IMG/VR virus record: IMGVR_UViG_3300014169_000016
Span: 1-32,810 of that record
Source of the DNA: a virus
Taxonomy: Duplodnaviria; Caudoviricetes
Strand: one strand, 5' to 3'
Length of the DNA stretch: 32,810 nt
Part shown: piece by piece, positions 1 to 32,810 of the stretch
Layout: each line of letters begins with the position of its first letter
Numbering within the stretch: the first letter of the stretch is position 1
Position numbers and translations under genes: made by a program
Notes under the pieces: model-generated
Seen by the model: the letters and a program-made list of their open reading frames with translations, nothing else
Told to the model about the DNA's origin: nothing
The model's database searches: none

Positions 1-11
1 AGGAAGATGTA

Positions 12-275
12 ATGATTACATATGAGGATGGCTGGCAACCTGTCAGAGTACGTAGGACTCATGGCCCTACCTTTAGAAGCAATGAGGAAGTAGATAAGAT
101 ACTTAGCTCTATCCTTCCTGGCAAGCCTTATCAACATGACTATGTAGATATTATAGGGGCTAGGAGAAGAGGTTGTAATTCATCCGTTTTCTATGTAGTG
201 GATGTCCGCAGCTTACACCTAGAATCAGGCGACGATTACATCACAGTCTGCGAACATGATATATTGGCAGACTGA
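12..275 (+). CDS. hypothetical protein
   Basis: 87-aa ORF with AGGAAG upstream; no motif recognised; region is more AT-rich than the rest of the window. Confidence 0.55.
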   Translation: MITYEDGWQPVRVRRTHGPTFRSNEEVDKILSSILPGKPYQHDYVDIIGARRRGCNSSVFYVVDVRSLHLESGDDYITVCEHDILAD

Positions 276-287
276 AAAACATAGTGG

Positions 288-641
288 ATGTCCCGAAGAG
301 CTCTTGCAAAAGCAAGTAACGATGGCCGCGAGTATTCTAGGGGAAAGCGATTGAGCGAAAATCTTCCGCAATTAACCAGCAAGCAGTGGAAAATCGTGAA
401 GCTAATTAGCCAGGGATATGACATCCACCAAATCGCTCGGAAATTGAAGCTTTCCACTAACACCATAAGTCGGCATAAAGACCGAATTTATAAGAGGTTA
501 CGGGTCAATAATGCCCTTGAATTGATGCTCAAAATATTCTACATTAAGGAGAGGGAACGTAATGAAAGTAGCTCTAACCACGGCCGAGCGAAGAGTCCTA
601 GACCAAGTATCGAAGGGAAAAGCCTCAAAGGCGATTGCTGA
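288..641 (+). CDS. LuxR/GerE-family helix-turn-helix protein
   Basis: LTSKQWKIVKLISQGYDIHQIARKLKLSTNTISRHKDRIYKRL matches the LuxR HTH pattern. Confidence 0.85.
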   Translation: MSRRALAKASNDGREYSRGKRLSENLPQLTSKQWKIVKLISQGYDIHQIARKLKLSTNTISRHKDRIYKRLRVNNALELMLKIFYIKERERNESSSNHGRAKSPRPSIEGKSLKGDC

Positions 642-852
642 CGAGTTAGGAATCTCTCCTGCAACTGTTCACCGCCATAAAGCGAGCATGTTTCAGAAGA
701 CCGGAGCATGGAATATTATCTCTCTTGTTCGCATGTTCTACGTTTTGCGGGATAAGGTCACTGGAGAAATTTACCCAACAATCGAGATTCGATGGAATGA
801 GAATTTTCGAACGCTGACGCCGAATTGTGAGAGGAATCAAAAAGCGCGGTAG
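562..852 (+). CDS. LuxR/GerE-family helix-turn-helix protein (N-terminal part of a probable LuxR-HNH fusion)
   Basis: LTTAERRVLDQVSKGKASKAIADELGISPATVHRHKASMFQKTG; RBS AAGGAG upstream. Confidence 0.85.
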   Translation: MKVALTTAERRVLDQVSKGKASKAIADELGISPATVHRHKASMFQKTGAWNIISLVRMFYVLRDKVTGEIYPTIEIRWNENFRTLTPNCERNQKAR

Positions 853-1026
853 AAGTTAAATCGTGCCGTCGATAGCGGAAGGGGCGTGCGCCCTGAAGTT
901 TGTTCGAAATGCGGGGAAGTCTGCATTCCTGAAGGCCATCATCCGGATTATGAAAAGCCCCTCGAAGTCATCTGGCTGTGCATGGAGTGTCACATCGAGC
1001 ATCACAGGATTCACGGCTTCAACTGA
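853..1026 (+). pseudogene. HNH-like Cys/His domain in frame behind a TAG stop
   Basis: Same frame as 562..852: KLNRAVDSGRGVRPEVCSKCGEVCIPEGHHPDYEKPLEVIWLCMECHIEHH, with the phage CxxC...HHxDYxKPLxVxWLCxxCH motif; ends TGA 1024-1026. Confidence 0.7.
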
Positions 1027-1027
1027 C

Positions 1028-2358
1028 CCGTGGTGAGCGCAAGCCCCGCACTTCAGGGCGGGGTAAGCGAACCGTAGAACGTTAGGAAAGGAGAGCAGAG
1101 CAGATGGAGCGCAGGCAAGCATTCAAATTTGAATTGATGCCAAATGGCGAACAACAGCGCATGATGCGTCGCTTCGCTGGCAGTGTGCGCTATATCTACA
1201 ACCACGCTCTCGCTCTGCAAAAGGAAATGTACGAAACCACGGCACGCTCCCACACTCGCTATCAACTGGACAAGCTGCTCACCCTGTGGAAGCAAGAGAC
1301 ACCGTGGCTCTCGGAGACACCAGCGCACTCCTTGCAGCAAGCATTGGTGGACTTGGACAAAGCGTATCAGAACTTCTTCAAGAAGCGTGCTCAGTTCCCT
1401 AAGTTCAAGAAGAAGGGGCAGCGCACTTCATATCGTGAGTCAGACCCGAAGACCATCACCCTAGACCAAGCGAACAGTCACATCCGTTTGCCAAAGATTG
1501 GCTGGGTACGCTATCGCAACAGCCGTGAAGTTCTCGGAGCAATCAAGAACGTCACTGTGAGCGAGTCGGCTGGCAAGTGGTACGTCAGCATCAGCACGCT
1601 GCGAGTTGTAGAGCAGCCCGTTCATCCTTCTTCATCAATCGTAGGCATCGACATGGGCGTCAAGCAGTTCGCCACGCTATCGGATGGCGAAGTCATCGAC
1701 CCAGCAAACGTTGGGAAGAAGTACCAGAAGCGTATGCGCTTGTTGCAGCGTCGTTTGAGTAGGAAGCAAAAATTTAGTCAGAACTGGAAGAAGGCGAAAG
1801 CGGCAGTAGCCAAGTTGCATCGCAAGATTGCGGCTACTCGCTCGGACTTCATCCACAAAGTAACAAGCACGATTAGCAAAAACCACGCCGTCGTGTGCAT
1901 CGAAGATTTACAAGTGAAGAATATGTCTGCATCAGCAGCGGGAACCATCGAGAAGAAGGGGAAGAATGTTGCGGCGAAGTCTGGTCTCAACAAGTCTATC
2001 CTCGACCAATCGTGGTTCGAGACACGTAGGCAGTTGGAATACAAGCAGCACTGGCTGGGCGGGGAAGTAATCGCAGTACCGCCGCAGCATACAAGCCAGC
2101 GTTGCCCCGAGTGTCAGCATGTGTCGCCAGACAACCGCAAGACGCAATCGAAGTTTGTTTGCATGTCGTGCGGGTTCGCAGCGAACGCAGACTTTGTTGG
2201 AGCAGTAAACATTTTAGCGGCAGGACATGCCGTCTTAGCCTGTAGAGATACTTCGCTTGCTATTGGGGCGTTGGCTCAGGAACCCACCGAGGGCATCGTA
2301 TGCGAAAGCGTATAGAGCCTGTAGGAATCCCCCGCATTTATGCGGGGGAGGATGTCAA
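1028..2358 (+). mobile_element. non-autonomous IS200/IS605-family element (tnpB only, IS1341-like)
   Basis: Left-end hairpin CCCCGC-acttcagg-GCGGGG preceded by CAAG (1040-1043); right-end hairpin GAAT-CCCCCGC-atttat-GCGGGGG ending GATGTCAA at 2358; TGAC at 1024-1027 fits IS608-type guide/cleavage-site pairing; no tnpA. Confidence 0.9.
1104..2315 (+). CDS. tnpB: RNA-guided endonuclease TnpB
   Basis: N-terminal OrfB HTH; RuvC motifs GIDMG, CIEDL and NADFVGAVNI all intact; Zn finger CPEC...CMSC. Confidence 0.97.
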   Translation: MERRQAFKFELMPNGEQQRMMRRFAGSVRYIYNHALALQKEMYETTARSHTRYQLDKLLTLWKQETPWLSETPAHSLQQALVDLDKAYQNFFKKRAQFPKFKKKGQRTSYRESDPKTITLDQANSHIRLPKIGWVRYRNSREVLGAIKNVTVSESAGKWYVSISTLRVVEQPVHPSSSIVGIDMGVKQFATLSDGEVIDPANVGKKYQKRMRLLQRRLSRKQKFSQNWKKAKAAVAKLHRKIAATRSDFIHKVTSTISKNHAVVCIEDLQVKNMSASAAGTIEKKGKNVAAKSGLNKSILDQSWFETRRQLEYKQHWLGGEVIAVPPQHTSQRCPECQHVSPDNRKTQSKFVCMSCGFAANADFVGAVNILAAGHAVLACRDTSLAIGALAQEPTEGIVCESV

Positions 2359-2374
2359 CTACATAGTTTACGTG
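2217..2374 (+). ncRNA. TnpB omega-RNA (reRNA): scaffold 2217-2358 plus guide from flanking DNA
   Basis: Overlaps the tnpB 3' end and runs to the right end; 5' boundary inferred from alignment to the second copy; guide length approximate. Confidence 0.8.
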
Positions 2375-2376
2375 AA

Positions 2377-2405
2377 TTGCGATATCCCTTTTTGCACACT
2401 ATAAA
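2377..2405 (+). promoter_or_regulatory. sigma70-like promoter
   Basis: TTGCGA-17 bp-TATAAA. Confidence 0.5.
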
Positions 2406-2524
2406 CAGAATCATGTTCCAACTCCTTGAAACACCCTGAAGGCCCTGGGGCGACTGACTCGCACTCGGCCGCCCCACTTCAAAGGAGGAGGCAGCACAAA
2501 TCCAAGCGAAAGGCTTGGTCCCCA

Positions 2525-2968
2525 ATGCCCTCAACGTTCGTGTCCGTAAATTCAGTAGTCGAACCACAGGAAATAGGCCCAGAAGGATTACTGCTTTACG
2601 GATTCCGAGGAGAAGCATTCCACCAGTTGACAGGGCCGGGAGTCTACATCGCGCAATGCGGAACAGGCGATGACATTGAATTTCTGTATATCGGATCGGC
2701 CAAAAACCTACATCAAAGAGGCGGGACTCGCCTCGTTAGCCTGTTCGCAACCTTCGGGTGAGGTAAGCCCGTCGTGTCAGGAACCCACCGAAGGTATCCC
2801 TGCTTAGCAGGTGCGCCAGTAGGAATCCCCTCCCTTCAGGGAGGGGAGGATGTCAAGATCGCACTATGCAAGAGCGAAAAGCACGCCAGGGATGTGGAAT
2901 CGGCCCTGATTCGTGAATTTCAGCCCATTTTGAATGTAACTGGTACCCGAAGAGTGAATGGCGAATAG
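2525..2968 (+). pseudogene. GIY-YIG endonuclease disrupted by an omega-RNA insert
   Basis: N-half GVYIAQ...FLYIGSAKNLHQR; C-half IALCKSEKHARDVESALIREFQPILN in the same frame; insert 2718-2856 brings a TGA at 2759-2761. Confidence 0.8.
2718..2872 (+). ncRNA. orphan TnpB omega-RNA / IS right-end remnant: scaffold 2718-2856 plus guide
   Basis: Shares TTAGCCTGT, CAGGAACCCACCGA and GTAGGAATCCCC...GGGGAGGATGTCAA with 2217-2358, with compensatory changes in the stems. Confidence 0.85.
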
Positions 2969-3212
2969 CGTCTGCGTATTACATCCGTGGGAAGCAGTAG
3001 ACCTCGAAAAGAATGGGCTTCCCCCCTCCTGTCGTAATCACAAGCATGTTAAGAAAATCGAAGCTATGGAGATGACAGCACGAGGCGACAACCAGCCGCA
3101 ATCGAAGTCTGCCCGTTGGATTGGTCCCGGGATGATCTGCTTGGTCGCTCAGGCAACATGGAGTCCTCGGCAGAGCGGTTGCGCAGGCCCGCTTGTCCTG
3201 CAAATGTCATGA
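2958..3212 (+). CDS. hypothetical protein (Cys/His-containing)
   Basis: 84-aa ORF overlapping the GIY-YIG 3' end. Confidence 0.6.
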   Translation: MANSVCVLHPWEAVDLEKNGLPPSCRNHKHVKKIEAMEMTARGDNQPQSKSARWIGPGMICLVAQATWSPRQSGCAGPLVLQMS

Positions 3213-3282
3213 CTGGTGAAAAGAGACGAAGAGAGCTTCCGGCGTCTCCGAAGGCTCCCGCTGTGCGTTTGGAGTTGGCCTG

Positions 3283-3408
3283 ATGTTTGACCCTGAAGCA
3301 AGCCCCCCTCCTTTCTGGCACAAGTCGTTTGCTGTAATTCTTGCAGCAGGAGTACTGGGAGCCATTGGCTACGTTTTGCATGGAATGTGGAAGGCATTGG
3401 GGCTGTAA
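3283..3408 (+). CDS. small single-pass membrane protein (41 aa)
   Basis: MFDPEASPPPFWHKSFAVILAAGVLGAIGYVLHGMWKALGL; GGAG at 3271; stop abuts the terS ATG. Confidence 0.6.
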   Translation: MFDPEASPPPFWHKSFAVILAAGVLGAIGYVLHGMWKALGL

Positions 3409-3762
3409 ATGGACGCTGTTTCTAAGGCACAGGCTGGTAACAAGCAAGAATCTAGCCGAATTGACCGCGTAAAGGGTCACAGATGGCAAAAAGGCCAATC
3501 TGGCAATCCTTCTGGCCGTCCGAAGAAGCTCCAGATCACCAAGATTTACGAGAAGATTCTACGTAGTGGCGTGAATCGCAAGGAGATAGAGGCGTCCATC
3601 AAGAAGATCGTTACGGATGGACGTATGGCTTCCGTGCTGATGATCCGGGAAATGGCGGAGCGCACGGAAGGCAAGGTCGCGGACATCGTAGATTTGAACG
3701 TTTCGGGCAAAATTACACTAGAACAGGCTCTGGAAGCTCGCAAAAAGGCCGCTAAGGAATGA
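3409..3762 (+). CDS. terS: probable terminase small subunit (DUF5681-like)
   Basis: WQKGQSGNPSGRPKK motif; ATGA overlap with terL. Confidence 0.8.
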   Translation: MDAVSKAQAGNKQESSRIDRVKGHRWQKGQSGNPSGRPKKLQITKIYEKILRSGVNRKEIEASIKKIVTDGRMASVLMIREMAERTEGKVADIVDLNVSGKITLEQALEARKKAAKE

Positions 3763-5207
3763 GCGCGACTGCGGTAAGCCCGGAAGTCATGCTCATGGAG
3801 CTGGCCGCTGATTGCAGCAAAGACCCGCTAGGATTTGCGCGCGGTTTTTGGCTCAATTCTGAGCCGCGCAAGTGGCAAACGGAGATTCTGGAGTATGTAG
3901 GGCAGTGGCTGTCGAATCCTGAGACGCGCTATCAACCCTGCAAAGTGGCCGTGAGCTCCGGTCATGGTATCGGCAAGTCGGCATTCATGGGGATGTTCCT
4001 CCATTGGGCGATGAGCACGACGGCGGGATGTAAGGCGGTAGTTACGGCGGGCACGGGGACGCAGCTTGCGACGAAAACGGTCCCCGAGGTATCCAAGTGG
4101 TTCCGGTCCAGCCTGGGAGCTTCCTGGTTTGATGTGCGGGCCACAAGCATTCGAGCATTGGATTCAAGTATGCCCGAATCGTGGCGCACAGACTTCGTAA
4201 CGTGGAGCGATCACAACACAGAAGCATTCGCCGGTCTGCATAATGAGGGCCGGCGCATTGTCCTGATTTTCGATGAAGCCTCAGCGATCGCAGACAAGGT
4301 TTGGGAAGTGGCGGAAGGCGCACTGACCGACGAGGGTACGGAGATTATTTGGCTGGCGTTCGGCAACCCAACACAGAATACGGGCCGGTTTCGTGAGTGT
4401 TTCGGTCGTTTTAAGCATCGTTGGAAGACGTTCCAGATCGACTCCCGCACCGTCGAAGGCACCAACAAAGAACAAATCGACAAATGGATAGTAGACTACG
4501 GTGAGGATTCAGACTTCGTACGTGTACGCGTCCGTGGCGAGTTCCCGAGGGCTGGATCAGCCCAGTTCATTCCCTCTGACGTGGTTGCCGCCTGTCGCAA
4601 GCATCGCGCTGAGGGTTACGAGGCTTTGCCCAAGGTCTTGTCGGTCGATGTCGCACGTTTCGGAGATGATCAGACTGTCTTTCAGCTCCGGCAAGGGCGC
4701 TATTCCGCGATTCTAGGGAAATACCGTGGCAAAGATACTCAATGGACAGCCGCGCAAACCATCAAGTTCAAGGAAGAGTGCCAGCCAGATGCGGTGGTGA
4801 TTGACGCCGATGGGATCGGCGCCGGCGTAGTCGATACGCTCAAGAATCTGCGACATAAAGACATCTACGAGTTTCACGGCGGGCAGTCGCCAGATGACCC
4901 GAACGCGTATTACAATAAGCGAGCGGAAGTTTGGGGACTAATGCGAGCCTGGCTGGTTGCTGGCGCTGAGATTTCAGATGATCCCGAGCTAGAAACTGAC
5001 TTAACTGCGCCAGAATACGGCTTCTCCAGTAAGCAGCAAATCCAGCTTGAGCGCAAAGAAGATATGAAGAAGCGGGGGCTATCTTCGCCGGATTGCGGCG
5101 ATGCATTGGCAATGACCTTCGCGGTGAAGATTGCGCCAAAGGCGCGAGTGCCACAGGTGAATCGACCGACGTATCCAGGGCAGGGAGGCGATTCATGGAT
5201 GGCGTAA
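3759..5207 (+). CDS. terL: terminase large subunit
   Basis: Walker A SGHGIGKS, Walker B LIFDEAS, coupling motif FGNPT, nuclease motif SVDVARFGDD, C-terminal SPDCGDAL. Confidence 0.95.
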   Translation: MSATAVSPEVMLMELAADCSKDPLGFARGFWLNSEPRKWQTEILEYVGQWLSNPETRYQPCKVAVSSGHGIGKSAFMGMFLHWAMSTTAGCKAVVTAGTGTQLATKTVPEVSKWFRSSLGASWFDVRATSIRALDSSMPESWRTDFVTWSDHNTEAFAGLHNEGRRIVLIFDEASAIADKVWEVAEGALTDEGTEIIWLAFGNPTQNTGRFRECFGRFKHRWKTFQIDSRTVEGTNKEQIDKWIVDYGEDSDFVRVRVRGEFPRAGSAQFIPSDVVAACRKHRAEGYEALPKVLSVDVARFGDDQTVFQLRQGRYSAILGKYRGKDTQWTAAQTIKFKEECQPDAVVIDADGIGAGVVDTLKNLRHKDIYEFHGGQSPDDPNAYYNKRAEVWGLMRAWLVAGAEISDDPELETDLTAPEYGFSSKQQIQLERKEDMKKRGLSSPDCGDALAMTFAVKIAPKARVPQVNRPTYPGQGGDSWMA

Positions 5208-5216
5208 GGAGAATTA

Positions 5217-5465
5217 ATGAATAACGAACCAGCGGTAATGAGATCAGCGAAAGCAGCTCCGAAGGCGCCGAAAGTTCTGGAGGAAATTCGCCTGAAGCGC
5301 GGGATGGACGGAGGAGTGATTGCAACCCATCACTACGAAGGCTATGAGCATGCGCCCCAGCCGCACAACGTGGAAGCGAGCTTGCCGGCAGTCGCCGCCC
5401 ATCTTGGTGAGCACATGGGACTCGAAGGCGGCGAGAAGATAGAAAGCCCGAAGGATCAGGATTAG
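5217..5465 (+). CDS. hypothetical protein
   Basis: RBS AAGGAG; 82 aa; sits in the operon. Confidence 0.75.
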   Translation: MNNEPAVMRSAKAAPKAPKVLEEIRLKRGMDGGVIATHHYEGYEHAPQPHNVEASLPAVAAHLGEHMGLEGGEKIESPKDQD

Positions 5466-5468
5466 GCC

Positions 5469-5684
5469 GTGCCAGTCGAGCATTTCAAATCTGCAGAAGG
5501 CTATCGCAAGAACATGGCATATCGGCATATTCACGGCATCCCATTCACGGCCTCAAAAGTCGTGGTTGCTGGCAAATCCCATGAAGTGAAGCATTCGAAT
5601 AGCCCTGCCCGCAAAAAGATTGACACGAAGCAGCGCAAGAAAGTCGGCATGAAGCTATCGGACGTGATGCATGGAGCGCGATGA
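5469..5684 (+). CDS. small basic hypothetical protein
   Basis: 71 aa; GTG start; tightly packed with neighbours. Confidence 0.7.
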   Translation: MPVEHFKSAEGYRKNMAYRHIHGIPFTASKVVVAGKSHEVKHSNSPARKKIDTKQRKKVGMKLSDVMHGAR

Positions 5685-5883
5685 GGAAGACAAACTCAAT
5701 CACAAAGCAGTCGGATACGAGCACCCCTCTGACCATAGCGATGATCGATGCGGTCGCTGTGCCCATTTTGTTGGAAGCATTCCGCCGCGATGCGAAGCGG
5801 TTAAGTCACCCATTCTGGCGGAAGATTGGTGTAAGCGGTTCTCGCCAAAGAAAAGCATGAGTCTCGTGGAGGTTATGAAGTGA
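5671..5883 (+). CDS. HiPIP-like (high-potential iron-sulfur) protein
   Basis: VGY...CGRCAHF...CEAV...I...WCKRF four-Cys pattern. Confidence 0.7.
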   Translation: MERDEEDKLNHKAVGYEHPSDHSDDRCGRCAHFVGSIPPRCEAVKSPILAEDWCKRFSPKKSMSLVEVMK

Positions 5884-6101
5884 ATTACGAGCTGCGTTCC
5901 CTGAAAGAATTTCAGCAAGCCGTTCAGCAAGCCCCGATGCAAGAGCGCGTGGCCGCAATGGCTCCGTTCATCCGAAGCAATGCCCACTTGCGCAGGATCA
6001 TCAAGAAAATCCCGATCAAACAGCGCGAAGCGGTCTACAACGCGCTGAAGGCGTACTTGAGGTTTACCCCGCAATCGTTTGCGATGCTCAAACCCCGATG
6101 A
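5880..6101 (+). CDS. hypothetical protein
   Basis: GGAGG RBS; 4-nt overlaps with genes on both sides. Confidence 0.7.
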   Translation: MNYELRSLKEFQQAVQQAPMQERVAAMAPFIRSNAHLRRIIKKIPIKQREAVYNALKAYLRFTPQSFAMLKPR

Positions 6102-6595
6102 ATCTACAAGGCTGGCAACCCAGAAACGACAGAGTAATCATCGAACGGCTGGACATGCAGCCTTCGAGGATCATCACGCTGACGGATGTTCCGAAGGGAT
6201 TGAAGGGCCGTGTTATTGCCGCAGGCCCCGGCAAGTGGATACCGGGGACATGGTGGAAGATCGGCCCGAACGATTTCTGCCCCGACCACGGCGATCCCAC
6301 TGATTGCGGTTGCGAGTATATGTGGATACCCGGCCATCGCGAAGAACATCCCTACAAACCAGGAATGCTCGTATTGTTCAATTCCAAATGGGATGACTTC
6401 AGAAACGCGGACTTCGAACGCGAGAAGCCCGTTGGCATTGTGGAGAATCTGCACCTCGTCCAAGTAGCCGACATTTTCTGCATCCTTGGGCGTGACGTGA
6501 AAGCGGCTTATTCGCTCGAAAAGAAAGCTAAAGACATTGTACCGACGCCCGAACAGATCGTCGCCCATTCTCAGCCCGCAATAAATGCCCGTTAA
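6098..6595 (+). CDS. GroES-like co-chaperonin
   Basis: QPRNDRVIIER...GRVIAAGPG...KPGMLVLF...VADIFCIL. Confidence 0.8.
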   Translation: MNLQGWQPRNDRVIIERLDMQPSRIITLTDVPKGLKGRVIAAGPGKWIPGTWWKIGPNDFCPDHGDPTDCGCEYMWIPGHREEHPYKPGMLVLFNSKWDDFRNADFEREKPVGIVENLHLVQVADIFCILGRDVKAAYSLEKKAKDIVPTPEQIVAHSQPAINAR

Positions 6596-8771
6596 AAGCT
6601 CCGAATCCCAAGAGTCAGAACAGCAGCAAGGCGCTAAGTCCGAAAAGGTCAGGAAATTCCTTGCTTTGGCCCATGCGCGGTTCAAAAGTTCGGCCGATGC
6701 CGAATCGCGTGTCCGTCAAGAAGCCCTTGATGACATGGAGTTCAGCATCGGCAACCAGTGGCCCGACGACATCTACCAGCAGCGCACCACCGAAGGCAAG
6801 CCATGCATCACCATGAACCGGCTGCCGCAGACGATCCGGTATGTCACGAACGAACAGAGACAGCAGCGGCCCGCGGCACAAATCAATCCTGTTGGGAGCG
6901 GCGCATCCGTCGATCGCGCGCAAATCCGCGAGGGCATCATTCGGCACATCGAGGTCAATTCCGAAGCTGACATTGCCGACGACACGGCGTTTGATTCAAT
7001 GGTGCGATGCGGTTTTGGGTATCAGCGAATAGTCACGGACTATGCCGCAGAAGTGGGCGACGAGCAGGAGCTGTTCATTCGTTGGGTGCGGAACAGTTTC
7101 ACTGTTTACGATGACCCAACTGCGCAACTCCCCGACAAGTCAGACCGCAAGTTCTGTTTCTTCATCCAGGACATGCCCGCGGAAGAGTTCAAGCAGGAAT
7201 ATCCAAATGCCGCAATGGCAGGGCTGCGCGACTTTACCAGCCTTGGCGATGCTTCGATGGAATGGGCAAACAGCGAGAAGCAGACAATCCGCATTGCTGA
7301 ATATTTCTTTCTCGAAAAGTCCAAGGATTCCCGCAGACCAAAAGTGAAATGGGCGATGATCTCCGCGCTAGACATTCTGGACGGCAACGATGAAGCGACG
7401 GATGGCCGATACTGGCCGGGAGAAGATGCCAGCAGGTACATCCCACTCGTAAAGGTCGTAGGCGACGATCTGGACGTAAACGGGAAACAGCACCAGGCGG
7501 GCCTCGTGCGGCACCTGAAGTCGCCGATGAAGCAATACAACGCGATGACTAGCGCGATGACGCAAAGCGCAATGCTGGCTCCGGTAGCGCCGTGGATAGC
7601 AGAAACCCGGCAGATTGAAGGCTACGAAGAGGACTGGCGGCTATCAAATCGTCGGGCCACGGCTGTTTTGCGGTATCACGCCGTGAGCGAGCGCGATACT
7701 CCGGTTCCGGCGCCTCAAAGAGTCAGCTCGGAACCTCCCATTCAAGCGTTTGGAGTACTGCTGGCCCGAGCGGAGATGGACTTACAAGCCTGCGCGGGCG
7801 TCTATAACCCCGCTTTGGGGAAAGAATCGTCCTCGGACCAATCTGGCAAGGCGATTAATAGCCTTCAGCAAAGGTCTGACGTAAACACGCTCAATTTCAG
7901 CGACAACCAAGCGCGGTCTATACGTTTCAGGACGCGGATCCTGCTCGATTGCATCCCGAAGGTCTATGACACGCACAGAGTCATGCGGATTATCAACCCT
8001 GACGGCACGGTGCGGCACGTTGTCACGCACAATGGCGCCGATCAGGCAGAATTTGCGAAGGAGTTAGCCCAGCAGCAGGAAATCAAGGAAATTTTTGATT
8101 TGGGTATCGGAACATACGATTGCACGGTGTCCGTTGGGCCTTCCTACCAAACGAAGCGCCAGCAGGCGGCTGATACCCAGCTTCAGCTTTTGAAGCTCTT
8201 GCCTCCGCAAGTCGCACAGATTCTCATGGATTTGGTCATTCGCAACATGGACATCCCGCAAGCCAATGAGATGGCCGACCGGATCAAAAAACAGTTACCG
8301 CCAGAACTTCTGGACGAGGGGCAAAGCGATCCGAAGCAGCAAATCATTCAGCTTCAGGCGCAACTGAAACAGATCGCCTTGCAAAACCAGCAGCTTCAGG
8401 CTGTAAACAGCGACATGCTGGGCGTCATCACAAAGAAGACCATCGAGCAGAAGGGCAAGCTCGATCTCGAACATCTGAAGATTCTGGGGCAAGTTCTCGT
8501 CGCGGAAATCAATACCAAATCTCAGGACCAGCAGCAACGGCTCGAAATGTTCAACGATATGCTGGCCCAGCTTGGCGAGCATGGGCACGAAGCCGCAAGC
8601 GCTGCGCAGGTTCATGCCCAAGAGATGCAGAAGCAGCAGCAGGCTGCCGCGAATCAATCGGCGCTCACGTCCCAACAGGCAGGTCATCAGTCGGCTCAAT
8701 CTTCGCAAGATGCGAGCCAGGCTTTAGTCGCCCAGCAAGCAGCGGCTCCGCAGCCCGGAGCGGGAGCATAA
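6585..8771 (+). CDS. portal protein, P22-like
   Basis: 728 aa; DDMEF..GNQW, PCITMNRL, SGKAI, YDCTVSVGPSYQTKRQ; Gln-rich coiled-coil C-terminus. Confidence 0.92.
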   Translation: MPVKSSESQESEQQQGAKSEKVRKFLALAHARFKSSADAESRVRQEALDDMEFSIGNQWPDDIYQQRTTEGKPCITMNRLPQTIRYVTNEQRQQRPAAQINPVGSGASVDRAQIREGIIRHIEVNSEADIADDTAFDSMVRCGFGYQRIVTDYAAEVGDEQELFIRWVRNSFTVYDDPTAQLPDKSDRKFCFFIQDMPAEEFKQEYPNAAMAGLRDFTSLGDASMEWANSEKQTIRIAEYFFLEKSKDSRRPKVKWAMISALDILDGNDEATDGRYWPGEDASRYIPLVKVVGDDLDVNGKQHQAGLVRHLKSPMKQYNAMTSAMTQSAMLAPVAPWIAETRQIEGYEEDWRLSNRRATAVLRYHAVSERDTPVPAPQRVSSEPPIQAFGVLLARAEMDLQACAGVYNPALGKESSSDQSGKAINSLQQRSDVNTLNFSDNQARSIRFRTRILLDCIPKVYDTHRVMRIINPDGTVRHVVTHNGADQAEFAKELAQQQEIKEIFDLGIGTYDCTVSVGPSYQTKRQQAADTQLQLLKLLPPQVAQILMDLVIRNMDIPQANEMADRIKKQLPPELLDEGQSDPKQQIIQLQAQLKQIALQNQQLQAVNSDMLGVITKKTIEQKGKLDLEHLKILGQVLVAEINTKSQDQQQRLEMFNDMLAQLGEHGHEAASAAQVHAQEMQKQQQAAANQSALTSQQAGHQSAQSSQDASQALVAQQAAAPQPGAGA

Positions 8772-9047
8772 ATGTATTACAAAGAGTTGAACGCAGCCGG
8801 AACCTATCTCATTAAAGGCGCGCAAGGTTATTTGCAGGGAATCACGGTGAATCTTCCCGGAAGCGGCACGCTCCAGATTGCCGACAATAGCGCGGGTTCC
8901 GCAGCAGCACCATTTATCGCGGGCGCAACGGCTTTCGCTATCCCTCCAGCCGGCAGCTACCTCGACTACGATTGTAGTTTTTCAAATGGGCTAACGATTG
9001 TGGTTGGTGGAACAGGCCCGCTATCTATCACTGTGGAGTGGAGCTGA
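8772..9047 (+). CDS. small beta-rich hypothetical (possible virion) protein
   Basis: 91 aa immediately after the portal gene. Confidence 0.75.
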   Translation: MYYKELNAAGTYLIKGAQGYLQGITVNLPGSGTLQIADNSAGSAAAPFIAGATAFAIPPAGSYLDYDCSFSNGLTIVVGGTGPLSITVEWS

Positions 9048-9155
9048 TGCCGCGCCCAGTGGTAATTCGCAGGAAGCAGCGTAGCGGGAAGAACAATTGA
9101 TCTTTGCATCGGTCCAACTAATGGCCGAGATAAATCCAAACGCGGAGGAAATCGC

Positions 9156-10100
9156 GTGGCAATCACGGTAGAGAGCACCACAGCACCACAATACGAACTG
9201 AACCATGCTGTTTCGGAGGATCGCAAAAACCCCGAAGCGCTGGATAAGTTCAAAGAGCAAGAAGAAAAAGCCACTCCCGGCGCGAGAACTGACGCGGAAA
9301 AGACGCCCGTTTCGGGAACGGACGACCACAAGGAACCAGAAGGCAAAAAAGAAGCAGAAGACGATCTTCCAGTTGGTGCGAGAAAGCGCATCGACAAGCT
9401 GACAGCGCGCGCGAAGACTGCCGAAGAAACAGTTGCGGAACTCCGAACGCGCCTCGAAGCCCTCGAAAAAGGCAAAGAGCAGCCAAAGACGGACACAAAG
9501 CAGCCTCAAGCCGCAACGGAACGTCCCAAGCGAGCAGATTTTCTCGCACAGGGCAAATCCGATGAGGAATATGAGGACGCTCTGTTTGCATGGCGAGCCG
9601 TTGAAGACGAACGGAAAGCCCTGACTGCCGAAATCGAGGATCGTACCAAGGAAATCGTTTCGACGCACAACGAACGGATGACCGCGGCCAAGGAAAAGTA
9701 CCATGACTTTGAGGATAAGCTCAAAACCACAACTATTCCCTGGGATGCGAAGAATCCTCAGGATGTGCAGGCGTCGAAAGCGTTCCAGGTTGCGATTCAC
9801 GAGTGCGACAATGGGCCGGATGTGCTCTATGAAATTGCGCAGAAGCCGGAACTCGCGGCGCAATTCGCAGGGCTCTCGCCGGCGCGTACGCAACTCCTGA
9901 TCGGGCGCATTTCCGCTTCTCTTTTGCCTTCTGAAACTCCTGAAAAGAAAGAACCGCCCAAGACGAGGGTAGCAGCACCGCCCAAGCCTGTTGGTGGTTC
10001 GGCAAACACTTCCGCCTATGACCCTTACAAAGAACAGCCCAAGAACCATAAGCAGTACATGGCTTGGCGCAAGACGCAAGGGCAAGGGCGCGCGAACTAA
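9156..10100 (+). CDS. scaffolding protein
   Basis: Charged helical protein between portal and coat; RKRIDKLTAR, GPDVLYEIA, PPKPVGG; GGAGG RBS. Confidence 0.85.
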   Translation: MAITVESTTAPQYELNHAVSEDRKNPEALDKFKEQEEKATPGARTDAEKTPVSGTDDHKEPEGKKEAEDDLPVGARKRIDKLTARAKTAEETVAELRTRLEALEKGKEQPKTDTKQPQAATERPKRADFLAQGKSDEEYEDALFAWRAVEDERKALTAEIEDRTKEIVSTHNERMTAAKEKYHDFEDKLKTTTIPWDAKNPQDVQASKAFQVAIHECDNGPDVLYEIAQKPELAAQFAGLSPARTQLLIGRISASLLPSETPEKKEPPKTRVAAPPKPVGGSANTSAYDPYKEQPKNHKQYMAWRKTQGQGRAN

Positions 10101-10164
10101 GCCATGAAACAATGCTGCAATTATGCATTGAAGTGGCTTCCACTACTAAAGGAGTGGTAGCTAT

Positions 10165-11394
10165 ATAGCGAACCAACTGTTAACGATTAGTATGATAACA
10201 GAGGAAGCGCTTGAAGTGTTGTCGAACGAATGCACTTTCACGCCGCTTGTGAACCGCGAATATGATTCCAAGTTCGCAATCGAGGGCGCGAAAATCGGCA
10301 CCGTTCTCAACATCAGAAAGCCTCCTCGTTACATCGGGCGCGTCGGTCAAGCCTTGCAGCTTGAAGATGCTACCGAAACCAGCGTGCCGTTGACGCTGAA
10401 CACTCAGCGCGGCGTAGATATCGCGTTCACATCGCAGGACATGGCGTTGTCGATCAGCGATTTCTCGCGGCGTTTCCTGCGACCCGGCCTTATCAAGGTT
10501 GCCAACCTCGTAGATTTCGACGGCTTGGGGCAATACCTCAACGTCTTCGATGAGATTGGCACCCCCGGCACCGTTCCCAACTCGGCTCTGACCTACCTTC
10601 AGGTGGGGCAGCGGCTGAACGAGGAAGCGGCGCCATTGGCTGATCGCAACGTCGTTATTTCGCCCGGGATGAACGCCACAATCGTCAATGCCTTGACCGG
10701 CTTTTTCAATCCCCAGCGGACGATTTCCGAGCAATACCGCAAGGGAATGATGAGCCGGGACACCCTTGGTTTCGACTGGTATATGGATCAGAACGTTCGG
10801 ACCCAGACAGTCGGGCTACAGGGCGGCACACCGATCGTCAACGCAGCCAACCAGACCGGAAATATCATCACGTCTTCGGGCTGGACGGCTTCGACGGTTG
10901 TTTTGAACCTTGGCGACGTCATCAGCTTCGGAACCACCTCCAGCGGCGCTCTCGCCGTCAATCCGCAGAACCTGCAATCCACTGGCGCGCTCCGGCAGTT
11001 TGTTGTGACCTCTGCGGTTACTTCGAACGGCTCCGGCGTGGCGTCGATTCCGATTTCAGGACCAGGCGGCTTGGGTGTCGTGACGGCTGGAGCTTTCCAG
11101 ACCGTTACACAGGCTCCGCCAAACAATGCCACTATCAACGTCCAAGGCACAACGGGCCTTACTTCTCCCCGCGGTCTCGGCTTCTGCAAAGACGCTTTTG
11201 CCTTTGCGTGCGCTGACTTGCCGTTGTGGGAAGGGGTTCACAAGGCTTATCGCGCCAAAGACCCGGAAATCGGAATGTCAATTCGCATCATCTGCGCATA
11301 TGACATCAACCTTGACCGCGCCCCTTGGCGGTTGGACCTGCTCTATGGCTGGCAGACTCAGTATCCCGAATTGGCCTGCCGTGTGGCATCGTGA
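10165..11394 (+). CDS. major capsid protein, P22 gp5-like (inferred ATA start at 10165; first ATG at 10192)
   Basis: (I)ANQLLTISMITEEALEVL, NREYDSKF, KIGTVLNIRKP, RLDLLYGW, PELACR. Confidence 0.93.
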   Translation: MANQLLTISMITEEALEVLSNECTFTPLVNREYDSKFAIEGAKIGTVLNIRKPPRYIGRVGQALQLEDATETSVPLTLNTQRGVDIAFTSQDMALSISDFSRRFLRPGLIKVANLVDFDGLGQYLNVFDEIGTPGTVPNSALTYLQVGQRLNEEAAPLADRNVVISPGMNATIVNALTGFFNPQRTISEQYRKGMMSRDTLGFDWYMDQNVRTQTVGLQGGTPIVNAANQTGNIITSSGWTASTVVLNLGDVISFGTTSSGALAVNPQNLQSTGALRQFVVTSAVTSNGSGVASIPISGPGGLGVVTAGAFQTVTQAPPNNATINVQGTTGLTSPRGLGFCKDAFAFACADLPLWEGVHKAYRAKDPEIGMSIRIICAYDINLDRAPWRLDLLYGWQTQYPELACRVAS

Positions 11395-11411
11395 TGGAGA
11401 AAACAACGAAC

Positions 11412-12254
11412 ATGAACATCAAAAAAATGCTGTTCTCTCTTCTCGCAGCGCTGATTTGCGTGGGATCCATTTCCGCGCAGACCTCGCTGACCCAGACAAC
11501 CCTTGCGGCGGCTATTCAGTGCGGCCCCTCTTGCGCCAATTCCGGCGTAGGTTCGGGCACCAGCTACCAAACCACCGTTAACCTCACCTCCGCAACCGGC
11601 GTCAGCGTGGCCGTCAATGGCCAGCCTGTAACGTTCATCTACGTAGACCAGGAATTGATGGGCGTGATGACGCTTTTGACCGGACAGACCACCGTCTACA
11701 GCGTGCTGCGCGCTCAGCAAGGGACGAAGCTTTCGGCTCACGTCTCCGGCGCAATGGTGCTTATTGAGACCGTAAGCCCGCAGTTTGGCGGCTACCAAGG
11801 TTCAGGCGGCTTCCAGCAGACTGACCCTCCGAACGGTGGAGCTTGCACCGCAACAAACACCAACGCTACCCCGTGGATCAACATCATCACAGGCTATCAG
11901 TGGTTGTGCTCGTCCATCACCGGCACATGGGTTTCTGGTTTCAACAATCCATTCGCCGGCGACTTCTCGGGCCAGACTGCAACCGTAGCGGCTGCAACCG
12001 GGGCCGTTCTGCCTACCGGAGCGCTATTTGTCATCAGCGGCGCGGGAGCAATCAGCGGCTTCACCATTCCTGTTGGCTGCAACGCAACGGCTGTAGGGGC
12101 TTGCTCCTTCACCGTAATCGCAGCGGCTGGCTCGACGTGGACATGGACCGCTGCGGGCAACATTATGACCGCCGGAACTGGTACGGCTGGGCACACTTTC
12201 GTGTTCACTTGGTCGGCCAGCTTGCAGAAGTTCGTTCCGTCGTCCCTGTCGTAA
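11412..12254 (+). CDS. putative head decoration/virion protein with signal peptide
   Basis: Directly after coat; MNIKKMLFSLLAALICVGSISA|Q; Thr/Gly/Ala-rich beta protein; alternative ATG at 11394. Confidence 0.75.
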   Translation: MNIKKMLFSLLAALICVGSISAQTSLTQTTLAAAIQCGPSCANSGVGSGTSYQTTVNLTSATGVSVAVNGQPVTFIYVDQELMGVMTLLTGQTTVYSVLRAQQGTKLSAHVSGAMVLIETVSPQFGGYQGSGGFQQTDPPNGGACTATNTNATPWINIITGYQWLCSSITGTWVSGFNNPFAGDFSGQTATVAAATGAVLPTGALFVISGAGAISGFTIPVGCNATAVGACSFTVIAAAGSTWTWTAAGNIMTAGTGTAGHTFVFTWSASLQKFVPSSLS

Positions 12255-12269
12255 AACAATTCAACCCTG

Positions 12270-12293
12270 GGGCCTCGCTCGTTCAGGGGGCCC
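12270..12293 (+). terminator. GC-rich hairpin after the coat/decoration genes
   Basis: GGGCCTC...GGGGCCC stem; no clear U tract. Confidence 0.35.
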
Positions 12294-12312
12294 ACACACA
12301 TAGGAGCTGCGA

Positions 12313-12459
12313 ATGAGTTCGTCAGGAGAAGTACCCGGCGCCAACGTTCCGCACGATTACGTGCCCGGCAAGGGCTACGTGCCTCGCACGCCCAGCGAAG
12401 AGTTGCAAGCGGAACTTGAACCGCTGCCGGTCGTTGAAGATGAAAAGGAAGGTGAGTAA
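12313..12459 (+). CDS. small acidic hypothetical protein (48 aa)
   Basis: AGGAG RBS; MSSSGEVPGANVPHDYVPGKGYVPRTPSEELQ...; stop abuts the next ATG. Confidence 0.7.
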   Translation: MSSSGEVPGANVPHDYVPGKGYVPRTPSEELQAELEPLPVVEDEKEGE

Positions 12460-12927
12460 ATGGCTCAAGAATTGATCCCACGTCTCGGTCATAAGGACGT
12501 GTTTACCTATGACGTTATCCCTGAAGAGGATGACGTAAACAAGATCCCCATTCCCAAACAGGCGCGCAACGCGATGGGGCCCCATATCTACAACAAAGAG
12601 CGCAATGATCGCGGCCTCGTGATCGGCTATCAAAAGCTCAACGTGACGGCATCGGACCTCGAAGCGCCGCCAAAAGAAAACACTTTTCCCCCATTTCGAA
12701 CGGTTTACCCCAAGGTTCTGCGTCGCGAAGCCACGAAAGCGGAAATCAAACAGCGCGAAGCTGATTTGACGCTCGAAATGTGGCTCGACCGGGACTTCGA
12801 CCTCATCAAGGAAACGGGGCTTAACCAGCGCAAACGCGCATCCGACTGGCGGAAGTGGATAGATAGGCCCGTCGAAACTACGGTGAAAAGCCGCGAGGAA
12901 GAAGAAGAGATTCTTACGGCTTCCTAA
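12460..12927 (+). CDS. hypothetical protein
   Basis: 155 aa; TAATG coupling to the next gene. Confidence 0.75.
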   Translation: MAQELIPRLGHKDVFTYDVIPEEDDVNKIPIPKQARNAMGPHIYNKERNDRGLVIGYQKLNVTASDLEAPPKENTFPPFRTVYPKVLRREATKAEIKQREADLTLEMWLDRDFDLIKETGLNQRKRASDWRKWIDRPVETTVKSREEEEEILTAS

Positions 12928-13754
12928 TGCCCGGTCCCGTTCTACCGCCAACAAACGCAACGACAACGTTTCCCGGCCTCTTCCCGACCGTCACCGATTT
13001 ACTGAAACGGTCATTGAGGATTATTGGGGTGCTGTCGGGAGGAAGTCAGGGGTCTGAACTATCCGCCGATGACTTCCTCGATGCGATGTTTTCCGGGAAT
13101 CAGTTGCTTGATTCGTGGAACACAGAGCGGCTGATGGTGTGGGGCATTCTGCGGAATGTTTACACGCTGCAATCTGGAGTGCAGACGTACCAACTGGGGC
13201 CGCAGCAGACCGGCACCGCAGCAACGACACTCGACCAGAACCGCTATTCGAAGATCGAACGCTACAGCATCATCAGCTTGACGAACGCCGCACAGCCCCT
13301 GGAATTGCCCATCGAATCCTTGACATACATTGGCTGGCAGGCCATCCCGGTAAAGAACATCCAATCGGCACTTTCGACCAAGGTTTATGACGATCGCGCA
13401 TTCCCGCAGCGGAACCTGAATTTCTATCCTGTGCCAAACACCAACATTCAAGCGGTTGTCTATCCTTGGACTCAGGTGACGCAATTTACAGGATTGACCC
13501 AGCAGCTCGCGTTTCCGCCCGGCTACCTCCGCGCTTTAGCCTACAACATTGCGATGGAGTTGTTCCCTGAATGGCAAGGGAATCCCGCATTGCTGCCGGT
13601 GGTGCAGAAAATCGCTGTCGAGTCGAAAGCGGCTATCAAGTCGCTGAACGTTGTATCGCTCGAAATGGCCTGCGATTCGATGGTTGTCGGTGGTGTGAAG
13701 GGGATGATTTACAACTGGCTGACTGATGAACCGATTAGTAAAGGGTACGTTTAA
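12927..13754 (+). CDS. head-tail adaptor, P22 gp4-like
   Basis: DLLKRSLRIIGV...N.LLDSWN, FYPVP, FPPGYLRALAYNIAMEL; position in the module. Confidence 0.75.
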   Translation: MPGPVLPPTNATTTFPGLFPTVTDLLKRSLRIIGVLSGGSQGSELSADDFLDAMFSGNQLLDSWNTERLMVWGILRNVYTLQSGVQTYQLGPQQTGTAATTLDQNRYSKIERYSIISLTNAAQPLELPIESLTYIGWQAIPVKNIQSALSTKVYDDRAFPQRNLNFYPVPNTNIQAVVYPWTQVTQFTGLTQQLAFPPGYLRALAYNIAMELFPEWQGNPALLPVVQKIAVESKAAIKSLNVVSLEMACDSMVVGGVKGMIYNWLTDEPISKGYV

Positions 13755-13781
13755 GTAACTAGATAGCACGGAGGTGCTTCG

Positions 13782-15347
13782 ATTGCAAGGTTTGGCTTCG
13801 TAGGACCATCCTACACGCTCGCGAACGTTACAAGTGATTGTCAGAGATGCTTGAATTTCTACCCCGAAGCCGACGAATCTGGCATGGGTAAGTCGGCAAT
13901 GGTTCTGAATCCCCGCCCTGGTCTCTCTCTGTTCGCACAAGTCGGCGGAGCAGCGCAAGTTCGCGGCGAGTGGAGCATCAATGCGCGCATGTTCACCGTG
14001 ATTGATGCGACTCTCTATGAGGTTCTTTCAAGCGGCGCGCTAAATGCGATCGGAAGCGTCGGAAACGACGGGAATCTTGTATCAATGGTCGCGAGTCCGC
14101 AACAGCTACTCGTAGCCAGCGTCGGGAATGTGTGGCTGTATCAACTCCAAACGGAAAGCGGCTACGCAAATGCAACCATCGCCCCGACTGGAACGTTGAC
14201 CGCGGGGCAGTTTATCCAAATCCCCGCTTCCACGTTTCCCGGCCCGGTTACGCAAGTTGGATTGTGCGACAGCTTTTTCATCGCGCTCATTGCCTCGACG
14301 GAGCAATTCTTTGTCACGACACAACTAGACGCTACTGATTGGACCGACGAAGGCTCGAAAATCATTTCCACATTCCCTGACAACGTGGTTTCTATGGTTA
14401 TCGACCACCGGGAAATCTGGCTGCTTGGCGCGAAGTCTTCGGAGCCGCAGTATGACTCTGGAAATATCTTCCCATTCGACTCCGTGCCTGGTGGATTTAT
14501 TGAGCAAGGCTGCGCAGCGCAATTTGCCACGGTCCAGCTCGACAACTCGATTTTCTGGATTGGCGCACGGAATGACCAAGGCGGTTTGGTTGGCTGGCGC
14601 GCGAACGGCTATACTCCGCAGCGCATTTCGAATCACGCGGTAGAGAATTCCTGGAACAGTTACCCGACTTGCGCGGACGCGCGGGCATTCTCTTATTCGC
14701 TGGGCGGACATTCCTTCTGGCACATTAACTTCCCCTCGGCACAAGCGACTTGGGTCTATGACGTGGCAACGGGCCTCTGGCACGAACAGAGTTTCTACAA
14801 CACGAACACCGGAACTCACCAAGCAGCGCTCCCGCAATGTCACACCTACCAGTTTGGGAAGCATCTCGTCGGCGACCGGCAAAGCGGGATGATTTACCAG
14901 ATGCAGCTCCCGGTCGTGCAAGGCAATGGCTGGAATTTCGTTACCGACAATGGCGCACTCATCCATCGCATCCGCAAAGCTCCGCACATTTCGACTGAGC
15001 AAGAGTGGATTTATCACAACATGATTCAGATTGACCTCGAAGTAGGAGTCGGGCCGCAACCCCCGCTATATAACGGCGACGGATCGGCGCGAGGGCCGAA
15101 ACTCACGCTCAGTTGGTCTGACGATGGCGGCAAGAATTTCCCACTGGCCTTCGATCTCGATTGCGGACAAGCAGGGAATTACAAGCGGCGCGTGATGAAG
15201 TGGCGGTTGGGGCGTTCACGTGATCGCGTTTATCAGATTCAGTGCAGCGACCCTGTGCCCTGGAGAGTCACTGATGCCTATTTGCAGGCCAGTGGGATGC
15301 AGCGACCGCAAAAGCGCCTAGCGAAGCAATACTCGGAAGTGGCCTGA
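13782..15347 (+). CDS. tail hub / packaged-DNA stabilization protein, P22 gp10-like (inferred ATT start)
   Basis: (I)ARFGFVGPSY...NFYPE, TWVYDVATGLWHE, LSWSDDGG, WRLGRSRDRVY; GGAGGT 6 nt before ATT 13782. Confidence 0.88.
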   Translation: MARFGFVGPSYTLANVTSDCQRCLNFYPEADESGMGKSAMVLNPRPGLSLFAQVGGAAQVRGEWSINARMFTVIDATLYEVLSSGALNAIGSVGNDGNLVSMVASPQQLLVASVGNVWLYQLQTESGYANATIAPTGTLTAGQFIQIPASTFPGPVTQVGLCDSFFIALIASTEQFFVTTQLDATDWTDEGSKIISTFPDNVVSMVIDHREIWLLGAKSSEPQYDSGNIFPFDSVPGGFIEQGCAAQFATVQLDNSIFWIGARNDQGGLVGWRANGYTPQRISNHAVENSWNSYPTCADARAFSYSLGGHSFWHINFPSAQATWVYDVATGLWHEQSFYNTNTGTHQAALPQCHTYQFGKHLVGDRQSGMIYQMQLPVVQGNGWNFVTDNGALIHRIRKAPHISTEQEWIYHNMIQIDLEVGVGPQPPLYNGDGSARGPKLTLSWSDDGGKNFPLAFDLDCGQAGNYKRRVMKWRLGRSRDRVYQIQCSDPVPWRVTDAYLQASGMQRPQKRLAKQYSEVA

Positions 15348-15661
15348 TGGCGAACACCGATCTCAACTTCGCCCCTCCGCCTGTTAGAACACCTTTTTTC
15401 GATGCAGGTCCAGCGCAATCCGAGAGCGGCACACGTTTCGAGGATCGCGGCAAGCCGAAACCGCTTCCCAGGCAGCCTCACCGTGGCTGGATGCAATGGT
15501 TTCAAAGCGTCACCAACAAATTAACCGCTCCAATCGCAGTGGGAACACCGACAGCGAAGACGCCGGGCCAAATAGGCCAGCAAATGCATGATGCCAATTT
15601 CCTCTACACCTTCACGGTAGCGAATACATGGATGAAAACGCCATTTCAACCGCTCTCTTAG
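15347..15661 (+). CDS. hypothetical virion protein
   Basis: TGATG coupling; PPPVRTP...WMQWFQ motif typical of the gene following gp10-like genes. Confidence 0.7.
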   Translation: MANTDLNFAPPPVRTPFFDAGPAQSESGTRFEDRGKPKPLPRQPHRGWMQWFQSVTNKLTAPIAVGTPTAKTPGQIGQQMHDANFLYTFTVANTWMKTPFQPLS

Positions 15662-15858
15662 AGTTCTGCGATTTCGTCAGCGGGCATGTTGAGAAAGAAT
15701 TGGTTTTGCCCGAGACACTGATTAATGATCTCGATGTGGACTCGCTCGAATTTATCGAACTAGTGCAGGCCATCAGCGCGAAATACGGGCCAGTGCCCGA
15801 CGACAAAATCACGAAAGTATGCACCGTTCGCGACCTTTTCGATGCAATTCCAGCGTGA
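15628..15858 (+). CDS. acyl carrier protein-like
   Basis: 76 aa, acidic; DLDVDSLEFIELV phosphopantetheine-attachment motif; TVRDL C-terminal helix. Confidence 0.85.
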   Translation: MDENAISTALLEFCDFVSGHVEKELVLPETLINDLDVDSLEFIELVQAISAKYGPVPDDKITKVCTVRDLFDAIPA

Positions 15859-16297
15859 AACGCTAGATGACTGGCTGGTTGACTTAGAGCCCTTGATTCT
15901 CCCGCACTGGGAAGAACTGACGCTAGACAAAGATGTTTTCAGCGAACCTTATCCCGATGTTGAAAAGTTCCGCGATGTCCAGAATCAAGGAAAACTCCTT
16001 ATCGTCACCGCGCGCGACAACGGTGATCTTGTCGGCTATTGGGTGGGCGCCGTTCTCGGGCATTTGCATTATCCGAAAGCACCGCCTGTCTGCCTCACAG
16101 ACATGTACTTTTTGCATTCTGCCTACCGCAAAGGTCCGACGGGGATTCAATTGATAGAAGCCGCGATCCAAGAAGCAAAGAAAGCCGGCGCAGCCGATTT
16201 TCACATTTCCTGCAAGGTCCATGAAGATCACACGAAACTTTTTGAAGCCATGAAGTTCAAGAAAACGGATTACGTGTTTCGCAAGAGGCTCATCTAA
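15842..16297 (+). CDS. GNAT-family acyl/acetyltransferase
   Basis: ARDNGDLVGY, DMYFLHSAYRKGPTGIQLI, LFEAMKF. Confidence 0.85.
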   Translation: MQFQRETLDDWLVDLEPLILPHWEELTLDKDVFSEPYPDVEKFRDVQNQGKLLIVTARDNGDLVGYWVGAVLGHLHYPKAPPVCLTDMYFLHSAYRKGPTGIQLIEAAIQEAKKAGAADFHISCKVHEDHTKLFEAMKFKKTDYVFRKRLI

Positions 16298-16318
16298 TGC
16301 GGAAAGTAGGGTATTAAT

Positions 16319-17158
16319 ACGGGCATTGGAACAGGTTTGGGGATTGCTGGAATCGCAAGCGCGGGAATCGGCGCGGCCGGTTCGCTTGGTGCGGGTTCCG
16401 AACAAGCCGGAGCCGCGAAATCCGCTGAGCAGCTTCAGTATCAAGAGCAGCAACAGGCGCTTCAGTTCCAGGAACAAGAGTGGGAGCAGCAGCAACAAAA
16501 TGAAGCTCCTTATCTCCAAGCTGGCGGGAAAGCGATTGGGAACCTCTACAATCTTGCAAATGGCGGGCTGCCAGCATGGAGCGGTTCCTTTCAGGCGCCC
16601 ACGGCGCAGCAAGCCGAGCAGACCCCCGGCTATCAATTCCAGGTTCAACAGGGCGATCAGGCGCTCCAGAACTCTGCGGCGGCGCGCGGCGGTGTATTAT
16701 CGAGCGGCACGGCGAAGAATCTTGAGGCTTACAATCAGGGACTCGCTTCGACGGACTATCAGCAGGTTTTCAACAATTCCCTGACGCAGTACCAGCAAGC
16801 CTACAACGAATATCAGCAGAATCAATTGAATCAGTTCAACCGACTGGCATCCGTGGCGGGAGTGGGGCAAACGGCAGTTGGTCAAACGGGCCAACTCGGG
16901 CAGGCCGCATCGAACAACCTCGGAAATATCTTCCTGACCGGCGGAGCGCAGCAGGGACAAGATTTGCAATTCGGCGCAGCGGCGAATGCGAGCGGTTACG
17001 TTGGCGCAGCAAACGCCGCAGCCGGTGGATTGGGCAGCCTATCGGGCGCTTTGACGCTTCAGCAGATTCTTGCGCAGAATGGTCAGAATCCAGGGCAGGT
17101 TCCCAACTATGACCCCAACTACAACTATATGACGACTACAGGACCGACGCAGGAATAA
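16319..17158 (+). CDS. pilot / DNA-ejection protein (start uncertain: ATT 16313, ACG 16319 or TTG 16337)
   Basis: Gly/Ala-rich N-terminus; TPGYQFQVQQG, NSAAARGG..SSGT; Gln-rich helices. Confidence 0.8.
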   Translation, partial: TGIGTGLGIAGIASAGIGAAGSLGAGSEQAGAAKSAEQLQYQEQQQALQFQEQEWEQQQQNEAPYLQAGGKAIGNLYNLANGGLPAWSGSFQAPTAQQAEQTPGYQFQVQQGDQALQNSAAARGGVLSSGTAKNLEAYNQGLASTDYQQVFNNSLTQYQQAYNEYQQNQLNQFNRLASVAGVGQTAVGQTGQLGQAASNNLGNIFLTGGAQQGQDLQFGAAANASGYVGAANAAAGGLGSLSGALTLQQILAQNGQNPGQVPNYDPNYNYMTTTGPTQE

Positions 17159-17160
17159 CA

Positions 17161-18723
17161 ATGGCTGGCATACCTCTAGCCGCACTTTCTATAAACACGC
17201 AGCAACCTAACCCGCTCGACACGGCGGCAAAGGCCATGAACCTGCAAAATATCATGCAGGAGGGGCAGACTCGCCAGCTCCAGCAGATCGGCCTATCGCA
17301 AGAAAATCAACAGCGCGCATTGCAGTTGAAGGACAAAGAAACGCTGCGCTCCCTCTCTTCGCAGCATGTCCAGAAAGACTCGAATGGGAATGTTACAGGA
17401 TTCGATTTCGATGGGCTAATCAAAGACGCTGCTGGTGCAGGAGTTTCCCCGCAAACACTCAATCAAATGCAGAATCAGTGGGCGGAAGCCATTAAGAATC
17501 TCGCGGGCGCCGATGAAGCGACGCGGAACAATGAAACGGCAAAAAACAAAACGATGTATGAAGCGTTGGAGTCGCTGCGCGCTTTGCCGCAAGCTCAACG
17601 GCCAGCCGCGCTCCAGCAAGCTATTCCAAGCCTGCAAAAACAGGGCGTGGATACATCACAGATTCCGCCGAATGCCGTACTAGACGACGCCTCGCTAACG
17701 CAGTTCGAAGCCAGACTCGGAATGCACGCGCAAATCTTGGCGGACGCAAAAACAGCAGCAGAGACGAATCAAGCCAATCAAAAAGCCAACCTCGACAAGA
17801 TGGAAGCCGCGGAAAAAGGTTCTCCGCTCACCAAAATGGAGAATGACCCGACAATGTTTGCCGGAGACAAACTCCCCGCATCCATGGCCTACCTGCAAAG
17901 CAAGGTCAATGACTCGGACCCGGCCACAGTGGCGCGTGCAACGCGATTGCTGTCCATCGCAAAAGTCTCACAAGCGAATCAGTTGGGAATAGAAGCGTCA
18001 AAGAAGGCAACGGACCAGGCCATCCAGGACGGCGATCCGAATGCCGCAGCGAAGCTTCTCGTGGATGGAACGGTCGCACCCTCGCAAATCATCTCCTCCC
18101 GCAAGCCGGAATTCGCGCAGAAAGCATTTACAGCGGCACAAGCGCTACAGCCCGGATGGGACGCGCGCAAGGCAGAGGCTGACTTCAAGGTTGCCAGCTC
18201 TCCGGCGCAAGTGGCCTTCTTTGGCTCGGCAAAGTCTCTAACGGACAAGGGAGGTACGCTCGACCAGCTCGCCGCAGCAGCTAAAGACATTCCGGGCGGA
18301 CAAATCCCGATATTCAACTCAATTGCCGATGCCATCAATGCTTCGACCGGCAGCGGCCCCATTGCAAAGTATGCCTCTATCGCGCTCGGCTTCGCCGACG
18401 ACTATTCGAAGGTGATGGGCGGGGGGCAGGGAAGCGATACATCGCGCACGCAGGCTCTACAACTCGTCTCATTGAAGCAAAGTCCAGATCAGCGTGCGGC
18501 ATCCATTGAAGGGATTCGAGGAGCCGTCATGTCGCAATTGAATTCGCGCATCGGAAGCAATCCAGTCCTGAAAAAGATGTACGGCGATTCCTTGGATGTG
18601 AATAAAACCAATGCGGAGCATGTTCCAGGCGGAAAAGCGGCCGGATTACAAGAGGGCCAGACTGGCACCGGCTCTGATGGCAAACAATATGTCGTGAAAG
18701 GCGGAGTGTGGCAAGCAAGGTAA
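17161..18723 (+). CDS. putative internal virion/ejection protein
   Basis: 520-aa Ala/Gln-rich helical protein following the pilot gene. Confidence 0.7.
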   Translation: MAGIPLAALSINTQQPNPLDTAAKAMNLQNIMQEGQTRQLQQIGLSQENQQRALQLKDKETLRSLSSQHVQKDSNGNVTGFDFDGLIKDAAGAGVSPQTLNQMQNQWAEAIKNLAGADEATRNNETAKNKTMYEALESLRALPQAQRPAALQQAIPSLQKQGVDTSQIPPNAVLDDASLTQFEARLGMHAQILADAKTAAETNQANQKANLDKMEAAEKGSPLTKMENDPTMFAGDKLPASMAYLQSKVNDSDPATVARATRLLSIAKVSQANQLGIEASKKATDQAIQDGDPNAAAKLLVDGTVAPSQIISSRKPEFAQKAFTAAQALQPGWDARKAEADFKVASSPAQVAFFGSAKSLTDKGGTLDQLAAAAKDIPGGQIPIFNSIADAINASTGSGPIAKYASIALGFADDYSKVMGGGQGSDTSRTQALQLVSLKQSPDQRAASIEGIRGAVMSQLNSRIGSNPVLKKMYGDSLDVNKTNAEHVPGGKAAGLQEGQTGTGSDGKQYVVKGGVWQAR

Positions 18724-20435
18724 CGATTACACCGGATTCTCCTCCGGCGCCGCCGATGAGCGCGAGTGGCGGGCAGGTGACAATCACGCCCGATTCCAAG
18801 CCGCAAGGACCGACGATTGGTCCGCGTGCTATTGAGTATCCATCAACGGTCCCTGGGGCGAAGTATGTGCATGATGCGCTTCAGGAACTTGAAGACTGGG
18901 GACATAATACTCCCCAAGAGAGACAGCAACATCCGTATCAATCCGCTATCGGGGACGCCGCCGCGAACCTAAAGCAACTGCTCGTCGGCGGGCAGGGCGG
19001 AGGGATGGACTTAAAGACTGGCCTTCTGACCAATCCCGTTATCGGCGCAGTCAGTGGTGTACCCGAGGACGAATCGCTGAATGCGGCGCGCGCGGGATTT
19101 CAGGCCGTAAAAGGCGTGGCGAAGAAAGTGTTGAGCAGTCCAGCCACGGCCGTTGACGCCGTCAAAGCGACCGAGGCGGGCCGAGCGCTGACGCAAACCC
19201 TTGCGCCAGAAACTGCGGCTGCGCCCCTGTCTGCAACTCGCGGAGCGGCCACCACGGGTGGGGCAGCTACAACGAGCATAACGAATCAAGATGTTATCAA
19301 GCACGCGTCGGACATGGGAATCAAATTGACTCCCGCTCAGGCTCTCCAAACTTCCGCCGCGAAGTCGGAACAAACATTGGGCGAAGAAGCATTAATCACC
19401 GGCAGCAAAATCAAAGAAGCGGCCGCCGTGGAACGCGGAAAGCTTGCGGATGAAGTCGCGCAATTCCAGGATCGGCTTGATCCTCAGCGCGGCGGTATGT
19501 CGGCGGAATCGGCGGGAGAGCATCTGCAAAACTCGGCCGATGTAGCACGTTCGGTATTGAAAGATAACGTCAATCAGGCGTATGCTGATGTGAAGGCGCA
19601 GCAAGCCGACCTTGCTGGTGACGCACAAGGACCGCTCCAGCAACTGATCCATGATGAAACCTTTGCCCGGCAGCCGCATGCGGCCGTAGAACAGCCAGTT
19701 TTTCAAACTTCCGCAGCAAAAGCTGCGATTAAAGACATTCAGGACATGCTCGCCGATCCGGCGATGCAGGGAAGGCAATCGGTTCAGTCGCTCAGAAATC
19801 TGAGAACGACTCTTTTAGAAAAAGGCAATGACTATGGGGCAAATGCTCTTAGCGATTCTGGTCAGCGTATCTATAGGCTTGCGGCTTCTCGCGTGGATGA
19901 TGCGATCATGGACGCAGCCAAAGGAACTGACTTTGAGCAAACCTTCCGAGATGCTGGACAGCAGAACTCCAAGCTGCAAAGTCTATACAATCAGCGAGGG
20001 GCGGCTCCTTATCGAATCCTCAATACCGAAGACCCCGCCGCAGTTACCAATGGAATCCTCAACAGATCCTCCGTTCAAGAAATAGAAACTCTCAAGGGCG
20101 AAAACTTCGACCTCGGTCCGCTGGCGCGCCAATTAGTCGAAGACATTAAGGATGGCGGTTTCCGTGTCACCAATGGCGGACTCGGTGGCTATCCCGATAC
20201 ATTCCTGCGTTCCCTACTCGGACCGGACGCGACGAAAGAACTCTACATGAAGGCGGAAATCGCGCGTCGGCTCGCCGAAAATTACAATCCTTCCGGCTCT
20301 GGCAAAGTTGTTCTAGGCGCATCGCAAGTGCTTCATCCGGTTGCGGCTGTCGGTGCGCAAGTTGCCCGACTCCGGTCCATGCCGCAAGCCGCCGCTAACT
20401 ACCTCCCGAAATCATTGGCAGACCTCGCAAAATGA
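18708..20435 (+). CDS. putative internal virion/ejection protein
   Basis: 575-aa Ala-rich helical protein; NPSGSG motif near the C-terminus. Confidence 0.7.
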   Translation: MASKVTITPDSPPAPPMSASGGQVTITPDSKPQGPTIGPRAIEYPSTVPGAKYVHDALQELEDWGHNTPQERQQHPYQSAIGDAAANLKQLLVGGQGGGMDLKTGLLTNPVIGAVSGVPEDESLNAARAGFQAVKGVAKKVLSSPATAVDAVKATEAGRALTQTLAPETAAAPLSATRGAATTGGAATTSITNQDVIKHASDMGIKLTPAQALQTSAAKSEQTLGEEALITGSKIKEAAAVERGKLADEVAQFQDRLDPQRGGMSAESAGEHLQNSADVARSVLKDNVNQAYADVKAQQADLAGDAQGPLQQLIHDETFARQPHAAVEQPVFQTSAAKAAIKDIQDMLADPAMQGRQSVQSLRNLRTTLLEKGNDYGANALSDSGQRIYRLAASRVDDAIMDAAKGTDFEQTFRDAGQQNSKLQSLYNQRGAAPYRILNTEDPAAVTNGILNRSSVQEIETLKGENFDLGPLARQLVEDIKDGGFRVTNGGLGGYPDTFLRSLLGPDATKELYMKAEIARRLAENYNPSGSGKVVLGASQVLHPVAAVGAQVARLRSMPQAAANYLPKSLADLAK

Positions 20436-21823
20436 AAAAACTAATAGTTGCAGTGATTCTTTGCACGCTTTTCGGGGCAAATGGCGAAGCCCAGGTAGCA
20501 GTTAGTCTTGCACCCGTCGCCCGGCAGCAATTCTTCAACTCCACAGGCACGCCCCTAGCCGGAGGCTGCGTATCCTTCTTTGCTGCGGGCACCACCACAC
20601 AACAAGCAGCCTATTCGGACATAACCGGCCTCTACCAGCTTCAAAACCCGCTCACGCTCGACAATTCCGGCATGGCGACGATCTATCTGGCCAATCAATC
20701 CTATAAAATCCAGGTGAACGCCGCGCCGGGCTCCGGTTCGTGCGCCTCAAACAACCTTGGCGCTCAGCAGTGGGTTCAAGACAATGTTTCTTCCTACCAG
20801 GTCATTTCAAGCATTTCGAATCTGATTTTCGCGGGAGTAACTGTCGATCCGTCAGGCTCAGCCGGAGAAATCGGCTACCGTTCGGACATTCCGTGTTTCC
20901 GCGTCTTCACAACGCTGTGGGATTGCGTCGCAACGCTGAATGGAGTCCAGACGATTGCCAACAAAACGCTAACCGCACCGATTATCAACAATGCATCCGG
21001 GGCAACACTCATTTCACCTTCCATTGCCGGCTTAACAATCGGCGGCGTTGCCGTAGCGACCGGAAATCCAACCAACTTCGTCAATTTCACGAATGGCGCA
21101 GCCGGAACAACGCTGAATTCGCTCGCCAAGCTGGTTGTCAATGGCTCCGGCGTGAATGCCGTCAATACCGTAACGACGGATACCGGCGGCGTCGTCGGAA
21201 TAACGATTGGCGGAGGTGGAACGTCGGGAATCGCCATTATCCAGCGCACCGGCCAAGTGCTTTGCACGTTCGATGGGAGCACGACCGCCGACGATTATGT
21301 CCAGATCAGCACGACCGTCGCTGGAGACTGTCACGATGGCGGCGTTGCAACTTACCCGACTACGGGAAATCAAGTCATCGGGCGGGCTCTGACGACGAAT
21401 ACCGGCGTTGGCTCCTATCTAATTGACCTTTTCCCCCCAGAGATCAGGTCGGGAGGCTCGATAAGCACGGTTGAATCGACCTGGCCTATTGTGATGACGC
21501 AAGGCTTGAACGTCGGCGCTCCATACACTTTCGCGCAAGTCGTTCTCGCACAGCCGCATATGCTGACGCGCTTCGTCATTTCGATTGGCACCGCTCTTTC
21601 CGGTTGCTCCACGTCTCCGGTCGTGCAGTTCACGGACATTACTTCCTCGACTGTACTGACTTCCACGACGCTTACGAATAGCGCAGCCGGAACGCTCTTT
21701 GATTCCGGCGTTCTCAGCGTTTCAATGACCTCCGGCCATACGTTCGGAATTATTCTCTCGACGGCGGCGGTAGGCTGTACCGGATTCGGAACAAGCAGCA
21801 CGGCAACGGCGGTGTTTCATTGA
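20432..21823 (+). CDS. tailspike/fibre-like protein with head-binding-type domain and signal peptide
   Basis: MKKLIVAVILCTLFGANGEA|Q; QQFFNSTGTPLAGG...AGTTT...YSD...NPLTLD..G. Confidence 0.8.
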   Translation: MKKLIVAVILCTLFGANGEAQVAVSLAPVARQQFFNSTGTPLAGGCVSFFAAGTTTQQAAYSDITGLYQLQNPLTLDNSGMATIYLANQSYKIQVNAAPGSGSCASNNLGAQQWVQDNVSSYQVISSISNLIFAGVTVDPSGSAGEIGYRSDIPCFRVFTTLWDCVATLNGVQTIANKTLTAPIINNASGATLISPSIAGLTIGGVAVATGNPTNFVNFTNGAAGTTLNSLAKLVVNGSGVNAVNTVTTDTGGVVGITIGGGGTSGIAIIQRTGQVLCTFDGSTTADDYVQISTTVAGDCHDGGVATYPTTGNQVIGRALTTNTGVGSYLIDLFPPEIRSGGSISTVESTWPIVMTQGLNVGAPYTFAQVVLAQPHMLTRFVISIGTALSGCSTSPVVQFTDITSSTVLTSTTLTNSAAGTLFDSGVLSVSMTSGHTFGIILSTAAVGCTGFGTSSTATAVFH

Positions 21824-23799
21824 TTAAGAAACTTGCGATTCTCTTTTTGCTAGCCACTGCGCCACTTTGCGCGCAAGGCTATCGCTTCGATTCTCAGGTG
21901 TCGCAAGAGTTCTCCACGACACTGATTACCGGCGCAACGAATGTCTTGACCGTTCCCGCTGGCCCGATCATCGCATTTTGCAACTTCCCCGCGAATGCCG
22001 TGCCCTGCACGAACAAAGCGACGACCTACACATCCGTCACGCTCGGCACTTCCTGCCCCACTTCGACGCAGATCACGTTGACAGGTTCAAATACCTGCGT
22101 AGCTTCGCCGGATTCACAAGACAATTGGGGCGTGTGGGTTCCAAGCGGCCAATACTCCTACACCATTACAATTGGGGGCGTCAACTTCGGCCCTTATGTT
22201 GTTAATTTCGGCGTGCCGAGTGGCACGCTTCTAACAAATCTGTTCGTCACTTCTCTAAATGGCACGGTTTATGCCGATCAGGAAGCGGGAGCGACTGCCG
22301 ACGTAAAAATAAATGCGTGCATCACCGCAGCAATCGCCAGCGGCGCGCACATCTGCAATGCGACGGGACTCTACGGCACGCAAACCATTGCCGCGCAAAT
22401 CAATGTCGGCGATTCTTCGCAGGACCAAGTAGCCCTGATTCTTCCGCCTTACGGAACTTGGGGCGTCACCATCACAAACGGCACCAGTTGCGCCATCAAA
22501 CAGTACGGCAACTCCACGATCTCCGGTCTGGCAACCGGGGGCAGCAACAAGCTTCTGATTCAACCTTCGAGCGGATCCACCAGCGTATCCGCATACTACT
22601 GCCAAGATACCTCCCCAACGGGAGGCGGCTCCTATATCTCTGCGGATGGGTTTGAGATTTATAATCCGGCTGTCGCGGCAGCGACAAGCGGCTCGGCGAT
22701 GAAGATTTTCGCCAACTTCGACAATGCCAACTATGGTCCGCATCTTATCGTGGCCGACTACATGGAAATTGGCATTCAGGTCGTTGGCGCTTGCTGCTCG
22801 GCTAATTTCTGGGGCGTGGAATCGAGCGGGGGATTCGGAGCTGGCGCGCAACCTCTCAGTGTGAATACAAACGCTGGGGCGAATAGCGGGCTCCAAGTGA
22901 ATTTCTTTGGCGGCAGTTTCGACCATCCAGGCACGGGCAAAAACAACATCCTCGTGCAGGGCACCGGAACCACAGCTCCAATCACCATCGCATTCCACGG
23001 CACCTACATGGAAGGCTACAACGGCGCGAGCGCTTCCACGGCAATGCTGGAATTGCAAAGCGTTCAGAACGCTACGATCACCGGATTGACCGCGTGCGCG
23101 CTGTCCTCTGGCTCGACGCAACCCGCAATTCAGATTGATGATTCGCCTGCCGTAGCGTCAAGCATCAACATCACCGGCCTTGCCGAGCCAACAAATTCGC
23201 CGTGCCTCGGCTCTACCAAGGGTATCGTGGACAACATTAATTCCGTGTCCATCGTTCCCGATGCCGCAAATAACATCTCTTCCTACCATACGGGAAATTC
23301 GAACTTTAACGGCATTGGACTTTCCGCGCCGATCAAGAATACCGCTGGCACGGCCACGATGGGCTTGACGCTCAAGACGGGCTCCGGGGCCGGAAATTAT
23401 ACAGGGGCCAACACCGCGGCATTTGCCAGCGTTGACACGACGAATCTCTGCACGACGATCACGGTCCCAACGGGCTGGAAGCTGAAAGTAGATGCCAGCG
23501 CGGTTATTGAATCTGCGACCGCAGCCGTCGCGCAAAGTTTCGCGCTTGTGGATGCTGGGGTTACCTGCACAAGCGGCGGCGTCACGGCGCTAACCGGGAC
23601 GGAGCGAGACATCACCCCGCCGGCGCTTGGCGCATTCGATGTGAATCTTCATACGCAATATATTTTCACCGGAGACGGGGCGGCACATTCATTCAGCTTG
23701 GTAGCGAAAACTGCGAATGCGGCCGATTCGTGGGGCATACAGAACACGAGCGCGACTTCGGCACCAAGCATGACGTTCACATTAATGCCAAGCAACTGA
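21820..23799 (+). CDS. tailspike-like protein (probable beta-helix) with signal peptide
   Basis: MIKKLAILFLLATAPLCA|Q; KINACITA helix cap followed by a beta-rich region. Confidence 0.75.
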   Translation: MIKKLAILFLLATAPLCAQGYRFDSQVSQEFSTTLITGATNVLTVPAGPIIAFCNFPANAVPCTNKATTYTSVTLGTSCPTSTQITLTGSNTCVASPDSQDNWGVWVPSGQYSYTITIGGVNFGPYVVNFGVPSGTLLTNLFVTSLNGTVYADQEAGATADVKINACITAAIASGAHICNATGLYGTQTIAAQINVGDSSQDQVALILPPYGTWGVTITNGTSCAIKQYGNSTISGLATGGSNKLLIQPSSGSTSVSAYYCQDTSPTGGGSYISADGFEIYNPAVAAATSGSAMKIFANFDNANYGPHLIVADYMEIGIQVVGACCSANFWGVESSGGFGAGAQPLSVNTNAGANSGLQVNFFGGSFDHPGTGKNNILVQGTGTTAPITIAFHGTYMEGYNGASASTAMLELQSVQNATITGLTACALSSGSTQPAIQIDDSPAVASSINITGLAEPTNSPCLGSTKGIVDNINSVSIVPDAANNISSYHTGNSNFNGIGLSAPIKNTAGTATMGLTLKTGSGAGNYTGANTAAFASVDTTNLCTTITVPTGWKLKVDASAVIESATAAVAQSFALVDAGVTCTSGGVTALTGTERDITPPALGAFDVNLHTQYIFTGDGAAHSFSLVAKTANAADSWGIQNTSATSAPSMTFTLMPSN

Positions 23800-23806
23800 G
23801 GAACCT

Positions 23807-26077
23807 ATGAAAACCAGATGGATAGCGGCATTCGCCGCGATTGCGCTGTGCTGTGGACGAATCGAGGCTCAAGGCCCGGTCATCAATGACCCCGCTAACG
23901 GCCTGACGCAGACTTTCTCCAGTGGTGCAGCGATCACTCCCGGCCAGATCGTCAAGCTGAATGGGACCGGGCAAGTCATTCCCGTCACCACTTCCGACAC
24001 TGCTTCGCCCATTGGAATTGCGGCGACTGGCACAAATAGCGCCTACCAGACCATCATTGTGACCATCGGCGGGTCACGAACAATCCTGGTCGATGGCGCT
24101 TGCATAATCGGGCAAAAGGTTCAAATCAGCGCAATTACCGCAGGATATGGAAATTGTTCATCCTCCCCGACGCTTGGCACGGTAGGGCTTGCGCTGGCAG
24201 CGGTTAGCGCCGCAGGGCAGGTATCAGTGCAGCTTCAAATCGGCGGCAGCAGCTCTAATGGCGGTGGCACGGCGACGAACGGCGTAGGCGGTTCTGCGAA
24301 CCCGGCGTCTCCCGCAAAAGCTTTCTATCTCTATCCAAGCTGCTTATCCGCTAATACCGGCCAGTGTTTTCAAAGCCCGGGAAACACGCAGCAAGTCGCA
24401 GACTGTGGCTGGACAGTAGGTCCTCCATCGGTAGTCACCTGTACGGGCAGTCACTTTACTTCAGCGGATGTAGGCAAACGAGCCTTCGGCTACAAGACTT
24501 GCGATGCGTCCGTCAATCTCGCGGCGAATAGCAATAACCTGCCCATGACGACGACGACTCCGTTGACCATTGCGACCTTTAACAGCGCAACGTCCGTCAC
24601 CTTGTCTGGCGCTGCGGTTAACGCCGTAACTATCAGCGGTTCATTTCCGAAAGGCGGCTGTTTTATATGGGGGAATCCCGACGATTCGGGAGCGGTTCTC
24701 ATGGATGCCGCCATGCAAGCATCCCTTGTGTGTCCGAAAGCGGAACTGGGTAATGCGAACTATATGTTTACGACGTACCACTTCGTCGCAAACCCTCCTG
24801 CTTGCGCTAATCTTGGAACTAGTGGCGGCATAAACGCCGGTAACATCGTATACTCTTCCGGCTTCACGCTAACAGGGGCGGGTGCTGGAACTACTAACTT
24901 TTTTCTAACTCCCGGATTCCCGGAAACGGGTACTTGCACAAATGGCATGAGCGGGAAAGCTCTTTGGGTCATTCCACTGCAAGGCGAATGGGCGGATTTG
25001 CAAATAACAGGTGGCGGAAATTTCGTCGCTACGGGTATTTCGACAAACGGTTGCAACATTGTTGAAGCGGACGGACCGGCATCTCTAAGGAATTTCGTAG
25101 CTACCAACTTCGGCGAGCGCGGTTCCAGCAACACGCCTACAAACGGTGTCGGAGCCTATCTATGGACACAATTAAATCACGTAAATTTATCGGCATTCGG
25201 AACGCAGGACGTTGCGACTAACGTTTCTTCTTCTATAACTGCGATCCAGTTATGGGTAGAGAACGTCGGCACGACGGGTATAAGCCTTGGAACGTTGACG
25301 GATTATTACTCTCAGACGGTATCGCAATTCAGCAAGTATAATTTCATCTGCTACGACTGTACGGTAGACGTAGAAAACCTTGTTGACCCGAATACGGTTC
25401 CCTTCCTTTTCGTAAACAAGGGGTTAAACGCCAAATGGTATCGCGGTGGCTTAAGCACCGTCGCGGGAACGTACAATTCCAATAACTTTGTTGGCTACTA
25501 CTGCGAACAGAATGGATGCACGCTAGACGTTCAGGATGCGTTTTTCGATCTAAGCCAACCGTCAACAGGTACGGGGTATATCGCCGTTCAGTGTGCTAAC
25601 ACATGCACGAATCACTTTGAAAATTCCATATTCAAGGGAACGTCTGGCGGATTCGGATACAAGGATGTAGCCGGAAGCGCGTTGTACGACATGGGAGGAA
25701 ATACATTCGGCGCGGTATCTATCGCCGGTTCCGTCTACGGAAGCGCGTCGATAACCGGCACGACTCTTGTAACGGGAAACGTCGTACTCACTTCCGGATG
25801 GGGAACGGGCGCAGCGGCGTCTGCATTTCTTGGCAATTCCTTAGCAGCTCAGTGGACAACAACGATTGGAACGGGGCCGGGAGCGGGAGCGATAACAACG
25901 GTGACTTTCCCGACACCTTTTCTAGTAGCTCCCACGTGCAGCGCTCAAGTTGTTGGGGGAACTTCCACAACGGTGCTTCCTGTGGAATGCAGCGCAACCA
26001 CGACGGCAGCCACGCTCACCTACGTAGGGACGTTCGTAAGTGGGACGGTTATCACCCGGTTGACTGCGAGTAACTAA
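23807..26077 (+). CDS. spike/fibre-like protein with DUF2190-like N-domain and signal peptide
   Basis: MKTRWIAAFAAIALCCGRIEA|Q; AITPGQIVKL...PIGIA; C-terminal TVTFPTPFLVAPTC fibre-type domain. Confidence 0.75.
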   Translation: MKTRWIAAFAAIALCCGRIEAQGPVINDPANGLTQTFSSGAAITPGQIVKLNGTGQVIPVTTSDTASPIGIAATGTNSAYQTIIVTIGGSRTILVDGACIIGQKVQISAITAGYGNCSSSPTLGTVGLALAAVSAAGQVSVQLQIGGSSSNGGGTATNGVGGSANPASPAKAFYLYPSCLSANTGQCFQSPGNTQQVADCGWTVGPPSVVTCTGSHFTSADVGKRAFGYKTCDASVNLAANSNNLPMTTTTPLTIATFNSATSVTLSGAAVNAVTISGSFPKGGCFIWGNPDDSGAVLMDAAMQASLVCPKAELGNANYMFTTYHFVANPPACANLGTSGGINAGNIVYSSGFTLTGAGAGTTNFFLTPGFPETGTCTNGMSGKALWVIPLQGEWADLQITGGGNFVATGISTNGCNIVEADGPASLRNFVATNFGERGSSNTPTNGVGAYLWTQLNHVNLSAFGTQDVATNVSSSITAIQLWVENVGTTGISLGTLTDYYSQTVSQFSKYNFICYDCTVDVENLVDPNTVPFLFVNKGLNAKWYRGGLSTVAGTYNSNNFVGYYCEQNGCTLDVQDAFFDLSQPSTGTGYIAVQCANTCTNHFENSIFKGTSGGFGYKDVAGSALYDMGGNTFGAVSIAGSVYGSASITGTTLVTGNVVLTSGWGTGAAASAFLGNSLAAQWTTTIGTGPGAGAITTVTFPTPFLVAPTCSAQVVGGTSTTVLPVECSATTTAATLTYVGTFVSGTVITRLTASN

Positions 26078-26278
26078 TGGGAAGTCTGGCGTGGACAGAA
26101 AGCCAATTTGCAGAGTCTCGGGAAGAAGCGTCTCCTTCACAAGATTCGTAACAAGCAGTCCAGACGCACAAAGTACGAAAATCACGTCGTGTCCAAACAG
26201 ATTGTGGACTACGCTGCGAAACATCGTGACGCGGCGGCAGCCGAGCGGTGCGGACCTGCTCCCGCAAAGGAAAATTAA
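26078..26278 (+). pseudogene. TnpB fragment (relic)
   Basis: Start-less frame: NLQSLGKKRLLHKIRNKQSRRTKYENHVVSKQIVDYAAKH. Confidence 0.6.
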
Positions 26279-27307
26279 GTGAAAAAACTCTTCGCCTTCG
26301 CCGTTCTATTCCTGCTGGCCTTGCCGCTCGCCGCTCAGACGCCGCAAGCCATCCAATGCGCGAAGCTATCTCCTGCGGGTGCCGGAGCGTACCCAAGCCC
26401 GCAGGCCACTTACACGATGGGCTTCACATCGCAGGCGAATAATACGTGGGTACTGGCCGTCACGCCTGCGCCGACATTGACAGAGAACGGCAACTCGTGG
26501 GGAACCAACATCGCTCCGGGTCTCTTCATAGCTCCAACGCTCGGGGCCGCTGAATCCATCCAATTAGCCTATAACGGCACAACTTACGCCTCGGCTGTCC
26601 TCTGCGAGTATCCCGGACAACTTGTGGTGGATGCGGTAGGACAGGTTGCAACAGGCACGGCTCAATTGGCGCAATCCAACACGGTCGCGGCCACGGCAGG
26701 CGACATCGTAATCAACTACGGCTGGCAATCCACATCAAACTATCTGAGCTTCACACTTACTACTGGGTTCGCGGTTGAGCCGCCGACTACTAGTCTGTAC
26801 ATCGCTGACGAACTCGCAATGGCGAGCGGCACCGTTTCTGCCGGAGCAAATTGGTCTGGGGCTGTGAACTTCACGGAAGGAATCGTGGCGCTGAAGCAGT
26901 CAGTGCAGAACGTGACGCTGACTTTCGGGCCTGCGAAGACCATCAACGGCGACGTGTGCGCCAATATGGTGACTTTCGATGACGGCTCATCTATCTTCAG
27001 CGGGCAGCCTGCGCCGGAAAGCGTCATGCAGCTTCAGGGAAACGCATGGGTGAATATCGGGACTCCGGTCATCCAGCCTAACGGGCAAATCGTTGGCAGC
27101 GTGAGCCTCAACCCGAATTACACGGACGCAAATGGTCTCATCGAATTGCAACTGCTCGTGCAAACGATGCTGAATCTGCCTCCGGCGTCGGCTGTGCCTA
27201 TCGCACCATCCACATTGACGAACGGCCAGACCGGGCTTTGCGGCAGCTTCATCGTGTACAGGGCAACGGGGACGCCGAAGTACGAGACCTTTGGATTTAC
27301 GCCGTAG
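26279..27307 (+). CDS. beta-rich secreted-type/virion protein with signal peptide
   Basis: MKKLFAFAVLFLLALPLAA|Q; AAGGA RBS; GTG start. Confidence 0.8.
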   Translation: MKKLFAFAVLFLLALPLAAQTPQAIQCAKLSPAGAGAYPSPQATYTMGFTSQANNTWVLAVTPAPTLTENGNSWGTNIAPGLFIAPTLGAAESIQLAYNGTTYASAVLCEYPGQLVVDAVGQVATGTAQLAQSNTVAATAGDIVINYGWQSTSNYLSFTLTTGFAVEPPTTSLYIADELAMASGTVSAGANWSGAVNFTEGIVALKQSVQNVTLTFGPAKTINGDVCANMVTFDDGSSIFSGQPAPESVMQLQGNAWVNIGTPVIQPNGQIVGSVSLNPNYTDANGLIELQLLVQTMLNLPPASAVPIAPSTLTNGQTGLCGSFIVYRATGTPKYETFGFTP

Positions 27308-27336
27308 TGTAATGGATTACACCAGCCCCATTCCAA

Positions 27337-27537
27337 ATTAAGCTCCAACCCAGCAAATGCCGTTGCCCGAAAGCGACTCTCGGCTATTGCAACTTTTGTG
27401 CTGGGCCATTTCAACGGAAGCGAGCAGGGATAATGTTTTGCAGCAACCGTCACGCATGCGCGATGTGGAAGTTGGAGAACCAGAGAAAGTGGGCGAAGTA
27501 CATGAGACGGTATCGAAGCGCTGCCAGGGGTAAATGA
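27337..27537 (+). CDS. small zinc-finger-like protein without a canonical start
   Basis: IKLQPSKCRCPKATLGYCNFCAGPFQRKRAGIMFCSNRHACAMWKLENQRKWAKYMRRYR; TGA overlaps the next ATG (ATGA). Confidence 0.55.
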   Translation: MKLQPSKCRCPKATLGYCNFCAGPFQRKRAGIMFCSNRHACAMWKLENQRKWAKYMRRYRSAARGK

Positions 27538-27746
27538 GCAAGTTTGAGCAGGGCCGAGCCCCATCGAGCGGCCGGATGTTCTGCCCTGGATGCTGCGCTG
27601 TGTTGGCTGTACCGCTCGGCTTCGAAGTACCAGAAATTCTCAAATGCCCGAGCTGCGATGCGCAATGGGTATTTCTGAAGATGGCAAGGAATGAGATTCG
27701 CGCGCAGCTTAGCGCGGAGTATTCGTTGCGAGAGAAAACGGCATGA
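27534..27746 (+). CDS. zinc-ribbon protein
   Basis: CPGC...CPSC. Confidence 0.7.
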   Translation: MSKFEQGRAPSSGRMFCPGCCAVLAVPLGFEVPEILKCPSCDAQWVFLKMARNEIRAQLSAEYSLREKTA

Positions 27747-27854
27747 GCTTGCGGGTGCGGACGAATCTCCGAAAGGGGGAGCGTTGAAAAATTCGGCAAT
27801 TGGCGCTTCACACGTCCGGCCCGCAAGACAAATATCCAGGACTCCAAACCACAA

Positions 27855-28079
27855 ATGAGCGATACGAGCGACATATTCCGCAATGAAGTTTTGCGCATGC
27901 ACAACGAGAATAAGGCCCAACTGCAAGGCCTCTCGGACAAGTTAGATGCGATGCGTGAGGCGGTTCACAAGGAAACTACGGAGATGAAGGTCAACATCGC
28001 CATGCTTCAAGTGAAATGCGGCGTATGGGGCCTGCTCGGCGGGGCGATTCCGGTCGTGCTGTTCAAGTTGCTCAAATGA
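27855..28079 (+). CDS. coiled-coil protein with C-terminal TM segment (holin-like)
   Basis: Coiled coil followed by VWGLLGGAIPVVLFKLLK; upstream of the endolysin. Confidence 0.6.
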   Translation: MSDTSDIFRNEVLRMHNENKAQLQGLSDKLDAMREAVHKETTEMKVNIAMLQVKCGVWGLLGGAIPVVLFKLLK

Positions 28080-28321
28080 ACGTTCTCGGCGCGGCGCTGG
28101 AAAAAGCCTTTGCAACGCAGACAGGTGGGCGATCTGGCCAGATGCGGCGCGCTGAAATACCACAAGAATGGCGTGGAATCGGCGTCCTTTATGCAAAGGA
28201 TGCAGGAGAGACGGTTGAGTTCCGCGTGCTTTATGAAAGTCACATCCCGCAAGAAATTAAAGACTTTGTAGCGCAGCTTTTTGGATGTGGCGCTATCGAA
28301 TGGAACGTGGCACCCAAATGA
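28076..28321 (+). CDS. hypothetical protein
   Basis: ATGA overlaps at both ends. Confidence 0.65.
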   Translation: MNVLGAALEKAFATQTGGRSGQMRRAEIPQEWRGIGVLYAKDAGETVEFRVLYESHIPQEIKDFVAQLFGCGAIEWNVAPK

Positions 28322-28788
28322 ACCTCCTGCTTGTCCGCGGCCCCCAAGATCCCAATTCAACACCTGGCAGCCTGGCGGTGGATGGAATCTTCCAATGCCG
28401 CACCCTCGAACTACCAGTCAGGGATGGTCTACCCGGTTCAGCCATCCCAGCGGGGAAGTATCCAATTGTTCTGGCGCCATCGCCTAAGTTTATGGCCAGT
28501 ATGGACCCGTGGGTAAAGAGCTACGCTTCGCAGATGCCGCACATTCAGCCGATTCCCGGACGCTCGCTCATCATGCTGCACTGGGGGAATGTGCCGGAAA
28601 ATACGGATGGATGCGTGCTTGTGGGCCAGACGCGGCCGGCACCGGACGCGCTCGGCAACTCCCGCCCTGCCTTCGCAGCCCTTTTCATCGCCATACAAGC
28701 AGGAGTAAAGAACGGTGGATGCTGGATTGAGATTCAGGACGCGCAGAACAATTCAGAAGACGTTCAGGAGGCGGTGACAGCGACATGA
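28318..28788 (+). CDS. putative endolysin, DUF5675-family peptidase
   Basis: CRTLELP, AIPAGKY, IMLHWGN..ENTDGCVLVG. Confidence 0.82.
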   Translation: MNLLLVRGPQDPNSTPGSLAVDGIFQCRTLELPVRDGLPGSAIPAGKYPIVLAPSPKFMASMDPWVKSYASQMPHIQPIPGRSLIMLHWGNVPENTDGCVLVGQTRPAPDALGNSRPAFAALFIAIQAGVKNGGCWIEIQDAQNNSEDVQEAVTAT

Positions 28789-29018
28789 GCGACACTCAGA
28801 AGTCTCTTTGGACCGGCGCGCTGAAATCCGCAGTAGCGGCCGCTTGCGGGCTTGTGACCGGACTGCCCGCCATTGACCCTGAGCGTTTCAATGTCACCAC
28901 CTGGCAGGGAGCCTTGCGCATTCTGGCGATGATTGGATGGGTTGTGGTGATCGCGGAAGCACGTTTCTGGGATCAGTGGGCGCACAGCGGGAATGTGCCG
29001 CCTGACGCAAAGGGTTAA
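28785..29018 (+). CDS. holin-like membrane protein
   Basis: 77 aa with two hydrophobic segments; directly after the endolysin. Confidence 0.6.
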   Translation: MSDTQKSLWTGALKSAVAAACGLVTGLPAIDPERFNVTTWQGALRILAMIGWVVVIAEARFWDQWAHSGNVPPDAKG

Positions 29019-29021
29019 ATT

Positions 29022-29726
29022 ATAGCAAGCAGGGTAATAGCAGAAACGGCGGGAGCATCATCCGCCAGTGACCGTCTCTGGCTGGCCATAAAAGCCTCCT
29101 GCCTCATCGTGGTATCGGTGTTCGCCTGCATCTTTTTGCATGACCTGCACAAGTTAGCGGGGAAAGCGACCCTCACCGTTGAAAACGTCGATCGGGCTGC
29201 AATCGCAGCTGGCGCAGCAGCAGGGAATGTTGAGAAAGCGAGTCGAGCATGGCAGGACGCAAGCGAAGCGCAAACCAAGCTGGTAGCAAAAACCTTCATA
29301 AATGTAAACCGGGCTGTGGTGTCTGCGAATGTATTTCTGCGCTCCACCAACAAACAGTTGAACTCGCAGCTCTTGCCAGCCTTGTCGAACGCTGTAAATC
29401 AGCAAAACGAAGCTCTGCTCATAAACCAGCACCGGCTGGGCGACGATCTGTCACAAATCAGTCAAGCTACAACATCCCTGCAAGGGACGATCGCAGACGG
29501 GCAGGTAATTCTTACTGACCCGGCCATCAAGCAGAGCCTTGAAAACCTCGCCCTGGCCGCGCAGAATACGGCAGAAGGCACCAAGCAGTTATCTCTAACT
29601 GCCGAGGATACGAGACAAGTAGCCGACAAATTCCGGGAAACATATCTCAAGCCACAGAAGTTCGCCTGGGAACTGCTTAAATCCCTTGTAGGGATGGGTG
29701 GTAGCTTTGCACAAATGATTAAATAA
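29022..29726 (+). CDS. membrane-anchored coiled-coil protein (spanin-like); start uncertain
   Basis: Frame open from 29019; TM segment LWLAIKASCLIVVSVFACIFL begins upstream of GTG 29109; long helical region follows. Confidence 0.6.
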   Translation: MASRVIAETAGASSASDRLWLAIKASCLIVVSVFACIFLHDLHKLAGKATLTVENVDRAAIAAGAAAGNVEKASRAWQDASEAQTKLVAKTFINVNRAVVSANVFLRSTNKQLNSQLLPALSNAVNQQNEALLINQHRLGDDLSQISQATTSLQGTIADGQVILTDPAIKQSLENLALAAQNTAEGTKQLSLTAEDTRQVADKFRETYLKPQKFAWELLKSLVGMGGSFAQMIK

Positions 29727-29738
29727 AGGAGAAATAAA

Positions 29739-30194
29739 GTGAGTCTATTCAGTGGGTTCAAGTCCTTTTTTGAAAAAGTAGGGTCCGTGCTCGAAAAGTT
29801 CTTCGGTTCATCCTCAACAGAACAGAAGATCCAAGGGGCATTGACTGTCGTAGGGGCGGCTATTGTCACGATTACCAGCCTCGCAGCGGGGCCAGCAGCC
29901 TCCGCAGCGGTCTCCGGCATCATCAAGATGGTCCAGACGGACTACGCGACGTTCTGCGCAGTCGTACAGCAAGGTACTCCCGTACCAGGCTCTACAGCCG
30001 CTACTGCGGCCACTACGGCCCTCAATAGCCTGAAAGCCAATCTGACAGCCCTCCTGAGCGATGCAGGGGTCAAAAACTCTGCCAATGCGACCAAGATCGC
30101 CGATGAAGTAACCACGATAGTCAATGAACTAGAAGCTATCGAAGCCGCGATTGTGCCTGCTCCGGTTGCGCCAGCAGCCCCAGTAGCTTCGTAA
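29739..30194 (+). CDS. hypothetical membrane-associated protein
   Basis: AAGGAG RBS; amphipathic N-terminus plus a hydrophobic segment. Confidence 0.75.
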   Translation: MSLFSGFKSFFEKVGSVLEKFFGSSSTEQKIQGALTVVGAAIVTITSLAAGPAASAAVSGIIKMVQTDYATFCAVVQQGTPVPGSTAATAATTALNSLKANLTALLSDAGVKNSANATKIADEVTTIVNELEAIEAAIVPAPVAPAAPVAS

Positions 30195-30222
30195 CGGCCC
30201 CAGCTCCAAATCTTCTCACTGA

Positions 30223-30255
30223 AAGGCCCTGACTCCGCTGTTGAGTTAGGGCCTT
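30223..30255 (+). terminator. hairpin ending the late operon
   Basis: AAGGCCCTGACTC-cgctgtt-GAGTTAGGGCCTT; weak U tract. Confidence 0.6.
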
Positions 30256-30318
30256 CCTCGTGTTCCACAGCCTCGCACGTCTACTTCCATCTATTTTGTC
30301 TCCTAATGTCGTTTTACC

Positions 30319-30353
30319 TTGACAAGACCCTATAACAATCGTAGACTGTCTAC
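30319..30353 (+). promoter_or_regulatory. sigma70-like promoter with overlapping palindromic operator
   Basis: TTGACA-17 bp-TAGACT; palindrome GTAGAC-T-GTCTAC at 30341-30353. Confidence 0.7.
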
Positions 30354-30422
30354 ACATTAGGAGGAGTCATGGAGTTCGCCGTCGTTATAACGTGATGACC
30401 GGCGACACTCTTTAATTTTGTC

Positions 30423-30451
30423 TTGACAGGAGTCTACCAGTGATGTTGACT
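30423..30451 (+). promoter_or_regulatory. second sigma70-like promoter
   Basis: TTGACA-17 bp-TTGACT (imperfect -10); GTCTAC half-site in the spacer. Confidence 0.45.
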
Positions 30452-30457
30452 TCGGAT

Positions 30458-30607
30458 ATGGCTATGAAAACCACGCAGGTTAATGTGGCAATCGACGAAA
30501 AAACCAAGGCGGCACTGGCGAAGGCGGCCAAGGCCAAGAAGGTTTCGGTCGGTTGGATCGTGCGCGAGGCGATTGACAGATACCTCGCAGAACCAAAGGC
30601 GGCCTAA
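30458..30607 (+). CDS. ribbon-helix-helix (CopG/Arc-like) regulator
   Basis: MAMKTTQVNVAIDEKTKAALAKAAKAKKVSVGWIVREAIDRYL; too short for the ORF track. Confidence 0.85.
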   Translation: MAMKTTQVNVAIDEKTKAALAKAAKAKKVSVGWIVREAIDRYLAEPKAA

Positions 30608-30680
30608 ATCTCCATCTACTCTTAGACCGAAGTACCGCACGCAGGTACTTGGCGTACCAGTTTACTTACGGAGGCACGCG

Positions 30681-30947
30681 ATGATCGCCATTTCATCAAA
30701 GACAACGCTCAGTCTTTTGCAGTCCGTTAACCAGCACTCCTTCGACGGCACCCGTTACGTAGAAGCCTCGAACTACGAAGGAACCTGTTTCACCTGCTTC
30801 TGCGGAGAAAACTTCATAGACCTAAGCGATCTGTACGAACACATGCGAGATGAAATGCCAGAAAGGCAAGAAGACGGGCTAGGGAATGATGCTTTGCAGA
30901 ATCTGCTGGCGGCTGCGTATTCGACACTTTTGATTTCGGTGAGGTGA
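30681..30947 (+). CDS. hypothetical protein with zinc-finger-like motif
   Basis: GGAGG RBS; FTCFCGENF..LSDLYEHM. Confidence 0.7.
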   Translation: MIAISSKTTLSLLQSVNQHSFDGTRYVEASNYEGTCFTCFCGENFIDLSDLYEHMRDEMPERQEDGLGNDALQNLLAAAYSTLLISVR

Positions 30948-30991
30948 AGAGTTTTGTCCCAATCGATAAATCTACGAAGAGGAGAAACATC

Positions 30992-31885
30992 ATGCTGAAA
31001 ATAGTGAAGTCTTCTGAACCGCTGTTAGTCGAACGAATCAACATCTGCATTTACTCCCCGCCTGGACTAGGAAAGAGCACGCTGGCTTTCACCGCTGAAG
31101 CGCCGTTGATGTTCGACTGCGACGGCGGCGCTTACCGGGCAAAAAACCGCAAGGATACCGTCCCGGTCGAGAAGTGGGCCGACATCGCGGAGATGACAGC
31201 GGAGCAGCTTGCTCCATACAAGACGATCATCCTCGACACCGCGGGCCGCGCACTCGACTTCCTGAGCGCAGATATTATCGCCAAAAACCCGAAGATGGGT
31301 TTCGGCGGAGCACTCACTCTCCAAGGCTACGGCCAGCTAAAATCCCGCTTCTCGCAGTGGCTCAAGATGCTGCGCACATTCGGTAAAGATGTGGTGCTGA
31401 TTGCGCACATGGACGAGCAGCGCAACGGTGATGACGTGATCGAGCGCCTAGACGTGCAAGGCGGGTCGAAGGGCGAGATTTACAAATCCGTTGACGCAAT
31501 GGGTCGGTTGTTTCTGCGGGCCGGAGAACGCTACCTCGACTTCAATCCGCGCGAGAACTCATTCGGAAAGAATCCTTGCGAATTGCCGGTCATGCCTGCA
31601 CCGCTTGCCGAGACGCAAACCCTCGCCAACGTAATCGCCACGATCAAAGACCGGCTCAACAAGTCGGTGGAAGTGGCGAAGGCGGTAGACAACCAACTGC
31701 GAGATTGGGAAGTGGTTATCAGCGAATGCCGAGACGTGGCAGAACTGAACGCGCAACTCCCCGAGGTACGGAAGGCATCTGAGGCCGTCCGATTCTTGGC
31801 CCAGAAACGCGCCCACGAACTCCATGGAGTCTACAACCAAAAAACCGGGCTATATGAAGCTCAGAAGATGGCGAAGGCGGGCTAA
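30992..31885 (+). CDS. AAA-family ATPase (AAA_24 / Sak4-like recombination protein)
   Basis: IYSPPGLGKST, IILDT, VVLIAH; GAGGAG RBS before ATG 30992. Confidence 0.85.
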   Translation: MLKIVKSSEPLLVERINICIYSPPGLGKSTLAFTAEAPLMFDCDGGAYRAKNRKDTVPVEKWADIAEMTAEQLAPYKTIILDTAGRALDFLSADIIAKNPKMGFGGALTLQGYGQLKSRFSQWLKMLRTFGKDVVLIAHMDEQRNGDDVIERLDVQGGSKGEIYKSVDAMGRLFLRAGERYLDFNPRENSFGKNPCELPVMPAPLAETQTLANVIATIKDRLNKSVEVAKAVDNQLRDWEVVISECRDVAELNAQLPEVRKASEAVRFLAQKRAHELHGVYNQKTGLYEAQKMAKAG

Positions 31886-31888
31886 ATC

Positions 31889-32500
31889 ATGCTCAGCGCA
31901 TCCGTCAGCGACATCGATCTATACCGCACTTGGCGCAACAGCGAAGACCTTGACGTGAACTGGCTGTTGCGCCGGCTGCGCAAGGAAGAGCCGCCAACCC
32001 CGGCGATGGAAGCGGGTACCGCTTTCCATCAGATTCTCGAAAAGCCGGACTTCGAAGAGCAAACCGAACTGTTCACCGTCCTGAACGGCCAAGAGTATTG
32101 GTTCTCCATCGTTTGCGACATCGAAATTACTCTCCCGCGCATTCGTGAACTACGCGTCGAGAAGCAGTACGGAGATTTACTGGTGCGCGGGCGGGTCGAT
32201 GGCTTAGAAGCCTTGACAGTCACCGATTACAAGACAACTGGCCAGTTCGATCCTGATCGCCTCATGGAAGGCTACCAATGGCGGTTCTACCTCGACACAT
32301 TGAAATGCGACACGTTCATCTGGAAAGTTTTTGTGATCGACCAATTCGGCAAGCCGGGGCATTACGATGTGAAGCAGTTCCACGGATTGAAACAGCATCG
32401 CTATGCGGGGATGGGTGAGGACTGCCAACGCCTCGCAGCAGAGTACCTGCAATTCACGCAAGAGATTGGATTCGTGAAGGAGAAGGAAGTAGCAGCTTAA
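31889..32500 (+). CDS. PD-(D/E)xK (Cas4-like) exonuclease
   Basis: GTAFH, VRGRVD, DYKTT, YQWRFY. Confidence 0.8.
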   Translation: MLSASVSDIDLYRTWRNSEDLDVNWLLRRLRKEEPPTPAMEAGTAFHQILEKPDFEEQTELFTVLNGQEYWFSIVCDIEITLPRIRELRVEKQYGDLLVRGRVDGLEALTVTDYKTTGQFDPDRLMEGYQWRFYLDTLKCDTFIWKVFVIDQFGKPGHYDVKQFHGLKQHRYAGMGEDCQRLAAEYLQFTQEIGFVKEKEVAA

Positions 32501-32512
32501 CGACATTGGGGG

Positions 32513-32655
32513 CCGGTGAAAATGACACCCTTCACCGGATCGTAACTCCGCCAACCCGCGAGCGGACCCTGATTCGCGGGAAAAGTTTAGGTAAAGCGGA
32601 GTCGAGTCACAAGTCCTTCCCCGGATAAAGGACTCGGCTCCGCAAGGAGGAGTGA
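32513..32655 (+). ncRNA. candidate structured intergenic RNA
   Basis: Five perfect stems in about 140 nt, including a GCAA tetraloop. Confidence 0.5.
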
Positions 32656-32697
32656 ATGATAAATAGGGAATTACATACTTAACTCCCCTGGAGCGAA

Positions 32698-32810
32698 ATG
32701 ACTGATTTGAGAGCACCGTTTCCATGGTTTGGTGGAAAATCGAAGGTTACCCCTCTTGTTTGGGAACGTTTCGGCCACGTGCAGAATTACGTCGAGCCGT
32801 TCTTTGGAAG
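32698..32810 (+). CDS. DNA adenine methyltransferase, Dam-like (truncated by window end)
   Basis: MTDLRAPFPWFGGKSKV...YVEPFFG. Confidence 0.88.
   Translation, partial: MTDLRAPFPWFGGKSKVTPLVWERFGHVQNYVEPFFG

Follow-up and report, generated by a model that had tools for sequence, protein, structure and literature searches.

The closest described counterparts of the locus reported here are the standalone omegaRNAs of OMEGA systems, which are evidently mobilized and have been shown to work in trans (Altae-Tran 2021, as reported in PMC10691335). PATE-like minimal IS200/IS605 elements, a second group, often encode omegaRNAs (10.1101/2023.03.14.532601). For ISDra2, the TAM of TnpB is described as identical to the TnpA target (PMC8612924), and TnpB can process the 5' end of its omegaRNA from longer transcripts (PMC10278001). 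The TAM table of PMC10787141 gives TGAC for ISAba30 TnpB and TGAT for ISTfu1 TnpB, as separate enzymes. On multicopy plasmids, TnpB is reported to act as a gene drive that cuts empty copies with its cognate guide (PMC11870625). The concept of a standalone, trans-acting omegaRNA is already published. The orphan scaffold characterized below is a well-resolved case of a known kind and a putative trans guide. Neither phage TnpB omegaRNAs lacking a left end nor the clustering of breakpoints was the subject of any paper that our literature search returned, which does not prove absence; the portion of 10.1101/2023.11.20.567912 available to us holds nothing on standalone omegaRNAs. A poorly targeted search on non-cognate omegaRNA cross-loading gave nothing relevant, which does not show absence from print.

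The window, meaning the whole stretch of DNA analysed, is a complete virus record of 32,810 nt. It carries P22-like portal and coat genes (a name taken from Pfam labels), and positions 3759–5207 are probably the large terminase gene, for which Pfam gives only a weak helicase match. Two IS605-derived elements occupy the interval that separates a pair of LuxR-type HTH genes from the probable terminase genes (Table 1). The nearest kin of both elements are in Acidobacteria MAGs, which is a hint, and only a hint, of an Acidobacteria host.

Table 1. Features of the two-element region, in window coordinates.
Feature	Positions	Strand	Basis
TGAC target motif, TnpA site and predicted TAM of element 1	1024..1027	+	empty allele joins TGAC to 2359
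Element 1 left end: 12 nt, DNA guide CAAG (1040–1043), hairpin	1028..1063	+	layout common to six Acidobacteria copies, all after TGAC
tnpB, 403 aa (TnpB1)	1104..2315	+	Pfam OrfB_IS605, HTH_OrfB_IS605, Cas12f1-like_TNB
omegaRNA scaffold and right end of element 1, overlapping tnpB tail, ending TCAA	2217..2358	+	alignment, fold
Guide 1, phage flank	2359..2374	+	follows TGAC in empty allele
GIY-YIG endonuclease gene, interrupted, 5' part	2531..2711	+	weak Pfam GIY-YIG match; start codon not fixed
Orphan: last 145 nt of second IS605 element	2712..2856	+	junctions from L001 and X2; 134/145 to L093
Guide 2, phage flank	2857..2872	+	TGAT precedes in empty allele
GIY-YIG gene, 3' part	2858..2968	+	weak Pfam GIY_YIG_2 match; 100% to L001

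Element 1 spans 1028–2358, directly 3' of TGAC. It is an IS200/IS605 element of the tnpB-only kind: it is inserted 3' of a tetranucleotide without target duplication, has subterminal hairpins with DNA guides and a TCAA right end, and contains no tnpA. We take this kind to be the IS1341 group. TnpB1 matches a TnpB in the PDB (E 5.6e-55), and its RuvC triad (D183, E267, D363) is intact. In layout, element 1 resembles ISDra2 and IS1341-type elements (left-end hairpin with a DNA guide, tnpB, overlapping omegaRNA, TCAA end); it is an uncharacterised member.

The second element consists of 6 nt of tnpB tail, a whole scaffold and a right end. That 2718–2856 is a diverged homologue of 2217–2358, as had been proposed from the letters of the window alone, was confirmed: 96/142 columns are identical (101/151 when the alignment starts at 2208 and 2709), and the local score is 55, whereas 2000 shuffles never exceeded 29. 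Two matches to the right-end pattern lie in the window, against none in any of 100 shuffles. Three stems named in the original prediction are present in the predicted folds of both copies (z −2.79 for the orphan, −1.71 for scaffold 1); in a family alignment of 17 sequences picked from the fetched loci, both window copies included, 12/21 predicted pairs are changed on both sides. No Rfam family reached its gathering threshold in the window. Both guide sequences are as first proposed, and self-targeting was rejected, since allowing as many as 2 mismatches revealed no further match to either 12-nt guide in the window. The orphan had been said to start right at its first hairpin; it does start near it, but at 2712, 6 nt ahead of the hairpin, and these 6 nt read as tnpB tail codons in one frame.

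The orphan can be set against the described systems on this anatomy. Like the standalone omegaRNAs, as far as PMC10691335 describes them, it is a complete scaffold without an effector gene of its own, its guide comes from its own new flank, and an effector locus lies in the same replicon; unlike them, it derives from another element and has another target motif. It shares with PATEs the lack of a protein gene and the retention of right end and omegaRNA. However, PATEs, as described in 10.1101/2023.03.14.532601, retain both ends, whereas the orphan has no left end and its flank is not intact (70 bp are lost), which places it outside the PATE-like elements. Nor do the two copies form an omegaRNA array or proto-CRISPR: they are two unrelated insertions 353 nt apart, and the window holds only two right ends.

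Empty alleles were obtained by fetching 80 loci via a terminase-like protein, only one of which (L001) matched the region at the DNA level. L001 differs from the window flanks at 0/353 and 5/8,348 positions (5 of 8,701 compared bases), lacks exactly 1028–2358, with TGAC joined to 2359, and at the second site carries 70 bp in place of 2712–2856, ending in TGAT before guide 2. An independent DNA run (X2) has the same two joints, skipping 1331 nt at site 1. A 151-nt element 1 contig (depth 2) was also recovered from X2; a single run thus contains filled as well as empty alleles. The empty state must be the ancestral one, because the 70 bp complete the GIY-YIG frame and align with an independent homologue (P0001); the frame is uninterrupted in L001, and P0001 matches it at E 1.9e-16. 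With both empty sites in hand, the origin, junctions and target motifs are fixed: there were two independent insertions, the second one-ended and accompanied by loss of flank.

These alleles bear on several points of the original prediction. Firstly, the relatives with uninterrupted loci that it anticipated exist, in that L001 and X2 carry both guide targets. Secondly, the target it foresaw for guide 2, TGAC followed by the guide, is nonexistent, since the empty allele has TGAT there. Thirdly, it described a clean retention of exactly the scaffold; the scaffold is indeed complete, but its surroundings are not, the GIY-YIG gene having lost 70 bp next to it. The replacement of 70 nt by 145 preserves the GIY-YIG frame, probably by chance, with a single TGA inside the scaffold; given this stop and the missing 70 bp, a working fusion is unlikely even though the frame is kept. 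No left end was found for the orphan, and the idea that one had been missed was rejected because 2359–2711 is identical to the empty allele (0/353 differences).

The alleles differ at one further place. A 147-bp HNH-like zinc-finger segment (window 845–991), behind a TAG stop, is absent from L001 and from the main X2 allele, and run X2 holds alleles with and without it. In its absence, the second LuxR-type frame continues to a stop overlapping the TGAC of element 1. Since the alleles differ by this segment as well, the region is dispensable.

A scan of genomes with the hairpin-1 pattern returned 12 loci, all in Acidobacteria. The orphan is 134/145 identical to one of them (L093) and 133/146 to another (L087), or 92%, versus 101/151 to scaffold 1. 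Both loci are full IS605 elements with divergent tnpA, their TnpBs show 57% (L093) and 56% (L087) identity to TnpB1, and the first codons of the orphan continue their TnpB tail. This identity and the continued tail make the orphan the 3' end of another element; because that end is L093-like and the corresponding TnpB is only 57% identical to the neighbouring one, the orphan probably represents what a deletion has left of a second insertion, namely its right end. A duplicated end of element 1 that diverged under selection would account for the shared orientation, the 500-bp distance and the conserved blocks in common, but is scarcely credible: it is refuted by the 92% identity to other elements against 67% to element 1, and divergence on that scale would have needed older phage alleles. 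Covariation of the copies, noted in the original prediction, must be read differently. It reflects old family divergence predating the phage, the orphan being 92% identical to the native scaffolds of other elements whereas the phage alleles differ at only 5 of 8,701 positions, and carries no information on selection since the orphan reached the phage.

We favour, with a probability of roughly 0.6, the reading that the orphan is the deletion-trimmed right end of a second IS605 insertion in the GIY-YIG gene, and a passenger unused by TnpB1 for cutting. A host TnpA would have inserted the full second element after TGAT, and a deletion would then have fused phage base 2711 with the element 6 nt ahead of hairpin 1, at a shared AC; no more than these 2 nt are common to the junction and L087-type sequence. 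Without a left end, the orphan could not be moved by TnpA. An origin as a cDNA copy of an RNA was rejected, as the right end lacks a foreign guide behind it and joins the phage directly, following a family-type tetramer. Two loci of the orphan's scaffold type, L286 (G152:C271) and L090, are likewise truncated, with 6 and 7 nt left ahead of hairpin 1, respectively; the L286 breakpoint is identical to that of the orphan, and L090 is a PATE-like element with nearly the same internal breakpoint.

The full-length parent was found neither at site 2 nor elsewhere in metagenome, viral and genome scans, which weighs against the favoured reading. For an allele with full-length element 2, the metagenome scan gave only the window itself and four chance matches of 19–20 nt, and the viral scan only L001 again. 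With blastn, the orphan had no match among annotated phages and only partial right-end matches among plasmids (25 records); the narrow form of the hairpin-1 pattern had no viral match, and genome samples at phylum, family and class level yielded no new parent.

Whether TnpB1 might use the orphan depends on target motif and scaffold class. Across the family, left-end guides and insertion motifs pair as TGAC/CAAG, TTAC/AAAG, TGAT/CAAA and TTAT/AAAA: CAAG with TGAC in element 1 and six copies, AAAG-type with TTAC in four, AAAA with TTAT in five, and CAAA with TGAT in L155, L159, L164 and L158. The exceptions are L140 and L149 (CAAA beside TTAT) and L182 (CAGG beside TTAC). This pairing makes TGAT a separate class, and N-terminal motifs of TnpB sort by target-motif class. 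R52 of TnpB1 aligns with ISDra2 Y52, which is reported to contact the last TAM base (PMC10097598); as Tyr is kept also in TTAC-class proteins, residue 52 alone is not decisive. Because its target motif mismatches the one predicted for TnpB1, the orphan is likely a passenger. TnpB1 is predicted to need TGAC and so would cut empty alleles at site 1 only.

Such cutting of empty site-1 alleles by TnpB1 and RNA 1 has a precedent on plasmids, and would likely benefit element 1; the precedent, as described in PMC11870625, differs in concerning plasmids and a cognate guide, not phages or orphan guides. Lying 350–500 bp from the site-1 cut, the remnant could be co-converted during repair and spread without a function of its own.

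Scaffold type follows the RuvC-containing C-terminal half of TnpB. In the TnpB of L088, identity to TnpB1 is 85/80/91% for residues 1–175 and 51–72% thereafter, and its C-half is 79–93% identical to L093. Six chimeric TnpBs (L086, L088, L089, L092, L095, L097) combine a TnpB1-like N-half of the TGAC class with an L093-like C-half and scaffold, which reads as natural swapping of the predicted TAM module. The orphan's parent is presumed to be another such swap. Relatives with a readable left end and the orphan's scaffold type are TTAC- or TGAC-class (0 TGAT-class), and neither the genome samples (201, 301 and 401 genomes) nor the viral scans contained a TGAT-class element with such a scaffold, a gap that speaks against the favoured reading.

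The original prediction was of a two-guide system, in which TnpB1 would process and load RNA 2 and cut the uninterrupted GIY-YIG allele of co-infecting relatives. If true, this would be a natural multi-guide nuclease cutting empty alleles of such relatives. Part of it stands: the guide 2 target is present in relatives, the orphan scaffold is whole, folds (z −2.79) and has core stems in common with scaffold 1, and standalone omegaRNAs are described as acting in trans with compatible effectors (PMC10691335). The remainder meets a TGAT motif where TGAC is predicted, and TAMs are said to show "relatively little degeneracy" (PMC10278001); moreover, the scaffolds are only 68% alike and tied to different lineages of the RuvC half. 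Predicted TAM and RNA fit both argue against use of the orphan by TnpB1, and we regard the two-guide system as distinctly unlikely. The orphan nevertheless offers a ready test of whether a non-cognate omegaRNA that is 68% identical can be loaded by a TnpB, and of how strictly the last TAM base is read.

An unlikely alternative that accommodates the motif is that the orphan works with a TGAT-class TnpB of its parent family in the host, which would cut empty alleles and give the orphan homing of its own. The insertion needed a TnpA not seen on the contig, so that a parent element was once present in some host; TGAT-class elements exist in the family (L155, L159, L164), modules recombine, and trans use of PATE-borne omegaRNAs has been proposed (10.1101/2023.03.14.532601). 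However, the genome samples and viral scans described above hold no TGAT-class element with the orphan scaffold type, and loss of the 70 bp removes the homology immediately left of the target.

Transcription bears on the deletion-trimmed passenger and on its alternatives. No sigma-70 promoter consensus was found in 900–3450 (shuffle mean 1.1), which counts against the two-guide system. In favour of that system, two contigs of an RNA run from another study (X3; 2430–2803 and 2774–3130) span the left and right junctions of the orphan, although they give no strand or ends, the library may include DNA, and phage coverage is patchy (25/30 bins of 3800–23700). The contig depth of 13 over 2430–2803 was not used to rank expression, and uncovered parts of RNA runs were taken as no evidence. 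Since TnpB can process the omegaRNA 5' end from longer transcripts, read-through would suffice in principle; the remnant may be transcribed in this way, and possibly even be bound by some TnpB. The same contigs argue against misassembly. That the orphan is an artefact collapsing a full element is very improbable, even though the scaffold is a repeat in run X1, touched by several other contigs, and a single DNA assembly has yielded the window allele. On the minus strand, hairpin 1 and a T-run (2718–2734) form a terminator-like site; 3 such sites were found, versus 2.6 expected by chance.

We surveyed truncation points in the family in two ways. The first survey, anchored on the right end, covered 140 distinct fetched sites and the two window copies; 63 sites were first set aside for short flanks, short-scaffold subfamilies were excluded, and the regex missed L266 and L286. 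No TnpB1-like gene lies upstream in 19/52 classifiable viral sites. Truncated lineages, grouped by hand, numbered 23, of which 10 begin between −20 and +5 nt relative to hairpin 1 (5/11 with a left end and 5/12 without). The other 7 of the 12 left-end-less lineages break elsewhere, which counts in favour of the passenger reading; minus the window, the left-end-less count is 4/11 (P 0.017 or 0.12, by null range). The second survey was anchored on hairpin 1, with no selection on upstream bases. Here, 6/12 truncated lineages retain ≤10 nt of upstream element (5/11 excluding the window), full-length and contig-edge copies being uncounted and boundaries being approximate where the empty allele is absent. 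With hand-grouped lineages, P is 4e-8 for 5/11 against a uniform null over 1100 nt, and 7e-4 for 5/8 against one over 100 nt.

Truncation at the foot of hairpin 1 therefore recurs in the family far above a uniform null. The clustering is real, and it is the best support for the original prediction and its two-guide system. It fits both selection for intact RNA and a hairpin deletion hotspot, and it concerns the family, not this very recent orphan copy. That truncated copies, whether or not they keep a left end, pile up within ~10 nt of hairpin 1 is the most useful clue to emerge here, pointing either to selection for intact trans-acting guides or to such a hotspot. A bolder reading, which we consider distinctly unlikely, is that phages recurrently gain guides from hairpin-1-trimmed foreign IS605 elements, and that a non-cognate TnpB, relaxed in its TAM and RNA specificity, would load these and become a multi-guide nuclease against empty alleles of co-infecting relatives, on the way to an array.

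A full element and tnpB-less copies also occur together on three further viral contigs (L127/L296, L182/L189, L303/L304), as a two-guide system would have it; in these, the orphan copy is 82–100% identical to its neighbour, unlike in the window. On one 5-kb viral contig (L303/L304), the full element is accompanied by a left-end-less scaffold that is 148/148 identical to its own and has a different guide; this copy may provide a genuine second guide, cognate to its neighbour, or be a product of assembly. One 166-kb viral contig (L182, L189–L191) holds a full tnpB element, two PATE-like minis and a partial scaffold within ~10 kb, all related.

Seven mini-elements that lack a nearby tnpB and whose scaffold has a variant 5' domain (L108, L149, L158, L261, L263, L276, L277) are possibly a separate mobile subfamily. 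In other phages, L141 and L205 (also L151) are left-end-less whole scaffolds with, by eye, a sigma-70-like TTGCAT-17-TATAAT box whose end lies ~9 nt upstream; judged by this sequence, L141 and L205 appear better candidates than the orphan for a dedicated standalone omegaRNA gene.

What the first reader, a model, noticed from the sequence alone, without database searches (positions are those of the whole stretch)
20432..27307. Virion spike/fibre proteins carry Sec signal peptides and even cysteine counts: a candidate extracytoplasmic virion-maturation system
Seen: four tail-region proteins (20432, 21820, 23807, 26279) plus the post-capsid protein (11412) each begin with a basic N-region, a hydrophobic core and an Ala|Gln cleavage site (GEA|Q, LCA|Q, IEA|Q, LAA|Q, ISA|Q). 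My manual Cys counts for the mature regions are 8, 14, 20, 4 and 6, all even and mostly local pairs. Portal, coat, gp4-like, gp10-like and ejection proteins have no signal. Established: tailed-phage structural proteins normally fold and assemble in the cytoplasm; an even-Cys bias marks exported disulfide-bonded proteins; P22 tailspikes can attach to finished heads in vitro; an N-terminal Gln can cyclise to pyroglutamate. Inference: these receptor-binding/decoration proteins are exported, oxidatively folded in the periplasm and loaded onto particles only at or after inner-membrane lysis. Alternatively they could act as secreted receptor blockers.
Basis: partly seen in the sequence, partly recalled or inferred. 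Interest (0 to 1): 0.92.

Follow-up and report, generated by a model that had tools for sequence, protein, structure and literature searches.

The report
Phage spikes folded in the periplasm
An uncultured wetland phage puts predicted bacterial export signals and paired cysteines on its tailspike, head-fibre and capsid-accessory proteins but not on its core particle proteins, so these outer parts likely fold in the host periplasm and would join the particle only at lysis, a two-compartment assembly route we did not find described for tailed phages.

Summary
Observation confirmed. In a P22-like podophage, probably of Acidobacteriota, five late proteins have Sec/SPI-type N-termini ending Ala|Gln, and 6, 8, 14, 20 and 4 mature cysteines. 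Both features are conserved. All 120 listed homologues of the post-coat protein have an even count, with seven cysteine pairs gained and lost together; 62 of 66 signal-bearing tailspike homologues are even. Signal-less relatives of the same domains have no cysteines or random parity. Core proteins lack signals (3 of 265 heuristic hits). The 20432 protein carries a P22/Pam1-type tailspike head-binding domain and a capsid-cement fold; 23807 starts with a cement domain; 11412 directly follows the coat gene in 72 of 75 loci. No signal-less receptor-binding candidate remains in the window. Export with disulfide folding is very likely (about 0.9); loading onto particles at lysis is inferred (about 0.7 overall). 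Support from isolates: 11 signal-like Cellulophaga phage proteins are annotated as structural by MS/MS. Counter-precedent: WceF is exported, has the same head domain and is not a virion protein. SignalP was not run. The scan noted this pattern before on other genomes.

The parts
11412..12254 (+). Post-coat capsid-accessory (decoration/spike-like) protein; signal 11412-11477, ISA|Q; 6 mature Cys, predicted pairs 37-41, 145-166, 223-231
   Evidence: model pLDDT 90.6; N-terminal barrel like phage capsid/tail barrels, Z 9.3 rmsd 3.1 over 81 residues to 9in6_M, C-terminal domain weakly like Pa223 capsid spike, Z 5.5
20432..21823 (+). Tailspike-type protein; signal 20432-20491, GEA|Q; head-binding domain (about 20492-20806), beta-tulip cement-fold domain (about 21059-21445), variable C-terminal domain; 8 mature Cys
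   Evidence: PDB profile hits Pan3 9vyg E 1e-12 and Pam1 7eeq E 2e-10; P22 1lkt Z 8.9 rmsd 2.0 over 81; HFTV1 8qsy Z 12.8, phi29 gp8.5 base Z 11.0
21820..23799 (+). Fibre/spike-like protein; signal 21820-21873, LCA|Q; conserved N-terminal module, probable beta-helix passenger; 14 mature Cys
   Evidence: four signal-bearing hits to its N-terminal module (two are one gene); Atlas feature hits to viral beta-helix/tailspike clusters at 0.82-0.87, lead only
23807..26077 (+). Head-fibre-like protein; signal 23807-23869, IEA|Q; N-terminal cement domain (about 23870-24259) plus swappable passenger; 20 mature Cys
   Evidence: Pfam Phage_cement_2 E 5.9e-5, 23.8 bits, cut-off 24; Atlas TM 0.80 to a cement cluster; tulip HMM hit 1.7e-7; passenger exchanged at about 24268 in P0245 and in a near-identical strain
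26279..27307 (+). Signal-bearing protein of unknown fold at the end of the cassette; signal 26279-26335, LAA|Q; 4 mature Cys
   Evidence: no Pfam/PHROG hit and no homologue among sequences held
6585..8771 (+). P22-like portal, no signal
   Evidence: PF16510 E 4e-137
8772..9047 (+). Small protein between portal and scaffold; signal-less with 1 Cys here, signal-bearing with 2 Cys in six relatives
9156..10100 (+). Scaffolding protein, no signal
   Evidence: phrog_8865 E 9e-24
10192..11394 (+). P22-like coat protein, no signal
   Evidence: PF11651 E 3.5e-25
12927..13754 (+). gp4/adaptor-like protein (label from position), no signal
   Evidence: phrog_12985, unknown function; synteny
13782..15347 (+). 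gp10-like tail hub, probable ATT start, no signal; presumed docking site of the tailspike
   Evidence: phrog_578 head closure Hc3 E 7e-86
15347..15661 (+). Small conserved post-hub protein (needle/plug position), no signal
   Evidence: weak phrog_17312 tail hit E 0.009
16337..20435 (+). Three ejection-protein genes, no signal, no Cys
   Evidence: phrog_598 DNA ejection for the first; the other two by position
28285..30194 (+). Probable lysis cassette: DUF5675 protein, holin-like and spanin-like genes (labels inferred)
   Evidence: PF18925; hydrophobic profiles; an M15 endolysin holds the same place in L085

Best explanation
This P22-like phage likely builds its DNA-filled head and tail core in the cytoplasm, while its five signal-bearing outer proteins are predicted to cross the inner membrane by Sec, lose the signal, fold with disulfide bonds in the periplasm, and would dock on the finished particles when lysis mixes the two compartments. 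Shown: signals, cysteine pairing pattern, docking-type domains, signal-less core. Inferred: SPI cleavage, oxidation by host DsbA-like/VKOR proteins, optional pyroglutamate formation, trimerisation, docking of 20432 on the gp10-like hub and of 23807 and 11412 on the capsid. Only parts that can be added last are exported; parts needed to package and seal DNA are not. The probable gain is access to disulfide-stapled, host-derived sugar-binding and sugar-cutting modules that cannot fold in the cytoplasm.
For: Signal conserved in 116 of 120 listed 11412 homologues and 66 of 102 proteins passing the 20432 N-domain filter, Gln at +1 in all of these. Even Cys in 120 of 120 and 62 of 66, against 13 of 26 Cys-containing signal-less relatives (Fisher p 6e-6, uncorrected for kinship). 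Seven Cys pairs co-occur perfectly or nearly so. Four signal-less 11412 homologues, also directly behind a coat gene, have zero Cys; the 8772 family shows the same switch, 6 signal-bearing with 2 Cys and 3 signal-less with 0-1. Fibre-like genes behind a signal-bearing tailspike carry signals in 14 of 14 (3 are the window's own), against 4 of 28 behind tailspikes classed signal-less. Docking domains. 11412 follows the coat gene in 72 of 75 loci. No signal-less spike candidate lies between ejection and lysis genes. Sf6 tailspike is the last part added (PMC9728967 passages). Eleven signal-like Cellulophaga phage proteins are annotated structural by MS/MS. Four Acidobacteriota genomes hold VKOR 4 of 4, DsbA-like 4 of 4, glutaminyl cyclase 3 of 4.
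Against: No virion of this phage has been seen. WceF is a Tat-exported bacterial enzyme with a P22-like head domain and no virion role (PMC7949094 Results), so the domain does not prove docking. The Cellulophaga proteins are not homologous to these and are mostly Cys-poor, and MS/MS could detect co-purifying protein. Odd counts exist among signal-bearing homologues: 4 of 66, 3 of 23 once L002 and L040 are reclassed, and P0245. Four of 12 homologues of 23807 are Cys-rich with no signal as called (P0235, P0237, P0241, P0246); truncation could not be checked. The signal-less 11412 homologues form one clade, a single contrast. 26279 has no virion-type evidence. The host is inferred, not shown.
Confidence: 0.7

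Rival explanations
1. The proteins are exported but are not virion parts. They are domesticated spikes that act free in the periplasm or outside the cell, like WceF, as capsule/EPS-cutting release factors, receptor blockers or decoys.
For: WceF precedent. Porphyromonas prophages carry Q-rule signal proteins read by the authors as host-envelope modifiers (PMC10367356 passages). 26279 has no docking domain.
Against: The phage would be left with no receptor-binding protein. Two different docking folds are kept. 11412 holds a fixed post-coat slot across coats 25-66% identical, and signal-less relatives hold it too. Conserved anchor plus swapped passenger is typical of receptor-binding proteins. 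MS/MS-annotated precedents. It may still hold for 26279 alone.
Confidence: 0.17
2. The N-termini are uncleaved membrane anchors, or are bypassed by a downstream start, so the proteins stay on the cytoplasmic side and join particles there; disulfides form only after release by air oxidation.
For: Signals were predicted by heuristic only. Two homologues are called with starts just before the Gln (P0018, P0174). Four 23807 homologues lack a signal as called.
Against: Canonical small-residue -1/-3 sites with invariant +1 Gln, while the signal sequence itself varies freely. No conserved Met near the cleavage site. Cys pairs appear only where a signal is present. Native P22 tailspike has no disulfides (PMC3357383 passages).
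Confidence: 0.07
3. Particles leave without full lysis (periplasmic passage or vesicles) and are dressed on the way out, as in filamentous phages.
For: Would give ordered contact with periplasmic parts; filamentous phages use Sec-exported coat proteins (recalled, not from a call).
Against: A lysis-type cassette follows the spike genes in the window and an endolysin does so in L085. No extrusion machinery was seen in the window.
Confidence: 0.04

Closest known systems
P22/Sf6 and cyanopodophage Pam1/Pan3 tailspikes (N-terminal head-binding domain)
   Same: Homologous head-binding domain, same gene slot after the ejection genes, P22-like portal and coat; added last in Sf6 (PMC9728967, passages).
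   Different: Those are cytoplasmic and signal-less; native P22 tailspike has no disulfides (PMC3357383, passages). Here a cleavable signal and paired Cys are present, and a cement-fold domain follows the head-binding domain.
Beta-tulip capsid cement/decoration proteins and head fibres (phi29 gp8.5, HFTV1, TW1, lambda gpD; Pfam PF09956)
   Same: Fold of the 23807 N-terminal domain and the 20432 middle domain.
   Different: Signal-bearing, with Cys pairs, fused to long variable passengers.
Cellulophaga phages phi18:3 gp085-087, phi10:1 gp091-094, phi19:1 gp101-104
   Same: Tailed phages with consecutive signal-like Ala/Gly/Ser|Gln proteins (one has Lys at +1) that GenBank marks structural by MS/MS.
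   Different: Bacteroidota hosts, no detectable homology, few cysteines; I found no paper remarking on the signals, and could not read the source paper.
Pantoea stewartii WceF
   Same: Exported trimer with a P22-like head domain (PMC7949094, Results part 1 and passages; also a fold hit, Z 5.7).
   Different: Chromosomal EPS-cluster enzyme, Tat not Sec, no virion.
Inovirus pIII/pVIII (recalled)
   Same: Phage structural proteins that use Sec and periplasmic disulfide formation.
   Different: ssDNA filament extruded at the membrane; no pre-built capsid, no lysis.
Bacteroidetes Q-rule (PMC5837995, passages)
   Same: Gln directly after the SPI site.
   Different: Described for host proteins of Bacteroidetes; the paper does not mention Acidobacteria or phages.

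Membership tests
P22-like podophage virion module | P22-type portal and coat | tested here: met
   PF16510, PF11651
P22-like podophage virion module | gp10-like hub and ejection genes in P22 order | tested here: met
   phrog_578, phrog_598; synteny
P22/Pam1-type tailspike | N-terminal head-binding domain | tested here: met
   20432: E 1e-12 to 9vyg, 2e-10 to 7eeq; Z 8.9 to 1lkt
P22/Pam1-type tailspike | Beta-helix depolymerase body behind the head domain | tested here: not met
   20432 model has a beta-tulip and a beta-sandwich, not a beta-helix; it is tailspike-anchored, not a classical tailspike
P22/Pam1-type tailspike | Cytoplasmic synthesis without signal peptide or native disulfides | tested here: not met
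P22/Pam1-type tailspike | Trimer bound to the tail hub in the virion | not testable with these tools
   needs particles
Phage cement / head-fibre base (PF09956) | Beta-tulip domain | tested here: met
   20432 middle domain Z 11-12.8; 23807 N-terminus TM 0.80
Phage cement / head-fibre base (PF09956) | Pfam gathering score | tested here: inconclusive
   23.8 bits against cut-off 24
Capsid decoration protein (11412) | Gene adjacent to the coat gene | tested here: met
   72 of 75 loci
Capsid decoration protein (11412) | Fold of a known decoration family | tested here: inconclusive
   domain-level matches only, best Z 9.3; one full-length uncharacterised phage match, TM 0.60
Sec/SPI substrate | Basic n-region, hydrophobic core, small residues at -1/-3, no lipobox, no twin-Arg | tested here: met
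   heuristic and motif scans; SignalP not available
Sec/SPI substrate | Cleavage and periplasmic location in vivo | not testable with these tools
   needs MS or reporter fusion
WceF-like exported EPS enzyme | Tat signal and location in a chromosomal EPS cluster | tested here: not met
   no twin-Arg motif; genes lie in a phage late operon

The most novel reading that the evidence does not exclude
A broad class of tailed phages and phage-derived elements of Acidobacteriota (and, independently, Bacteroidota) splits morphogenesis between two compartments: bald, non-infectious particles are made in the cytoplasm, and all spikes, head fibres and capsid decoration are stockpiled as disulfide-bonded, pyroglutamate-capped proteins in the periplasm and snap on at lysis. 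The route is switched gene by gene in evolution by gaining a signal peptide, after which cysteine pairs accumulate.
Probability: 0.55. Interest if true: 0.94.

Novelty: categorically new. Interest (0 to 1): 0.85.

Why it matters
Tailed phages are taught to assemble wholly in the cytoplasm. If true, a common soil and wetland clade finishes its virion with periplasm-folded parts, making infectivity depend on host Sec and Dsb pathways and on lysis. It would explain how phages recruit secreted host lectins and glycanases as receptor-binding domains, and warn that signal-bearing phage genes filed as auxiliary or moron genes may be structural. It is testable now in cultured Cellulophaga phages. The parts belong to known families; the route is what is new. 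The novelty claim rests on ten full-text searches of an open-access library; subscription papers were not searched.

Tried and rejected
Complex prediction of three head-binding domains with the gp10-like hub gave no verdict (score 0.26, mark 0.32, controls not folded). The profile search of protein representatives never ran. Cys-Cys distances could not be read because model coordinates are not returned. No isolate in the annotated phage collection matches 11412; six records match only the 20432 head domain. PDB sequence searches for 11412, 21820 and 23807 found nothing significant; Foldseek on 11412 had no PDB hit at E<=0.001. The head-binding HMM did not hit 21820, so it is not shown to be a paralogue. 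Among 401 Acidobacteriota genomes only G001 held a full-length 11412 homologue; other phyla were not searched with that profile. Promoter and terminator scans of 18000-30500 were at or below chance. Contigs from two RNA libraries cover parts of the late region, including 11412 and 20432, but contigs cannot show transcription or level. Lipoprotein and Tat readings were rejected. The coat tree is the quick version, midpoint-rooted, so the direction of signal gain or loss is not settled. Supplementary files were not opened; virion proteomics tables for the Cellulophaga phages could bear directly on the precedent.
Full report
Setting. The window is a 32.8-kb virus record with a P22-like late operon: terminase, portal (PF16510), scaffold, coat (PF11651), gp4-like adaptor (label from position), gp10-like hub (phrog_578), three ejection genes (phrog_598 for the first), four long Gly/Ser/Thr/Ala-rich genes and a probable lysis cassette. 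Near-identical DNA occurs in wetland metagenomes.

Observation. The five proteins have the stated N-termini and 6, 8, 14, 20 and 4 cysteines after the predicted cut. None has a lipobox or twin-arginine motif. SignalP was not available; I used a heuristic, which also flagged the holin-like gene 28785. Pairs are not all local: 26279 has gaps of 82 and 94.

Conservation of the signals. For 11412, 281 homologues were found and the best 120 listed. Of these 116 pass the signal test with Gln at +1; the other four are two fragments, one short call and one long signal that the test missed. For 20432, 102 of 113 hits passed a loose N-domain filter: 66 signal-bearing (query included; a few share only other modules) and 36 signal-less. 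In related viral loci, core proteins gave 3 heuristic positives in 265 sequences, none with +1 Gln, against 60 of 65 for 11412 homologues and 15 of 16 for tailspikes.

Cysteine pairing. All 120 listed 11412 homologues are even. In the 114-row alignment (six fragments or long calls left out), seven column pairs co-occur perfectly or nearly so, for example 39/72 in 29 of 29 and 201/209 in 70 of 70; shuffled columns give a mean of 57 and at most 78 even rows, and the patterns change at least 21 times on the tree. Signal-bearing 20432 homologues are even in 62 of 66, signal-less ones in 13 of 26 that have any Cys (p 6e-6, not corrected for kinship). Core proteins are even in 105 of 191. Exceptions: 20 of 21 complete signal-class tailspikes are even, but L002 (5 Cys) and L040 (11) visibly carry signals that the test missed, so 20 of 23. 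Among 12 homologues of 23807, seven of eight with a signal-like start are even, P0245 is odd, and four are Cys-rich without a signal as called.

Natural controls. Four homologues of 11412 have no signal, start at the residue matching the mature N-terminus, lie directly behind a coat gene and have no cysteine; they form one clade on a quick coat tree. The small gene 8772 shows the reverse: signal-less here, signal-bearing with two Cys in 6 of 9 family members. Behind signal-bearing tailspikes, 14 of 14 fibre-like genes carry signals (three are the window's own); behind those classed signal-less, 4 of 28 (one is L002's). Signal and cysteine pairs therefore travel together in three unrelated families.

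What the proteins are. A profile of 20432 matches tailspike head-binding domains of Pan3 (E 1e-12) and Pam1 (E 2e-10). Its model (pLDDT 77.8) matches P22 1lkt (Z 8.9, rmsd 2.0, 81 residues) at the N-terminus and beta-tulip capsid proteins in the middle (HFTV1 Z 12.8, phi29 gp8.5 base Z 11.0). 23807 starts with a cement domain, and its passenger is exchanged right behind that domain in P0245 and in a near-identical strain. 11412 folds confidently (pLDDT 90.6) into a barrel seen in capsid and tail proteins plus a domain weakly like the Pa223 capsid spike, and follows the coat gene in 72 of 75 loci that hold both. 21820 has only lead-level beta-helix/tailspike similarity; 26279 has none. Between the ejection and lysis genes there is no signal-less spike candidate.

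Host. A 39-kb relative is binned in a Bryobacterales MAG but is a phage-only contig. One tailspike homologue is named from Candidatus Angelobacter, with a longest contig of 154 kb. The tulip module occurs on long chromosomal contigs of three genomes of that phylum, in signal-bearing Cys-rich giant proteins beside a small terminase-portal-adaptor cluster. Only that phylum was searched with these profiles, so the host is likely, not shown. The four genomes tested encode VKOR (4 of 4), DsbA-like proteins (4 of 4) and glutaminyl cyclase (3 of 4, one weak).

Mechanism. Shown: signals, pairing pattern, docking-type domains, signal-less core. Inferred: Sec export, SPI cleavage, oxidation, trimer formation in the periplasm, and docking when holin and spanins open the envelope. 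In Sf6 the tailspike is the last factor added and binds the hub through its head domain (PMC9728967, passages); that decoration proteins bind mature capsids is recalled. I put export with disulfides near 0.9 and the full model at 0.7.

Precedents and rivals. Of 23 proteins that GenBank marks structural by experimental MS/MS and that I translated, 11 have signal-like N-termini by eye (phi18:3 3 of 12, phi10:1 4 of 6, phi19:1 4 of 5). They are not homologous to the window's proteins and are mostly Cys-poor. The source paper was not held; that the samples were purified virions is recalled. Against the virion reading, WceF is a Tat-exported trimer with a P22-like head domain that works on host exopolysaccharide (PMC7949094, passages and first part of Results). 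Porphyromonas prophages carry Q-rule signal proteins of unknown function (PMC10367356, passages). Soil prophage CAZymes have signals in 5% of cases, after structural genes were excluded (PMC13507307, passages). Native P22 tailspike has no disulfides (PMC3357383, passages).

Novelty. Ten library searches (listings and abstract starts seen) gave no paper describing Sec-exported virion parts of a tailed phage; subscription literature was not searched. The scan has noted the same pattern on other genomes, which is not independent evidence, and had no note on this genome or on 11412 look-alikes. New here are the head-binding and cement domain assignments, pairwise cysteine covariation and three signal-less control families. 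Verdict: real, conserved, very probably exported; virion loading likely but untested. Interest 0.85.

Noticed in passing
G190:C2 about 1637000-1658000 (L180, L181); G180:C1 about 1169000-1194000 (L182, L183); G159:C1 about 120000-145000 (L184, L185): A syntenic small phage-like cluster in three Acidobacteriota chromosomes: two giant signal-bearing Cys-rich fibre-like genes, terminase, HipA-like kinase plus DUF3037, HK97-type portal, head-tail adaptor and further conserved genes, flanked by host genes. Possibly a gene-transfer-agent-like element with exported fibres.
   Followed up: partly
window 13770-13851: The gp10-like hub gene likely starts at ATT 13782 behind GGAGGT; the frame reads ARFGFVG, like the homologue consensus.
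   Followed up: partly
window 15628-16297: An acyl-carrier-protein-like gene and a GNAT acetyltransferase lie directly before the first ejection gene; the ACP-like gene recurs in L017, L068 and L071. Possible acylation of an ejection protein.
   Followed up: no
window 8772-9047: Small protein between portal and scaffold whose family switches between signal-less and signal-bearing, two-Cys forms.
   Followed up: partly
window 24268: A near-identical strain and P0245 keep the cement domain of 23807 but continue with a different passenger from this point.
   Followed up: partly
window 1104-2315: IS605/TnpB-like gene inserted before the terminase region; two LuxR-type HTH genes at 288 and 562.
   Followed up: no
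L003 6416-19970: A phage with different flanking genes carries five consecutive signal-bearing, Cys-rich proteins up to 2165 aa and shares the tulip module.
   Followed up: no
L048, L073, L080, L082: Two or three tandem gp4/adaptor-like genes instead of one.
   Followed up: no
KC821618 and KC821607 (L189, L190): Cellulophaga phages of two families share an 82-83% identical signal-bearing N-terminal module on MS/MS-annotated structural proteins.
   Followed up: partly
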